Assembly (NCBI GenBank): GCA_963675295.2
Contig: CAXXKJ010000002.1
Location: forward strand, 2,304,001-2,368,000
Length of the DNA stretch: 64,000 nucleotides
Source of the DNA: a bacterium
GTDB taxonomy: Bacteria; Electryoneota; Electryoneia; Electryoneales; Electryoneaceae
Direction of reading: 5' to 3'
The notes under the pieces were generated by a model, which searched no databases, was not told where the DNA came from, and saw only the letters and a list, made by a program, of their open reading frames with translations. A program made the position numbers and the translations under genes. Below, one piece after another: positions 1 through 64,000 of this stretch; position 1 is the first letter of the stretch, and each line of letters opens with the position of its first letter.

Positions 1-62
1 ACGGCCTGTTGCGCGATCCGGTCTTCGGGCAGATGGTAGAGGTAGTCGCTGCGTTTATCCAT
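1..62 (-). CDS. queA: S-adenosylmethionine:tRNA ribosyltransferase-isomerase, N-terminal fragment (runs off window)
   Basis: Manual translation from CAT at 60-62 gives MDKRSDYLYHLPEDRIAQQA, matching the QueA start motif (SDfdYxLPeelIAQ); ruvB-queA is a common gene order. Confidence 0.75.
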   Translation of the reverse strand, partial: MDKRSDYLYHLPEDRIAQQA

Positions 63-72
63 GTGAGGGATG

Positions 73-100
73 GTCTCTAGTCTCTCGTCTCAGGTCTCTC
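73..100. repeat. 7-bp periodic tandem repeat (GTCTCNN x4)
   Basis: gtctcta gtctctc gtctcag gtctctc. Confidence 0.6.
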
Positions 101-255
101 GGCGCGTCTGTGATCCGTTGTGCGACGTCAGCGATGAACGGAACTGCGGCGTCCCTACAGGACGCAACGAAGAGAGGTGGGTGGCCTCTTTCGTTGGATG
201 GCCTCTCTCGTGTGGCTGAAGCCACACGCTAACCACGTCCCGCCGCTACGCGGCG

Positions 256-323
256 TTAAACAAGCAAGCCGACATGCGGCTGCACGGCCTTAAACAGGCA
301 AGCCGACTTGCGGCTGCACGGCG
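256..323. repeat. Tandem 34-bp direct repeat, each copy a hairpin (REP-like)
   Basis: ttaaacaagcaagccgacatgcggctgcacggcc followed by ttaaacaggcaagccgacttgcggctgcacggcg; internal AGCCG...CGGCT stem. Confidence 0.8.
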
Positions 324-344
324 TTGCGGAACACCCAGTCCTGG

Positions 345-1373
345 TTAGAACAACCGGGCCTGGGGGTTGAACTCATTGGGATTGCGTCCGACGAGCTCGA
401 AGGCGGCGGCTGTGGCGACACGGCCGCGCTGGGTGCGTTCGAGAAAGCCCTGTTGAATCAGGAACGGCTCGTACAGTTCCTCGATGGTGCCGGAGTCCTC
501 GCCGATGCTGACGGCAAGGGTGCCCAAACCGACCGGCCCGCCGCGGTACTTGAGGATGATCGCCTCAAGGATGCGTTTGTCCATGTCGTCGAGGCCGTGC
601 TCGTCGATTTCGAGGCGTTCGAGCGAACTGTGGGCGATCTCGGCGGTCAGTTTGCCGGAGCCCTCGACTTCAGCGAAGTCACGGAGACGCCGGAGCAGGC
701 GGTTGGCGACGCGGGGTGTGCCCCGGCTGCGCAGGGCGACCTGGACGGCGGCGTCGGTGTCCATGTCCACATCGAGTTTTGACGCGTTGCGTGTGATGAT
801 GGTCTGGATCTCGTCGCGGGAATAATAGTCCAGCCGTCCGGTGATGCCGAAACGATTGCGTAGCGGCGCGCTGAGCAGGCCGGCGCGTGTGGTCGCGGCG
901 ATCAGGGTGAACGGCGGCAGGTTAAGCTGAACGCTGCGTGCGGCCGGGCCGCGGTCGATGAGGATATCGAGCCGGAAATCCTCCATCGCCGGGTAGAGGT
1001 ACTCCTCGACGACTTTGTTGAGCCGGTGAATCTCGTCGATGAACAGGACTTCGCCCTCGTCCAGCTTGGTCAGCAGGCCGGCGAGGTCGGCGGGTTTCTC
1101 GAGAACGGGTCCGCTGGTGATGTGTAGCCGGACGCCCATTTCCTGTGCGATAATGCCGGCGAGGGTGGTCTTGCCGAGCCCGGGGGGACCGTAGAAGAGG
1201 CAGTGGTCGAGCGCCTGTTCACGTTGCCTGGCAGCGGCGACGAACACCTCGAGGTTCGCTTTCAGCTTGTCCTGTCCGACATAATCCTCGAAGCGGAGCG
1301 GTCGCAGGGACCGGTCGAGCTCCTGTTCGCCGGGCAGCGGGGTACCGCTGGTTATGCGTTCTTGTTCATCCAT
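345..1373 (-). CDS. ruvB: Holliday junction branch migration helicase RuvB
   Basis: [12 protein letters not shown], Walker [39 protein letters not shown]; start placed at MDEQER (ATG 1373). Confidence 0.98.
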
Positions 1374-1571
1374 GAGATTCGGCTGATGGTATGGGTTTGG
1401 CCGGGCTGTTGCCGGATCGTGCAACTTATTCCGCGACAAGGTAGGGCGCAAGCAGGGTGGGGGTGGAGCTTCTCCGGCATCGTTCCGAGCACGGGCTCCT
1501 GTTTGGCGCGGGTGTGTCGAACACGTAGATTACAACGTTTTTGCACCCACACGAAGATCAGGAACCCGTTC

Positions 1572-2417
1572 ATGCGCCGCAGCAGGCCCCTCGCCCGTCC
1601 GACACGTCTGTCCAGCCCGGACCTCGCCGGTCCGCCAACTCCGTCCGATTACTGGCGTCGCGAGGATGATGCCCGTCTCGACAATGTCGCGGTGGTGCTC
1701 GTCGAACCGGCTCGTCCGGAGAATGTCGGTGCGGCGGCGCGTGCGATGAAAACGATGGGACTGCGGCGGTTGATCGTGGTTGGCTCAGACGCGTGGCGCA
1801 GTGGCAAAGCTCGCGCGTTGGCGGTGGGTGCTGGCGAGCTGCTGGAGGCGGTGGAGGAATACGCGACTCTCGCCGAAGCGGTGGAACACATGCGTGCCGT
1901 CGCGATTACAACAGCCAGACGCCGCAGGCGGACACGTCCGGTACATCCGGTCGAGGCCGTCGCACCGCACCTGCTGTCGATTGCGAAGAGCGGTCCGGTG
2001 GCGATTGTCTTTGGCCGGGAAGAGTGGGGCTTGCGCAATGAAGAGCTGTTGCTCGGGGATTTCTGGACGACGATTCCGATGGCGACGGCGTATCCGTCGC
2101 TGAACCTTGCGCAGTCGATCATGCTGGTGTGTCACGAGATTGCGAAAGCGTCGACTGGACCGTTGCCCGACTATCCGTGGGAACCGGCTCCGAAGGGGGA
2201 ACGGCAGCGGGTGCTCGAACATGCGGCGGAGACGATGCTGAAGGCCGGGTTGCAGCCGCGTCCGGACATTGAAGGCTACCAGATGGTGCTCGGGCGGGTG
2301 TTGGACCGCGCGTTGCTGGAGGACCGGGACGTGCAGGTGCTGCACGGACTCTTCCACCAAATGGACATTTACATGCACCGGTACAAGTTGCAGAACAAAG
2401 AAAGCTCGCATGCGTAA
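1572..2417 (+). CDS. SpoU/TrmJ-family tRNA/rRNA 2'-O-methyltransferase
   Basis: VVLVEPARPENVGAAARAMKTMGL, AIVFGREEWGLRNEEL and YPSLNLAQS SPOUT motifs; start uncertain. Confidence 0.88.
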   Translation: MRRSRPLARPTRLSSPDLAGPPTPSDYWRREDDARLDNVAVVLVEPARPENVGAAARAMKTMGLRRLIVVGSDAWRSGKARALAVGAGELLEAVEEYATLAEAVEHMRAVAITTARRRRRTRPVHPVEAVAPHLLSIAKSGPVAIVFGREEWGLRNEELLLGDFWTTIPMATAYPSLNLAQSIMLVCHEIAKASTGPLPDYPWEPAPKGERQRVLEHAAETMLKAGLQPRPDIEGYQMVLGRVLDRALLEDRDVQVLHGLFHQMDIYMHRYKLQNKESSHA

Positions 2418-3795
2418 ACACACCGGGACAACGCACGGCAGTTCAAACGAGGCGATCGACCGTTCGCACCGGATCAGCCGGTTCGGCATGGGGAGGTTGC
2501 TGCGGGTTGTTTTGTTGTTTGCCGTTGCCGTGTTGATTGTTCCCTCCGTGTTTGCGACCACGATTGCGGTTGCTCCGCTGAAAACCAGCTCGATGTTCGA
2601 CAAGTTTGACGATGCGGATTACGTCGAATTCCGGTCGCAGCTTCACGACGCTCTGGCTGATGATGACGATGTGGATCTGCTGAGTCTGGCAGCGGTTGAT
2701 TCGTTCGCCGCGTCGAAGGGTGTGACCTCCAGCGAGGGATGTTTCACGCTTGAGTGCATGCTTGAACTGGGCGAGGCGCTGGGAACAGACCTGGTGGTAG
2801 CGGTTGCGTTGAACGGGGAATTGCGTTCCTCGTTGATCCAGTATGAAGTGCGAGTGCTGGATGTGGCGCAGGGCCGAGTGGTTGAACGGGAGTTCGGTAG
2901 CGGGTCGGAAGCGTACGAGATGCCGGAGCGGGAGGTCAAAGAGGTTCTTCGCGACCTGGTGTCGCGTCATGTGAATCCCAAGGCGTTTTTGACGGTGAAA
3001 ACGATCCCGGCGGAATCGGCGGTGCTGTTGAACAACAATCCGGTCGGGTTCGCACCGTTGACGATCGAGCGTCCGAGCGGGTTGACGGATACGGTGACGG
3101 CGGTCCGGCACGGGTATGTGAGCGAGACGGACTATATCAAGCTCGATCCCGGCGAGGAACGTACGTTGACGTTGGAATTATCGCAGCAGACACCGGTTAC
3201 GATTCGTGAGTTTCCGGAGATCCACCTGTATGTGATCGGTGGACAGCCTTTGGACCAGGCGTCCTCGAACCTCGATTCGCGGATCTCGTGGGGGACCGGT
3301 AGCAGTTTCGGGTTCCGGGTCGATGCCGGATCGATCTGGCGCATCGGACTGGGTTTCTTCCTGTACGACGGCGAGTTGGACGATACCGATGCGGAGTTGT
3401 TCGGGAACGCCAACATACAGACCAACCCGGATGCGGTCGCAACGGCGGTCCATTCCAACCTGTTCTACTATCCCGGCAGCGACTTGTTTTCACCGTACTT
3501 CGGCATTGGTGTCGCCGCGTTGCAGCGGAACATCACGCTAACCGGCGTCAATGGACTCGAGGAAGAGCGCAGCACCGACTTCGAAGCAGCGTGGATGTTT
3601 ATGGTCGGGATGGAGGCGAAGGTGTACGGCCCGGCTCGGTTCCAGATCGAACTGATGCACGCGCGTACGTTGATTGAGAGCGACGCGTGGTCGTTAGCCG
3701 AGGATTCGCCGGAGTATCGCGCGGTGTGGGAGCGTTCGTTCGACGATTTCCGTTCCATGACTGTTCTTCGTGCCGGATTCGGTTTCACCTTCTGA
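2410..3795 (+). CDS. Exported PEGA-domain protein with C-terminal outer-membrane beta-barrel
   Basis: Signal-like LLRVVLLFAVAVLIVPSVFA; PEGA-like LTVKTIPAESAVLLNNNPVGFAPL...HGY; FSPYFGIGV strand; ends RAGFGFTF (terminal Phe). Start 2410 or 2488. Confidence 0.7.
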   Translation: MRKHTGTTHGSSNEAIDRSHRISRFGMGRLLRVVLLFAVAVLIVPSVFATTIAVAPLKTSSMFDKFDDADYVEFRSQLHDALADDDDVDLLSLAAVDSFAASKGVTSSEGCFTLECMLELGEALGTDLVVAVALNGELRSSLIQYEVRVLDVAQGRVVEREFGSGSEAYEMPEREVKEVLRDLVSRHVNPKAFLTVKTIPAESAVLLNNNPVGFAPLTIERPSGLTDTVTAVRHGYVSETDYIKLDPGEERTLTLELSQQTPVTIREFPEIHLYVIGGQPLDQASSNLDSRISWGTGSSFGFRVDAGSIWRIGLGFFLYDGELDDTDAELFGNANIQTNPDAVATAVHSNLFYYPGSDLFSPYFGIGVAALQRNITLTGVNGLEEERSTDFEAAWMFMVGMEAKVYGPARFQIELMHARTLIESDAWSLAEDSPEYRAVWERSFDDFRSMTVLRAGFGFTF

Positions 3796-4157
3796 TGCGT
3801 CGTCCTCACTCATGAACACCTTCCGTCACCTGATTGTCCGCTTGATGAGACCAGCACCGGTCCGTGCGCTACTGGCGACTCTTTTCTCCGGGATTGCGTT
3901 GGTGCAGATTGTGGCGGTGAAGCGGTTGAGGTGATTGTATATCAGCACGCGAGGTGCTTACATGAGTCCGTCACAATCCTGCAAACGGAGCGTGGATTGC
4001 TTCCATACAAGTATGCAGAGGCGGACAGTGCCGGGCACCAGCTGTGGAAGATGCTGACCTCACAACCAGCTGTGGAGTACCTGTTTCGCGAGGAACCGGC
4101 AGATATCTCCGTCGATTTGGAGTGAGGAACGGTCCAGGAACCACTTGCGAATGCAGG

Positions 4158-4186
4158 TTGCTCAGTGACGGGGTGGACGGTATATT
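4158..4186 (+). promoter_or_regulatory. Putative sigma70 promoter for the NYN gene
   Basis: TTGCTC-N17-TATATT, ending 73 nt before ATG 4260. Confidence 0.5.
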
Positions 4187-4259
4187 CGGAGCTGGTTGTA
4201 CAACGTTAACATTCAACAGGTAAAACCATTGCATCCCGAGGGATGCCACAGGAATACGG

Positions 4260-5744
4260 ATGACCAGAGATCAAGAAAACCTGATTGCACTATTCATCGA
4301 TTACGATAACATCGCCATCGGTTTGAAGGAATCCGGCGGAAAACCTTTCGAGGTCCGCCGTGTGCTGGAGCGTCTGCTGGAAAAGGGGCGCATCATTTAC
4401 AAGCGGGCGTATGCGGACTGGTATTTGTTTTCCGATGCCAAGCAGCCACTGCATGAACACGCGATCGAGATGATTGATATCCCGATGCGCCGGAACATCG
4501 GCAAAAACAGCGCCGATATCCGGATGGTGGTTGACGCGCTCGACCTCTGCTACACCAAGGAGCACATCGACACGTTCGTGATCGGATCCGGCGACAGCGA
4601 CTTCACGCCGCTGGTTTCGAAGCTGAAGGAAAACGACAAGCGTGTCATCGGTTTTGGCCTCACCCAGTCGACCAGCAACCTGCTGGCGAACAATTGCGAC
4701 GAATTCATTTTCTACGAAGACCTGGTCAGCCTGGCGGTGAACCGTCCGCAGCTGCCGATGGGTCTGACGAAACGCCAGGCGGATGCGTTCAATTTGATTC
4801 TGGATGCCGTCGCCGCGTTGATGCGTGAGAACAAGGATGCCCTCTGGGGCAGTTTGATCAAGGATACGATTCGCCGCAAGCGGCCGTCGTTCACTGAGGG
4901 CCAGTATGGCTATTCCAGCTTCTCACAGCTGCTGGAAGATGCGGCAAAGCATCAGCTGATCGGTTTGATCAAGGACCCGAAGTCGGGTGGTACGCCGGTG
5001 GTGACGGGCTTCGGCCTCGCCAGTGACGCGGATGCGGCGGCGAAGCTGAGCTCCGGCGCACAGGCCGCCCCGGCGCCGATGAAAGCGCCGAGCCTGCAGG
5101 TGAAGCCGGACAGTACGCGTCTGTTGAGCACCGACAACGGCACGGAAGAGAAGAAGCCGACGCGGACACGCACCCGCCGCCGTCCATCGACACGCAAGAC
5201 CGCTGCGGAAAAAGCCGCCGAGAAGGCTGCGAAGGAAGCCGCGGAGACGGAAACCGCCGACAAGAAGGACAGCGCCAAAGCGGAGAAGAAGGACGACGCC
5301 AAGGACGAGAAGAAGGAAACGAAGGCGGAGCTCGTCAAGCTTGACAAGGTGGAAGCGGAAAAGAAACCCGCCCGCCGGACCACGCGCCGTCGCAGCACCG
5401 CCAAGCCGAAGACGGATGACACGAAAGCTGAGGCGAAGGCGGACGAGAAGAAGACGGATGACACGAAGGCGGAAGAGCCGAAAGTTGAGGATAAAGTAGC
5501 CGAGGCGAAGGCGGATGATAGCGGGGAGAAGAAAGCCCCGGCACGGAAGCCACGCCGCCGCAGCACCGCAAAGCCAGCGAAGGACACGAAGGCTGCCGCA
5601 GAGGCCTCCAGCTCCGAGAGCGGGTCTGAGGCGAAAAAAGAGACAAAAGTCGAACCTGCTCCCGTAAGCTCGGAACCTGAGCAGGACAAACCGATTCCGA
5701 AGGGCGAGCCGTTGCGTACACGCGTGCGTCGCAGGCGGCGGTAA
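4260..5744 (+). CDS. NYN (LabA/DUF88, PIN-fold) nuclease with OST-HTH/LOTUS domain and long charged disordered tail
   Basis: IALFIDYDN, GKNSADIRMVVD, GSGDSDFTPLV, CDEFIFYE; LOTUS-like KRPSFTEGQYGYSSFSQLLE; K/E/A/R-rich C-terminal half. Confidence 0.9.
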   Translation: MTRDQENLIALFIDYDNIAIGLKESGGKPFEVRRVLERLLEKGRIIYKRAYADWYLFSDAKQPLHEHAIEMIDIPMRRNIGKNSADIRMVVDALDLCYTKEHIDTFVIGSGDSDFTPLVSKLKENDKRVIGFGLTQSTSNLLANNCDEFIFYEDLVSLAVNRPQLPMGLTKRQADAFNLILDAVAALMRENKDALWGSLIKDTIRRKRPSFTEGQYGYSSFSQLLEDAAKHQLIGLIKDPKSGGTPVVTGFGLASDADAAAKLSSGAQAAPAPMKAPSLQVKPDSTRLLSTDNGTEEKKPTRTRTRRRPSTRKTAAEKAAEKAAKEAAETETADKKDSAKAEKKDDAKDEKKETKAELVKLDKVEAEKKPARRTTRRRSTAKPKTDDTKAEAKADEKKTDDTKAEEPKVEDKVAEAKADDSGEKKAPARKPRRRSTAKPAKDTKAAAEASSSESGSEAKKETKVEPAPVSSEPEQDKPIPKGEPLRTRVRRRRR

Positions 5745-5952
5745 GACCCCGAGAGCGGAACGTTCTCGCGTCTGTGTTGGTATCAGGGTTAATTTGATGC
5801 GTTGACACTCGCGAGTTATCTTATTGATGTCCGCTTGCCATCGCGGACATTCGTGTATCTGACAGAAGCATACCGTTGGAGGTAGTTCCTCGAAGCTTGT
5901 TCACGGTCCTGATCGTAGGTAGTGACACACGATGAGTTGAGGTAACGGCCTG

Positions 5953-8900
5953 GTGAGTCTGACCAGATGTCGCCGTGGGCAGCGTCGGGTGAACTCTGTA
6001 GTTTTCTCCGCCCTCGCGCTGTTCCTGTTGAGTTTGCTTCCCTTGAACGCGTCCGCGTTTAACCGTGCCGGGCTCTCTCCGAGCGTTCCAGGCTGGTTTG
6101 ATCCGGATGAGGATCTCCGTGCGCCCAAGCCGTACCAGGCGTTTGGCGTTGACAGCCTCGCTGGTTTCAACGTTGAGGGTATCCTGTTTCGCGTGGAAAC
6201 GGAACTGGATTCAGCGCGCGGGTATTACATCTCGACTCGTGAATTATTTGGCCGGGAGTATGGCCGTCCCATTGTCGAATCGCGAGAAACCTACCGTGAA
6301 GACCGTTTCAAACGGGACCGTGTCAAGTACTTGAAAGACGACTTCCTGGAACGGATCAAGCGTCCCTCGGCGAACGCCGGCGAGGATGCGATTGAGATCC
6401 AGGTTCCGTTCAAGATCCAGAACAAGACATTCCGCCGGATTTTCGGTGGTGACCGTGTCGGACTGCGGGTGTCCGGCAAGATCACCGTCGATGGCGGACT
6501 CCGCCGTGAAACCTCGGACCAGGTTGTAACGACTCAGACCGACCAGGCGAATTACAATTTCAAGATTGACCAGACGCAGCAGTTCCGGATCGTGGGTAAG
6601 GTGGGTGACAAGGTCTCGGTGGAAATTGACCAGGACTCGGAACGTGTGTTCGAATTCGAGAACAATGTCAAACTCGAATACACCGGCTATGAAGACGAGA
6701 TCATCCAGTCGATCGAGGCGGGTAACGTTTCGTTGACCCTTCCCGGGACGCAGCTGGCGACGCTGACTGCGAAAAACGAGGGCCTGTTTGGCTTCAAGAC
6801 GGTCTCGAAGGTGGGCGCGTTGTCGATCACGACGATCGCGTCGCTGCAGAACGGTGAAAAGAACAAGCTGAGCTACACCGGCGGCAGCGAGTCGCAGACG
6901 AAGCGTGTCAATGACGTTGATTACGTCACCAACCAGTACTTCTTCCTCGATCCGGTTTACCGGGAAACGTTCCCAACCTTTACGCTCGACTACGTCCGAC
7001 AGGCGCAGCAGGCTGAGATCTCAAACCTCGAAGTGTACCGCAGCGTGGTCGCCGGGGCGGGTGATGTCTCGACCTTGCTCGAGGGTATCGCGATTTACGA
7101 TGAATCGATCGCGAACAAGGTTCCGGATGTTTCCGGGTTGACAGTTCAAGAGCTGTCGGACTTCGTGGACAGCTTGAGCGCGGACACTGAACTTCAATCG
7201 GCTGACTGGGTGGAACGTGGCTTCTTCAAAAAACTGGAGGAAGGCACGGACTACGAGTACCACAAGGACTTCGGGTACATCCGGCTGCGGTATGCGGCCC
7301 AGGGGAACGAAGTCATCGGTGTGTCATATACGGTGAACGGGCAGCACGTCGGTGTGAACAACGTCAACTTCCCGGGCGGTAACAAGACCGTCCTGAAGTT
7401 GATCAAGCCGACCAGTCCGAAGCCGTCCAACCCGACGTGGAACCTGGAGTGGAAGCACGTCTACTGGGTCGGCACGACGAATCTTAAGGAAGGCGATTTC
7501 GATTTCCGCATTTTGCGGAACAATACCGAGCAGAGCCAGACCAACGCTCAGAACAAGAGCTGGCTGGAAGTGTTCGGCCTCGACGTGTTCAACAGCGATG
7601 GCGCGAAGACGCCGGACGGGATCATCGATGCGCAGTGGGTGCGGCTGGGTGATGGTGAAATCCACTTCCCGGATCTGCGTCCGTTCGACCCGGCGGGGTA
7701 TGTCGTGGGCTCGGACTCGGTGTTCATCGACCTGTCAGAGGAGCTGCGCAACCCCAATATCTACGATGTGTTGCCGAATTCCGGTGTCACGATTGAAAAG
7801 AAGTTCGTACTCGAATCAGAATACAGCAATACGTCCGCGAACATCAACCTGGGCATTAACGTCCTCGAGGGTTCGGAAGAGGTTTTCCTCAACGGGGCAC
7901 TGTTGAAGAAGGACCAGGACTACATCATCGACTACCTTTCTGGCCAGATCACGATCCTCAACGAAGCTGCATTCGACCCGAATGCGAACCTCGAGATCAA
8001 GTATGAATCCGGTGAGGTGTTCCAGCTCGATCAGCGAACGATGCTGGGTATTCGTCTCGAGTATGCTCTCTGGGAAGACTCGTTCATCGGCCTGACGCTG
8101 CTGAATTTCAACGAAAAACCGATTGAAAAGCGCGTCAAGGTTGGTAACGAACCGTTGCAGAACTTCATCTGGGACGCGAACACCCGGTTGCGTTTCCACC
8201 CGTATTTCATGACGCAGATGGTGAACGCGATCCCGTTGATCAGCACCGACGAACCGTCCGAGGTGGTGTTCGAGGGTGAAATCGCGCAGGTCTTCCCGAA
8301 CCCGAACAGCCTCAACAACGGCTCGACCGGCGACAACGACGGTGTTGCCTACATCGACGACTTCGAAGCGTCTCAACGTGCAACGCCGCTGGGCGTGCGC
8401 CGTAAGAACTGGTACGCCGCGTCGCACCCGGTCCGCCTGCCGTTCTGGAATCAGAAAATGACGGCCAACGACAACAACGATTTCCGGATGCGGTTGTACT
8501 GGTGGAATCCGTACAAGCAGATTCCGATTACGGACATCTGGCCGAACCGTGAAGTGAACAGCAACGTGCCGAACAACACGGACGTGCTGAGCATGCGGTT
8601 CGATCCGGAAGTGAACAATCTGCGCCGTGCTGACGTTGATCCCGAGGACACGTGGAACGGTGTGATGCGTTCATTGTCCGCTGGTTTCCACAACCAGTCG
8701 AACACCAAGTTCATCGAAGTGTGGATGCAGTGGAACGGGCAGGGCGGTCCAAACGCGGCGATCTACTTCGACATGGGGCAGATCAGCGAGGATGTGATTC
8801 CGAACGGCCAGCTGGACAGCGAAGACGAACCGCTGTATTCGGACTCGAATATCGGCAACAAAATCCTCGACGACGGCGAAGATATTGGAATCGACGGGAT

Positions 8901-11900
8901 TGATGACGATGACCCGCCATGGCGCAACGGATCCGAGACAAGCGGTGAGCCGTGGACTGTTGAAAATGAGAACTACGATTACGACAGCCCGCAGTATGAC
9001 TGGTGGGACATCAACGGTAACGGTGTTCACGACGCCGGCGACGGATCGCTGAGCAACCCACCTGAGCCGTTCTCGTCGGACGACTGGTCGTTCAGTGCGT
9101 CGTCGCCGAACGATGTTGACCAGATCAACGGGACGGAAAACAACCAGGACGACGAAGCGCGGTATCCGGATACGGAAGACCTCGACGGCGACCTGAACCT
9201 GAACCAGGCGAACAATTTCTTCCGCTACCAGTTCCGGTTGAACGATCCGGAGCATTTCACCAAGTACGTTCGTGGTGGGCAGAGCAATCCGAAGAAATGG
9301 TATCTGGTCCGCATCCCGATTGAAGATGTATTCGACGAGGTCAACGAGCCGGACCTGACGCAGATCGAGTTCTTCCGCGTGTGGGCGACGGGGTTGAGTA
9401 GCCCGGCATCAGTGCAGATCGCGCAGATCGAGCTGGTCGGGAATGAGTGGCTGGAAGATCCGATCGTCAATCCGGTGACCGGTGACACGACGGTGTATGT
9501 CACCGCGACGACGATCAACACGTACGACAACTCGGAAGATTACAATCCGCCGCCGGGCGTGGCTGGTGAAATCGACCCGATCACCGACATTCGCAGCAAG
9601 GAACAGTCACTGGTGATGTCACTGCGTGACATTCCGACCGCGGTCGAAGGTCAGCTTATCAAGTACCTGTATAACGAGCAGGATCTGCGTGAGTACCGGC
9701 TGCTGAAGATGTTTGTGAACGGTGGTGGGCGGAATCAGCAGGCCTTGGAAAACAAGGATCTGGAATTCTTCCTGCGTTTCGGTTCGGGTCTGGAGGGGTC
9801 GAATCTCGGGTATTACGAATACTCGCTGCCGCTGAAACCTGGATGGGACGAAAACAGCATCGAGATCAACCTCGACCGTCTCACCAGCTTGAAAAAGAAG
9901 GCGGAAGAGTCAGGCGAAGATTTTGCGTATGAAACGCTGGCGAACGGTCACACGATGAAGGTGATCGGCACGCCGTCGATTGGTTCGGTCAACCTGTACG
10001 CCGTCGGTGTGCGGAATAACGGCAGGCCGGTCTCATCGGATGAGGGCATCGAGGTCTGGGTGGACGAATTGCGCCTGTCGGGTGTTCGCAAGGAACGCGG
10101 CATGGCAATGCGCAGCTCGCTCGACATGAGTTTCGCTGACTTCTTCGATCTGCAGACGAACATCAAGCAGTCGGACGCCGAGTTCCACCAGGTGGACCAG
10201 CGTTCCGGCTCGGACCAGAGCTCGATTGACGCCTCTGTGAGTGGCTCGTTGCAACTGGACAAGTTCCTCGATCCGTCGCTGGGTGTACGTTTGCCGTTGC
10301 GCGGGTCTGTTTCCAGCAAGCTGGACATTCCGAAGTACACGTCGGGCAATGGGGATGTGCGCACCGAATCGCTGGTCGATCAGGGCGAGCTGAATGTGTG
10401 GAAACGCTATGGCGACATGGCGTTGAGCAAGGAACACTACAACGACAAATATCTGCGCGATGAAAGCGGCGGGGTGGTTGTCGATGAAACCACGGGTATT
10501 CCGTTGCAGGACCGGTCGGCCTGGGGCGTGGACACGTTGTTCACGACGTCGCAGAATTATTCCTGGAGTCTGAACTACTCGAAGTCCGGCCAGAGCAGTC
10601 ACTGGTTGCCGAAGTACACGATTGACAAGCTCAGTTCCAGCTACAGCCGGTCAGAGAAGTATTCCTCCAGCCTCAGCTACCAGTACCAGAAGACGTTTAC
10701 CAACAACGGGAGCGTGTCGTACTCGTTGCCGCTGGAACGGCAGGAGCTGAACGTTTTCGGGTGGACAGAACGGATTCCGGTGCTGGAGACGCTGGCGGAT
10801 TCCAAGTTGAATTACCTGCCGACACGGTTGAATGGTGGCGTTGATGCCTCGGAGACGATCAAGTCGCAGAAGTACCGGAACGCGTTGGAGCGGCCGTCGT
10901 ACACGTTGGGCATGACCCGTGACTGGGGGACGAGTTTCAGCCCGTTCCGCCCGTTGTCGTTTGACTACGATTATTCGATTCAGTCGCAGCATGTGCGGCA
11001 GGACAGCTCGCGGCAGCAGATTCTTTACGATGATCAGCCGGATTCGGTGCGTCAACGGGTATTTGATCCCGGGACGACGGACCTGACAATGGTCGAGGAA
11101 CTTATCTCGCAGTTGCAAGAGGTCACGTTTGGACAGGATGGCCAGGACATTGCCAACCAGGCGCAGACGAAACTGAACAATGGCGAACCTCCGGCGGATA
11201 TCCTCGAGTTCATTTACAGTGAAGCGAGGATCAGGTTACCGGGCGATCTGGCGTCGTATCTGAAGCAGCCGTGGGATCGGATACCGAGCGACGATCCGAG
11301 ATACAGCGAGACGTTCTGGAGTGCGCTGAACCTGCCGTTCGCTGATACGCAGAAGACGCAGAATGTGCGGTTCAACTATTCGCCGAGCATCGTCTCCTGG
11401 CTAACCACCAGCATGGACTACTCCAGCCGGTACACGTGGTCATGGTCCGGTTTCAAGTACACCGGGCGGTCGATCCAGACCAGCAACAATCTCGGCGGCA
11501 GTATGTCGTTCCGTTTGCGTCAGATCCTGCCCGCGGAACGTGGCGAGGGCAGTGTGCAGGACCAGCAGGAGCGGGATTTCGCGCGTCTGTTGGGCCGTGA
11601 GGAAGAGACGGAAGGCGAAGAGGGCGGCGAAGAAGGGGACGAGGAAGAACAGGGGCCGAGCGACGAAGAACGTTTGCGTGCGAACCAGCAGGCGATTCTG
11701 CGCGCGATCAACCCGGTCAACCTTGGTCTCGGATTCCTGCGGCGGCTGCAGGATATCCGGGTGAACTACAACCAGTCGACGTCGTTCAACACGCCGGGCG
11801 TTGAGGATGGCACTCCGAGCTGGGAGTATCGTCTCGGTTTCACCGGCGATTCCGGCTTGAACCAGGTGCCGAATATCTCATCAGTGACAACCGCGAACCG

Positions 11901-12717
11901 TACGGATGACTACCGTCTCAGTTCCGGTGTGGACTGGACGACCCGGTTGAGCACGAGCATCGATTACAACATCAAGTTCTCACAATCCTCCGGGAACAAG
12001 GTTTCAGGCCAGACGACGCGTTCAGCGTTCTATTTGTTCAACAAGGACGATGAGTCGTTGACGGCGCTGGACATTCCGAACTACACGGTGCGTTGGTCGG
12101 GACTCGAGCAGTTCGGACCGTTGAAGAACATCGCGCAGACGATTTCCTTCGATCACAGCTACCGTGGTGAAACCAGCGAAAGCTGGGAACGGGTGGTGCA
12201 GCCGGACAGCCTGGGCGGAATCCGGCGGCAGGTGCAGTCGCGTTCGTTCAGCCGGCAGTTCAGCCCGCTGGCAGGGTTCAATATCACATGGATGCACAGT
12301 ATCAGCACCACCGCACGCTACAACTGGTCGCAGCGTTACAACGTGACGGCCAGCAACAACACGAAGACGCGTAACACCGAACAGAGCATCACATTGTCGG
12401 TGAACTACACGCGCAAGACCGGGTTCCGGATTCCGATTCCGGTGTGGCCGTTCAAGAACAAGCGTTTCGACAACGAAACCACGTTCGCGTTGAGCTTTGA
12501 CAGGACCGCGAGCCGCAACGAAACGCAGCGTGAGGGGTCCGGGTTCGAGATGACGGACGAGCGGTTGAGCTGGTCGGTGGGGCCGAATGTGAACTATCGT
12601 TTCTCGCGGAATGTCAGCGGCAGTGTCCGGTACAAGTACGGTGTGACGGAAACGGTGACGAACACGACGAAGTTCCAGGAATTCGGTATCAACGTCCAGA
12701 TCAACATTCGTGGGTAG
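5953..12717 (+). CDS. sprA: T9SS outer-membrane translocon SprA/Sov
   Basis: 2254 aa; GKVGDKVSVEIDQDSER, FEFENNVKLEYTGYEDEIIQSIEAGNVSL, WNLEWKHVY, GVAYIDDFEAS, VWVDELRLS; beta-strand-rich C-terminus. Confidence 0.93.
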   Translation: MSLTRCRRGQRRVNSVVFSALALFLLSLLPLNASAFNRAGLSPSVPGWFDPDEDLRAPKPYQAFGVDSLAGFNVEGILFRVETELDSARGYYISTRELFGREYGRPIVESRETYREDRFKRDRVKYLKDDFLERIKRPSANAGEDAIEIQVPFKIQNKTFRRIFGGDRVGLRVSGKITVDGGLRRETSDQVVTTQTDQANYNFKIDQTQQFRIVGKVGDKVSVEIDQDSERVFEFENNVKLEYTGYEDEIIQSIEAGNVSLTLPGTQLATLTAKNEGLFGFKTVSKVGALSITTIASLQNGEKNKLSYTGGSESQTKRVNDVDYVTNQYFFLDPVYRETFPTFTLDYVRQAQQAEISNLEVYRSVVAGAGDVSTLLEGIAIYDESIANKVPDVSGLTVQELSDFVDSLSADTELQSADWVERGFFKKLEEGTDYEYHKDFGYIRLRYAAQGNEVIGVSYTVNGQHVGVNNVNFPGGNKTVLKLIKPTSPKPSNPTWNLEWKHVYWVGTTNLKEGDFDFRILRNNTEQSQTNAQNKSWLEVFGLDVFNSDGAKTPDGIIDAQWVRLGDGEIHFPDLRPFDPAGYVVGSDSVFIDLSEELRNPNIYDVLPNSGVTIEKKFVLESEYSNTSANINLGINVLEGSEEVFLNGALLKKDQDYIIDYLSGQITILNEAAFDPNANLEIKYESGEVFQLDQRTMLGIRLEYALWEDSFIGLTLLNFNEKPIEKRVKVGNEPLQNFIWDANTRLRFHPYFMTQMVNAIPLISTDEPSEVVFEGEIAQVFPNPNSLNNGSTGDNDGVAYIDDFEASQRATPLGVRRKNWYAASHPVRLPFWNQKMTANDNNDFRMRLYWWNPYKQIPITDIWPNREVNSNVPNNTDVLSMRFDPEVNNLRRADVDPEDTWNGVMRSLSAGFHNQSNTKFIEVWMQWNGQGGPNAAIYFDMGQISEDVIPNGQLDSEDEPLYSDSNIGNKILDDGEDIGIDGIDDDDPPWRNGSETSGEPWTVENENYDYDSPQYDWWDINGNGVHDAGDGSLSNPPEPFSSDDWSFSASSPNDVDQINGTENNQDDEARYPDTEDLDGDLNLNQANNFFRYQFRLNDPEHFTKYVRGGQSNPKKWYLVRIPIEDVFDEVNEPDLTQIEFFRVWATGLSSPASVQIAQIELVGNEWLEDPIVNPVTGDTTVYVTATTINTYDNSEDYNPPPGVAGEIDPITDIRSKEQSLVMSLRDIPTAVEGQLIKYLYNEQDLREYRLLKMFVNGGGRNQQALENKDLEFFLRFGSGLEGSNLGYYEYSLPLKPGWDENSIEINLDRLTSLKKKAEESGEDFAYETLANGHTMKVIGTPSIGSVNLYAVGVRNNGRPVSSDEGIEVWVDELRLSGVRKERGMAMRSSLDMSFADFFDLQTNIKQSDAEFHQVDQRSGSDQSSIDASVSGSLQLDKFLDPSLGVRLPLRGSVSSKLDIPKYTSGNGDVRTESLVDQGELNVWKRYGDMALSKEHYNDKYLRDESGGVVVDETTGIPLQDRSAWGVDTLFTTSQNYSWSLNYSKSGQSSHWLPKYTIDKLSSSYSRSEKYSSSLSYQYQKTFTNNGSVSYSLPLERQELNVFGWTERIPVLETLADSKLNYLPTRLNGGVDASETIKSQKYRNALERPSYTLGMTRDWGTSFSPFRPLSFDYDYSIQSQHVRQDSSRQQILYDDQPDSVRQRVFDPGTTDLTMVEELISQLQEVTFGQDGQDIANQAQTKLNNGEPPADILEFIYSEARIRLPGDLASYLKQPWDRIPSDDPRYSETFWSALNLPFADTQKTQNVRFNYSPSIVSWLTTSMDYSSRYTWSWSGFKYTGRSIQTSNNLGGSMSFRLRQILPAERGEGSVQDQQERDFARLLGREEETEGEEGGEEGDEEEQGPSDEERLRANQQAILRAINPVNLGLGFLRRLQDIRVNYNQSTSFNTPGVEDGTPSWEYRLGFTGDSGLNQVPNISSVTTANRTDDYRLSSGVDWTTRLSTSIDYNIKFSQSSGNKVSGQTTRSAFYLFNKDDESLTALDIPNYTVRWSGLEQFGPLKNIAQTISFDHSYRGETSESWERVVQPDSLGGIRRQVQSRSFSRQFSPLAGFNITWMHSISTTARYNWSQRYNVTASNNTKTRNTEQSITLSVNYTRKTGFRIPIPVWPFKNKRFDNETTFALSFDRTASRNETQREGSGFEMTDERLSWSVGPNVNYRFSRNVSGSVRYKYGVTETVTNTTKFQEFGINVQINIRG

Positions 12718-13052
12718 TTGATTCCGTGAAAGTTAGCTGATATTGCTGTAACCTCACTGGGAGGCCGCGGAAAAGAGGACTGCCTTTTTTCCCAGACTGC
12801 TTCTCGCTACTTTGCATTGCTCACCTGCGCGGATTGGTTGCCACACTGGTAGTGATGGCGGAAACACGTTGGACACGGTGATGGCGTGACACCGGGAAAT
12901 GGTTCCCGTGTCCGTGGATGGATGATCGCGCCCGGTCGAGTCTGTCACGCAAGTCGTGTATTCATTTTGGTTTGCAGCTGCATTCGGGTTATTCAGACGG
13001 ATGCGCTTGACGGTAGTTTTACCGTCGCATAAGGTGTCATGAAAGGCCGTAT

Positions 13053-14885
13053 ATGTGCGGAATTATTGGATACGTCGGTCAACGACCGGCTACACCGTTG
13101 TTGCTGGACGGGTTGAAACGTCTCGAATACCGGGGGTATGACTCCTCGGGCATTGCGTTGATGCAGGACGATGGGATCAACGTGATGAAGAAGCAGGGAC
13201 GGATCAGCGCGTTGGAAGGGATGTTGAACGGTCACATCGCCGATTCCAAGGCGACCGTCGGCATCGGGCATACGCGTTGGGCGACGCATGGCGTGCCCAA
13301 CGATCTCAACGCTCACCCGCATTATTCGATGGGTGGCGATCTGGTTTTGATTCACAACGGCATCATCGAGAATTTCAGCGAACTGAAGGAATACCTCAGC
13401 AATACGGGCTACACGTTTACCAGCGACACCGACACGGAAGTGCTCGCCAACCTGATCCTCGACTTTTACGAGGGCGATCTGCTCAAGGCGGTGGTGCGTG
13501 CGTTGCATCGTATCGCGGGCACGTACGGCATCGTGGTGATGCACAAGGATCACCCGCGTAGCATGGTTGTCGCACGCAAGGGCAGTCCGCTGGTGGTGGG
13601 TGTGGGTGAGGATGAGTATTTCGTCGCGTCGGATCTCGCGGCGATGGTGGAACACACCCGGGACGTCATCTTCCTCAACGACAATGAAGTCGGCATCATC
13701 GAGGACAGCGGCTTCCGTCACTTCAACCTCGACCAATCCCCGATCCAGCGTCAGATCACGCACATCGACTTCACGCTCGAGCAGATCGAAAAGGGCGGCT
13801 ACCGTCACTTCATGCTGAAGGAAATCATGGAGCAGCCGCAGACGCTCGAGGATACGATGCGCGGGCGGTTGCTGCCGGATGGTGGCATCAAGCTGGGTGG
13901 GCTGAACCAGCATCTGGACGAACTGGCGAATGCCGACCGGATCCTGCTGCTCGCGTGCGGAACGTCCTACCACGCCGGGCTTGTCGGCGAATACCTGATC
14001 GAGGAACTGGCTCGGATTCCGGTGGAAGTGGAATATGCGTCCGAGTTTCGCTACCGGAACCCGTTGATTCCGCCGAACACGGTGGCGTTCGCGATCAGCC
14101 AGTCCGGTGAGACGATTGATACGCTGGAAGCATTGCGTGAGGCGAAATCGCGCGGTGCGTTGGGGCTGGGGATTGTCAACAGTGTCGGGTCCACGATTGC
14201 GCGTGAGAGTGTCGGCGGGGTGTACCTGCACGCCGGCCCGGAGATCGGGGTGGCGTCCACGAAGGCGTTCACGTCACAGGTCACGGTACTCACTCTGATT
14301 GCGTTGCTGTTGCGGCAGCAACGGATGGGGCTGGATGAGACCAGCCAGGAAATCACGGATGCGTTGCGGCGGATTCCGGATCAGGTGAGCCGGATTCTCG
14401 AGGATCATTCGCAGATCATCGACATCGCGAAGATGTTCAGCCGGGCGAGCAATTTCCTCTATCTCGGGCGCGGCACGCAGTATCCGGTCGCGCTGGAAGG
14501 CGCGTTGAAGCTGAAGGAAATCAGCTACATCCACGCCGAAGGGTATCCGGCGGCGGAGATGAAGCATGGGCCGATCGCGTTGATTGACCGCATGATGCCG
14601 GTGGTGGTGCTGGCGGCACAGAGCGGCGCGGAGAGTGCGAAGATCATCTCGAACACGCAGGAAGTGCGCGCGCGTGACGGAGTTGTCATCGCGGTAGTCA
14701 CCGAGGACGATCACCAGATGGACAACCTCGCGAACCACATCATCCGGATTCCGAAGACGTTGAACCTGCTGGTGCCGTTGCTGGCGGTGCTGCCGATGCA
14801 GCTGCTGTCGTATTATGTCGCCGACCTACTCGGGCTCGACATGGACAAGCCGCGGAATCTGGCGAAAGCGGTGACAGTTGAATGA
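13053..14885 (+). CDS. glmS: Glutamine-fructose-6-phosphate transaminase
   Basis: MCGIIG (catalytic Cys), GHTRWATHG, SQSGET, EMKHGP, PRNLAKAVTVE. Confidence 0.99.
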   Translation: MCGIIGYVGQRPATPLLLDGLKRLEYRGYDSSGIALMQDDGINVMKKQGRISALEGMLNGHIADSKATVGIGHTRWATHGVPNDLNAHPHYSMGGDLVLIHNGIIENFSELKEYLSNTGYTFTSDTDTEVLANLILDFYEGDLLKAVVRALHRIAGTYGIVVMHKDHPRSMVVARKGSPLVVGVGEDEYFVASDLAAMVEHTRDVIFLNDNEVGIIEDSGFRHFNLDQSPIQRQITHIDFTLEQIEKGGYRHFMLKEIMEQPQTLEDTMRGRLLPDGGIKLGGLNQHLDELANADRILLLACGTSYHAGLVGEYLIEELARIPVEVEYASEFRYRNPLIPPNTVAFAISQSGETIDTLEALREAKSRGALGLGIVNSVGSTIARESVGGVYLHAGPEIGVASTKAFTSQVTVLTLIALLLRQQRMGLDETSQEITDALRRIPDQVSRILEDHSQIIDIAKMFSRASNFLYLGRGTQYPVALEGALKLKEISYIHAEGYPAAEMKHGPIALIDRMMPVVVLAAQSGAESAKIISNTQEVRARDGVVIAVVTEDDHQMDNLANHIIRIPKTLNLLVPLLAVLPMQLLSYYVADLLGLDMDKPRNLAKAVTVE

Positions 14886-14886
14886 A

Positions 14887-15018
14887 CCGGTTGTCGGTTC
14901 TCGGTAGTCGGTAAGCGGTAAAACAATACTGCAAACCGTTTTACGGGAGCCGTGAAAGTGGCGAAGAGATCTGTGTGAGCAGTTACCGACAACCGATCAC
15001 CGAATACCATGTACCAAT
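14887..15018. repeat. Inverted repeat built from 7-bp periodic units
   Basis: Left arm ccggttg tcggttc tcggtag tcggtaa gcggtaa (14887-14921); right arm taccgac aaccgat caccgaa taccatg taccaat (14984-15018). Confidence 0.75.
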
Positions 15019-15074
15019 TTCCAGCAGGCCCCCATGCGGCGCCTGCTGTTTGTTTATCCGGGGGGAAACACAAG

Positions 15075-15788
15075 ATGAAGACCATTGGTTTGATCGGCGG
15101 GATGAGCTGGGAGAGTACGCAAACGTATTACAAGCTGATCAATGAAGGTGTGCGGGATCGGCTCGGCGGCCTGCATTCGGCGAAGATTCACATGGTCAGC
15201 GTCGATTTCGACGAGATCGCGCAGCAGCAATACTCGGGGCGCTGGGATGATATGGGTATGACGCTCGGTGACGCAGCGAAAACGCTCGAGGATTCCGGCG
15301 CGGATGTGGTGCTAATCTGCACGAACACGATGCACAAGGTGTACGACGCGGTGCAGGCGCGTGTCAGTGTGCCGATGCTGCATATCGCGGATGCGACTGG
15401 TGACGCGATCAAAGCGGCGGGGGTGAGGTCGGTGATCCTGCTCGGCACACGGTACACGATGGAGATGGAGTTTTACAAGGATCGGTTGGCGGAGAAATAC
15501 GGGCTGACGGTTCTGACGCCGAAAAAAGAGGACCGTGACGAGGTGCATCGGATCATCTACGACGAACTGGTGCAGGGGAAGGTGCTGGATGCGTCGCGGG
15601 AACGGATGCTCGGAATCATTGGTGGGTTGGTTGAGCAGGGCGGGAAAGGGGTGATTGCCGGTTGCACGGAAATCGGGCTCTTGTTACAGCAGGACCATCT
15701 CAGTGTGCCGCTGTTCGATACGGCAGTGATTCACGCGCAGGCGGCGGTGGGTTACAGTTTTCAGTTGTCAGTTGTCAGTGGTCAGTGA
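15075..15788 (+). CDS. Aspartate/glutamate racemase family protein (YgeA/RacX-like)
   Basis: MKTIGLIGGMSWEST; two catalytic Cys motifs ICTNTMH and AGCTEI. Confidence 0.93.
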   Translation: MKTIGLIGGMSWESTQTYYKLINEGVRDRLGGLHSAKIHMVSVDFDEIAQQQYSGRWDDMGMTLGDAAKTLEDSGADVVLICTNTMHKVYDAVQARVSVPMLHIADATGDAIKAAGVRSVILLGTRYTMEMEFYKDRLAEKYGLTVLTPKKEDRDEVHRIIYDELVQGKVLDASRERMLGIIGGLVEQGGKGVIAGCTEIGLLLQQDHLSVPLFDTAVIHAQAAVGYSFQLSVVSGQ

Positions 15789-16025
15789 AGGTCAACAGAT
15801 CCCGGACTGAAGTCCGAGGGCGTGATGGCTGAAGGTGCTTGGACGGCAGCGAATCCCGGACTGAAGTCCGAGGGCATGGAGAGTGGTAAGTGCTTGGGCT
15901 GCGGAGAATCGCGGACTGAAGTCCGAGGGCAGAGCAACACGCCCGCGTCTGTAAACAGACACGGGCACTTATCTTCAATCGACCTTCGACTACTGATCAC
16001 TGAGCACTGGTCACTGAGCACTGTC
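15754..16025. repeat. Composite element: heptamer inverted arms enclosing three REP-like units and a further hairpin
   Basis: (tcagtNN)x5 at 15754-15788 and (cactgNN)x5 at 15991-16025 flank ATCCCGGACTGAAGTCCGAGGGC at 15799, 15853 and 15908, plus hairpin gcccgcgtctgtaaacagacacgggc at 15941. Confidence 0.85.
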
Positions 16026-16026
16026 C

Positions 16027-17949
16027 TTAACTCACGCGTAAACCCGGCGATACCTGGTCGTTCGGGGTTAATAGACGCAGGTTGTCGCCGTCACGGACGG
16101 CCAGCAGCATCCCCTGGCTCTTGACACCACGGATCTTTGCCGGCTGCAGGTTAGCAACGACGATGATGGTCTTGCCGACGATCTGCTCCGGGGTGTAATG
16201 CTGCTTGATGCCGGCGACGAGCTGTCGTTTCTCGGTACCGAGGTCGATCTGCAGTTGCATCAGCTTATCGGTGTCCTCGATCGGTTCGGCAGCAAGAACC
16301 ACGGCGGTGCGCAGATCCACCCGCTTGAACTCGTCGAAGCTGATCAAGCCGTCATCCGCTTTTGGCGCGGGTTTCGGCTGTTTTTTCTGCTTCGATTCCG
16401 ATTTTGGCTTCGGGGCTTCGTCCTGCGCTCCCGGCTTCTTGTGTCGCGGGAAGAGCGGGTCGCCGTATTTGGCGGTCCGTCCAGCCAGTTTTTCGCCCCA
16501 CTCAACATCATCCCAGTTCCGATGCGGATCGGCTTCGACGCCAAGGCGCTCGAACACTTCCGGGATCATCACCGGCATCACCGGCGCGAGCAGGATCGCG
16601 GCGATGCGCAGCCCTTCGGCGGCACGAGCGAGGTCGCGTCCGGCCTGTTCCTTGTCGGTCTTGATCGTGGTCCACGGCGCGGCTTCGGTGATGTCGCGGT
16701 TGATCGCACGGACGAATTGCAGCGTTTCCTCGATCGCGGCGTGGATCTGGATGTCTTCGACCAGCTGTTTGACCTTGTGCGTCGTCGCCTTGGACAATTC
16801 GACCAGCGGATCTTCCTCGTCCCACTGCACGTCCGGCACGACGCCGTCGAAGTGCTGGTCGAGCAATTTTGTGACACGGTTCAGCAGGTTGCCGAGATCA
16901 TTGGCGAGGTCGCTGTTGAGGCGCTTGACGACGTTTTCCTCGCTGAAGTTGGCGTCCTGCCCGACGACCATGTCGCGCATCAGGAAGTAGCGGAACGAAT
17001 CCATGCCGTAGATGTCGGCGAGGTCGAGCGGCTTGACCACGTTCCCGGATGATTTGGACATCTTGGCGGCGTCCTTCGCCAGCCACCAGCCGTGCGCGAG
17101 GATGTGTTGCGGCGGTTCGAGTCCAGCGGCTTTCAGCATCGTCGGCCAATAGACGGAATGCGTGGTCAGGATGTCCTTGCCGATCAGGTGATACTGGGCT
17201 GGCCACGCGGGGCTTTTGCCGTCGGGCGGCGCAAGGGTCGCGGAGTAATAGTTCAGCAAAGCGTCGAACCAGACGTAGGTGACGTAGTCACTGTCCCACG
17301 GGATCTCGATTCCCCAACTCAAACGGCTTTTCGGACGGCTGATGCAGAGGTCGCCGAGCGGTTCGCGGAGGAAACCGAGGACTTCGTTGCGACGGAAGCC
17401 CGGAACGATCGAGTCCGGGTTCTTCTCATAATGCTCGATCAGCCAGTCCTGGTACTTGGACATCTTGAAGAAGTAGTTGGTCTCCTTGATCAGCTCGACC
17501 GGACGACCGCTGATGGGATCTTTTCCATCCACGAGATCCTTCTCGGTGAAGAACTGTTCTTCGAAGACGCTGTACCAGCCTTCGTAGTCTTTCTTGTAGA
17601 TGTCGCCGGCGTCGTAAATCTGCTGCAGGATCTGCTGCACGATTTTCGTGTGGCGCGGTTCGGTGGTGCGGATGAAATCGTCATATTCGATGCCGAGCTT
17701 GGCCCACACCTTGACGAACTTCTGCGATGTGATGTCGCAGTGTTCCTGCGGGGTGCGTCCCAGCTTCTCAGCCGCGGTGGCGACTTTCTGGCCGTGTTCA
17801 TCGGTGCCGGTCAACAGGTGGACATCATCACCGAAGAGCCGGTGATAGCGGGCGAGGGTGTCCGCGAGCACTGTTGTGTAGGCGTGCCCAATGTGCGGTT
17901 CGTCGTTGACGTAGTACAGCGGCGTGGTAATGTAAAAGGGCTTGCTCAT
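16027..17949 (-). CDS. metG: Methionine-tRNA ligase with C-terminal tRNA-binding domain
   Basis: FYITTPLYYVNDEPHIGH, KMSKS, YVWFDALLNY; C-terminal ISFDEFKRVDLR...VANLQPAKIRG. Confidence 0.99.
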   Translation of the reverse strand: MSKPFYITTPLYYVNDEPHIGHAYTTVLADTLARYHRLFGDDVHLLTGTDEHGQKVATAAEKLGRTPQEHCDITSQKFVKVWAKLGIEYDDFIRTTEPRHTKIVQQILQQIYDAGDIYKKDYEGWYSVFEEQFFTEKDLVDGKDPISGRPVELIKETNYFFKMSKYQDWLIEHYEKNPDSIVPGFRRNEVLGFLREPLGDLCISRPKSRLSWGIEIPWDSDYVTYVWFDALLNYYSATLAPPDGKSPAWPAQYHLIGKDILTTHSVYWPTMLKAAGLEPPQHILAHGWWLAKDAAKMSKSSGNVVKPLDLADIYGMDSFRYFLMRDMVVGQDANFSEENVVKRLNSDLANDLGNLLNRVTKLLDQHFDGVVPDVQWDEEDPLVELSKATTHKVKQLVEDIQIHAAIEETLQFVRAINRDITEAAPWTTIKTDKEQAGRDLARAAEGLRIAAILLAPVMPVMIPEVFERLGVEADPHRNWDDVEWGEKLAGRTAKYGDPLFPRHKKPGAQDEAPKPKSESKQKKQPKPAPKADDGLISFDEFKRVDLRTAVVLAAEPIEDTDKLMQLQIDLGTEKRQLVAGIKQHYTPEQIVGKTIIVVANLQPAKIRGVKSQGMLLAVRDGDNLRLLTPNDQVSPGLRVS

Positions 17950-17958
17950 GGTTCGATC

Positions 17959-19560
17959 TTAGCGCTTTCGATTACGTCCTCGAGGTCGTGGCGGCCGGCC
18001 TTGCGGCTTGCCATCCGAAGGCTGGGAAGATGGGCCCTGCTTGCCGCCGTCGCCAGACGGCTGGCTCTGGCGAGACTCTTTGCCGCCCTGAGATCCGGAA
18101 GCGTTCGGGTTGCCGCCGGAACCCTTGTCATCGCCGCCTCCGCGATGGTTGCGTCCGCGTCCACCGCGCCGCCGCGAGGACTTGCCGTCACCCTTGTTCT
18201 GCTGGGAATCGTCGCCATCCTTGCGTTTGTCGCGTGGCTGGGCTTCGTGCTTCGGGGATCCGTCCGCGTTCTTGCCTCCCCGGCGTCCACGGGATTTAGA
18301 CCGTGACCGGCTCGGCTTATCGCTTTGCTTCTCGTCGCCGGACTTCGCGCCGTCGGCGGCCTGAGCCTTGTCGTTTGGCTTGTTGCCACGTCCCCGTCGT
18401 CGAGATCCACCACGGCGGGATTTGCGTTGCGGCTTTTTCTTGTCGTCGTCCGCGGACTCGCCGGCGGAGGACGGAGTTGCCGGAACAACCTGCACGATCT
18501 CCGGACGATCCTTGGTATTGGCGTGCTGCTGCTTCTGGCTTTTGTCCTTGCCGCAGGAGGGGCAGGCGCCGCCGTCTCCGCCGCCCTTCTTCGGCTTGGA
18601 GCGTACGGACACGCGCGGGTCGCCGTTCGGACGGTGATCGCCACGGGCGACCAGTTCGCCTTCCTGTTCTTCCTTGCGTTGCTCCTCGATCGAGGGATCT
18701 TTGCGGAAGGTCAGCAGTTTGGGCTTCTCAGTACTATCCGGGTCCCAGTCGGTGAATTCCTTGAGGTGTTCCATTCCATAGGAATACTTGGCGCCGTCTT
18801 CCCACTCGATGCCGATGTGTTCCCAGTTGTAACTGAACTTGTTGACCTTGCCGCGTCCGCGCGGGCCCTTGACCAGGGTGCCGATTTTCGGGAACAGCTT
18901 GTTCAGATCGCGGTACTGGTCGACTTCATAACGCAGGCAGCAGCGCAGTTTGCCGCAGGGGCCGGTGTTCTTCTGCGGATTCAGGATCATGTGCTGATCC
19001 TTCATCATCGAAGTGGTCACCGGTTTGAACTCACGAATCCATGACGAACAGCACAGTTCACGTCCACAGATACCAATACCGCCGAGCCGCTTGGACTCGT
19101 CCCGGGCGCCGATCTGACGCAGGTCGATGCGGGTGTGGAACTGTTGCGCGAGGGATTTGACCAGTTCGCGGAAATCGACGCGTCCGTCCGCCGTGAAATA
19201 AAACGTCAGCTTGCGGCGATCGAGCTGGCATTCGACTTCGACCAACTTCATCTCGAGGCCGATCCGCTTGACTTCGTCCCGGAAGAATTTGCGGGCTTCG
19301 ACTTCGTGCTCGGCGTTTTCCTGGAGTTTTTCCAGGTCGTCGGGGGTGGCGAGACGGAGGACGGACTCTGGATCGCGTCCCTCTTCGATGTTGTTGCGGT
19401 TGATCTCTTCGAAGCGATCATCGACGAGGTTGACGATCCCGAGGTCAATGCCCCGATCCGCCTGGACAATGACGGCGTCCTCGGGGACCAACGGGTACTG
19501 CTCGGGGTTGGCGTAGGTAACACGCCGGCGTCCCCGGAACTCTATTTCTACCAATCGCAT
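17959..19560 (-). CDS. ricT: PSP1/YaaT (RicT) family Fe-S protein with long Arg/Gly/Asp-rich tail
   Basis: FYFTADGRVDFRELVK, RQIGARDE, GIGICGRELCCS, GPCGKLRCCLRYE; holB-PSP1-metG order. Confidence 0.9.
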   Translation of the reverse strand: MRLVEIEFRGRRRVTYANPEQYPLVPEDAVIVQADRGIDLGIVNLVDDRFEEINRNNIEEGRDPESVLRLATPDDLEKLQENAEHEVEARKFFRDEVKRIGLEMKLVEVECQLDRRKLTFYFTADGRVDFRELVKSLAQQFHTRIDLRQIGARDESKRLGGIGICGRELCCSSWIREFKPVTTSMMKDQHMILNPQKNTGPCGKLRCCLRYEVDQYRDLNKLFPKIGTLVKGPRGRGKVNKFSYNWEHIGIEWEDGAKYSYGMEHLKEFTDWDPDSTEKPKLLTFRKDPSIEEQRKEEQEGELVARGDHRPNGDPRVSVRSKPKKGGGDGGACPSCGKDKSQKQQHANTKDRPEIVQVVPATPSSAGESADDDKKKPQRKSRRGGSRRRGRGNKPNDKAQAADGAKSGDEKQSDKPSRSRSKSRGRRGGKNADGSPKHEAQPRDKRKDGDDSQQNKGDGKSSRRRGGRGRNHRGGGDDKGSGGNPNASGSQGGKESRQSQPSGDGGKQGPSSQPSDGKPQGRPPRPRGRNRKR

Positions 19561-19602
19561 GAAACTGTATCCTTATCCACAATTACCCAGGCCGGACCCG
19601 TG

Positions 19603-20814
19603 TTATTTGCCTCGTGGCCTGAACAGCACCTTGCGCAAGGTGGCGAACAGGTTGTAGGCGATCAGGGTCGTCTGCACGTGACGCTCGATATCGAGCCGCG
19701 CCTCATCGATGGCGGCGAGAGCGTCCTCAAAGTTACGGCCTTCAGTAAAAGTAGCAAATTTAACAAGATGCTCGTCCCGTGCAAGCTCTTTCGCGGAACT
19801 CGGGTCGGCATCGTAGGTTTGTACGTCGCGCAGCCAATGAGCCATCCGTTCCAGAATGCCGGCGAAATCGCCGGAACGGGAAGCCGCGCCCCAATAATCG
19901 ACAAGTTCATCCAGCCGTCCGGGGTCGCCACGCAGCAGATCGCGCAGCAACTCGACGACTTTCATCGTTTCCTTCGTCGGATCGCCCTTCGCCCAGTCAA
20001 CAGCCTGTTTCCACGATCCATCCGCCAGCCGTGCGGCGGCTTCGGCCTTGTCCGGCTTGACTTTCAAGCGTGTAATCAGTTCGTCACGCAGGGTGTCCTG
20101 ATCGATGCGTGCGAACCGCAGCACCTGGCAACGTGACAATATTGTCGGCAATAAGCGCGATTCGCGGGACGAGGTGAGGATGAAGACGACGTTCGCCGGG
20201 GGTTCCTCGAGCAGCTTGAGGAATGCGTTCGCCGCCTGCACGCGCAGCCGGTCGGCCTGGCTGATGAGCACCACGCGCCAGCCGCCGGAGTAGGAGGTCA
20301 GCCGGAATTCGGAACGCAGGGCGCGGATGTGTTCGATCAGGATCTCGTTGCCGCCGGAAACGGACAGGCTGGTGTAGTAATCGTCCGCCTTGGCCGCCAT
20401 CAGGGCGTCCATCTGCTTGCGTTGCGCGGCGGTGTATTGCTCGACGGCGTCAACGCCGTCCTGACCTTCCTTCGGCGGCTGCGGCTTCGGTTGCGGGAAG
20501 AGAATCTTCATGCCCGGGTGGGTCAGCTTCTCGGTTTGCACGCAGCTATCGCAGGTTCCGCAGGGAAGAGCGGCGGAGCGTTGGCCCTTACGGTCTCCTT
20601 CGGACATGCAGAGCAGGATGCGCGCGAAATCCAGCGCGGCGGCTTCCTTGCCGCTGCCAACTTCGCCGAGGAAGAGGTACGCGTGCGCAATCCGGCCGGT
20701 GGTTGCGGCACGGGAGAGAACATCCTTGACCCGGTCCTGGCCGATCAGGTTGCGGAAATGGACACCCGGTTGGATTTGTTCGACGTCATCCAGCAGATCT
20801 ATGAGCTCAGCCAC
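19603..20814 (-). CDS. holB: DNA polymerase III subunit delta'
   Basis: HAYLFLG, PCGTCDSC zinc module, AANAFLKLLEEPP, LLPTILSRCQ. Confidence 0.93.
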   Translation of the reverse strand: MAELIDLLDDVEQIQPGVHFRNLIGQDRVKDVLSRAATTGRIAHAYLFLGEVGSGKEAAALDFARILLCMSEGDRKGQRSAALPCGTCDSCVQTEKLTHPGMKILFPQPKPQPPKEGQDGVDAVEQYTAAQRKQMDALMAAKADDYYTSLSVSGGNEILIEHIRALRSEFRLTSYSGGWRVVLISQADRLRVQAANAFLKLLEEPPANVVFILTSSRESRLLPTILSRCQVLRFARIDQDTLRDELITRLKVKPDKAEAAARLADGSWKQAVDWAKGDPTKETMKVVELLRDLLRGDPGRLDELVDYWGAASRSGDFAGILERMAHWLRDVQTYDADPSSAKELARDEHLVKFATFTEGRNFEDALAAIDEARLDIERHVQTTLIAYNLFATLRKVLFRPRGK

Positions 20815-22085
20815 GCGAGGGGATCCTGTTTTTCCTGCTTGTGCCAGACCTGGAAGTGCAGCCGTGGTGAATCGGCGCCTCCAGATTGGCCCACGGTACC
20901 GATGACCCGTCCGGCGTCCACCTGTTCATTTTCGCTGACGAGCACGTTCGCAAGGTGGGCATACACGGTATAATACCCGTTCTGATGGGAAATCAAGACC
21001 GTGTTTCCGAACCCTCGAACGTAGGTAATCCGTGTGCAGATCCCCTCCTGCACGGCCAGGACTTCGGAGCCCTCGTGAGCCTGAATGTCGATGCCGGGGT
21101 TCTCGGTGACGGTGCCGGTGGACTGGTTTCGTTCCAGCCCGAAGCGTGTGACGACCCGGCCTTTCACCGGCCACGGCAGTTTGCCGCGTGCGGACGGGAA
21201 GGAGGTGAAGTGCGGAACCTCGCGGATGACGATCTCGGTTGGTGAATTAACGCCAACTTCCTGTACGCCACCGGAAACGCGCTGGCGTTCGAGGGACGCG
21301 ATCCAGTCGGTGACCTCGCTCATCGCGGACTGACGGTCGGCGATGCGTTGGCTAAGGGCGTTCTTGTCCGCTCGCAGGCTGGCGATGGTAGCGTTGAGTT
21401 GCTCGCGGTCGGCCTCGATCAGCTTGCGTTCACCGTTGGCTTCAGCGAGCAGGGCTTCGGCACGCTTCACCTGTGCGGCTTTTTCAGCACGGGTCTCGGC
21501 GAGGGCGGCGATCAGGGCGCGGTGTTTGCCGGCAATGCGTTCCTGGGTATTGCGGGCGACGGCGAGCGCGTCGAGGTTCGAATGGTCGCGTTCGTTGATT
21601 TTGCGAACGTAGACTTGGCGCTGGAGAAACTCGCCAAGGGACGATGCGTTCAACAAGTAGGCGAGGACGTTGCGGTCACCTTGTTTGTAAACATGCACGG
21701 CCCGCGCCGCGACTTGAGATTGCAGGGTGGAAATGTCGGCTCGAGTGGCGTCGAGGTCGCGTTCCACCTGGCCGAGCTCGCGCTGTTGTTTGGTGATCTG
21801 ACGGTCCTGCTTGCGGACTTCAGCGCGGGCGTTGTCGCGCTGGTTGTCGAGTTCGCGGATCAGTTTCTGCCGGGCGGCGATCTGCTTGTCGAGGGCTTGG
21901 ATCTGTTTGGCGAGGTCGCGTTCGGTGTGGCCGAGGGACTCGAGGACAACGGTGAGGCTGTCAACTTCACCACGAAGGCGGTCGAGGCGGTCGCGCGGAT
22001 TTTCCTGCAGCATCGCCCGGCTCCCGGCTGCGATCAGCAGCAGGGAAATGATAAAAATGAGCCGAACGTGAGGAGCTCGCCGCAT
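20799..22085 (-). CDS. EnvC-like coiled-coil protein with C-terminal M23 domain (murein hydrolase activator)
   Basis: Signal peptide, long coiled coil, GKLPWPVKG, NPGIDI, YTVYAHL, LHFQVW; first zinc ligand (HxxxD) replaced, as in EnvC. Confidence 0.88.
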   Translation of the reverse strand: MRRAPHVRLIFIISLLLIAAGSRAMLQENPRDRLDRLRGEVDSLTVVLESLGHTERDLAKQIQALDKQIAARQKLIRELDNQRDNARAEVRKQDRQITKQQRELGQVERDLDATRADISTLQSQVAARAVHVYKQGDRNVLAYLLNASSLGEFLQRQVYVRKINERDHSNLDALAVARNTQERIAGKHRALIAALAETRAEKAAQVKRAEALLAEANGERKLIEADREQLNATIASLRADKNALSQRIADRQSAMSEVTDWIASLERQRVSGGVQEVGVNSPTEIVIREVPHFTSFPSARGKLPWPVKGRVVTRFGLERNQSTGTVTENPGIDIQAHEGSEVLAVQEGICTRITYVRGFGNTVLISHQNGYYTVYAHLANVLVSENEQVDAGRVIGTVGQSGGADSPRLHFQVWHKQEKQDPLAWLSS

Positions 22086-22270
22086 AAATTTGTTATCTTT
22101 CGAGTTCGGGTCAAATCGTGCCGGGAATCCCCGTCGCCATTCCTCGGATTGAGGGAACCGGGAAGTCCGCAGATGGAAAGATACAACGGCGATAAGCGGC
22201 AGTTCAAGCACGATTTCTAACGTACAGATAGCTTTCAAAGACGGTTGTAGACGAGAATGGGGGTAGGATC

Positions 22271-24325
22271 ATGCGTTCACGATGGATCATACTCTTTGTC
22301 GCAATAGGAGTGGTGGCAGGGGTTTCGAGCTACGCGGAGCAGTACAGCCCGGCGACACAACCGTTCGTCCAGCGCCTGGTGGACGAATCTCTCGCCGGGG
22401 AGGTGGTGGACTTCTGCTCTCACGGGAAAGCGACGGCGTGGCTGGACAAGGGCGCGTATGTCATCGCCGATGACAGCAGCCACAGCTACAATTCGCTGCA
22501 CCTGGACATCCGTCTGACGCCGGACATGGACTCGGACTCGTTCGAGGGCACGGTGATCATGACTGCCGAGGCGAACGAGACGCTGAACAGCTTCTGGTAC
22601 AACCTCAAGGATTGCAGCATTCAGTCGGTGCTGGTCAATGGAACGGCGGCGACATTCAACATCTCCAATGAAGTGGTGACGGTTACTCCCACGTCACCGA
22701 TTGCGTCTGGCGCTGAATTTACGGTTGAAACGAACTACACCGGCAATATTTACGGGACCAACGCTGACGGCGGCATGATCGAGTCGTCCTCGACGAATAC
22801 AGTGTTCACATTCGGCGAACCGTACGATACCCGTCGCTGGCTGGCGTGTTACGATTTTCCGTTCGACAAGGTGACCAGCGAGATGCGGGTGACCATCGAC
22901 GAAGATTACGAGGTGTTGTCGAACGGTCTGCTGGAATCGGTGACGAATCACGGCAACGGGACGCATACGTACTACTGGATCAACGACGAGCCGGTTTCGA
23001 CGTACCTGATCGCGTTTTCCGCCGGGCCGTATGTGATTGTCCATGACGATCCGGCCGGGGTCAACGATACGCCGGTTGCGTATTGGATTCTGCCGCAGTG
23101 GCAGGCGCAGGCGGAGTATGATTTCGGCCGCACGGACGAGATGATCGACTATTTCGAGCCGTTGTTCGGGGCGTATCCGTTCGTGAAGTACGATCAGGCG
23201 ATGGCGGCGATTTTCGGCGGCTGGGGTGCGATGGAGCATCAGACGTGCACGACGATGGGGCACGCGCTTGTAAACAACGGCAATCGGTACTACGAGAACA
23301 TTGTCGCGCATGAACTGGGCCATATGTGGTGGGGTGATTATGTCGGCCCGCGCACGTTCAAGAACATCTGGCTGAACGAGGGGTTCGCGTCCTACAGCGA
23401 GGCGTTGTGGGCTGAACACTTCTCGTTGCAAGACCGGAAAGACATTCTCGCAACGTTCCGCAGCTCGTTCTTCAATCACGATAACAGCAACCGGCACCCA
23501 ATCTACGATCCGCCGCCGGGGCATCTGTTCTGCTCCACCGTGTACAAGAAAGGCGGCTGGATTCTGCACATGCTGCGTTGGGTTGTCGGCGATCAGAATT
23601 TCTTCGACGGGCTGCAGTATTACGCCAGCCAGCACGCGTACGAGACTGCCGTGACGCCCGAATTCCAGGCGGCGATGGAACATGTCAGCGGGATGAATTT
23701 GACGCGTTTCTTCGACGAGTGGGTCTATGGCCAGGGCTATCCGGAATACCTGATTACCGGGTGGAAGGTGCGGAAGAACGGGGACACGTGGGACGCGACG
23801 TTCCGTCTGACGCAGACCCAGACGAATGCGCCGTATTTCTCGACGCCGTTGCCGATCCTGGTGCGTGAACAGACCTCGGAAAGTCCAGTGCAGTATCGTG
23901 AGACGCTGGTCCGTGCGGAAGTGTTGCCGATGGCGGAGCAGACGGTGACGTTGAGTGGATTTGAGTTGCCGCCGGATTCGTTCGAATTCGATCCGGACGA
24001 GTGGATTCTGTGCCTGTCCGAGTACCGGTCGAGTGTGGACGATTTCGAGATTCTGCCGAGCCAGTTCGAGGTGTCGAACGTGTGGCCGAATCCGTTCAAC
24101 TCGACGGCGGCAGTGACGGTTCAGCTTGATCGTCCCAGCCATCTCCGTGCGGAGGTGTTTGACCTGCTCGGGCGTTCAGTTGCGCTGTTGGCGGATGATA
24201 ACTACACTGTTGGATCACACCGGCTGACGTGGACTCCGGAAGGCATGTTTGCCAGTGGAACCTACCTGCTTCGTGTGGAAGCAGGATCGCAAACCGAGAT
24301 ACGAAAGCTCGTTTTCCTGCAATGA
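22271..24325 (+). CDS. Secreted M1-family zinc aminopeptidase with T9SS C-terminal sorting domain
   Basis: Signal peptide; GAMEH; HELGHMWWG...WLNEGFA; VYKKG; CTD WPNPFN...FDLLGR...SGTYLLRV...KLVFLQ. Confidence 0.92.
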   Translation: MRSRWIILFVAIGVVAGVSSYAEQYSPATQPFVQRLVDESLAGEVVDFCSHGKATAWLDKGAYVIADDSSHSYNSLHLDIRLTPDMDSDSFEGTVIMTAEANETLNSFWYNLKDCSIQSVLVNGTAATFNISNEVVTVTPTSPIASGAEFTVETNYTGNIYGTNADGGMIESSSTNTVFTFGEPYDTRRWLACYDFPFDKVTSEMRVTIDEDYEVLSNGLLESVTNHGNGTHTYYWINDEPVSTYLIAFSAGPYVIVHDDPAGVNDTPVAYWILPQWQAQAEYDFGRTDEMIDYFEPLFGAYPFVKYDQAMAAIFGGWGAMEHQTCTTMGHALVNNGNRYYENIVAHELGHMWWGDYVGPRTFKNIWLNEGFASYSEALWAEHFSLQDRKDILATFRSSFFNHDNSNRHPIYDPPPGHLFCSTVYKKGGWILHMLRWVVGDQNFFDGLQYYASQHAYETAVTPEFQAAMEHVSGMNLTRFFDEWVYGQGYPEYLITGWKVRKNGDTWDATFRLTQTQTNAPYFSTPLPILVREQTSESPVQYRETLVRAEVLPMAEQTVTLSGFELPPDSFEFDPDEWILCLSEYRSSVDDFEILPSQFEVSNVWPNPFNSTAAVTVQLDRPSHLRAEVFDLLGRSVALLADDNYTVGSHRLTWTPEGMFASGTYLLRVEAGSQTEIRKLVFLQ

Positions 24326-25044
24326 CGATCCAGCCTGCCGACGATGCGGTGCGTCAGAAATCGCACCGCATCGCCGGGATGTTTAACCACATCGCACCGA
24401 CCTACGATTTGCTCAACCGTTTGCTCAGCATGGGACTGGACAAACGGTGGCGTTCTCTTGCCTTGAAAGCCGGTTCGCCGAAGCCGACCGAACTGTGGCT
24501 CGATCTTGCCGCTGGCAGCGGGGACATGGTCTTCGCGGGCTTGAAACTATCCCCGGCCAGCCGTTGGTTCGCTGCGGACCCCTCGCGCGAACTGTTGCTG
24601 CGGCTGCAGAAGAAGGTACCGCCGGGGGTGAAGGTGCCAGCAACGCTGACCCGTGCGGAAGATCTGCCGTATGCCGATGGGACGTTTGATGGTGTCACCG
24701 TCGCGTTCGGCGTGCGCAATTTCGCCGACACGCATCGTGGATTGAGTGAGCTGGCGCGTGTGCTGAAGCCTGGTGGACGGCTGGTCATCCTCGAATTCCA
24801 TCCGAGCACGGTGGGGCAGTGGGGTGTGAACCCGTTGGTCAAGTTTTACCTGCACAACGTGATCCCGCTGGTCGGTGCGCTGGTCAGCCGGCAGTACAAG
24901 GCGTACCGTTACCTCTCCGAATCTTCCCGCAATTTCTGGACGGTCGAGCTGCTTGCGCGCGAACTGCGTGAGGCTGGCTTCGCGAAAGTCCAGTGGCAGT
25001 CCGTGTTTGCCCAATCGGTAATGCTAACCCGGGCGATCCGATGA
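24322..25044 (+). CDS. menG: UbiE/MenG demethylmenaquinone methyltransferase
   Basis: MFNHIAPTYDLLNRLLSMG, LDLAAGSGD, AFGVRN, RVLKPGG, AYRYLSES; ATGA overlap with the upstream stop. Confidence 0.88.
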   Translation: MTIQPADDAVRQKSHRIAGMFNHIAPTYDLLNRLLSMGLDKRWRSLALKAGSPKPTELWLDLAAGSGDMVFAGLKLSPASRWFAADPSRELLLRLQKKVPPGVKVPATLTRAEDLPYADGTFDGVTVAFGVRNFADTHRGLSELARVLKPGGRLVILEFHPSTVGQWGVNPLVKFYLHNVIPLVGALVSRQYKAYRYLSESSRNFWTVELLARELREAGFAKVQWQSVFAQSVMLTRAIR

Positions 25045-25424
25045 GACGGCGGAGTTTGCGTTTCCGTCCCGGCGACGTGGTGGTGATCCTGGTGCTGGTG
25101 GTGCTCGCTGTTGGACTCACAGTGCTGACTGGATCGGTGCCGCGTGGCGCACGGGCGGTGGTGCTGGTGGACGGAATTTCGAAAGCCGTGTTGCCGTTGG
25201 ATCAACCGGGTGAAGTTCGTGTGAATGGCGCGTTGGGCGAAACCGTGGTCGTGGTGGATAGCCTCGGGGTGCAGATCACCGAGTCCGCGTGTCCGCACAA
25301 GACCTGCGTTCACATGGGACATATTTCGGTGCGGGGGCAGGTGCTGATCTGCGTGCCGAACCACGTGGCGGTGCGGGTCGAGGGCGGGGACGATGAGTCG
25401 AACCTCGACGGTGTAACGGGGTGA
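25041..25424 (+). CDS. NusG domain II (DUF1312; EetA-like) membrane-anchored protein
   Basis: N-terminal TM GDVVVILVLVVLAVG; SACPHKTCVHMGHI...ICVPN signature. Confidence 0.88.
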   Translation: MRRRSLRFRPGDVVVILVLVVLAVGLTVLTGSVPRGARAVVLVDGISKAVLPLDQPGEVRVNGALGETVVVVDSLGVQITESACPHKTCVHMGHISVRGQVLICVPNHVAVRVEGGDDESNLDGVTG

Positions 25425-25436
25425 GCGCAGCGTTCG

Positions 25437-25979
25437 ATGAGTGAACATGCCCGAACAGATGTGATGCGTCACGCGCGCATTCTCGCCCGGCTGTCGTTAT
25501 GGACGGCGGTGGGGGTGGTGCTCGGCGGACTTGAGCGGATGCTGCCGCAGCCGGTGCCGTGGGCGAAGCTTGGGATCGCGAACCTCGCGGCGGTGCTGGT
25601 GCTGTATGGCTTCGGCTGGCGGCTGGCGTTGCTGGTCAATGTCGCGCGGGCGTTGACGGTTGCGTTGCTGTTTGGCACGTGGGCGACGCCGGTGTTCCTG
25701 CTGTCGCTCGGTGGGGCGGTGTTGTCGATTCCGGCGATGGCGTTCGTGCGAGGGATCGGCGGACGTTATGTCAGCGTGATCAGTGTCTCGGCGGTGGGTG
25801 GGTTCACGCACATGTTGACACAATTCGCGCTGGCGTCGTGGTTGATCGCACGCCATGGCGGGTTGCTGGTATTCGCCGGGCCGAGCCTGCTGGTGGCAAT
25901 TGTCAGCGGGGTGTTGGTTGGTCTGCTCGCCGCGTTGTTGCTGGTTCGGTTGCCGCGTTCGCTGGTCTACAGTCCTTGA
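25437..25979 (+). CDS. Gx transporter / heptaprenyl diphosphate synthase component I family membrane protein (EetB-like)
   Basis: LERMLPQPVPWAKLGIANL, SLGGAVLS, SVSAVGGFTH; several TM helices. Confidence 0.88.
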   Translation: MSEHARTDVMRHARILARLSLWTAVGVVLGGLERMLPQPVPWAKLGIANLAAVLVLYGFGWRLALLVNVARALTVALLFGTWATPVFLLSLGGAVLSIPAMAFVRGIGGRYVSVISVSAVGGFTHMLTQFALASWLIARHGGLLVFAGPSLLVAIVSGVLVGLLAALLLVRLPRSLVYSP

Positions 25980-26081
25980 CCATTTCTTTCCTGTTCAGTA
26001 GGTTTCAGACAGTGAATCGGCGGCGAGTCATGACTTGTCGCCACTACCTGTTGAATCCAACGATCCTGGAGGAGATGAACC

Positions 26082-26750
26082 ATGGCGAAGGTAGCTGTAG
26101 TCCTGGCGGGCAGTGGTGTGAAGGACGGTTCGGAAATCCATGAGGCGACATTGGCGTTGCTGCACCTGGACGATCTCGGTGCGACGTACCAGTGTTTTGC
26201 GCCGGACAAGCCGCAGTTTCATGTCGTCGATCACCTCAAGGGTGAGGAGATGGCGGGCGAACGGAATGTGCTGGTTGAAGCGGCACGGATCGCGCGAGGG
26301 GATGTCAAGCCGTTGAGCGACCTGAAGGCGGCGGATTACGATGCGATTGTCTTTCCCGGCGGGTTCGGTGCGGCGAAGAATCTGTGTAACTATGCGTTCA
26401 AGGGTGCGGACTGTTCGGTCGATGCGGATGTGGAACGCGCGATCCTCGAGTTTGACGCGGCGGGGAAGGTGAAGACCTTCATCTGCATCGCGCCGGTGAT
26501 CGCGGCGAATGTGTTCGGCAAGCAGGGCAAGAAGGTCCAGGTGACGGTCGGCAACAGTGCGCACAACAGTGGTGATATGGACAATGTGCGGAAGATGGGC
26601 GGCGAACCGGTCGATGCGAATGTGGACCAGGCGGTGGTCGATGCGGCGAACAAGGTGGTGTCCGCGCCGGCGTACCAGCTCGGGCCGACGATTGCGCCGG
26701 TCAGCCGTGGTATCCGGAAGGCGATCGAGGAGACGCTGAAGCTGGTGTGA
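26082..26750 (+). CDS. elbB: ElbB / ES1 glyoxalase (DJ-1/PfpI superfamily)
   Basis: VVLAGSGVKDGSEIHE, RNVLVEAARIARG, PGGFGAAKNL, ICIAP; strong SD GGAGGAG. Confidence 0.93.
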   Translation: MAKVAVVLAGSGVKDGSEIHEATLALLHLDDLGATYQCFAPDKPQFHVVDHLKGEEMAGERNVLVEAARIARGDVKPLSDLKAADYDAIVFPGGFGAAKNLCNYAFKGADCSVDADVERAILEFDAAGKVKTFICIAPVIAANVFGKQGKKVQVTVGNSAHNSGDMDNVRKMGGEPVDANVDQAVVDAANKVVSAPAYQLGPTIAPVSRGIRKAIEETLKLV

Positions 26751-26751
26751 G

Positions 26752-26786
26752 GCGAGATTCGAGATTTGAGATGTGAGATGTGAGAA
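26752..26786. repeat. 7-bp periodic tandem repeat (NNGAGAT x5)
   Basis: gcgagat tcgagat ttgagat gtgagat gtgagaa directly after the elbB stop. Confidence 0.75.
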
Positions 26787-26792
26787 ACATGG

Positions 26793-26825
26793 CGGGGACA
26801 CTTGTGGGCAGCAGCGGTGTCCCCG
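26793..26825. repeat. GGGGACAC...GTGTCCCC hairpin element, copy 1
   Basis: cggggacac-ttgtgggcagcagcg-gtgtccccg; same family at 28580 and 42006. Confidence 0.75.
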
Positions 26826-26925
26826 GTTTCATTTTGAAACAGGTCGCTGTCCCAGCCGCTGCAAGGTTTCCAGTTTGTAGCCGGATTCCTGGTTATATTG
26901 ATCCTATCAAATCAGAGAGGTTACG

Positions 26926-28458
26926 ATGCTGAAAACACTTGTATTTCCTGGTATACTCCTGAGCTTGATGTTCACGCTACAGGTTCCTGCAACTGCAGAA
27001 ATCCTACATACCATCAGCGATTCACAAACATATGGTGGTCCCTCCCTGTTGGATTTTGAAGGTGATGGGGACTTGGATATTCTCCATGGTTCTGTCTCTG
27101 GGGAAGATCACCCACCGCTTTACTGGTACATCAACGACGGCCAGGGACAATTCACCCTTCAGGAGTCGCAAACCTTATTCCATCGTTGCGATGCCAGCGA
27201 CGCTGGAGATCTGGATAGCGATGGCGATATCGATTTTGTAGTTCTTGAAAGCGAAGTCGGTGTTTATCCGGAATTAACCTGGTATGAAAACATCGGCAGC
27301 GGTTCTTATCTGGCTCATGACCTTCTTCTTGATCACGGCGGTTTCTGGGTAAAAATCGTGGATTTCGATGGGGACGGCGATCTGGACATTATTACAACCG
27401 CCACCTACAGTGAATTTCCACCTCAACCTTCACTACGATTGTTCCAGAACAATGGTGAGGGTTTCTTCCAGGAATTCACCTACACTAACAATGTGATTGG
27501 TAGTTTCTCGAGATTTGATACTGGTGATTTGGATGGTGATGGGGATGCTGATATTGTAGCGCTCGGTGGAAGTCGAGCATCAATTCTGTGGAATAACGGA
27601 TCTTTTTTCAACATGGACAGAGAAAACCTGTTTCCGTATGCGTTTTATAGCGACGGTGTTGCGGTCGCGGATGTCGATCTGGATGCTGATATTGACCTGA
27701 TCTTTCACAACATTGATACAACAATTGTTGCCTTTAACAACAATGACGGTAACTTCATCATTCATAGGATGTTTCCAGATTTTGATGCAGCCCTTTGGGC
27801 GGGAATTGCAGCAACAGACTGGGAACTTGACGGAGATGTTGATATCCTGGTTGGAGCCTATAGGCGATACACCAATCAGGAGAACATGGAATTCACACCC
27901 GATCCAAGCGATTTATTCATTGGCGATCTACTCCTTGGAGATATGGATTCTGATGGTGATTTGGACTGTGTACGGACAATTGGTGACGAGCTTGCCTGGA
28001 TCGAGAATGAAACAGATCCGGGAGTTGTGACCATCGGCATTGTCCCGCAACCCGGCGGGATCAGCTTACCCACTATGGGTGGAACATTCCGCTATTCAGG
28101 CACTCTGTGGAATCAACTGAGCTCACCAAAAACTGGGTACATCTGGGCAGAAGTACGTGGACCGGGTGGTACGACTGTGCGCCCCTGGGCACGTCCAATC
28201 GGTGTTCTGCCCGGCGTGACTTACCAATCGCTGAATATCGAGCAAGAAGTCCCCGCCGGTCTACCCAGCGGAACCTACACCTATTTCCTTCGTGCCGGAC
28301 GCCGTTTGAGCACACCTCTTGTCTCTGACTCCCTTGTGTTCACAATTGGGACTGGGTTGCCTCAACCAGCAGTAATTCCTGGGCAAAGCGGGCAATCTTC
28401 GCAGCAATCTCATAAGCCCTGGGCGGTGACTGGTGAGTGGATTCCTGTTCAGAAATGA
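26926..28458 (+). CDS. Secreted FG-GAP/VCBS repeat protein with C-terminal Ig-like domain
   Basis: Signal peptide; about seven DxDxDGDxD repeats (DFEGDGDLD, DLDSDGDID, DFDGDGDLD, DLDGDGDAD...); visibly more A/T-ending codons than neighbours. Confidence 0.88.
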   Translation: MLKTLVFPGILLSLMFTLQVPATAEILHTISDSQTYGGPSLLDFEGDGDLDILHGSVSGEDHPPLYWYINDGQGQFTLQESQTLFHRCDASDAGDLDSDGDIDFVVLESEVGVYPELTWYENIGSGSYLAHDLLLDHGGFWVKIVDFDGDGDLDIITTATYSEFPPQPSLRLFQNNGEGFFQEFTYTNNVIGSFSRFDTGDLDGDGDADIVALGGSRASILWNNGSFFNMDRENLFPYAFYSDGVAVADVDLDADIDLIFHNIDTTIVAFNNNDGNFIIHRMFPDFDAALWAGIAATDWELDGDVDILVGAYRRYTNQENMEFTPDPSDLFIGDLLLGDMDSDGDLDCVRTIGDELAWIENETDPGVVTIGIVPQPGGISLPTMGGTFRYSGTLWNQLSSPKTGYIWAEVRGPGGTTVRPWARPIGVLPGVTYQSLNIEQEVPAGLPSGTYTYFLRAGRRLSTPLVSDSLVFTIGTGLPQPAVIPGQSGQSSQQSHKPWAVTGEWIPVQK

Positions 28459-28513
28459 AGTGGTCTTCCGAGCTGAGTAGCTGGTTCGTCGAAGCGGCCA
28501 ACAGGGGCATATT

Positions 28514-28694
28514 GTACACCCGGGTCACGAGATGACCGGGGCCACCCATGGAAGGCTCACCGAATGATCTGGGCCACTCAACCGGGGACACTTTGGGGAC
28601 AAAGTGTCCCCGGTTCGACCCGGGCCACCCAGGCAAGCGCGCCGACATTACCCGGGCCCCCGCCGACCGCAGTCCGCAGTCCGCAGCCTGAGGC
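28514..28694. repeat. Repeat cluster: (G)ACCYGGGCCACCC-like motif x5, 16-bp-stem GGGGACAC hairpin, heptamer run
   Basis: Motifs near 28514, 28531, 28563, 28614 and 28646; aaccggggacactttg-ggga-caaagtgtccccggtt at 28580-28615; ccgcagt ccgcagt ccgcagc at 28667. Confidence 0.7.
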
Positions 28695-28871
28695 AAAAAC
28701 GCACTCGTGGAGGCGGGTTGGTGGCGCTGGGGTTCGTATCTTCTGACTCGTGGTAGAACAAACGCGCGGGCTGTTCCAGTCCGCGATTTCCGTTGTAGTC
28801 ATCAACAACCGTACGCATCCGTGGGGGAGTCAGAGTCCGGACGGGTGGCGTCGAGTTGCAGGGAGGACGTG

Positions 28872-30260
28872 ATGGAGTACCGTATCGAGCGGGACACGAT
28901 GGGCGAGATCAAGGTCCCGGCGGACAAGTATTACGGCGCCCAAACCGCGCGCAGCCTGATGAACTTCAAGATTGGCGGCGAGACGATGCCGCGTGAGTTG
29001 ATCAAGGCGTTCGGTATTCTCAAGAAGGCGGCGGCGTTGACCAATGCCGAGCTCGGTATTCTGCCGCAGGAGAAGGCGGACCTGATCGTGCAGGCGGCGG
29101 ACGAAGTCATTGACGGCAAGCTGGATGAGCACTTCCCGCTGGTCGTGTGGCAGACCGGCAGCGGCACGCAGACGAACATGAACGTCAACGAGGTGATCGC
29201 CAACCGTGCGATCGAGATCGCGGGCGGCACACTCGGCTCGAAGGATCCGGTTCACCCGAACGATGACGTCAACAAGGCGCAGTCCTCCAACGATACGTTC
29301 CCGACGGCGATGCACATCGCGGCGGCGAATGTGGTTGTCAAGACCACGATACCCGGCATCACCAAGCTGCGCAACGAGCTCAAGGACAAGAGCGAGGCGT
29401 GGGACGATATCATCAAGATCGGCCGCACGCACTTCATGGACGCGGTCCCGTTGACGCTCGGCCAGGAATTCAGTGGCTACGCGCATCAGATGAACAACGC
29501 GTTGGTGCGGATCGACGCAATGCTTCCGCGGTTGTTTGAGCTGGCGTTGGGCGGCACGGCGGTGGGTACCGGGTTGAACACACACCCGGAATTCGCGGTC
29601 AAGGCGGCGAAGAAGATCGCTGATCTGACGGATCTGCCGTTTGTCACCGCGCCGAACAAGTTCGAGGCGTTGGCAGCGCATGACGCGATTGTGGAGGCGT
29701 CCGGCGTGATGAAGACCATCGCGGTTGGCCTGATGAAGATCGGGAACGACGTGCGGATGCTCGGTTCGGGCCCGCGTTGCGGAATCGGCGAGTTGAATTT
29801 GCCGGCGAACGAGCCGGGCTCATCGATCATGCCGGGCAAGGTCAACCCGACGCAGGCGGAAGCGATCACGATGGTTGCCGCGCAGGTGATTGGGAACGAT
29901 GTCGCGGTCAATGTCGGTGGCGCGACCGGCCATTTCGAGCTGAACGTGTTCAAGCCGGTGATGATTTACAACTTCCTGCAGAGCGCGCGGCTGATCGGAG
30001 ATGCGTGCGTCTCATTCACCGACAACTGCATCGCCGGTACCGAGCCGAACAAGGCCCGGATCGACACATTGATGAACGAATCGCTGATGCTGGTGACGGC
30101 GTTGAACCCGCACATCGGGTACGACAACGCGGCGAAGGTGGCGAAGAAGGCGCATGCGGACAACACGACGTTGAAGGAAGCCGCGGTCGAGTTGGGCTTG
30201 TTGACGGCGGAAGAGTTTGACGACAAGGTGCGTCCGGAAAATATGGTGCGCCCGAAGTAA
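28872..30260 (+). CDS. fumC: Fumarate hydratase class II
   Basis: [34 protein letters not shown]; SD GGGAGG. Confidence 0.99.
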
Positions 30261-30306
30261 GTCGGCACGGAACGCGTTTCCAGCCGATCGGAACGACATT
30301 TCTCAG

Positions 30307-30460
30307 CGAAGGGATATCAGGCCTGGTGAAGACGGCTTGATGTCCCTTCGATTATTTGTGGCGGCGGATCCCGGGCTGAAGCCCGAGGGCATGGGTGCGG
30401 TTGTGGCTTGGGTGGCGGATTATCCCGGGCTGAAGCCCGAGGGCATGCCCCGAGGGCATA
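30307..30460. repeat. Long hairpin plus two REP-like units (ATCCCGGGCTGAAGCCCGAGGGCATG)
   Basis: Hairpin cgaagggatatcaggcc...ggcttgatgtcccttcg at 30307-30350; units at 30368 and 30422, 54 nt apart. Confidence 0.85.
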
Positions 30461-30484
30461 AGGAAGGAAAGTGACAGGTACACA

Positions 30485-31360
30485 GTGGAACGACTGATTC
30501 ACACCGACATCCGGACGAATCCTGACCATCGGGAGCTGTTCTACGACCTGACGCAGATCGTGTTCGGGTTCGACCTGCAGCAGTGGTATGAGCTGGGATT
30601 CTGGACGCCGAAGTACAGGCCGCACGCGTACATCGAGGACGGGCGGATGGTGGCGAACGTCTCGGCGTACGACATGCGGCTGGTGATTGCCGGGCAGGAA
30701 CACCAGGCGGTGCAGATCGGGACGGTGATGACGCATCCCGACTATCGCGGTAGAGGGTATGCGTCGGAGCTGATGGAGCATGTGGTTGAACGGAAAGCGG
30801 CGGACGCCGATCTGATGTTCCTGTTCACCAGTCCGCATTTGATCCCGTTTTACCAGCAGAGCGGATTCGAGGTGGTCAGGGAACGCCGCTATCTGGCGGA
30901 ATTTCCGGAAGAGGTGCAGGAAAGGGGCGTAGTAACGCGTCTCGATCCCGGCGACGCGAAGACAATGGCGGGTATCTATGCCCGGGCCAAGGCCAGACTT
31001 CCACTCTCCGATCAGTTCGCGATTCTCGACGGTCCGGAGATCTTCATGTTCCATTGCCTGTACCGTTACAGGGATTGCATTTACCGCGATGAGACGTTGG
31101 ATTGCCTGTTGATCGCGAGACGGAAGGACGATGTACTCCACATCTATGACATCCTCAGCAGCGAGCCGGTGAATGTGGCGAAGTTGCTTTCCTCATTTTC
31201 GGGGGATGGCATCAAGTCTGTGGAGTTCCATTTCGTTCCGGATCGGCTGGCGTTGGAAACCCGGGTGGAACCATTTCCGGAAGAGGACGTGTTCATGGTT
31301 CGCGGAGCAGGGGTGGAGTTTCCCAACGATTTCCGCCATCAGACCACAATGCAGGCGTGA
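30485..31360 (+). CDS. GNAT family N-acetyltransferase
   Basis: QIGTVMTHPDYRGRGYAS acetyl-CoA motif; FYQQSGF. Confidence 0.9.
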   Translation: MERLIHTDIRTNPDHRELFYDLTQIVFGFDLQQWYELGFWTPKYRPHAYIEDGRMVANVSAYDMRLVIAGQEHQAVQIGTVMTHPDYRGRGYASELMEHVVERKAADADLMFLFTSPHLIPFYQQSGFEVVRERRYLAEFPEEVQERGVVTRLDPGDAKTMAGIYARAKARLPLSDQFAILDGPEIFMFHCLYRYRDCIYRDETLDCLLIARRKDDVLHIYDILSSEPVNVAKLLSSFSGDGIKSVEFHFVPDRLALETRVEPFPEEDVFMVRGAGVEFPNDFRHQTTMQA

Positions 31361-31523
31361 CACCCCGGGAGATTCAACCTGCTTTGTGCCCCGATGCGTA
31401 CGGGTCCGCTCCAATCGGATCCATCAGAAAAAGTAGTGATTTGGGAGGGCGGCCAACGGTGGGGAGGAGGGTGGAAAACAGCCATCCTCATGCAATGATT
31501 CCGGCGCTGTTCAATCGAGTGCC

Positions 31524-32468
31524 TCAACTGGGTTCATACCATGAACGAAGGTCCTTGCCGACCAATTCCTCAAGCAGTTTCATGTCTTCCAGAAGCGACA
31601 ATCGCACGATTTCCCGATCCTCGGCTGTTACGACCGGCTTCCCCTCTTTAAGGGCGAATCGTCGATACACTCGGTTCCAGCTAACCTCGCTGCGGTTCTG
31701 AACCCGTTTGGCAAATGACTCGGAAACGACGACTCTGCTCGCCGCTATCAGTCCTCGACTACAGGCACGGAAAAGCGGAAATCCGAACTGCATCAGGGAT
31801 CGGCTGAGCGATTGCCTAGGAAGCATTCCCCGATTCGACCACCCCAGTTCTCGTCTGCCGTCATCCTCAATATCCAGGAAATCCCGCAGCTCCGCGTACG
31901 CCGACGGAAAGTCGTTTACAAGATCTTCGAGCAGAAAAATGAGCACCTGTTCACGTGGAAAATGCGCGAGCAGCCGCTGAAGTTGTTTCCCGAAAGTAGC
32001 GAGATTCCGGTATTGCAGCACTGCAGGTTCACGCGCGTTCAGAGGAATATTCTTACCGTTTGCGCGATCCTCCTGAAGATCCCAGGCCGCTCTGAATGTC
32101 TGCTGATCCTCATCTGTTCCATACCTTCTCATATGCGAATACCATGAGATGGCGAAATCGATTGGATTCCTGAAGATGCAGACCAGCCGGGCGTTCGGAT
32201 TGAATTGCTTGATTCTCTCCGCGGCGACGGACGAAGTAAGATACAGAGGTGTTGATTCGCCGACGATTTTCTTGCCGTTTGCGGCGGTGAACTGTGACAG
32301 GTACTCTTCCTCGGAAGTGATCTGCACGAGACCGGGAAAATCAACGTGGAAATAATTCAATTCTTTCGGTGTCGAAAGAAAGACATCCGGATGTAGCCGT
32401 AAAAAAGAATACAGTGAAGTCGTGCCGCACTTCGGTGCGCCCACGAGGAAGAAGTTAGGCTTTTGCAT
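31524..32468 (-). CDS. PAPS-dependent sulfotransferase
   Basis: PNFFLVGAPKCGTTSL (5'-PSB loop), KELNYF, GESTPLYL, RNPIDFAISWY (3'-PB). Confidence 0.9.
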   Translation of the reverse strand: MQKPNFFLVGAPKCGTTSLYSFLRLHPDVFLSTPKELNYFHVDFPGLVQITSEEEYLSQFTAANGKKIVGESTPLYLTSSVAAERIKQFNPNARLVCIFRNPIDFAISWYSHMRRYGTDEDQQTFRAAWDLQEDRANGKNIPLNAREPAVLQYRNLATFGKQLQRLLAHFPREQVLIFLLEDLVNDFPSAYAELRDFLDIEDDGRRELGWSNRGMLPRQSLSRSLMQFGFPLFRACSRGLIAASRVVVSESFAKRVQNRSEVSWNRVYRRFALKEGKPVVTAEDREIVRLSLLEDMKLLEELVGKDLRSWYEPS

Positions 32469-32888
32469 CAAATGCCTCTGTATCCAGATGCAGGATGCCT
32501 TGATGTGCGGATAGAACAATTTCCGCACGACACGCATCTTGCGCAGATCGTCATGTTTTTGGCCGCCTCCGGACATACGGTAGTCGATTTGACTTGTCCG
32601 GATCGCGCCCTGACTGGGGGGAGAAATGAAGGGTTCAAAGCGTCAGAGCATATGGTAGATCATTGGCCTCGAAGCTGTACTACCCTCCATCTGGTCGGCG
32701 GGAAGGTACATATTTTCAGATCCAGCCGACAAGGGCTTGCCGCACGACATCCCCTGAAGAACAGATGTGTACAGTTCATGCACTGTCCCGGCATCTGACG
32801 CTCGGAGTCATTCGCTGAAACCCTCACCTGTGGTTCCGCATTTCGTATCATTCCCGCATCATCTATCACTTGCGTAGCGAGGCGAAGC

Positions 32889-33788
32889 ATGAACCCGACC
32901 AGTGAAATCAACCTCCCGTTGCAGAAAATCAACAGCGGCAAAGTCCGTGAGATTTACGCGGTTGGTGATGACAAGCTGCTGCTGGTGACCTCTGACCGGC
33001 TCAGCGCCTTCGATGTGATTCTGCCACAGCCGATTCCGAACAAGGGCGCGGTGCTGAACCAGATGTCGCTGTTCTGGTTCGAGCATTTCCAGGGCAAGGT
33101 GAAGCATGCGGTGCTGGAAGAGGATCCTCGCAAGGTGCCGGAGCTGGCGGATGTTGATGCTGATACGATGGACGTGTTGTCCGGCCGTACGGTGCTGATG
33201 CGCAAGGCGCAGCCGTTCCCGGTGGAATGCATCGTCCGTGGCTGGTTGATCGGCTCAGGCTACAAGGACTATACGAAGACGGGCAAGGTGTGCGGGATTG
33301 ACTTGCCGGAAGGATTGCGCAAGGCCGACCGTCTGCCGGAACCGATTTTCACGCCATCGACCAAGGCTACCGAAGGCCACGACGAGAATATCTCGTTCGA
33401 ACAGGTGGTGGAGTTGATCGGACAGGACCACGCCGAGCAGTTGCGCGACCTGTCGTTGCTGATTTACACGCAGGCGGCCGAGTATGCGCGTGAACGCGGG
33501 ATCATCATCGCCGACACCAAGTTCGAGTTCGGGTTGCTGGACGGTGAGATCGTACTGATTGACGAAGTGCTGACGCCGGACTCGAGCCGGTTCTGGCCGG
33601 CGGACAAGGTGGTGCCGGGCGAGAACCCGCCGAGCTATGACAAGCAGATCGTGCGTGACTGGCTCGAGGCGAGTGGCTGGGGCAAGACTCCACCGGCGCC
33701 AGAATTGCCGGATGAGATCATCGAGAAGACCTCCTCGGCGTATCTTGATATCTACACGAAGCTCGCGGGGCGGGAGTTGAAGGGGTAA
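32889..33788 (+). CDS. purC: SAICAR synthetase
   Basis: SGKVREIY, SDRLSAFDV, FTPSTKA, ADTKFEFG, DEVLTPDSSRFW. Confidence 0.98.
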   Translation: MNPTSEINLPLQKINSGKVREIYAVGDDKLLLVTSDRLSAFDVILPQPIPNKGAVLNQMSLFWFEHFQGKVKHAVLEEDPRKVPELADVDADTMDVLSGRTVLMRKAQPFPVECIVRGWLIGSGYKDYTKTGKVCGIDLPEGLRKADRLPEPIFTPSTKATEGHDENISFEQVVELIGQDHAEQLRDLSLLIYTQAAEYARERGIIIADTKFEFGLLDGEIVLIDEVLTPDSSRFWPADKVVPGENPPSYDKQIVRDWLEASGWGKTPPAPELPDEIIEKTSSAYLDIYTKLAGRELKG

Positions 33789-33800
33789 GATTTCTTCATT

Positions 33801-33866
33801 ACCACGGACTGTAGTCCGTGGTAGTGGGTCAGGTTCGGATGAGCCCAGACATGAATGTCTGGGGCA
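33801..33866. repeat. Two REP-like hairpins
   Basis: accacggac-tgta-gtccgtggt (33801) and gcccagacatgaatgtctggggca (33843); the latter recurs at 46453. Confidence 0.75.
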
Positions 33867-33912
33867 TGGTATTGATATCGTAGGCAGGTGACGGAACGAA
33901 GCGAGGGAACGG

Positions 33913-34620
33913 ATGCCGGAGAGCACGGGATCACAGAAAGCGGCGATGCCGCAGCAGACGATTGAGGCGATTGCGAAATCGTTTTACCGGGAAGCCACGC
34001 AGTACGGGTTCCACCGTCACGATTTCCTCCGTTACGTCAACATCCTGCTCGATCTCGGTCTGGAGACCAGTGGGGTGTACACCCCGCCGAAGATGGCGAA
34101 GCCGGAACCGGTAGCCGAGCCCACCGCCGCAGAGAAGAAGGCGATTGTGGTCAAGCCGTACGAAGCGCGCAATTTCAAGATGCTGCAGGCGTGGGTGAAC
34201 GATCCAATGGGGCGTCAATTTCTCGAAACCATGCCCGGGCTGAAGCGTGAACTGAAGGACCTGATTCAAGATCCGAACAGTGTCTTCGGGATTGTATCGT
34301 TGAACGGCAAGTCGATTGGCGCGTTGGCGTATCTGAACATCGACAAGAGCGCGCGCAAGGCGGAACTGCGGAAGTTGATCGGAGATCCGGAAGCGCGTGG
34401 GCACGGCTACGCGAAGATTGCGACGCAGTATTGGATCGAGTATGGTATCACCACGCTTGGTCTGCGCAAGGTTTACGTGAACACGTTGGATACGAACCTG
34501 AAGAACATCAAATTGAACGAGGAGCTGGGCCTGCGTGTCGAGGGTTTGTTGCGGGATGAAATTCATCTTGACGGCAAGTTCCACGACATTTTGCGCATGA
34601 GCCTGGTTGTCCCGGATTGA
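33913..34620 (+). CDS. RimJ/RimL-type GNAT acetyltransferase with N-terminal helical extension
   Basis: KAELRKLIGDPEARGHGYA, LGLRKVY, GLRVEGLLR...DGKFHDILRMSL. Confidence 0.82.
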   Translation: MPESTGSQKAAMPQQTIEAIAKSFYREATQYGFHRHDFLRYVNILLDLGLETSGVYTPPKMAKPEPVAEPTAAEKKAIVVKPYEARNFKMLQAWVNDPMGRQFLETMPGLKRELKDLIQDPNSVFGIVSLNGKSIGALAYLNIDKSARKAELRKLIGDPEARGHGYAKIATQYWIEYGITTLGLRKVYVNTLDTNLKNIKLNEELGLRVEGLLRDEIHLDGKFHDILRMSLVVPD

Positions 34621-34669
34621 ACAAACCGCAACAGTTGACCCATCATCAGTGTTACGGAGAACGAACCGC

Positions 34670-35146
34670 ATGATCAACGTGCGTGAAAAGACGGCGGATG
34701 ACAACGAATGGATGGCTGAGGTCGTCACGGAAAACTGGGGCTCGACGCGCATTGTCACTCGTGGGCGGGTACATGATGTCGAGTCGATTCCGGGGTATGT
34801 CGCCGAAAAGGACGGCGAACGTGTCGGCCTGTTGACGTACCAGATTTACGGCAAGGAGTGTGAGCTGATCACGATGAACGCTTTCGAGAAGGGGGTGGGG
34901 ATCGGGACGGCGTTGCTGGATGCCCTGCGCGACAAGGCGAAGGAGCATGATTGCCGCGGGATCTGGCTGATTACGACCAATGACAACGTTGACGCCATGC
35001 GGTTTTACCAGAAGAAGGGGTTCTTCTTCGTGGATGTGCACCGCGATGCGGTATTGACCGCCCGCCGGCTGAAACCGGAGATCCCGGAGATCGGGTTGTA
35101 TGGCATTCCGATCCGTGACGAGATCGAACTGGTGATGCCGTTGTGA
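34670..35146 (+). CDS. GNAT family N-acetyltransferase
   Basis: KGVGIGTALL, LITTNDNVDAMRFYQKKGF, GIPIRDEIEL. Confidence 0.9.
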   Translation: MINVREKTADDNEWMAEVVTENWGSTRIVTRGRVHDVESIPGYVAEKDGERVGLLTYQIYGKECELITMNAFEKGVGIGTALLDALRDKAKEHDCRGIWLITTNDNVDAMRFYQKKGFFFVDVHRDAVLTARRLKPEIPEIGLYGIPIRDEIELVMPL

Positions 35147-35204
35147 CGGAGGATGTTGAGACATTTCCGCCGACCTTGTACGGCGAGCAATGGAATGTGG
35201 TACC

Positions 35205-36029
35205 ATGAGACCGACATTCGTGGGAATCGGCGGGCAGAAAACCGCCTCGACGTGGACGTACATGGTCCTGCGTGAGCATCCCGAGATCTGCATGTCGGAG
35301 ATGAAGGAGATTCATTATTTCTCACAGGAATATGATCGGGGTGAAGACTGGTACCTGAGCTTTTTCGAGTCGTGTGAAAATGCAAAGGTAGCTGGTGAAT
35401 TCAGCGTCACTTACTATCGCAATCCCGAGGTCCGTGAACGCATCCATCGGTTCAATCCCCAGATGAAGATCCTGATGAACCTGCGCGATCCGGTTGAGCG
35501 CAGTTTCAGCCACTATCGGTTCAAATCACAGTTGGGACAGTACACGGAGCCGTTCGACGAAGCGTTGGACGTGCATCCGGAGATCATCCAATGGAGCAAG
35601 TATGGGGAGCTGGTGCTCCCGTATGTGGAAACATTCGGCCGTGAGAACGTGCACTTCATCAAGCAGGAAGATGTGCACAGCCGTCCGGACGATGTGACAC
35701 GTGAGCTGTATGAGTTTCTCGGGGTGGATCCGTCATTCACCACCGACTTCGGAAAGAAGACCGTCAACTCGACCATCGACCCGAAAAGTGTGTTGCTGGA
35801 GCGCATGCGGCACAAGGTGTGGTGCTGGGTCAACGATCATGGGATGTACCGGATTGTTCCGATTATCCGCCGCAGCGGGTTGTCGAATTTGTACCGGAAG
35901 CTGAATCATAACAAGAAGAAGCAGCAACGTTTAAGTGACGAACAACGGCAATCGTTGCGAGCACGGTTTACGGACGACCTGCAGCGATTCATGGATGGCA
36001 CGGGTGTCGATGTCAGTGAGTGGATGTGA
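35205..36029 (+). CDS. PAPS-dependent sulfotransferase
   Basis: PTFVGIGGQKTASTW, KEIHYF, LRDPVERSFSHY. Confidence 0.9.
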   Translation: MRPTFVGIGGQKTASTWTYMVLREHPEICMSEMKEIHYFSQEYDRGEDWYLSFFESCENAKVAGEFSVTYYRNPEVRERIHRFNPQMKILMNLRDPVERSFSHYRFKSQLGQYTEPFDEALDVHPEIIQWSKYGELVLPYVETFGRENVHFIKQEDVHSRPDDVTRELYEFLGVDPSFTTDFGKKTVNSTIDPKSVLLERMRHKVWCWVNDHGMYRIVPIIRRSGLSNLYRKLNHNKKKQQRLSDEQRQSLRARFTDDLQRFMDGTGVDVSEWM

Positions 36030-36081
36030 CCGAACGGGCACATTGCCTGGCCTGCCTGTGCTGCAACATGGTTTTCGATAG

Positions 36082-39000
36082 ATGAACCTCTTCAAAAAAG
36101 TCTTTGGCACTCGCCATGATCGTGAGCTGAAAAAGGTTCAGCCGATTGTAGATGAGATCAACCGCCATTTTGAGACCCTGTCCGGGTTGTCGGATGATGA
36201 GCTGCGCGGCAAGACCGATCAGTTCAAGGAATTCATCCGCGATCGGATGGGTGATTTCGATCCGTACGCCGGGCTGGAGAAGTCCGATCCGGAGCGCGAG
36301 AAGAAGGCGAAGAAGAACGAGCTGGCAGCGTTGAACGAGATTCTCGACGAAATCCTGCCGGAAGCGTTCGCGGTGGTCAAGGAAGGCTGCCGCCGTCTGA
36401 CGGAACGCGAACACTCGTTCGTCGCCGCCGAAACCGAGATGACGTGGGCGATGGTTCCGTACGACGTGCAGCTCGTCGGCGGGATTCAGCTGCACCGAGG
36501 CCGTATCGCGGAGATGGCGACCGGTGAAGGCAAGACGCTGGTCGCGACGATGCCGTTGTACTTGAACGCGCTGGCCGGGCGTGGCTCGCACCTGGTGACG
36601 GTGAACGACTACCTCGCCCGCCGTGATGCGGAGTGGATGGGGCAGTTGTACGAATTCCTCGGTCTGACGACAGGCGTGATTCTCAGCCAGCTGGCTCCCG
36701 ATGTGCGGAAAGAATCGTATGCTGCCGATATAACGTATGGGACGAACAACGAGTTCGGCTTCGACTATCTGCGCGACAACATGGCGACGGATGTCGAACG
36801 GCTTGTACAGCGTCGACACCACTACGCCATCGTCGACGAGGTCGACAGCGTGCTGATCGACGAGGCGCGTACCCCGTTGATTATTGCCGGACCGGTCCCG
36901 CGCAGCAGCGAAGGCGATTTTACCAAGCTGAATCCGTCGGTGAAGACGCTGGTCGAGCGGCAGAAACGGCTTGTCGTACATCTGCTTGACGAGGCAGACG
37001 CGCTGATGAACGGCAAGGCCGAACCGAAGGGCAAGGACCCGCAGTTCGAGGCCGGGATCAAGCTGTTCCAGGCGAACCGTGGCGCGCCGAAGAACAAGCG
37101 CGTGCTGAAGCTGCTCAGCGAGCAGGGGATCAAGTCGTTGATCCAGTCGGTGGAAGACGAGTTCATCCGTGAAAAGCGGGTGCATGAACTCGACGAAGAC
37201 CTGCTGTATGCCATCGACGAGAAGACGAACAGCATTGACCTCACGGACAAAGGACGTGACGAACTGGCGAAGATCTCGCATCAGGACAGTGACTACTTCA
37301 TGTTGCCTGATCTCGCTGATGTGTTCCATGAAATCGATCAGGATACGTCGCTGAGCGACTCGCAGAAGGCCGAGAAAAAGGCTGACGAGGAAGCTCAGAT
37401 GGCGGAACGCAGCTCGAACCTGCATACCATCAGCCAGTTGTTGCGTGCGCACACGTTGTACAACAAGGATGATGAGTATGTGATCGAGAACGGCAAGGTG
37501 CAGATTGTCGACACGTTCACCGGCCGTATCATGTATGGGCGGCGGTATTCGGACGGGTTGCACCAAGCGATCGAGGCGAAGGAAGGTGTGCGTGTCGAGG
37601 CGGAAACGCAGACGATTGCCTCGATTACGTTGCAGAACTATTTCCGGCTCTATGGCAAGCTGGCAGGGATGACCGGTACGGCGGAGACGGAAGAGGACGA
37701 GTTCTTCAAGATTTACAACATGGATGTGTCCGTCATTCCGACGAACCGTCCAATCGCGCGCAAGGACCTGGACGACGAGGTATACCGAACCCAGCGTGAA
37801 AAGTACAAGGCGATTATTGACGAGATCGTGCGTGTGCACGAGCTCGGGTTGCCGGTGCTGGTTGGTACGACGTCGGTCGAGATCAGCGAGCTGGTCGCGC
37901 GAATGCTGGGCACGCGAACGGTTGCCGGACGCAAACTGAAAGAGCACGTTGCGGTTTTGAACGCGAAGCAGCATCAGCGGGAAGCGGAAATCGTCGTGCA
38001 GGCGGGGCGTCCCGGCGCGATCACGATTGCGACGAACATGGCCGGTCGTGGTACGGATATCAAGATCGGGCCGGAGATCAAGGACGCACATGGGCCGGAC
38101 GGGATAATCACCCAACGGCTTGAGGCGGATAAGGAGCTACGGGATCGTCACATAAAGGAGTACAACTACGACCCGAAGGAACAGCCGGGCGGGTTGCAGA
38201 TTATCGGCACCGAGCGTCACGAAGCGCGCCGGATCGACCGTCAGTTGCGCGGTCGTTCGGGACGTCAGGGCGATCCGGGCCGGTCGAAGTTCTACGTGTC
38301 GATTGAAGACGACCTGATGCGCATGTTCGGCGGTGAGCGCATGGGCAAGATCATGGACTCGCTGGGGATCAAGGACGGCGAGGTGATCACGCATCCGATG
38401 GTCACCAAGGCGATCGAGAAGGCGCAGACGCGTGTCGAACAATACAACTTCTCGATCCGTGAGCATTTGCTGAAGTATGACGACGTGATGAACATCCAGC
38501 GCGAGGTGATTTACGCCCGGCGCCGGAACGCGTTGCACGGTGACATCTTCGAGGAGCATGAAAATCTGCTCGAAGAGTATGTCGCCGTGACTGTGGATCG
38601 ATACGCACCCTCGAAGGAGGGAGCCTACGGCTGGGAAATCGACGAGTTGCGCTCAGCACTCTTGCGAAACCTTCACGTCGATTTGCACATTGATGAGGCT
38701 CAACTGGATACGTTGACCGGGGATGAACTTGAGGGAAAAATCCTCGAGGCCGCGCGTCAACGCTTCCAACTTCGCAAAGAACAGCTTGGCGAAGAGCTCT
38801 ATGAAAGGTTGCTGCGGTACGCGATTCTCCGCGTTGTCGATCAACAGTGGATGGATCATCTCTACGAGATGGACCGGCTCAAGGAAGGGATCGGGCTGCG
38901 CTCGTATGCGCAGAAGGATCCGTTGATCGAGTACAAGCGTGAGGGCCTGGAGGCGTTCGAGGATATGCTCGGGCGTGTTGCCGAGACCAGCTTGCGGATG

Positions 39001-39315
39001 ATCCTGAACGCTCAGATTCAGGAACCGCCGAAGGTTGAGTCGCGGGTGCTGGATGCGGGCAAGGCGGTGAAGAGTGATGCGACGGGCATGGGGATGAGCC
39101 AGGCCCAGGCGCAGGCGCAGCAACGTCAGCCGGCGATGGCTGGCGCGAGCGTGGAACGGGCGATGAATCGTCCGGGACGCGGGCAGCGTCCGCAGCCGCA
39201 ACAGCAGCAGCAACAGGCGAAGACGCCGGTGACGCGTGAGGAGCCGAAAGTCGGCCGGAATGATCCCTGCTGGTGTGGCAGCGGGAAAAAGTATAAGCAT
39301 TGTCACGGACAATAG
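36082..39315 (+). CDS. secA: Preprotein translocase subunit SecA
   Basis: [41 protein letters not shown]-terminal [19 protein letters not shown]. Confidence 0.99.
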
Positions 39316-39338
39316 CTGAAACGAGCGAAAGGTCCGGG

Positions 39339-39830
39339 ATGAGAGACGAATCCCTGGTACCGCGCAAGGTGGTGGGTCTGGCGATGCACCTCCTACGCGA
39401 ACTGCGAGAAGAACGCATCCACCTCGAGGAAATCGAGGACATGGGAGAGGAGCTCCGGGGACAGGGGTATTCCGATTCCGAGATCAACGCGGCGTTCGAT
39501 TGGGTGTTTGACCGGATCGATGGCGTTGATCCGTCCGAAGTCATGTACCGTGGCGGATACAGCAACACGGCGTTCCGTGTGCTGCATCCGGCGGAGCAGG
39601 CCGTGTTGACGGCGGAAGCGTTCGGCCAGATGATCGAAATGCAGACACTCGGCATGTTAGACCTTGAAGATGTCGAACGGCTGCTCGATCGTGCGATGGC
39701 GATTGGTGGACCATTGAACCAGGACGATTTGCGCACGCTGGTGCATTCGTACCTGTTTGAGGAGGGGGTGCGGCCGGGCAACCGCAATGGTGCCCTGAAC
39801 CTGATCAGCACCCGGGGAACGATTCACTAA
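39339..39830 (+). CDS. DUF494 / Smg family protein
   Basis: LRGQGYSDSEINAAFDW, FRVLHPAE...EAFG...LGML. Confidence 0.8.
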   Translation: MRDESLVPRKVVGLAMHLLRELREERIHLEEIEDMGEELRGQGYSDSEINAAFDWVFDRIDGVDPSEVMYRGGYSNTAFRVLHPAEQAVLTAEAFGQMIEMQTLGMLDLEDVERLLDRAMAIGGPLNQDDLRTLVHSYLFEEGVRPGNRNGALNLISTRGTIH

Positions 39831-39854
39831 CTCGATTTGCTAGCCGAGGCGGGA

Positions 39855-40868
39855 ATGACCATCTCCAAGTTTCGTTTTTTCACAGCCATAATGCTCGTCG
39901 CGTTATGGTTTTTCTTTGCAGCCTGCAGCGAAGACTCCGATGATCCAGTCAGCCCGGGACCCGAACCGCAGGACACTCTTGACGTCGATTTCCTGATGGG
40001 ATTCTGGAACTGCGCGGAAGGCAATGAGGATTCATACCCGATTACCACGCTCTCGTTCGGCGAGGAAATGAATGGGATGATCGGCACGATGCAGGCACTG
40101 GATTACATGGTCTGGGAGGCGACCGACAGCACGTTGATGATCAATACGATCAACGGAATTCGCGACTATAATTACGAATATGCCAATGATTCGCTGTCGC
40201 TGTGGGTTGGACTTGGCGGCAAGCTGAACTTCGGCAAGGTGACCGATGCGGACACGGTGTACATCGAGCAGAATCCGTACCGCGCAGCCGTACTATTGCC
40301 GGAACTGATGGAATTGCACCTTGGGTTGTACGACGCGACCGGTTTGCAGCTGGTCTCGCTGTTCACCGGACTGGTGCAATCCGGGCAGCAGTTGATTTAT
40401 TACGATTACCCGGAAACGGTGCTGAATCAGGTGGTCGCGTTCGACGCGATCCGTAATGGCGGCACCCATTCGCGGCAGTACAAGGTGGTCGCACACCGTC
40501 CCGCTGTGCCGGAAGAAGCGAAGGACATAGTGGCGGATTTCTGGGACGCACAGCTCTACCTCGACAAGGAATTCGCGCTTGCGGGTAAAGATACTTTCGG
40601 CGATGCGTGGGAAGGTACCGAAGAAGACTGGTTCGCATTGACGATCCAGGAGAAGCTGCCGTACCTGCCGGGTAATATCCGTCGCAACCTGCCGGCGGAA
40701 GGCACCGACTCGTACTACTGGTACATCGCGGACTACACGTACCAGTTCGGTTTTGGCTGGACCGATGGGGTCGATGATGTCGTGAACACCGTCGAATGGG
40801 ACGGGACCAGCGAAAAGCTGACCGAATACCGTGTGCTGCTGGGATTGGAAGAAGAGGAGATGGAATAA
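39855..40868 (+). CDS. Hypothetical lipoprotein (paralog A)
   Basis: Lipobox FFAA-C followed by acidic SEDSDD; aligns by eye with the next gene. Confidence 0.75.
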   Translation: MTISKFRFFTAIMLVALWFFFAACSEDSDDPVSPGPEPQDTLDVDFLMGFWNCAEGNEDSYPITTLSFGEEMNGMIGTMQALDYMVWEATDSTLMINTINGIRDYNYEYANDSLSLWVGLGGKLNFGKVTDADTVYIEQNPYRAAVLLPELMELHLGLYDATGLQLVSLFTGLVQSGQQLIYYDYPETVLNQVVAFDAIRNGGTHSRQYKVVAHRPAVPEEAKDIVADFWDAQLYLDKEFALAGKDTFGDAWEGTEEDWFALTIQEKLPYLPGNIRRNLPAEGTDSYYWYIADYTYQFGFGWTDGVDDVVNTVEWDGTSEKLTEYRVLLGLEEEEME

Positions 40869-40896
40869 ATAGGGTCAGTCGCCTGGGGGGAGGGTG

Positions 40897-41895
40897 ATGC
40901 AACCGAGGTTATGGCGTTTTAGCGCCGGTTTATCCGTGATATTCCTCGCTGCATTTGCTTTTATTGGATGCGAGGATGTGGGCAAAGATAATCCGGTTGA
41001 AACCGGCCCGGATTACAGCTTCATCCACGGATTTTGGGAGGTCTCTGACGATAACCTGGAAAATGCTCCGTTCCAAGTATTCTCATTTGGGCCTGAAGGA
41101 ACGGGGATGTTGGGTTCAAGTGCAGAGATGTCCCAATTCACTTTTTCGATGACGGACAGTTCGATCAAGTTGGACGGTGATAGCGCCAGCCGGACTTTAA
41201 ACTACCAGATGGTATCCGATACGTTCAGGCTGATAGATGGCCTGGGCGATGTTATTTCGTACGTCAGGGTGGTGGATACGGATACGGTTTACTTAGAAGA
41301 CAATCCGGAGTTGGTGAATCTGACGATGCCTGAATTCTATTTCCTGCATGTTGCGGTGCACGGAGGTGGCGGCGAGATCATTAAGACACTCGCAAATGGT
41401 ACTTACTATGCCGGTGTCCACCGGTTCCTCCTGGATTACCCGGATACAACTGAGGGGAGTGATTTTTCGATTGATGCTCATGTGCCTGGAAAATGGTTTG
41501 CCCGGACCTGCCGAACCGTGCAACGCCGTGGCAACGTTTCGCAGGAAACCATGGAATTTGCGGACATGTATTTCGATAAGGAAGCTTATCTGCTGGGTGA
41601 ATACTACTGCTCTTTCCACCCGAGAGGCACAAATGATTTTCATGGAACATTTGAAGAGTGGAAAGAACTGAAGTTTCTTGAAAAACAGGAATATCTGGGG
41701 GGATATTTTCGACACAACATCAACGTAACCGGAGATGCCTTCTATTGGCGGATTGGCGTGTATCCTGAACAGTTCGGGTTCGGCTGGGTTGATGCGTTAG
41801 ATGATGACATAGAAACGATTGAATGGGACGGAACCAGCGAAAAGTTGACCGAATACCGTGTGCTGCTGGGATTGGAAGAAGCGGAAGAGGATTAG
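40897..41895 (+). CDS. Hypothetical lipoprotein (paralog B)
   Basis: Lipobox AFIG-C; shares DTVYxExNP, QFGFGWxD and EWDGTSEKLTEYRVLLGLEE with paralog A; lower GC. Confidence 0.75.
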   Translation: MQPRLWRFSAGLSVIFLAAFAFIGCEDVGKDNPVETGPDYSFIHGFWEVSDDNLENAPFQVFSFGPEGTGMLGSSAEMSQFTFSMTDSSIKLDGDSASRTLNYQMVSDTFRLIDGLGDVISYVRVVDTDTVYLEDNPELVNLTMPEFYFLHVAVHGGGGEIIKTLANGTYYAGVHRFLLDYPDTTEGSDFSIDAHVPGKWFARTCRTVQRRGNVSQETMEFADMYFDKEAYLLGEYYCSFHPRGTNDFHGTFEEWKELKFLEKQEYLGGYFRHNINVTGDAFYWRIGVYPEQFGFGWVDALDDDIETIEWDGTSEKLTEYRVLLGLEEAEED

Positions 41896-41933
41896 GAGAC
41901 CGGTAAACCTGGATTAAGACAATCCAAGCTGGA

Positions 41934-42147
41934 TCTTCTTCACTTCTCTTCGTTCCGTTCAGAATGACGCGCATTGTGAACGGTACTAGTTGACAAGATT
42001 GCAAGGGGGACACTTACGGAGTAAGTGTCCCCTGTTTTTGACCAAGAGTATGGTGATTCAACGTGCAGGAGGATAGCGATTCAACGTGTAGACTGTTGAT
42101 CATCTGGCTCTTCCTCACTTCTCTTCGTTCCGTTCGGAATGACGCGC
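41934..42147. repeat. 39-bp direct repeat pair flanking a GGGGACAC hairpin
   Basis: tcttcYtcacttctcttcgttccgttcRgaatgacgcgc at 41934-41972 and 42109-42147 (2 mismatches). Confidence 0.8.
42006..42040 (+). terminator. Likely intrinsic terminator formed by a GGGGACAC-family hairpin
   Basis: ggggacacttac-gga-gtaagtgtcccc followed by tgtttttg, between convergent genes. Confidence 0.55.
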
Positions 42148-42196
42148 TGTCCATCTTTCGGTTGGATAGCTGGCGTTTCCTCGCATCGTATCGAGT

Positions 42197-43033
42197 TCAT
42201 TCCGCGAACACCCGCGCCCAGAAGTCGACCATGAAGTCCCAGGAATACTTATCCGCTGTCTTGTTGTAGGCTGCGCCCTTGCTCGGATCGTTCCCGGCCA
42301 TTGGCTGGGTGAAGGCGTGGACGGCGTTGGCGTATTCGACGAAGATGTAACTCACGTCGGCGTCGTCCATGTTCTGCTTGAACGTGTCGACGTCGGTCTT
42401 GGGGACGTGCGGATCGTCCGCGCCGTGTTGCACAAGGACTTCGCAGGTCATCGCGTCAGCCATACCAGCGGTGATGGGGGACAGGCCGCCGTGGAAGGAG
42501 ACAATTCCGCGCAGATCCGCGCCGGTTCCGGCGAGCATCAATGAGGCCGTTCCGCCGAAGCAGTAGCCCATCGCGCCGGCACGGGAACCGTCCACCTGCT
42601 CGAACGAACGCAGGAACTCCAGTGATCCGGCGGTGTTCCGTTGAAACAGCTCCGGGTTCTGGTAGAACTGGCCGGCCTGCTGCGCGGCTTCGTCCCGGTT
42701 GGCCGGACGTATGCCCTCACCGTACAAATCCGCTGCCAGCACGAAGTAGCCGAGCTCCGCGACCTCACGTGCGCGGCGTTTCTCGTAGTCGGTCAAACCC
42801 ATCCACTGGTGGAAGATGACGACGCCGGGCATTGGGGTGGCTGCATGCTGGTCGTAGGCGATGAAGCCTTCGAAGGACTGCTCGCCGACGGTGTAGCGGA
42901 CGGTTTCGGTGTGGATGCTCATCGCGTGGTCTTTCGGGCTGGTGATGACGGTCTGCGCGGTCGCGCTGGTTGCCAGCAGGACTGTGGCGGCGAGCGCAAT
43001 GACGGCGGTGATGATGGTAGTACGTATCTGCAT
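42197..43033 (-). CDS. Exported dienelactone hydrolase family protein
   Basis: Signal peptide MQIRTTIITAVIALAA...; GYCFGG nucleophile, SFHG, HGADDP, AVHAFT; SD AGGAGG. Confidence 0.92.
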   Translation of the reverse strand: MQIRTTIITAVIALAATVLLATSATAQTVITSPKDHAMSIHTETVRYTVGEQSFEGFIAYDQHAATPMPGVVIFHQWMGLTDYEKRRAREVAELGYFVLAADLYGEGIRPANRDEAAQQAGQFYQNPELFQRNTAGSLEFLRSFEQVDGSRAGAMGYCFGGTASLMLAGTGADLRGIVSFHGGLSPITAGMADAMTCEVLVQHGADDPHVPKTDVDTFKQNMDDADVSYIFVEYANAVHAFTQPMAGNDPSKGAAYNKTADKYSWDFMVDFWARVFAE

Positions 43034-43144
43034 TGGACCCTCCTGGTTCTCGTGGTGAATCGGAGAAACATACGGCGGATCGGAGAATCTGTTGAAGTGG
43101 AATGTGAAGGGATGGGGGAGGGGAGAGTTAGGCGGGGTGAACAA

Positions 43145-43208
43145 AAGAGATGTGAAATTTGAAATGTGAGAACACAAGGTTTGAGGTGTGATGTGTGAGG
43201 TATGAGGA
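43145..43208. repeat. 7-bp periodic tandem repeat (NTGARRT)
   Basis: aagagat gtgaaat ttgaaat gtgagaa ... ttgaggt gtgatgt gtgaggt atgagga. Confidence 0.7.
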
Positions 43209-43309
43209 AAAGAAAACTGCCACAGACTTGCGTCCATGGCAGTTGATCAATTGTCTGTATCGACAGGTTGCAGGTGCGGAAGACGCAACGAACGCTACTG
43301 TTGGATCTT

Positions 43310-43372
43310 TTACGTCTGCTACGCCGCTTGCGTCTTTTACCTCCGTTGCGTCCTTTGCGTCAGTTGCCTCCC
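43310..43372. repeat. 9-bp periodic tandem repeat x7 just past the pyrC stop
   Basis: ttacgtctg ctacgccgc ttgcgtctt ttacctccg ttgcgtcct ttgcgtcag ttgcctccc; partly complementary ggaagacgcaacgaacgc near 43278. Confidence 0.7.
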
Positions 43373-43373
43373 G

Positions 43374-44735
43374 TCACTTCACGAGCATCCTCGCATCGGG
43401 TGCGATCAGTGTCCAGCCGCGGTTGATGATGCCGAGGGACTTGACCGGCAGTTGCCAGCCGCCGAACGGGGTGTTGTGTCCCTTGGTGAAGAACCGTGCG
43501 GAATCCACGGTCCAGATGGCTTCCGGGTCGACAATGGTCAGGTCGGCGGCGGAGCCTACTGAGATCGGCGCTGCAGGCAGCTCGAGGATCTCGCGTGGAC
43601 GCACGGCGAGCAGCGTGATCAGCTTGTTCCAGTCGGGTTTGCCGTTGCCAAGCACCTTGGCCAGAACGCCGAGGGCGGTTTCGAGGCCGACGACACCGTC
43701 CGGCACGAGACTGTATTCAACGAGGCACTCTTCGTCGGTGAGCGGCATGTGGTCGGCGGCGACGGCGTCGATGGTGCCGTCCGTGATCGCCGCGATCAGA
43801 GCGTCTTTATCGCGCTTGCTGCCTAACGGCGGCGAGGTCTTGAAGTTGCCGTCGAAGGTTTCGGTGGCTTCGTCGGTCAGTGCGATGTGATGCGGGGTGG
43901 TGTCGCAGGTGACCTTGACGCCGCGTTCGCGGGCCCACCGGATCAGGTCGAGTGACTCGACGCTGGAGACCGCTTCGAGGTGCAGCTTGGAGCCGGTGTG
44001 CAATGCGAGCAGCAGCGACTTGGCGACGGCCATGGATTCAGCGATGGACGGCCACGGTTTCTGGCCGAGGCGTGTCGAAACCGGTCCCTCGCGCACGACC
44101 CCTCCGGCGGCGAGGCTGGTTTCCTGCGCGCGGCTGGAGATGGTGAGGTTGTGCAATTTCATGTATTCCAGGGCGCGACGCATGATCTCAGGGGTTGCCG
44201 CAGGACGGCCGGTGTCGCTGAAGACTCGGACGCCCATATGGAAGATGTCGTCCACGTCGGTGAGGCGTCGGCCTTCGTCATCCCGGGCGACCGAGGCGAC
44301 CGGAACCACATTCACCGGCGAACCGCTGGTTTGATCCTGGATCCACTTGACGATGCCGGCGTTGTCGATGTACGGGTCGGTGTCCGGCGTGATTGAGACG
44401 CCGGTATAGCCGCCCGCCGCCGCCGCGCAGATGCCGGTGGTCAGGGTTTCACGGTCTTCGTGACCGGGCTGGCCGAAGTGTGCGTGCATGTCCTGGAACC
44501 CGGGCGCGAGGATCTTGTCGCGCAGGTCGAGTTCAACGTAACCCTTCAGTTCATCACGGTTGATCTTGCCGATTTTGGTGATCTTGCCACGGTCAATCAG
44601 CACGTCCGCGGTCTTGTCGAGTCCGGTGGCCGGATCAATCAGGCGCGCGCCGTGCAGGATGAGGGTCTGTGTGCGTTGCACCAGCCAGTCGTGGCTTTTC
44701 AGGAGGTCGGTACCCTGTTTGCTTCGCCAGCTCAT
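43374..44735 (-). CDS. pyrC: Dihydroorotase (type I, pyrB-associated)
   Basis: PGFQDMHAHFGQPG, AAAGGYT, PHH, FKTSPPL, ADHMP. Several usual His/Asn ligands look substituted (SSRAQE, LEAVSS), so it may be a non-catalytic PyrC'. Confidence 0.88.
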   Translation of the reverse strand: MSWRSKQGTDLLKSHDWLVQRTQTLILHGARLIDPATGLDKTADVLIDRGKITKIGKINRDELKGYVELDLRDKILAPGFQDMHAHFGQPGHEDRETLTTGICAAAAGGYTGVSITPDTDPYIDNAGIVKWIQDQTSGSPVNVVPVASVARDDEGRRLTDVDDIFHMGVRVFSDTGRPAATPEIMRRALEYMKLHNLTISSRAQETSLAAGGVVREGPVSTRLGQKPWPSIAESMAVAKSLLLALHTGSKLHLEAVSSVESLDLIRWARERGVKVTCDTTPHHIALTDEATETFDGNFKTSPPLGSKRDKDALIAAITDGTIDAVAADHMPLTDEECLVEYSLVPDGVVGLETALGVLAKVLGNGKPDWNKLITLLAVRPREILELPAAPISVGSAADLTIVDPEAIWTVDSARFFTKGHNTPFGGWQLPVKSLGIINRGWTLIAPDARMLVK

Positions 44736-45655
44736 TTTTCACCTCCCGCGATCAGGTACAGAATGGCCATGCGCACCGCGACACCGTTCGTCACCTGTTG
44801 CAGGATGACGCTGTGCGGTCCGTCCGCGACGTCGGCGTCCAATTCGAGCCCGCGATTGATCGGGCCGGGGTGGAGGATGGTCAGGGGTTTGTTTGATGCG
44901 GCCAACCGTTCGGATGTGACGCCGAATGTCTGGTGATATTCACGCTTTGACGGGAACAGTCCGGAATCCTGGCGTTCGAGCTGGATGCGCAGCACGTTGA
45001 GCACGTCCGACTTGGCAATCGCTTCGTCGAGATCATGGTACACCTTGACGCCGAGATCCTCGATGTCGCGCGGGATCAGGGTTGGCGGTCCGCAAACGGC
45101 GACCTGCGCGCCCATGGTGGTGAGGCCGTAGATGTTCGACAGGGCGACGCGGCTGTGCGAAATGTCGCCGACGAGGGTGACACGCAGCTTGTTGAAGTCG
45201 CCGTAGACCTCACGCAGCGTCATCATGTCGAGCAGCGCCTGGGTCGGGTGTTCGTGCGCGCCGTCGCCGGCGTTGATCACCTTCGAGTCGCAGTATTTCG
45301 CGAGCAGGTTCGGTGCGCCGGGCAGCGGGTGCCGCATGACGACGAGGTCGATTTTCATCGCCTCGAGGTTGCGGATGGTATCGATCAGCGTTTCGCCCTT
45401 GTTGACGGAAGAGGCGGAGGCGCTGAAATTGACGACATCCGCGCTGAGGCGTTTTTCGGCGAGTTCGAAGCTGATGCGGGTTCGGGTTGAGTTTTCGAAG
45501 AAGGCGTTGACGACGGTAACATGCCGCAGGGTCGGGACTTTCGGCACCGGCCGGCTGAGGATTTCCTTGAACGCAACAGCGGAATCGAGGATCGCGGTGA
45601 TGTCCTCAGCGGGAACGTCGCGCAGGCCCAGCAGGTGCGTGGATTTCAAGGCCAT
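44732..45655 (-). CDS. pyrB: Aspartate carbamoyltransferase catalytic subunit
   Basis: FFENSTRTRISF, NAGDGAHEHPTQALLD, HPGPINRG. Confidence 0.98.
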   Translation of the reverse strand: MALKSTHLLGLRDVPAEDITAILDSAVAFKEILSRPVPKVPTLRHVTVVNAFFENSTRTRISFELAEKRLSADVVNFSASASSVNKGETLIDTIRNLEAMKIDLVVMRHPLPGAPNLLAKYCDSKVINAGDGAHEHPTQALLDMMTLREVYGDFNKLRVTLVGDISHSRVALSNIYGLTTMGAQVAVCGPPTLIPRDIEDLGVKVYHDLDEAIAKSDVLNVLRIQLERQDSGLFPSKREYHQTFGVTSERLAASNKPLTILHPGPINRGLELDADVADGPHSVILQQVTNGVAVRMAILYLIAGGEK

Positions 45656-45706
45656 CAGGCGCACCCTCCATGCATCGGGTGTACGGGGTTTGCGTGGCGG
45701 ATGGTG

Positions 45707-46261
45707 CTAATCATCGGCCCGTCCTCCTCGCATCAGGACAACTTCGTCGGACCCGTCCATCTCCTTCATGTGGACCTGAACATTCTCCGAGCTGGATGTC
45801 GGGATGTTCTTGCCGACAAAATCGGCCTTGATCGGCAGTTCGCGGTGTCCGCGGTCGACGAGCACGGCCAGTTGCACGCGTGACGGGCGGCCGTAGGCCA
45901 TCAAGGCGTCCAGCGCGGCGCGTGAGGTGCGGCCGGTGTAGAGGACGTCGTCCACCAGCAGCACGGTGCAGCCGTCAATGTCGAACGGGATTTCGGTCAC
46001 CTGCATGCCCGGGCCGACTTTGCGGGTGCGGAAATCATCCCGGTACATGGTCACATCGAGCACTCCGGTGGTGAGTTCGCGGCCGACGATCTCGCTCATT
46101 TGTTTGGCGATCCGTTCCGCCACATGCACGCCGCGCGACCGGATTCCGACGATGCCGAGGTGGTCGACACCCCGGTTCCGTTCGATGATCTCATGCGCCA
46201 GCCGTGCGATGGAACGTTGAATGTCCATCTCATCCATGAGACGGACTTCCTTTTCCGGCAT
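45707..46261 (-). CDS. pyrR: Bifunctional pyr attenuation regulator / uracil phosphoribosyltransferase
   Basis: RLAHEIIERN, LDVTMYRDD, LVDDVLYTGRT, VDRGHRELPI; SD GAGGAGG. Confidence 0.97.
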   Translation of the reverse strand: MPEKEVRLMDEMDIQRSIARLAHEIIERNRGVDHLGIVGIRSRGVHVAERIAKQMSEIVGRELTTGVLDVTMYRDDFRTRKVGPGMQVTEIPFDIDGCTVLLVDDVLYTGRTSRAALDALMAYGRPSRVQLAVLVDRGHRELPIKADFVGKNIPTSSSENVQVHMKEMDGSDEVVLMRGGRADD

Positions 46262-46370
46262 TGGCTCCTCCTCGTGGTGGTGTATTCCAAGCCTGTATCT
46301 GTGGTTAGACTGATGTCCGTGTTTCGTCGTGAAGCATGTTCCGGCCCGATCTTGCATACAGGTGCGGATG

Positions 46371-46523
46371 ATCCCTGCTGGCGGAGCCATCAGGGGCACA
46401 TGCAAGGTGGCCGTGTCTGTTTGCAGACGCGGACGTGAGAATCTTTGGTTCAGCCCAGACATAAATGTCTGGGGCACGTACGGGAAACGGTTGATCATCC
46501 GCGACATGCATGTCGTGGGCATG
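46371..46523. repeat. Four REP-like hairpins inside the pyrR leader
   Basis: atccctgctggcggagccatcaggggca (46371), ccgtgtctgtttgcagacgcgg (46411), gcccagacataaatgtctggggca (46453), atccgcgacatgcatgtcgtgggca (46497). Confidence 0.75.
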
Positions 46524-46563
46524 CAGCTGATCAGAGTACCGGTCGGGGATGGGGGAATCTGAG

Positions 46564-46595
46564 ACAAAAAAAGCGCCATCCCCAGTGGGACGCGC
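46564..46595 (-). terminator. pyr attenuator terminator
   Basis: Transcript gcgcgucccacuggggauggcgc followed by UUUUUUUGU. Confidence 0.85.
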
Positions 46596-46671
46596 ATCGG
46601 CAGGCGGCTCGAACGGTCTGGTGGCGGTTGGGCCACTCACGTTTCGGGTCCGGGTGGTGCCCGGTGAACGT

Positions 46672-46704
46672 CCCTTGTCCGTCTCTCCGGACGGGCTTAA
46701 AGGG
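46672..46704 (-). promoter_or_regulatory. PyrR binding loop (anti-antiterminator)
   Basis: Transcript CCCUUUAAGCCCGUCCGGAGAGACGGACAAGGG resembles the CUUUAA...GUCCnGnGAG.C...AAGG consensus; the overlapping GGGACG can pair with terminator CGUCCC (antiterminator). Confidence 0.88.
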
Positions 46705-46713
46705 TCGAACAAG

Positions 46714-46742
46714 AAGATAGCGGCTGCCTCGGCGGAGGACAA
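46714..46742 (-). promoter_or_regulatory. sigma70 promoter of pyrRBC
   Basis: TTGTCC-N17-TATCTT on the minus strand, about 10 nt upstream of the PyrR loop. Confidence 0.7.
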
Positions 46743-46802
46743 GGACGGCTCGCGGGGAATCGGTGTGAGAGCGGGTAAAATGAGCGGAGAACGTAAGCGG
46801 AA

Positions 46803-47444
46803 TCAGGGGTTACGGCGTTTACGTGCCGCCTCTCGGCCCCGCTTGGCGACATGCGGCCAGATGCCGAACGCCTTCGCGGTGAGCTCATTGATGTCGCCGT
46901 CATTGCGGATGGTGAAGTCGCTGTGCTTGCTCTTGGTCAATGCCGGGATCTGCATCTTGTAGCGCTGCATCATCTCTTCGACGGTGAGGCCCATACGTAC
47001 GGCGGCACGTTCCGCGCCCCGGTGCGGATCGACGATGACGGTGACGAGGACGTCGTAGCGGTCCTGATCTTCCCATTCGAAGATCATCGCGGCGTCGACC
47101 ATGGCGATTTTTCCGGCGTCGAGCGTTTCGGCGATTTCTTTCTCGAGACGGGTACGGATGTGCGGCCAGCTGGCGGCGTTGAGGTCGTTGCGGGCTTGTT
47201 CATCGGAAAAGACCAGCCGTCCAAGGGCGGCGCGGTCGAGCGTATCGCCGGACCAGACGTCGTCGCCGAAGCGATCCTTGAGCCACGCGCGGAACTCGGT
47301 GGAGTGTTCGACGACCTCACGGCCGAGGCGGTCTCCTTCGATGATTCGTGCGTTGTAGCGCGACCACAGGTTGGCGACCGTGGATTTGCCGCTTCCGATG
47401 TTCCCGGTCACCCCGACGATGAACGGGAAAGGCTCTGGTTTCAT
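46803..47444 (-). CDS. coaE: Dephospho-CoA kinase
   Basis: GVTGNIGSGKSTV, LDRAALGRLVF, VDAAMIFE, SDFTIRNDG. Confidence 0.95.
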   Translation of the reverse strand: MKPEPFPFIVGVTGNIGSGKSTVANLWSRYNARIIEGDRLGREVVEHSTEFRAWLKDRFGDDVWSGDTLDRAALGRLVFSDEQARNDLNAASWPHIRTRLEKEIAETLDAGKIAMVDAAMIFEWEDQDRYDVLVTVIVDPHRGAERAAVRMGLTVEEMMQRYKMQIPALTKSKHSDFTIRNDGDINELTAKAFGIWPHVAKRGREAARKRRNP

Positions 47445-50400
47445 GAGATCGCGGCTTCGATTTGTTCGGCCAGTTTCTCGAGATCAGGATCTGCCGGAGA
47501 TTGCTGGCGCAAACGGTTTAGCATCGCTCGAGCGTGATCGTACTTGCCCTGCCCGATTTGCAGCCGGATCAGGGTCTTGGACACCGGTCCGCGGTACTCC
47601 TCGGGCGCGGTTTCGTCACGCTTGGGCGGCGGTGGGGGGGTGCGTTTCGGACGTGCTGCCATCCCGGCCGGTTCGGGCTTCGGCTTGGGTTTGGCCTGCG
47701 CGGCGGGGGGCGGTGGAGCGGGCGCCGGAGTTGGGCGTTTTTCCGGAGCTGGCGGTGGTGTCGGCTCAGTGGCCGTTGACGGTTCGCGCGCGGCTCCGGA
47801 TTGCGGCTCCGGAGTGGACTTCGCCTGCAGTTCGGACACGCGGGGCGCTTCCGGTTCCGGCTGCGATTGTTTAGGAGCACTTGCTTCCGGCCTGGGGACC
47901 TCGGGTTCGCCGGCTTCCGGTTGTTCCGGTGCTGGTTCAGCTTCGAGTTCTGCCGGTGCAGGTTCGGAATCGGCGATGTCGTCGGCGTCAGCCTGTTGCG
48001 CGTCCGGTTCGCCGCCGGACTTGGACATGCCGTACGGTTCGAACTCGTCGTCGTGTGGCGTGGCGGCCTCGGACAGGTCGTTGGTTTCGTCCTCCGCTTC
48101 GGGCTGGTCCTCGAGGCTTTCGACCTCATCCTCAACACGTGAAGGCGCCATTGAAAAGGAGGATCTGCGTGCGAGTTCTTCTTCTGTCAGTTCCGGGACC
48201 TTTTCTTCCGGTTGCTTCAGGCCCTCGGTGATGTTGTCATCGGCCGTGGTTTCAGCGGCAGGTTCGGCGGTTTCCTCGGCGCTTTTCGCGGGGTCGGCAT
48301 CCTCTTCGGCTTGTGGTTTGGACGCGTATTTGCCAATTTCCACCGGTTTCTGGCTGCCTGGTTTGCCACGACGCTTGCTGGCGAACTGTGAAATGAGATC
48401 GTCCAGATCTTCCTGGCTCGCCGGCTTCTTCGGAATCGATGCCTCCGGCATGGGGGGGCGTTCCTGCGCTGCCGAAGCGGCCGGTTTCTCGAGTTCCCTG
48501 CCGGATTCGGAAGGTGTATTCGCAGCTGGTACGTCGGATGCGCCATCGTCTGCTTGCGCAGTCAGCTCAGCGTCAGGCTCGGCCGCAACCGGTTCATCCT
48601 TCGCGGATTCCTCGGCAACAGATTGATCCTCAACCGGCTCTTCCGCTTCCACTGCCGGTTCGGGTTCGACGCTTTTCTTCGGAGACTTGCTGCCCGCCTT
48701 GAACGCCGCCATCAGCTCATCGAGCGAATTCTGGTCCAACGGACCGGCCGGTGCGGCGGGCGCTTCAGGCTCGCTGGGCTCGGGTTCAGTTTCTTCCGCC
48801 GCAGCTTGCTCTGGTTCCTCGCTGGACTCGGGTTCTTCGCCAGCTTCCGGTTTTGCGTCCCCGGCAGCAGTGTCCGAGGAGGATTCCGGTTTGGAGGATC
48901 CGGCCTTGAACGACGCCATCAGAGCGTCCAGATCGCCCTGGTTCATTGGTCCGGATGGAGCGGCGGGTTCGTCTTTTTCCACAGTTGGCTCTGACGCGGG
49001 AGCTGCCTTGGACTCCTCAGCCGTTGGTGCTGCCTCGATGGCTGCGTCGGGGGCTTCCGCCACGGGCTCGTTGTCGGTTTTGGACAAGGTCTCGCTGGAT
49101 TCCTCGCTGCTGCCGGCAGAGGATTCCGGCTTTGCCTGACCGGACTGGAACTGGGCGAGCAACGCATCCAGGTCGGACTGGTTCAACGCGCCGGAGCTTT
49201 GCTTTTCCGGTTCGGATTCCGGTTTGGGCTCTTCGACGGCCGCCTTGGGAACCTCAATCTCGGCTACTGGTTCGTCTTCCGGTTCGGCGGCGGCTTCCGC
49301 TTCAGATTCTGTGGCCGCTTCAACATCGGATTCAGCACGATCACCGGCTGTGGCTGCTTCCTCCTCGGATTGTTCCGATTCGGATTCATCCGTGTCTTCC
49401 GCCTTGGCGGGTTCATGGATTTCCGGAATGGTCGCTTCGAGGTCGGGGTCCTCGACGAGTACGAGCTCGTCTTCCTTCAGCTCAGTCAGCACCTGCTTGA
49501 AGTCGACGACATGCTCAAGCGACTGTCCGCCCAGTTTCACCGCGTTTTCGAGAGGAGTCGGAATTGGTTCTTGTTCTGCTTCTTCGGTGTCGTCGCCGGA
49601 CCCTTCGCTCATTAACTCAGCGAGCATCGCCTCGACCCCAACCTCCTCTTCATCATCACCGTCAACGGTCGCGGGTTTGTTCGTGGTTTCAGCTTGAGGC
49701 GGGGTGGATTGTGCTTCCTCCGCGACGGTTTCGGGTTCCGTCTCCACGGCTGGAGCTTCCTCCGCGTCCTGATCTCTGGCAGCGTCATCGACGGATTCCG
49801 CGGCGGGTTCGGCTGAGTCGGTTTCGGGATCCGTCTCGGGCGCGGACGGTTTCGGCTCGACGGGTTCGGTGTGTTGAATCAGGTTGCTGTCGGGATCGTA
49901 ATCCTTGTCCTCAGCTTCCGCTTCCGCTCCGTCGGTCTCGTCTTTAGTGCCCGCTCCGTTGCTGGATTCCTCAGCCGCTTTCTGCCCGGGCAGCTTGAAT
50001 TCTTCGACTTGTTCGTCGTCGTCGTTGGAAGGGAGGCGGGCGATCATCTGAGTAACGAGCGAATCGTCCACATCGGGCGTGAACTGTTTCGGCAGCGGTG
50101 CCCGTTCCGGCAACAAGTCCAGCTCTTTGCTGACCACTGTTGACAGTCCACCGATTTCGGTGATGTCACCGGGGTGCCAGTCGTCCTGCCACTCAAAATC
50201 ATCACCGAACAGTTGCTTCATCGTCCAGTGGACGAGTTCTTTCTGTTTCTGTTCGGTTTCGCTATCGGAAGGACTGAGTTCGTAGAGCCGTGTGTGTGCA
50301 GCGTATTCGAGGTCGGTACGTCCGAGCAGGTGCAGCAGTTCAACGTAGGCCTTGCGTGCCCGCAGGTTCAGCGGATCGAGCCGCAGCACTTCTTCGTAGG

Positions 50401-50623
50401 ATTTGAGTGATCCCTCGGCGTCTTTCAGGCGCCCTTGCGCCTGTGCAAGTAGCAGGTGTGCGGTTGAGTTCTCAGCGTCGGACTCGAGCCCATTGATCAG
50501 ACGGTTTCGTGCTTCCCTGGTTTTTCCCATCTGGAGTTCGAGGTCCGCGAGCCGGACGTAGAGGATCGGATTCCTCTTGACCAGCTTTTTCAGCCGTTTG
50601 TATTCCGCTTTTAAACGACTCAT
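47441..50623 (-). CDS. TPR protein with very long acidic disordered region and C-terminal TPR-like helix pair
   Basis: N-terminal TPRs (AHLLLAQA...YEEVLRLDPLN), long E/A/P/S/D-rich region, C-terminal SKTLIRLQIGQGKYDHARAMLNRL; stop overlaps the coaE start (ATGA). Confidence 0.82.
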   Translation of the reverse strand: MSRLKAEYKRLKKLVKRNPILYVRLADLELQMGKTREARNRLINGLESDAENSTAHLLLAQAQGRLKDAEGSLKSYEEVLRLDPLNLRARKAYVELLHLLGRTDLEYAAHTRLYELSPSDSETEQKQKELVHWTMKQLFGDDFEWQDDWHPGDITEIGGLSTVVSKELDLLPERAPLPKQFTPDVDDSLVTQMIARLPSNDDDEQVEEFKLPGQKAAEESSNGAGTKDETDGAEAEAEDKDYDPDSNLIQHTEPVEPKPSAPETDPETDSAEPAAESVDDAARDQDAEEAPAVETEPETVAEEAQSTPPQAETTNKPATVDGDDEEEVGVEAMLAELMSEGSGDDTEEAEQEPIPTPLENAVKLGGQSLEHVVDFKQVLTELKEDELVLVEDPDLEATIPEIHEPAKAEDTDESESEQSEEEAATAGDRAESDVEAATESEAEAAAEPEDEPVAEIEVPKAAVEEPKPESEPEKQSSGALNQSDLDALLAQFQSGQAKPESSAGSSEESSETLSKTDNEPVAEAPDAAIEAAPTAEESKAAPASEPTVEKDEPAAPSGPMNQGDLDALMASFKAGSSKPESSSDTAAGDAKPEAGEEPESSEEPEQAAAEETEPEPSEPEAPAAPAGPLDQNSLDELMAAFKAGSKSPKKSVEPEPAVEAEEPVEDQSVAEESAKDEPVAAEPDAELTAQADDGASDVPAANTPSESGRELEKPAASAAQERPPMPEASIPKKPASQEDLDDLISQFASKRRGKPGSQKPVEIGKYASKPQAEEDADPAKSAEETAEPAAETTADDNITEGLKQPEEKVPELTEEELARRSSFSMAPSRVEDEVESLEDQPEAEDETNDLSEAATPHDDEFEPYGMSKSGGEPDAQQADADDIADSEPAPAELEAEPAPEQPEAGEPEVPRPEASAPKQSQPEPEAPRVSELQAKSTPEPQSGAAREPSTATEPTPPPAPEKRPTPAPAPPPPAAQAKPKPKPEPAGMAARPKRTPPPPPKRDETAPEEYRGPVSKTLIRLQIGQGKYDHARAMLNRLRQQSPADPDLEKLAEQIEAAIS

Positions 50624-50661
50624 CGCAATCGCAGCTTCGTTGGTGGAGGGGAAGCAACAAG

Positions 50662-52218
50662 TTACAAATCTGGATCGGGCGAAATGGACCTCACAGTGAC
50701 TCCCGGTAGAACCGGTTCACCGACCGTCATCCGGTAGCGTGCCAGCGCGATGTTGTGATCCATCAGCGCCTGGCTGGTGCTTATCCGGCTGCGGTTGACC
50801 TGAATCTGTGCGTCGATCCAGTCCTGCGCGGTGATCTGACCATTGGCGAACCGTTGCCGGCTGATGTCAAACGACTTCTCGGAGATCTCAAGGGATGCCT
50901 TGGAGATCTCATACCGCCTCCGGGCTTCTTCCAGCGAACGCACCGCCGCCCGGACATCGAGGATCACGTCCTTTTCCGCCTGGCTGGCGTCGAATTCCGC
51001 CCGTCGCAACGACAGCCGGGCTGCCTGCACATCCAGATTCCGCCGTCCACCGCTAAACAACGGAATGTTGAGGTTGAATGCAACGCCCCGGTTGGTGACG
51101 TAATCATTGTAATCGTTCGAGAAGGTTTCGTCGAACGTGTTCGTCTGCTGGTTTAGACCGTAAAACGCTGTCACCTGGCCGCCGGGATTGTAGGGGCGCC
51201 GGGTGTTTTTCAACGACAGCTCTGCCTGTTCGACGCCGATTTCCGCCTGGCGAATTTCTTCCCTTTTCGCGAGTGCTTGTTCGATCGCGGTTTCGAGGTT
51301 GACCTGCAGCGTATCGAAGCCCGGGTTGCCAACAATGCGGATCGGTTGATCCAGCTCGACGCCAATCAGTGACCGGAAACGGTCAAGTTGGCCCTCATAG
51401 GTTGCTTCGGCACTGAGCAGGTTTGTCTCCACCCGTGATGCCTCCACTTCGAGCTGGAGCGCTTCAACCTCCGGAATCAGACCGGCCTCGAATTTTCGGT
51501 GTGCGAGGTCGGCGGTTTCCCGGTTGGCGTGCAGGTCATCGCGTGAAATCTCGAGTTCGCGAGCACCGGCGAGCAGTCCGTAGTAGGATTCGAGCACGTT
51601 GAACACCAGATTCCGCTGGCTTTGCATGGTGTTCAGCAGGGTGTTCTCATAGGACAGTTCGGCCTGCTGACGTGCGTAGCGGCGCAGGTTGCCACGGAGC
51701 AGTTCCTGGGTAAAGCTGGCGCGGTACGTGGTGTTGTATTCGAGCTTGTCGATCTGGCCGATGTATTCGTTGGTGTAATACTGCTGGTAGAACCGGGATG
51801 TCAGCTCGATATTGCCGCCTGTCGGGAGCGGCTGGGAAATGTTTAAATCTCCTTCCATCTGCCGGGTTTCGGTCTCGACCCATTCGCGAGAGTACTTATT
51901 GAGCTCTGCATCGTAGATGAGTTCCTGACTCAATGCCTGGGTAATGGTTGGCACTCCGAAACTCGATTCGAGCGTGGGAGAATACATGTCCAGCGCGGTA
52001 GACCGGAACGCGATGTAGGACTGATTGAGGCTTTCCTGGCTGTAGTAGGCGTCCGGCGACTCGCCCAGCGCGATGGCGATGGAGCGGTAGAGGTCGAGGA
52101 TCAATGTGTCGCCGACGGCAACGTTGCTGGAGTCGCTCTGGGAGAATACCGGAGCGAAGGCTGCTGTGCTCAGCAACGCAATGGTAACCAGAAGTGGAAG
52201 AAATTTATTGCCTGTCAT
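50662..52218 (-). CDS. TolC family outer membrane efflux protein
   Basis: Signal peptide; two OEP repeats (KFEAGLIPEVEALQ; RFANGQITAQDWIDAQ), LNIPLFSGG. Confidence 0.9.
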   Translation of the reverse strand: MTGNKFLPLLVTIALLSTAAFAPVFSQSDSSNVAVGDTLILDLYRSIAIALGESPDAYYSQESLNQSYIAFRSTALDMYSPTLESSFGVPTITQALSQELIYDAELNKYSREWVETETRQMEGDLNISQPLPTGGNIELTSRFYQQYYTNEYIGQIDKLEYNTTYRASFTQELLRGNLRRYARQQAELSYENTLLNTMQSQRNLVFNVLESYYGLLAGARELEISRDDLHANRETADLAHRKFEAGLIPEVEALQLEVEASRVETNLLSAEATYEGQLDRFRSLIGVELDQPIRIVGNPGFDTLQVNLETAIEQALAKREEIRQAEIGVEQAELSLKNTRRPYNPGGQVTAFYGLNQQTNTFDETFSNDYNDYVTNRGVAFNLNIPLFSGGRRNLDVQAARLSLRRAEFDASQAEKDVILDVRAAVRSLEEARRRYEISKASLEISEKSFDISRQRFANGQITAQDWIDAQIQVNRSRISTSQALMDHNIALARYRMTVGEPVLPGVTVRSISPDPDL

Positions 52219-52246
52219 GGTCTGACCAGTAAGTTTCGATCAATCG

Positions 52247-53521
52247 CTATTCGTGACGGATGGCGTTGATGACATCCAGTTCAGCCGCTTTTTTCGCCGG
52301 CCACCAGCCGAAGATGATGCCGACAGTGGCAGAGACCCCGAACGCGAGCAGCACTGCCAGTGGACCAATTGAAGTATTCCAACCGGCAAATTGCGTGATG
52401 CCCCACGCCATCAGGATTCCGATGATGACTCCGACCAGTCCGCCGATCAGCGAAAGCAGAACCGCTTCGAGCAGGAACTGGGAGATGACATCGGACTGCC
52501 GTGCGCCCATCGCACGGCGGACACCGATCTCGCGTGTGCGTTCGACGACATTCGAGAGCATGATGTTCATGATCCCGATCCCGCCGACAAGCAGTGAAAT
52601 CGAGGCAATGGTGCCCATCACGATGTTGAAGATGCGCTGCGTCTGACGGCTTTGTTTCAGCAATTCCACCGGCACGATCAACTCGAAATCCTCGGCCTGG
52701 TTGTGTCTGCGGGTGAGGATGCGGGTGACGGTCGTGGCGACGGCTTGCAACTTGTCCTCGTCCGGCACGCGCAGGATCAGCGCTTCCAGCGGGCTATTGG
52801 ACCGGCTCACGGCGAAGCGGGCGTTGAGCGTTTCCAGTGGGACGTACACGTCCTTGCTCATGTCCGGCAGATCCAGCCCGGCAGAGGTGAACCCACCCAG
52901 CGGCGGTTGGATCACGCCGACGATGGTGAACCAGGATTCGCCGATCTTGATCTGTTCGCCTAATGGGTTTGACAGCGGGTAGAGATCGCGGCGCAGCGAT
53001 TCGGTGATGACGGCGACCGGCGCACGTGTACGGCTGTCATTTTCCGACAGGAAGCGACCACCGGTCAGGGTGGCGAAAAAGACATCGACGAACTCGGGTG
53101 CGGTGCCGACAATGCCGGTGCCCGCCTGCTTGGGCAGCTTAACCTTCTCACCGACTCGCCGCAACGGGACGATCAGGTCAACGTCAATCAGCAGTTCACT
53201 GAGCGCGTCAGCGTCCTCGAGCGTCAACCACTCGGGATTCTTGCGCTGGTTTTCCAGCAACTGGTCGCGATCATCCGGTTCGTGGGTCGATACGATGATG
53301 TTGTTGACGCCGAGGCTTTGGATCGCTTCGAGGATCTCGCTCTGCGCCCCGGCGCTGATCGAGGTCATCGCGATCACCGCGGCGACACCGAAAATGATGC
53401 CCAGCATGGTGAGGAAGCTGCGGAGTTTCTGCGCGAGCAGGGCGTCCATCCCGATGCGGAGGTTTTCCGCGATCGTGATTGCACTGCCTCCGAGGCCGGA
53501 TCTCCGGTCACCAGCTCTCAT
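52247..53521 (-). CDS. MacB/FtsX-type ABC transporter permease
   Basis: KLRSFLTMLGIIFGVAAVI, ISLLVGGIGIMNIML, ERTREIGVRRAMGA. Confidence 0.93.
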   Translation of the reverse strand: MRAGDRRSGLGGSAITIAENLRIGMDALLAQKLRSFLTMLGIIFGVAAVIAMTSISAGAQSEILEAIQSLGVNNIIVSTHEPDDRDQLLENQRKNPEWLTLEDADALSELLIDVDLIVPLRRVGEKVKLPKQAGTGIVGTAPEFVDVFFATLTGGRFLSENDSRTRAPVAVITESLRRDLYPLSNPLGEQIKIGESWFTIVGVIQPPLGGFTSAGLDLPDMSKDVYVPLETLNARFAVSRSNSPLEALILRVPDEDKLQAVATTVTRILTRRHNQAEDFELIVPVELLKQSRQTQRIFNIVMGTIASISLLVGGIGIMNIMLSNVVERTREIGVRRAMGARQSDVISQFLLEAVLLSLIGGLVGVIIGILMAWGITQFAGWNTSIGPLAVLLAFGVSATVGIIFGWWPAKKAAELDVINAIRHE

Positions 53522-54849
53522 TGGCCGTTGCCACCGTTCATCATGGACGTTGGCGCGTTCGAGCCGCTACCGCCGTCCTCATCCGCATCAATTCCGGTCC
53601 AGGTTGCCGGATCGAAGTTGGTGTTCGGGTCAACGAGGCTGACGCGATCCTTTTCGTCCAGCCCGCCGGTGACGATGACGAAATTGTCGTTGCGTGTGCC
53701 GAGTTCGACCGGTGTGCGTTTGTAGCCGGCGTTCGACCGGTAGACGACGGATTCGCCCTCATGGGTGAACACGGCGTCCAGCGGGATGTAGTAGGAGTCC
53801 GGGACTTCGTTGATGATGATCGTCGAAGACACCGTCATGCCTGGTTTCAGCACGTCTCCGACTTCGTCGAGCTGAATCACGACGTCGAAGACCTTGACGT
53901 TCGCTTCACTCTCCTCGTCCACGCGTCCAAGTCCGGCGACATCGGTGACGGTGCCGGTGAAGATGCTGTCGGGGAAGGCATCCGGGATGATGGTTGCCTT
54001 TTGGCCAACTTTGACGCGGGAAACGTCGACCTCGTTGACCGCAGTCTCGACGATCATCTCGGACAGGTCAGGCAACTCAATGAGTGCCTGCCGCCGCCAG
54101 GGAGTATCACCGACACGCAGCTCAGCCATCTGGGACCCGTTCCACAGCTTCATGTACACGACCAGCCCCGGCTGGGGCGCGGTCATGGTCAGTTCGGAAA
54201 GGGCTTTTTCTTCTTCGTGGAGGCTGATCTCAGCCTGTTGTTCGTTCAGTCGCAGCGTGCGCAACTCGGCGTTGTTGATGATCTTCTGCTGTTCAATGCG
54301 CTTCTCAGCCTGCTCAAGCGAAATGCGGGATTGCTGCAGCGCAAGTTCCTGCTCCTCCTTGACCACCTCGGCTTCAAACTGCATCTGTTCTAGCCGCAGC
54401 TCCGCCTGCCGGTAGCTGGCTTGCGCGGATTGCAGCCCGGCTTCGAGATCGGCCATGGTGGAGGCCATTGACGAACGCGACTTGTCCAGCGAAGCCTGGG
54501 ACTTCTCAAGCTCGTTCTTCGCTTCCTCGATGCGTTGCAGAACTTCGGTCTGGTCGAATATGACGAGGGTGTCACCGGTTTCGACGTGCGAGCCCTTTTC
54601 CGCCAGCCAGAGGACCTGGAGGTTGGTGCGGACGCTGGGCGCGCGGACGACGACGGAGTTCTTCGCGCTCAGCTCACCAGTTTCGGTGATGGTGACGCGG
54701 AAATTGCCGTATTTGACCGGGAAATCGGGCAGATCACCACCCGGACCACCACTACCGGCGATGAGGAAATAGAGGAGGACGATGACGACGAGTCCTGCGA
54801 ACAGTCCGATACGTCCCGCGGGTTTCTTCAACATAGATGTCAGAACCAT
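53518..54849 (-). CDS. MacA-type periplasmic adaptor (membrane fusion protein)
   Basis: N-terminal TM, long helical hairpin, VNEVDVSRVKVGQ, LKPGMT; start 54849 or 54834. Confidence 0.92.
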   Translation of the reverse strand: MVLTSMLKKPAGRIGLFAGLVVIVLLYFLIAGSGGPGGDLPDFPVKYGNFRVTITETGELSAKNSVVVRAPSVRTNLQVLWLAEKGSHVETGDTLVIFDQTEVLQRIEEAKNELEKSQASLDKSRSSMASTMADLEAGLQSAQASYRQAELRLEQMQFEAEVVKEEQELALQQSRISLEQAEKRIEQQKIINNAELRTLRLNEQQAEISLHEEEKALSELTMTAPQPGLVVYMKLWNGSQMAELRVGDTPWRRQALIELPDLSEMIVETAVNEVDVSRVKVGQKATIIPDAFPDSIFTGTVTDVAGLGRVDEESEANVKVFDVVIQLDEVGDVLKPGMTVSSTIIINEVPDSYYIPLDAVFTHEGESVVYRSNAGYKRTPVELGTRNDNFVIVTGGLDEKDRVSLVDPNTNFDPATWTGIDADEDGGSGSNAPTSMMNGGNGQ

Positions 54850-55128
54850 CCGTTGGCCAAATGAGAGTTAGCCTGCGCAACCGGACAATATAGTGTAATC
54901 GACCGGCGACAACGCGAAATTGTTGACCTCGCAGCAACCGTGTGCTATCGGTAACATGGTTTTCTCAGTCTGAATGTTCCCCGCAGCATGGCAAGCAGGT
55001 TTCATTGTTGAGACGCGTGCATGAATAAGTAGTAACGGAGCCTGCGCTAATCTGCTCCGGGAGGCAGGTTAAACGTATGCTTCTCATTGGGTCAACATAT
55101 TGATTATTCGTTATCTAGAGTATATGGA

Positions 55129-55156
55129 TAACATGTGCTAAACATAGTGGTAACAA
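55129..55156. promoter_or_regulatory. Three 11-bp-phased (T/A)AACA direct repeats, OmpR/PhoB-family box candidate
   Basis: TAACAT at 55129, AAACAT at 55140, TAACAA at 55151 in an AT-rich divergent intergenic region upstream of a phoA-containing operon. Confidence 0.4.
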
Positions 55157-55334
55157 ACAAATAGCGGTCTCCGAGCAGCTCCCATGCGGGCTTCTCGCGC
55201 CGTAGTTTCTCGCACGTTATCTTCTCGATAACCTATCATCTGCCGGGGCGAATGGGCGCGTCCCCGTCAGCCAGAAACTTGTACCGATCTTTCTCGGGAT
55301 CAATCCCTCGACCAACAAGTCCACAACCCTGCGA

Positions 55335-57824
55335 GTGTCCCTGCGAACGGGTGACGAAAGTTGCCGTCGTGGCAGGGGAGCGCGCGGTCGGAGCAGCAGG
55401 AGGCAGAGTACGCTCGTGGTAGCGTTCCGGTTTACCCCGACAGGGGCCAGGAAGAGAATAACGGCAGCGATCGCGGTATTGAGCGCGTGTTTGCTGGCCG
55501 TTGCGGTAGTTAATGCGGCCCGTCCCGGCGGCACTCCGCGCAAGATCCAGCAGGATGACTACTGGCACTATACCAGTGTCGGCAACCTCGGCATGACGGT
55601 GACGAATTTCGGCATTCTCGGCCAGGGGTATAACAATGCCGACCAGCCGTCCTGCGAGTACAAGTTCCGCAGCACGCTGGATTCACGGAAGGATGAGGTC
55701 GAACACTTCTCGTACGCCGGTATCTGGATCGGTGGTGTGCGTGACAATCAGGACCGTGTTTCGACCGCGATCACCGATGGTGTGTTTGGCTACGAGGATG
55801 GCGGCTGGGAGTTTACCTCGTCGTACACGGATCGCATCAAGGATACCCCGATCTGGCGTCACCTCGCGAAGATTGACCGCCGCTTCGACCTTTCCCGGAT
55901 TGATCAGGGTGAGGTCGAATTTGCGAATACGCTGACGGCTGAAGTGGACAATGGCTGGATCGAATTCGGTTCGACCACATGGGACACGATTGTCACCTCG
56001 AGCTCATTGCGTGAGGTCAGCGAAGACAGCCCGTACGGCCGTCTGTTTGACCCGAACGCAATCAGCCACCAGGATCTCGTCTGCGCCTATACCGATACGA
56101 ACACCATCGTGCCGGGCACCGGCGTCACAATTGAAAACCACATCCCGCTCGGCGTGCATGTCTACCAGGAAGTGTATGCGTGGAACTACGCGTACGCCGA
56201 CGCCTTCGCGATTCTCAACTACACGATTACCAACATCCCCAAGGGCTGGTTCGTCGCAGACCGTGACACGACGATGGAGTATTCGGCGAATGTCATCCGC
56301 GAGTTCTCGGCGGGCGACACGGTGTTCACCGGTTCGGTGATTGAAACGCCGTACTTCGGCATCTGGGTCGATGCGTCCATCGGCAACATGAACTACACCT
56401 CGGCGTATGGTGAAAATACCCCCGGCGGCAACTGGTACTGGTACGACAACCTCAACGATTACGATCCGGAACGCCGGCTTGGATTGCAGTACGACTATGA
56501 CGGCGACGCGGGCTGGGCGCAGAGCTATCTCGGCGTGAAAATGCTCGGCGCTGAAATTGTGCAGGGCGATTCGTTAACCACGGATTGGGACGCGTATTAC
56601 AACCAGTGGACGTGGGGCGGGTCGGCATTCGGCAACACGTGGCCGATGCCGTTCACCGAGTCGGAACGGTTGCAGAAGATGGGTACGCATGGGTCGTACT
56701 CAACGATCCCGAGCGACGAAGACAGCCAGCAGTCGTGGATGATGCTATTGACCAGCGGTCCGTATCCGGATCTCGCGCCTGGTGACCGGTTCAACGTGGC
56801 GATCGCATTGATGGGCGCGCGTTGGAACGGTGGTGGTCCGGACAACGAAGATCGTCGTGAGTACCTCTACACGAATGCGGAATGGGCGCAGATCGCGTAC
56901 AACGGGGAAGACCGGAACGGGAACGGTGTGCTGGATCCTGGCGAGGACAAGGACCTCGACGGCAAGATCACGCGCTTCGTGCTGCCGGAACCGCCTCCGG
57001 CACCAGACCTGGCGGTTGTCGCCGGCGATCATGAAGTGGAACTCTACTGGACCGACACCCCGGAATACACCATCGATCCGATCAGCAACGAACCGGATTT
57101 TGAAGGGTACCGGGTGTACAGCTCGCCGAAGACCGAGGTGCCGGAAGGCGAAATCGAGAACGAGTGGACGTTGCTGGCCGAGTTCGATGTGGACACGACC
57201 GAAACGGACACGAATCTCGTCGGCTTCAACCTTGGCCTTGACGCCATTCGTCTTGAACAGGATACGCTGATCAACGGCATCAGCTACCAGTACAAGTGGG
57301 TGAATTCGAACGTGCGCAACGGCTGGCCGCGTGAGCTGTACTACGCGGTGACTGCGTACGACCGTGGCGACGAAGCGGCGGGTCTATTGTCGTTGGAGTC
57401 GAACCCGAACAACAATGTGGTGTATGCGTTCCCGGGCACGAAACCGGCGGCTTCCGGCGATAACCGGGTTGGTGTGTATCCAAATCCCTATCGCGGACGC
57501 GCGGCCTGGGACGGGTTGACCGAACGTGACCGGCTGATCTGGTTCCGCAACCTGCCCGTAGAATGCAAGGTGACGATCTTCACGCTGGCGGGTGAACGAG
57601 TGGATTCGTTTCGACACAACGCGCGAACCTACGCGGGTAACGACGTGGATCGGATCAATGCCGGCGCGACCGCCGGAGAGATTCGGTCCTTCAGCGGTGG
57701 TGAGCATGCGTGGGATCTGCTGACCGAGGACGATCAGGAAATCGCGACCGGGCTGTACATCTACACGGTCGAGGATCTCAATTCCGGTGATGTGAAGACC
57801 GGCAAATTCCTGGTGATCAAGTGA
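55335..57824 (+). CDS. Secreted T9SS-cargo-like protein with Ca-binding loop and FN3-like domain
   Basis: Signal peptide; VGNLGMTVTNFG...EHFSYAGIWIGG; GEDRNGNGVLDPGED; PPPAPDLAVVAGDHEVELYW; CTD-like VYPNPY...IFTLAGE...GLYIY...GKFLVIK. Start uncertain (55335 or GTG 55416). Confidence 0.8.
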   Translation: MSLRTGDESCRRGRGARGRSSRRQSTLVVAFRFTPTGARKRITAAIAVLSACLLAVAVVNAARPGGTPRKIQQDDYWHYTSVGNLGMTVTNFGILGQGYNNADQPSCEYKFRSTLDSRKDEVEHFSYAGIWIGGVRDNQDRVSTAITDGVFGYEDGGWEFTSSYTDRIKDTPIWRHLAKIDRRFDLSRIDQGEVEFANTLTAEVDNGWIEFGSTTWDTIVTSSSLREVSEDSPYGRLFDPNAISHQDLVCAYTDTNTIVPGTGVTIENHIPLGVHVYQEVYAWNYAYADAFAILNYTITNIPKGWFVADRDTTMEYSANVIREFSAGDTVFTGSVIETPYFGIWVDASIGNMNYTSAYGENTPGGNWYWYDNLNDYDPERRLGLQYDYDGDAGWAQSYLGVKMLGAEIVQGDSLTTDWDAYYNQWTWGGSAFGNTWPMPFTESERLQKMGTHGSYSTIPSDEDSQQSWMMLLTSGPYPDLAPGDRFNVAIALMGARWNGGGPDNEDRREYLYTNAEWAQIAYNGEDRNGNGVLDPGEDKDLDGKITRFVLPEPPPAPDLAVVAGDHEVELYWTDTPEYTIDPISNEPDFEGYRVYSSPKTEVPEGEIENEWTLLAEFDVDTTETDTNLVGFNLGLDAIRLEQDTLINGISYQYKWVNSNVRNGWPRELYYAVTAYDRGDEAAGLLSLESNPNNNVVYAFPGTKPAASGDNRVGVYPNPYRGRAAWDGLTERDRLIWFRNLPVECKVTIFTLAGERVDSFRHNARTYAGNDVDRINAGATAGEIRSFSGGEHAWDLLTEDDQEIATGLYIYTVEDLNSGDVKTGKFLVIK

Positions 57825-59023
57825 TGAACGTGCGCACCTGTATCGTCGTGTTACTGGCGCTGCTGATCGCGGTGCCGCTGGTTGCCGGGACCATCTCGGT
57901 TGATACCGGTTTCTACACCGCTCCGGCGGACGAGACGTTGCCGTTGGTGGACGGCGATCACGCGACGAATGTGATCCTGTTGATCGGTGACGGGATGGGG
58001 TACCGGCAGGTTGAGGCGGCGCAATACACCGCTGTAGGTCCTGAAGGCCGGCTGCACATGCAGACAATGCCGGTGACCGGGATGATGAGCACGTGGTCGG
58101 CGGACCGGTTGATCACCGACTCGGCGGCGTCCGGGACCGCGATTGCAACCGGCTACAAGACGGACAATCGCCGGATCGGCATGCTTCCAGATGGCCAGAA
58201 GCCGGTCAGCATCCTTGAGGCGGCGGAAGCGATGGGGTTATCGACGGGGCTAGTCGCCACGTCCACGATCACACACGCGACTCCGGCGGCATTCGCCGCG
58301 CATCAGCCGTCGAGATACGACCAGTCGGCGATTGCGCTGGACATGGCGAATTCAGGTGTGGATGTTGTGCTCGGATCCGGGACCAAGTACTGGTTGCCTG
58401 CGCCGGATGGCGAACGTGAGGACGGCCTGGACCTGCTGAAGCAGATGCAGCACGACGGGTATACCATCGCGCGTACCGGCGATGAGATGCTGGCGTTGGA
58501 TCGGATGCCGGCGATTGGGCTGTACGGTCCGAACGAACTGTACGAAACGCCGGAAGAACCGTCCATCGCGGAACTGACGCGGCAGGCGATCGAGTTGTTG
58601 GCTCAGGGCGAGGATGGATTCTTCCTGATGGTGGAAGGCAGCCAGATCGACTGGGAAGCGCATGCGAACGAAGAGGATGAACTGGTACGTCGCACCCTGT
58701 TGTTTGACCTTGCGGTGGCGGAGGCGATCGAGTTCGCCAAACGGGATGGTAACACGTTGGTCATTGTGACCGCCGATCATGAGACAGGCGGAATGACGTT
58801 GACCAAGGGTAACCGTGACGGCTCAGAGGTTGTCGCGCAGTTCAGCTCGACCGGCCACACGGCCGGTGTGGTGCCGGTGTTCGCGTACGGGCCGGGCGCG
58901 TTGGCGTTCACCGGCTTGTACGAGAATTCGGACCTGGCAGTGAAGATGTCGCGGGCGCTGCGGATCAAGGATTTCCCGCGGTTGCATCAACAGAGTGATT
59001 TCAACCAGACGCTGGCCGACTAA
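57821..59023 (+). CDS. phoA: Alkaline phosphatase, PhoA family, exported
   Basis: NVILLIGDGMG, TDSAASGTA (catalytic Ser), THATPA, VEGSQIDWEAH, TADHETGG; start overlaps the upstream stop. Confidence 0.95.
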   Translation: MMNVRTCIVVLLALLIAVPLVAGTISVDTGFYTAPADETLPLVDGDHATNVILLIGDGMGYRQVEAAQYTAVGPEGRLHMQTMPVTGMMSTWSADRLITDSAASGTAIATGYKTDNRRIGMLPDGQKPVSILEAAEAMGLSTGLVATSTITHATPAAFAAHQPSRYDQSAIALDMANSGVDVVLGSGTKYWLPAPDGEREDGLDLLKQMQHDGYTIARTGDEMLALDRMPAIGLYGPNELYETPEEPSIAELTRQAIELLAQGEDGFFLMVEGSQIDWEAHANEEDELVRRTLLFDLAVAEAIEFAKRDGNTLVIVTADHETGGMTLTKGNRDGSEVVAQFSSTGHTAGVVPVFAYGPGALAFTGLYENSDLAVKMSRALRIKDFPRLHQQSDFNQTLAD

Positions 59024-59126
59024 GCGGAACGTCTGGTTTTTGGTCCATGTGTTGTAGTTTCGCAAGCACTGAATGGTTGAGATAGAAAAGAAACGCAATT
59101 CGTGCGTTTGCAAAGAGGAGAAGGGT

Positions 59127-61931
59127 ATGATGCGCAGGCTACAGGTTTTACTTCTTGTACTGCTTGTCGCGGTGGTTGGCAGCGTGCAGGCGACAACCAT
59201 TTACGACATCCAGTACGTTCCGAACCCGGGCTCGGATGATGCCAGCCCGTTGCTCGGCCAGACGGTGACGGTGACCGGTCTGGTGACCTTCGAGCCGATG
59301 TCCAGTGGTGGCAACAGTTTCTTCATCGCGGACGATGCCGGCCCGTGGAACGGTGTCAATGTGTACACGGACGATGTGGACTACAATCTCGGTTTTGGCT
59401 GGGAAGTGGAAGTCACGGGTGTGGTCGATGAGTATAATGGCCTGACCGAAATCCTCGCGACCGAGGTGAACGTTCTGGACAACCGTTACGACATGGCCGC
59501 GTTCTGGGAAGACTTCTACGCCAACCCGGCCAGCTACCCGGAATTGCAGTACAGCGTGGTCGATCCCGCGAACCTGATCAACGCCGCGGATGCCGAACAG
59601 TATGAAGGCTGCCTGGTCAAGATTGAAAACGTGAGCGTTGAAACGCTGCCGGGTGATTTTGACGAGTGGAGCGTCAACGACGGCAACGACAACATCGTCG
59701 TGATTGACGACCCGGCCAGCGATGTCTGGGGCTACAAGCACACCGTCGTCGAAGGCAATAGCTACGAACGGATTCAGGGTATCCTGAACTACTCGCATGG
59801 TGAGTACAAGCTGCGTCCGGAAATCGCCTGGGACCTGAAGGTGGACATTGATCAGGCCAACGGTTACTACACCCAGGTCGCGTATTTCCAGCAGGTCCGT
59901 CCGATGGACATGACCGTGCGCGAATTTGGTGGCGAATTCCGTATGTGGGACAACTCGTATGCGGCCAATTCCCGCTATGGTCTGGACGAGAATGAAGGTA
60001 ACCGTGGTGAGGATATCATCATTCACGCCGTGGTTTCCTATCCGACCGACCTCGGCTATGCGGGTTCCACCGGCGCGAAGTTCATCATGACCGACTGGCT
60101 GGTTGGTGACACGCAGGAACCGTGGATGTCGGTACTCAGCTACACCCCGGACCTGAACCAGTTCGGCAACCTGTATGAAGGCGACGAAGTCGTGTTCTAC
60201 GGCCAGGTTGGTGAGTATGAGACTGCACCGTCGAAGATGACGGAAGTCTGGCTGTCTGATCCGTACGAATTCCTCAGCTTCGACAACCCGGTTCCGACTC
60301 CGGCGCTGGTTGACATTGAAGAGCTGCGTAACTCGATGACGGCGGAACAGTGGGGCAATGTGTTCGTCGAGCTGCAGGATGTGATCGATGTTGACAACGA
60401 TATTCCCAGCAACTATGAGTTGTTTGCTGTCGACGATGATCTCGATGACGATTGGCTTCCGGTCAATGTGGATGACGACTCGGCCGAGATGACCGGCTAC
60501 GAAGAGCCGCCAGTCGGTACGAACATCGAATCCATCACCGGTTGGATCTACAACCACTACGGCACGTACGACGAGACGACAACGAACAACTGGGCGTACA
60601 AAATCTGCCCGTCGTATCCGGAAGACATTCTCGTCGGCGAAGGCCCGCCGAACATCCTTAGCGTGACGCGTGACTACGGTGTCGTGCCCCCGGGCGCGCC
60701 GGTTACGATCAACGCGACGATCGCCGACAACTCATCTGTCGAACGCGCCACGGTGTATTACCGTTGGGACAACGGTACGTGGGAAAGTGACGACATGGAC
60801 TTCACCGGCGACATCTACTACGAATTCGAGATGGAAGTTGCGCCGGAAGGTACGTGGGTCGAGTACTACGTCGAAGCGGAAGACGACCTTGGCACCACCA
60901 GCACTTACCCGGGCGACCTCGACCTGCAGTACCTCGGCTACTGGGTGGATGATGACATCTCGATCCAGGACATCCAGTGGACGCCGTGGGCCTCTGGTTC
61001 CAGTCCGTATGAAGACGTTGTGATCGATGAAGTCACCGGTGTGCTTACCACAACGGCGACCAACGCTTTGACGTACGACGAACCGGAAGGCACGTATCCG
61101 TACTTCATGCAGGTTGGTGATAGTCCGGCCTGGAGTGGTATCATCGTCGTGCTGAACGAAGAGTACCAGCAGGGTGATGAGATCACTATTACCGGCGCTA
61201 CGGTCAACGAAATCGGTGTTGACAGCGAAGGCATTGGATGGACATTCAAGTGGGGTAGCTCAACCCGCCTGATCAACCCTGCGCTGGTTACGGTGAACAG
61301 TTCCGGTAACGACTTTGAAGTATACGAGACCGATGTTGCGACGGTGAACGCCGACCTGGAAGCCTGGGAAAGCGTGATGGTTCAGTTCAGTGACATCACG
61401 GTCGGTGGTCGTAACTCCTATGACGTTGACTTCCGTGACGCTTCCGGTGAAGTGTTCCTGATCGACGATGATATGGTGTTGCCGGATGAGCCAGACGATC
61501 CGGGCGTTCCCGCAGCACAGGACTTGTTCGATTCGCTGCAGCCGGCGATGACGAGCACGTCGTTCACCGGTCCGGTGACCTTCAGCTTCGGCACGTGGAA
61601 GATCGAAGTCCGTGACGAGTTCGACTTCGGTACGCTCGGTGTTGGCGAAGGCGTTGTTGAGCAGCCGCTCAGCTTCAACCTCGCGCCGGTGTATCCGAAC
61701 CCGTTCAACCCGAGCACGACGATCAACTTCAGCATCCCGTGGACGGGCAATGTGAAGGTGATTGTGTACAACGCTCTGGGCCAGAAGGTGACGACACTGC
61801 TAAACGAGCAGATGACTCCGGGCCAGCACACGTTGGTGTGGAATGCCCAGAATGTGTCGTCCGGCACGTACTTCCTGCGCCTGCTCTCGAACCGTGAGCA
61901 GAAGGTGCAGAAGATGGTGTTGATGAAGTAA
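59127..61931 (+). CDS. T9SS-secreted protein with three YhcR/ExeM-like OB-fold modules and an Ig-like domain
   Basis: Signal peptide; TIYDIQ...SPLLGQTVTVTGLVT and ISIQDIQ...SPY...TGVLT; ExYEG/ExWGN/ExWES motifs; CTD YPNPFNPST...SGTYFLRL...KMVLMK; SD AGAGGAG. Confidence 0.82.
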   Translation: MMRRLQVLLLVLLVAVVGSVQATTIYDIQYVPNPGSDDASPLLGQTVTVTGLVTFEPMSSGGNSFFIADDAGPWNGVNVYTDDVDYNLGFGWEVEVTGVVDEYNGLTEILATEVNVLDNRYDMAAFWEDFYANPASYPELQYSVVDPANLINAADAEQYEGCLVKIENVSVETLPGDFDEWSVNDGNDNIVVIDDPASDVWGYKHTVVEGNSYERIQGILNYSHGEYKLRPEIAWDLKVDIDQANGYYTQVAYFQQVRPMDMTVREFGGEFRMWDNSYAANSRYGLDENEGNRGEDIIIHAVVSYPTDLGYAGSTGAKFIMTDWLVGDTQEPWMSVLSYTPDLNQFGNLYEGDEVVFYGQVGEYETAPSKMTEVWLSDPYEFLSFDNPVPTPALVDIEELRNSMTAEQWGNVFVELQDVIDVDNDIPSNYELFAVDDDLDDDWLPVNVDDDSAEMTGYEEPPVGTNIESITGWIYNHYGTYDETTTNNWAYKICPSYPEDILVGEGPPNILSVTRDYGVVPPGAPVTINATIADNSSVERATVYYRWDNGTWESDDMDFTGDIYYEFEMEVAPEGTWVEYYVEAEDDLGTTSTYPGDLDLQYLGYWVDDDISIQDIQWTPWASGSSPYEDVVIDEVTGVLTTTATNALTYDEPEGTYPYFMQVGDSPAWSGIIVVLNEEYQQGDEITITGATVNEIGVDSEGIGWTFKWGSSTRLINPALVTVNSSGNDFEVYETDVATVNADLEAWESVMVQFSDITVGGRNSYDVDFRDASGEVFLIDDDMVLPDEPDDPGVPAAQDLFDSLQPAMTSTSFTGPVTFSFGTWKIEVRDEFDFGTLGVGEGVVEQPLSFNLAPVYPNPFNPSTTINFSIPWTGNVKVIVYNALGQKVTTLLNEQMTPGQHTLVWNAQNVSSGTYFLRLLSNREQKVQKMVLMK

Positions 61932-61983
61932 AACGATTTTCGGTGACCGGCTGGATTGATGGTCACCGTTGGATGTAGAGGTC

Positions 61984-62017
61984 CGTGGACATCATTCCGC
62001 TGCGAATGATGTCCACG
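61984..62017 (+). promoter_or_regulatory. Perfect 14-bp intra-operon hairpin without U-tract
   Basis: cgtggacatcattc-cgctgc-gaatgatgtccacg; a second stem cggtgacc...ggtcaccg lies at about 61941-61968. Confidence 0.6.
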
Positions 62018-62108
62018 TGGCCTGTTTGAACTACCGGTCATGGGACCGGACCTGGTCATGTCGCCGTGGCGGGAAGATTCCCGCGCGGACTACAGAGACT
62101 GCACGTAC

Positions 62109-63692
62109 ATGAGATCGAGTCGCAGGGTAGAGCGAGTCCTGATGCTGGCGGCGTTTGCGGCGTTCGTGCTGTTTGGCGGACTGCTGCTCGTCGGCTGCGA
62201 GGACAAGGATCCGTTGGACGCGGACGGCATCGCCGGACCGTCCAAGTCGCCGGTTGAGAATGAGCCGCCGGAAACGCACTTGTCGTTGAACTTCCCACCC
62301 GGTGAACTGCCGGACACCAGCCGCAGCTCGAAAACGCTGAACTGGTGGGGTGAGGATATCGACGGCCGAGTGGTTGGCTATCAGTACCGCTGGGGTCAGG
62401 TGGTTTTTGAGGATACGACCACCATCGCGGACTCCACGCAACTTGAACCGATTGACACGCTGTGGTACAACGGCGATTTCGCGTTTGTCGGTGGTGATGA
62501 TGAAGTGTGGGTCAGCACCTCGTACGAAGAAGTGAAATTCGTGCTTCCGATTCGTACGGTGTCCGCTACGTTCACGATGCAGGTGCGGGCGTTGGACAAC
62601 GACGGAGCGATTGACCCGACACCGGCGGAAATCGCGTTTCCGATCATCAACAGCAAGCCGGAAATCGAGTTTCGTGAAGGATCGAACCCGGGCACGTCCG
62701 ATCCGGACACGACCGTCATTGATTCGGTTTTCACGTTCCCAGTGCGGACGTTTGTCTGGGACGCCAGCGATCCGGACGGCAACGAAAGTATCGACAAGAT
62801 CCTGTACGCGCTCGATCCCGTTCCAGGCGACACGAACTGGCAGGAACTGGCCGGGAATGAATCCAGCGTGACGCTCACCGAGCTGACTCCTGGCGCACAC
62901 TCGATTGCGGTCAAGGTGATTGACGTCGCGGGATTTGAATCGCCGTCCATCATGTATCCTGATCCGGCGAAGAAGGATGTCGATCCGGACTACTGGATCG
63001 TGAAAGCGCCCGCTCCAGGCGGGTTCCTGATCGTGGACGACTACGCGTTGCAGTCGCAGAACGGGACCTTGAACTATTACAAGGCGATCCTCGACAGCAT
63101 CTACAACGACGGCACCGATGGGGAAGACGATGTCTACAGTGTCTGGGAGCTGGAAGAGCTGCCGTACGCGACGACGGATGTCACCCAGTCGTTGCTGATG
63201 TTTGACAAGGTGCTGTGGTATTCCTTCCGTGGGACACCCTTGTTGACAGATGCTTTTGCCTCGATGTACTCGTTCATCAACACCGAGGGGAACCGGTTGT
63301 TGCTGACGACCTCGGTGGTGGATTCCGGCGAAGCGGGTGTGGATGAAGGAATGTTGCTGGACATCGCGGACGGTGTTGAGTTCATTTCCGGCCGCTTTGG
63401 CACATTGTCGGATGATCCGGTTTACATGGACCCGGTCGATGTCCCGAGTTTGCCGCAGCTTTACATCGGTGGACTGATCAACTCCAACACCTGGGGATTG
63501 ATTCCTGCCGCAGGTTCGGAGATCCTCTATCGTCTCGATGAGTCAACGCACGAACCTCCACAGTATGAGGGGACGCCGGTTGTTGGTCTGCGGCGTCAGG
63601 ACAAGTCCTACACCCTGATTACGATTCCATTGGATCTAACCTCCGACCGGCCCAAGGTCGGCGAGTTGATCCGAAACACCTTTGCCGAGTAG
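62109..63692 (+). CDS. Lipoprotein with two Ig/FN3-like domains and a C-terminal alpha/beta domain
   Basis: Lipobox LLVG-C followed by EDKD; NEPPETHL...WWGEDIDG...QVRALDNDGAIDPTPA echoed by WDASDPDG...VKVIDVAG; LIVDDY domain. Confidence 0.8.
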   Translation: MRSSRRVERVLMLAAFAAFVLFGGLLLVGCEDKDPLDADGIAGPSKSPVENEPPETHLSLNFPPGELPDTSRSSKTLNWWGEDIDGRVVGYQYRWGQVVFEDTTTIADSTQLEPIDTLWYNGDFAFVGGDDEVWVSTSYEEVKFVLPIRTVSATFTMQVRALDNDGAIDPTPAEIAFPIINSKPEIEFREGSNPGTSDPDTTVIDSVFTFPVRTFVWDASDPDGNESIDKILYALDPVPGDTNWQELAGNESSVTLTELTPGAHSIAVKVIDVAGFESPSIMYPDPAKKDVDPDYWIVKAPAPGGFLIVDDYALQSQNGTLNYYKAILDSIYNDGTDGEDDVYSVWELEELPYATTDVTQSLLMFDKVLWYSFRGTPLLTDAFASMYSFINTEGNRLLLTTSVVDSGEAGVDEGMLLDIADGVEFISGRFGTLSDDPVYMDPVDVPSLPQLYIGGLINSNTWGLIPAAGSEILYRLDESTHEPPQYEGTPVVGLRRQDKSYTLITIPLDLTSDRPKVGELIRNTFAE

Positions 63693-63696
63693 ACGG

Positions 63697-64000
63697 ATGA
63701 AACGAGCTTTGCAACCTGTGGAACCAACCTCTCGTCCAGTGATGATGCGTCTGCTGTCCGGGTTGCTGTTTCTGCTGCTGGCCGGAACATTCGCCACGGC
63801 AGCGGCGCAGACCGGCAGCATTTTCGGCACGATCACCGATGCGGAAACGGGCGAACCGATCCCGACGGTGAATGTCGTGCTGCAGGGTACGCACAAGGGC
63901 GGCACGACGGACATTGACGGGAATTACATCATCCCGCTGGTCGCACCTGGCGGGTACGACCTGCGCGCATCCTACGTCGGCTACAAGGTGTTCCTGAAGA
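63697..64000 (+). CDS. TonB-dependent receptor, N-terminal carboxypeptidase-regulatory-like domain (partial)
   Basis: Manual translation: signal peptide then AQTGSIFGTITDAETGEPIPTVNVVLQGTHKGGTTDIDGNYII...GYDLRASYVGY; open to the window end. Confidence 0.78.
   Translation, partial: MKRALQPVEPTSRPVMMRLLSGLLFLLLAGTFATAAAQTGSIFGTITDAETGEPIPTVNVVLQGTHKGGTTDIDGNYIIPLVAPGGYDLRASYVGYKVFLK

Follow-up and report, generated by a model that had tools for sequence, protein, structure and literature searches.

A seven-gene operon proposed to encode a TonB-dependent outer-membrane importer with surface proteins supplied by the T9SS

Gene content and layout of the locus

The window, that is, the whole stretch of DNA analysed here, is 64,000 nucleotides long. 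At its right end, seven co-directional genes follow one another with overlaps or short gaps, in an operon that extends beyond the window edge. The first, g1, encodes a secreted protein; as an ORF it spans 55335-57824 (+ strand), and its likely start is the GTG at 55416 (55416..57824), with GGAGG 12 nt upstream, which yields the 802-aa form on record. The second, g2 (57821..59023, +), encodes a PhoA-type alkaline phosphatase of 400 aa, g3 (59073..61931, +) a secreted OB-fold protein of 952 aa (933 aa on record), and g4 (+, start at 62040 or 62109, end at 63692) a lipoprotein of about 527-550 aa. The gene of the TonB-dependent receptor, g5 (+, 936 aa), starts at 63682, 63697 or 63742 and reaches L001:11492, equivalent to window position 66492. 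The last two genes lie entirely outside the window: g6 (L001:11601-12695), for a PorV/PorQ-family barrel of 364 aa, and g7 (L001:12695-14284), for an NHL lipoprotein of 529 aa, 3' of which a terminator-like hairpin is found (L001:14354-14377).

A preliminary description of the window had reported five co-oriented, tightly packed genes for exported proteins, with a PhoA that overlaps the stop of the first gene, and SprA encoded in the same window. These ORFs are all present, and SprA is encoded at 5953-12717 (PF14349, E 7.4e-51). The description had also advised reading past the window edge for the rest of the receptor and for a PorV-family gene; in the genome, the complete g5 is directly followed by g6.

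Predicted products of the operon

Behind its signal peptide, the g1 protein consists of a beta-supersandwich (residues ~46-525), FN3 (~530-660) and, at the C-terminus, a T9SS domain of atypical kind (~680-802). It matched nothing in Pfam or NCBIfam, and its homologues, at least 368, all bear the name 'hypothetical' among those listed. In the structure model (pLDDT 71.7), the large domain is a supersandwich of the carbohydrate-enzyme type: VIA-align matched it to the N-domain of GH116 (7w2t; Z 15.8, rmsd 4.1, 264 aligned residues), and the same fold is that of GH94, GH15 and GH65 N-domains (Z 13-16 over the four families).

The preliminary description had called g1 a T9SS-CTD protein. This holds for the fold and not for family membership, since the tail matched neither PF18962 nor TIGR04183 at E <= 0.1. 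As modelled, the tail is CTD-like by fold only, closest to the tails of PorZ (5m11; Z 10.8, rmsd 2.8, 88 aligned) and PorU (6za2; Z 9.5, rmsd 2.9, 86 aligned). Seven ORFs of the genome scored E <= 1e-35 with an HMM built on this tail; the next matches were a single ORF (1e-10) and, weakly, PorU (4e-6). All seven ORFs with a g1-type tail are clustered with a receptor and a PorV-like barrel.

The barrel of the present operon, g6, scores above the cut-off of NF033709 (188.9 bits versus 90, E 1.7e-55) and below those of the PorV (62.4 versus 250) and PorQ (62.9 versus 220) equivalogs; it is therefore a member of the PorV/PorQ family without being the canonical PorV or PorQ. Its profile matches Flavobacterium johnsoniae PorV (6h3i_F, E 7.5e-16), and the canonical PorU-PorV pair of this genome is encoded elsewhere (L036). 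A complex of g1 with g6 was predicted with scores of 0.90, 0.91 and 0.91 (best control 0.00), values that may reflect likeness to solved PorV complexes and that do not distinguish between g6 and canonical PorV as the partner of g1; the mark used is reached by 116/157 solved complexes and by 2/215 mismatched pairs. Partner pLDDT was at least 81, at least 97% of the contacts were common to the runs, and contacts were confined to g1 residues 674-802. The predicted docking agrees with the way in which genes of these two kinds are strictly paired throughout this genome. It would resemble the PorU-PorV and PorZ-PorQ pairs of Porphyromonas gingivalis, whose PorU and PorZ tails, in the account given in a review, remain uncleaved and bound to PorV and PorQ, respectively (PMC10202324). 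The proposed g1-g6 pair differs from these in that g6 is a private paralogue encoded beside a TonB receptor.

The g2 protein matches PF00245 (E 1.4e-80, 271.8 bits versus a cut-off of 24.4) and falls below the E. coli-type equivalog NF007810 (180 versus 540). It contains a DSAASGT stretch, which we take to be the catalytic serine motif of PhoA-type alkaline phosphatases. It has an SPI-type signal, and neither a secretion tail nor a lipobox. The g2 start overlaps the TGA stop of g1 (GTGATG); PhoA is probably periplasmic and translationally coupled to g1.

The g3 protein, described beforehand as three OB-fold modules with a T9SS CTD, has this make-up: in the model (pLDDT 84.1), OB folds are found at residues 21-137, 293-384 and 729-840, together with an Ig/FN3-like domain; the T9SS tail is of type A (PF18962, 42.5 bits versus a cut-off of 27, E 7.9e-11; TIGR04183, 41.5 versus 23). 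As had been expected, the modules resemble nucleic-acid-binding folds, with Z 9.4-10.5 to the AspRS anticodon domain, PriB, SSB, RPA and Stn1; Foldseek also matched g3 to p204 HINab bound to dsDNA (5z7d_B, E 6.9e-8). The family profile of g3 aligns with a DUF5689+LTD protein (hhalign 98.3%, E 1.4e-14), and PF18942 and PF01336 are found in 9/28 (E <= 0.001) and 11/28 family members, respectively. On these models and profiles, the OB modules of g3 are genuine and probably akin to DUF5689, to which DdbD belongs. Against PF18942, g3 itself has no match, either at E <= 0.1 or when the whole genome was searched at E <= 0.01. The ExeM/NucH profile NF033681 aligns with module 1 over its N-terminal OB-type region (positions 15-211); OB folds of the YhcR/ExeM type occur in extracellular nucleases. 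An ExeM/NucH endonuclease was rejected as an identity for g3, as only this N-terminal part is covered (32 bits versus a cut-off of 300) and the endonuclease/exonuclease/phosphatase catalytic domain is lacking. The protein is strongly acidic (pI 4.05, net charge -125), with 6-9 K+R versus 41-50 D+E in each OB module, and in every locus except one the orthologue is acidic or close to neutrality. Bridging cations would be required for a polyanion to be bound directly.

The g4 protein has the lipobox LLLVGC; the cleavage-site residue, Cys53, is invariant in 13/13 orthologues and precedes an acidic stretch (C-EDKDPLDAD). It is a single-copy protein in this genome and matches no Pfam family. In the Atlas, the closest clusters consist of Fidelibacterota proteins without a name; among named clusters, DUF4960 comes first, at 0.90, and is no more than a lead. 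The g5 receptor is composed of CarboxypepD_reg (E 1e-17), Plug (E 2.4e-10) and a TonB_dep_Rec barrel (E 4.5e-23), and carries an EEIVIIG sequence, presumably a TonB-box-like motif. It falls below the cut-off of the SusC/RagA-type model (TIGR04056, 61.1 bits versus 368.25, N-terminal positions 4-207 only). Finally, g7 contains an NHL repeat (E 4.1e-7) and the lipobox LMLSGC.

Conservation of the cassette and related loci

The preliminary description had raised the conservation of the gene set across FCB phyla, and this is borne out. Leaving PhoA aside, the order g1-g3-g4-g5-g6-g7 is colinear in 57/59 related loci that retain three or more core genes, and is also kept in relatives, so that the cluster is beyond chance; this six-gene cassette was found in Calditrichota, KSB1, Marinimicrobia, Fidelibacterota, Ignavibacteria and others. 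No paper describing it was found in the literature. PhoA, which had been presented as a member of the system, lies between g1 and g3 in only 7/48 related loci, all close kin, and is therefore a lineage-specific insertion.

Most neighbours of the cassette are unrelated housekeeping genes. Among the 90 nearest neighbour ORFs, a 5'-nucleotidase adjoins the cassette in three phyla (L073, L075, L095); other neighbours are a GDPD (L074), a T9SS-tailed PLD-like protein (L096) and a DUF5689+LTD protein (L079). The association with phosphatases suggested at the outset thus has a counterpart in other phyla, where phosphoesterase genes recur. Glycoside hydrolases and peptidases, which would have pointed to another substrate, are absent from these 90 ORFs, as are competence genes, hinted at solely by two SSB genes of KSB1 loci.

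A nuclease was also sought in the locus and downstream genes; no nuclease family matched any of the seven operon proteins. In the genome (G000), neither Endonuclease_NS (PF01223) nor a full ExeM/NucH was found, and NF033681 matched weak fragments only. SusD is missing both from the operon proteins and from the genome (PF07980; 92.8% complete, Bacteroides thetaiotaomicron control detected), in keeping with the initial view that an FCB lineage outside the Bacteroidia has a TonB uptake locus linked to the T9SS and devoid of SusD. The genome carries six further trios of a receptor, a g1-like protein and a PorV-like barrel. Three of them adjoin glycosidase genes (GH38/PNGase F/GH20, GH53 and GH13), and peptidase genes (S8, M6-like) are found in two trio loci.

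Compared with SusC/SusD (RagA/RagB), the present locus is alike in that the gene of a CarboxypepD_reg TonB receptor adjoins those of a presumed surface partner and accessory surface proteins, and in the glycosidase genes beside its paralogues. It differs by the absence of SusD, by the poor TIGR04056 score of g5 and by the presumed partner, secreted and served by a PorV-like barrel of its own, where SusD is a lipoprotein.

A second comparison is with the DNA-utilisation locus ddbABCDEF of B. thetaiotaomicron and the related pair RA0C_RS04915/RA0C_RS04920 of Riemerella anatipestifer. As reported for these loci, DdbD belongs to the DUF5689 family and is the proposed partner of DdbC, a transporter; DNA depletion requires their locus (PMC12478041). 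A DUF5689 domain is likewise present in RA0C_RS04920, without which natural transformation fails (PMC8459023). In all three cases, a TonB-type barrel with a CarboxypepD_reg N-domain is found beside a surface protein, of the DUF5689 family in the published loci (PMC12478041, PMC8459023) and with OB folds probably akin to it in g3; the likeness of g5 to DdbC and RA0C_RS04915 extends, at the domain level, to the CarboxypepD_reg, Plug and barrel make-up (PMC8459023). The ddb locus also has, as described, a PUL-like organisation that includes a hydrolase of the periplasm with an SPI signal, DdbB there and PhoA here (PMC12478041). The present operon differs in lacking nucleases and in its OB protein, a T9SS cargo with three modules where the published one is an SPII lipoprotein (PMC12478041); as noted above, g3 itself fails PF18942, and g1, g4, g6 and g7 are without a named Ddb counterpart.

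Proposed function and alternatives

From this architecture, it is very probable that g1-g7 form a single real operon encoding an outer-membrane import machine, the surface parts of which are delivered by the T9SS. The operon would build a TonB-dependent importer that receives its surface parts from the T9SS in place of a SusD lipoprotein. Judging from their C-terminal domains, g1 and g3 would cross the outer membrane via SprA. The g1 protein is predicted to retain its atypical tail and to be docked on the private barrel g6 beside g5; g3, by the fold and homology of its three modules, may bind the substrate on the outside of the cell; g4 and g7, both lipoproteins, would be additional parts of the machine; and g5, from its domains, would draw fragments into the periplasm by TonB. 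Of the substrates considered, the likeliest is nucleic acid from outside the cell, or a phosphate-ester polymer akin to it, by analogy with DdbCD of Bacteroides. In one Calditrichota subclade, a periplasmic PhoA would have been inserted after g1 and coupled translationally, which fits phosphate release from imported material. We give this complete explanation, an importer supplied by the T9SS, likely for a nucleic acid or phosphate-ester polymer, with PhoA added in a subclade, an even chance.

The preliminary description had proposed the capture of nucleic acid, its import and the stripping of phosphate. The OB modules, their probable kinship with DUF5689 and the phosphoesterase neighbours speak for it; the lack of a nuclease, the acidity of g3, the g1 supersandwich and the poor conservation of PhoA speak against it, so that a nucleic-acid substrate is something that we infer. 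We put a nucleic acid or organophosphate substrate at slightly short of even.

The same machine could act on another substrate, either a glycan or glycoconjugate, or a teichoic-acid-like or phospholipid-derived phosphate-ester polymer, with PhoA and the phosphoesterases trimming phosphate from the cargo. The supersandwich of g1, shared with glycoside-hydrolase N-domains, points to glycans rather than DNA, and so do the central domain of g3, which resembles CBM56 (5t7a, Z 10.7), and the CBM_56 matches (PF22184) of 6/28 g3 relatives. The glycosidase genes beside three paralogous trios and the charge of g3 are in the same direction, and the GDPD and PLD-like neighbours are compatible with lipid or teichoic cargo. 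However, the cassette itself has neither glycosidase nor peptidase among its 90 nearest neighbour ORFs, its OB modules are probably kin to DdbD and to the N-terminal region of nucleases of the ExeM/NucH type, and a 5'-nucleotidase recurs beside it in three phyla; we consider a substrate of this kind unlikely.

The cassette might also be the outer-membrane step of natural transformation, taking up long DNA for recombination and not as food. In R. anatipestifer, a CarboxypepD_reg outer-membrane barrel and a DUF5689 protein are both reported to be essential for this process (PMC8459023), and the operon has no nuclease. ComEC is encoded in the genome (PF03772, E 1.3e-43), but its presence says little, since it is also found in 10/14 control genomes. 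As the periplasmic PhoA here and the 5'-nucleotidases of other lineages fit the breakdown of DNA over its preservation, and competence genes are wanting in the neighbourhoods scanned, a role in transformation appears improbable. Even less probable is a surface structure or a T9SS-linked export or attachment device (an Oar-like exporter, or a platform anchoring g1 and g3): the requirement reported for the TonB-dependent transporter Oar in Myxococcus protein secretion (PMC6434023), the description of PorV-family barrels as shuttles and anchors (PMC10202324) and the very strongly kept gene order would suit it, whereas the Plug and TonB-box-like motif of g5 are importer features, similar trios adjoin degradative-enzyme genes at several other loci of the genome, and the cassette is patchy, with strong g4 matches in 20/79 genomes of the phylum, and thus not a core envelope part.

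In a wider and more tentative reading of the T9SS-supplied importer, to which we give somewhat less than even weight, many FCB phyla without SusD build their TonB-dependent nutrient importers with a T9SS-secreted, tail-retaining surface partner on a private PorV-like barrel; the present cassette would be the DNA-scavenging version, kin of DdbCD, turned to phosphorus scavenging by the PhoA insertion in one Calditrichota subclade. If so, one would understand how phyla without SusD that abound in sediments and the ocean (among them Calditrichota, KSB1, Marinimicrobia, Fidelibacterota and Ignavibacteria) take hold of polymers on their surface, and providing and anchoring the partners of transporters would be a second general function of the T9SS. 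The cassette would then represent a widespread route for the turnover of extracellular DNA and organic phosphorus, and the PhoA insertion would be a natural hint to the chemistry of its cargo.

Operon layout and encoded proteins

The window covers G000:C2:2304001-2368000 of the source genome. Starting at position 55335 and reaching its edge, it carries five co-directional ORFs in head-to-tail order, as claimed in the preliminary description, and genome sequence read for 35 kb beyond that edge extended the operon by the remainder of g5 (a TonB-dependent receptor of 936 aa), then g6 and g7. The likely start of g1, which encodes a secreted protein with an atypical tail, is the GTG at 55416, with GGAGG 12 nt upstream; it gives the 802-aa form found in the protein collection. 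The GTGATG start of g2 overlaps the TGA stop of g1, and g5 starts 5 to 50 nt past the stop of g4, according to the choice of start codon. g6 (364 aa) begins 108 nt after g5, and the ATG of g7 (529 aa) overlaps the g6 stop by one base. A GC-rich 10-bp hairpin with a T-rich tail lies 70 nt after g7 and is followed by DUF819 and DUF1015 genes (L001:14571-19108, equivalent to window positions 69571-74108), which also follow the cassette in close kin (L037-L040); in the source genome (G000) a methyltransferase gene stands between them. Because they are positioned beyond the terminator-like hairpin, the DUF819 and DUF1015 genes probably form a unit separate from the cassette, by which we mean g1-g3-g4-g5-g6-g7 without PhoA.

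Upstream of the operon, a MacB/HlyD/OEP efflux set is encoded on the opposite strand. A scan for sigma-70 promoters gave fewer sites than in shuffled sequence. The Rfam scan of the 20-kb locus (E ≤ 0.1) returned no match and therefore no riboswitch hint at the substrate. Elsewhere in the window are SprA (5953-12717) and, downstream of secA, two adjacent plus-strand ORFs (39837-40868 and 40894-41895; 343 and 333 aa) that match no Pfam family at E ≤ 1e-4.

g2 encodes an alkaline phosphatase of the PhoA type (PF00245, E 1.4e-80); this enzyme is probably periplasmic, since it carries an SPI-type signal with no secretion tail and no lipobox. g3 ends in a type A tail. Its predicted model (pLDDT 84.1) has OB folds spanning residues 21-137, 293-384 and 729-840, which resemble those of the AspRS anticodon domain, RPA, PriB, MCM, SSB and Stn1 (Z 9.4-10.5), and an Ig/FN3-like domain at residues 504-615. 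Foldseek also matched this model to the p204 HIN-dsDNA complex (E 6.9e-8), with poor global superposition. g4 and g7 are lipoproteins with acidic residues after the Cys; g7 carries NHL repeats, and for g4 the Atlas offered no more than clusters without names and a weak lead to DUF4960. The receptor g5 consists of CarboxypepD_reg, Plug and barrel domains. A porV-type gene had been suggested as a possible follower of the receptor, and g6 is indeed of the PorV/PorQ family: it scores under the cut-off of both equivalog models, and its profile finds Flavobacterium johnsoniae PorV among solved structures. No SusD is present in G000, and these results support the proposal of a SusD-less TonB uptake locus fed by the T9SS. 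Vitamin B12 uptake with g7 as a BtuG-like propeller was considered and set aside, as the 20-kb locus has no cobalamin riboswitch in Rfam and no homology supports it.

The g1 tail and its candidate barrel partner

g1 lacks a match in Pfam and in NCBIfam; its relatives number in the hundreds, carry the name 'hypothetical' and come from Calditrichota, KSB1, Marinimicrobia, Zixibacteria and Fidelibacterota. In its predicted model (mean pLDDT 71.7, from an alignment of 32 sequences), residues 46-525 fold as a beta-supersandwich of the kind seen in the N-domains of GH116, GH94, GH15 and GH65 enzymes, and 7w2t matches best (Z 15.8, rmsd 4.1, 264 aligned). Next come an FN3 domain and a C-terminal domain. 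The latter is closest to the tail of PorZ (5m11: Z 10.8, rmsd 2.8, 88 aligned, 26% identity) and to that of PorU (6za2: Z 9.5). These informative results came from VIA-align; Foldseek against the PDB returned mainly multidomain proteins of FN3 and Ig type, and the Atlas had no usable named match for the N-domain. A second, truncated copy of this N-domain (628 aa, 54% identical over g1 residues 24-531) occurs in a relative (L029 = G008:C1:39811-59810, ORF 16195-18078, minus strand), far from the cassette and with no cassette genes adjoining.

Six further clusters in G000 combine a CarboxypepD_reg receptor, a PorV-like barrel and a large protein with the FN3 domain and tail of g1. The neighbours of this trio vary from cluster to cluster: GH38, PNGase F and GH20 occur together with an S8 peptidase, and the remaining neighbours are GH53, a GH13 amylase, beta-helix proteins and an M6-like protein. 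The canonical PorU-PorV pair is encoded elsewhere, at L036. An HMM of the g1-type tail detected exactly seven ORFs in G000 at E ≤ 1e-35, namely g1 and its six trio paralogues; one further ORF (1e-10) and PorU (4e-6) came next, and ordinary type A tails scored weaker than 1e-5. The eighth ORF (G000:C2:3025888-3028422, minus strand, outside the window; E 1.1e-10) is not close to any PorV-like barrel detected in G000, and might encode a PorZ-like protein.

The tails of PorU and PorZ are described as remaining uncleaved, bound to PorV and PorQ, and cognate PorV-like barrels have been proposed to protect such tails (PMC10202324). When g6 (residues 24-364) was co-folded with g1 (residues 525-802), the three runs scored 0.90, 0.91 and 0.91 against 0.00 for the best control, with partner pLDDT of at least 81, at least 97% of contacts common to the runs, and predicted contacts falling on the g1 tail. 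This exceeds a mark passed by 116 of 157 solved complexes and by 2 of 215 mismatched pairs. The pass may reflect likeness to solved complexes, because complexes including PorV are already among them, and it bears on docking to g6, not on a preference of g1 for g6 over canonical PorV.

Candidate substrates

A nucleic-acid or organophosphate substrate had been proposed for the locus. In its favour, module 1 of g3 aligns with the N-terminal, non-catalytic part of ExeM/NucH. A precomputed PF18942 (DUF5689) match was counted by hand in 36 of the 120 g3 homologues listed; among the 28 aligned relatives at E ≤ 0.001, nine carried PF18942 and 11 carried PF01336. The g3 family profile matched a DUF5689+LTD protein encoded immediately 3' of the cassette at L079 (probability 98.3%, E 1.4e-14, 408 columns). 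DUF5689 is reported for DdbD of the Bacteroides thetaiotaomicron ddb locus, which is required for DNA depletion; the same study pairs DdbD with the DdbC transporter in a model and compares it to p202 (PMC12478041). RA0C_RS04920, described as essential for transformation of Riemerella anatipestifer, also contains a DUF5689 domain (PMC8459023).

Neighbours were scanned for the nearest 90 of 148 candidate same-strand ORFs, leaving out the fragmented locus L083. Most were unrelated genes, and no glycosidase or peptidase was found among these 90. A 5'-nucleotidase gene lies upstream of the cassette in L073, L075 and L095; other neighbours encode a GDPD (L074), a PLD-like T9SS protein (L096), LTD or DUF5689 proteins (L069, L079) and extra NHL proteins (seven loci).

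Against nucleic acid, no operon protein matches a nuclease family, and neither Endonuclease_NS (PF01223) nor full ExeM/NucH (NF033681, weak partial matches only) was found in G000. g3 itself fails PF18942, which had no match in the G000 search. Moreover, g3 is acidic (pI 4.05, net charge -125), with only 6-9 basic residues in each module. At every locus except L099 the g3 orthologues are acidic or close to neutral, and within the cassette g3 usually ranks as the most acidic protein. The predicted fold of g1, together with a CBM56-like domain in 6 of 28 g3 relatives, points to glycans instead. The many unrelated genes among the neighbours also count against it. In conclusion, nucleic acid is a plausible substrate but an unproven one.

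Many Marinimicrobia-type g3 relatives are longer (e.g. P0156, P0186, P0201 and P0213), because their OB modules are fused to lamin-tail domains (PF00932) and to domains of cytochrome type (PF07635, PF00034, PF13442), which would place haem on a putative surface capture protein.

Conservation of the cassette and insertion of PhoA

Relatives keep the order g1-g3-g4-g5-g6-g7, with receptor identities of 49-97%. In seven loci (L015-L021) the PhoA gene separates g1 from g3; six others (L022-L027), three of them from the same family, lack it. Scanning one genome per species with a g4 profile gave 63 loci, several on the same contigs as these relatives. Of the 59 loci that carry three or more core genes, 57 were colinear; the exceptions were L077, with an extra g3-like gene, and L095 (Eisenbacteria), which is permuted. 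Only 7 of 48 loci holding both g1 and g3 contained PhoA. PhoA is thus a recent insertion in the cassette, which weakens the earlier reliance on it.

On the Neomarinimicrobiota contig of L083, each cassette gene is broken into many pieces, which suggests an assembly rich in frameshifts and not gene decay. The g4 orthologue of another genome (G024:C71:254791-256476) contains one in-frame TGA.

The literature found around the cassette and the trio comprised ddb, Riemerella, a T9SS review and Bacteroidota BAM papers only, with no description of either, although further, more distant homologues may be listed in the supplements to the ddb and Riemerella papers.

Strong g4 matches (E < 1e-100) were limited to 20 of the 79 genomes of the phylum, and nine more had weak N-terminal matches only. 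A core envelope machine was rejected on this distribution; the cassette is patchy within the phylum and is therefore an accessory trait.
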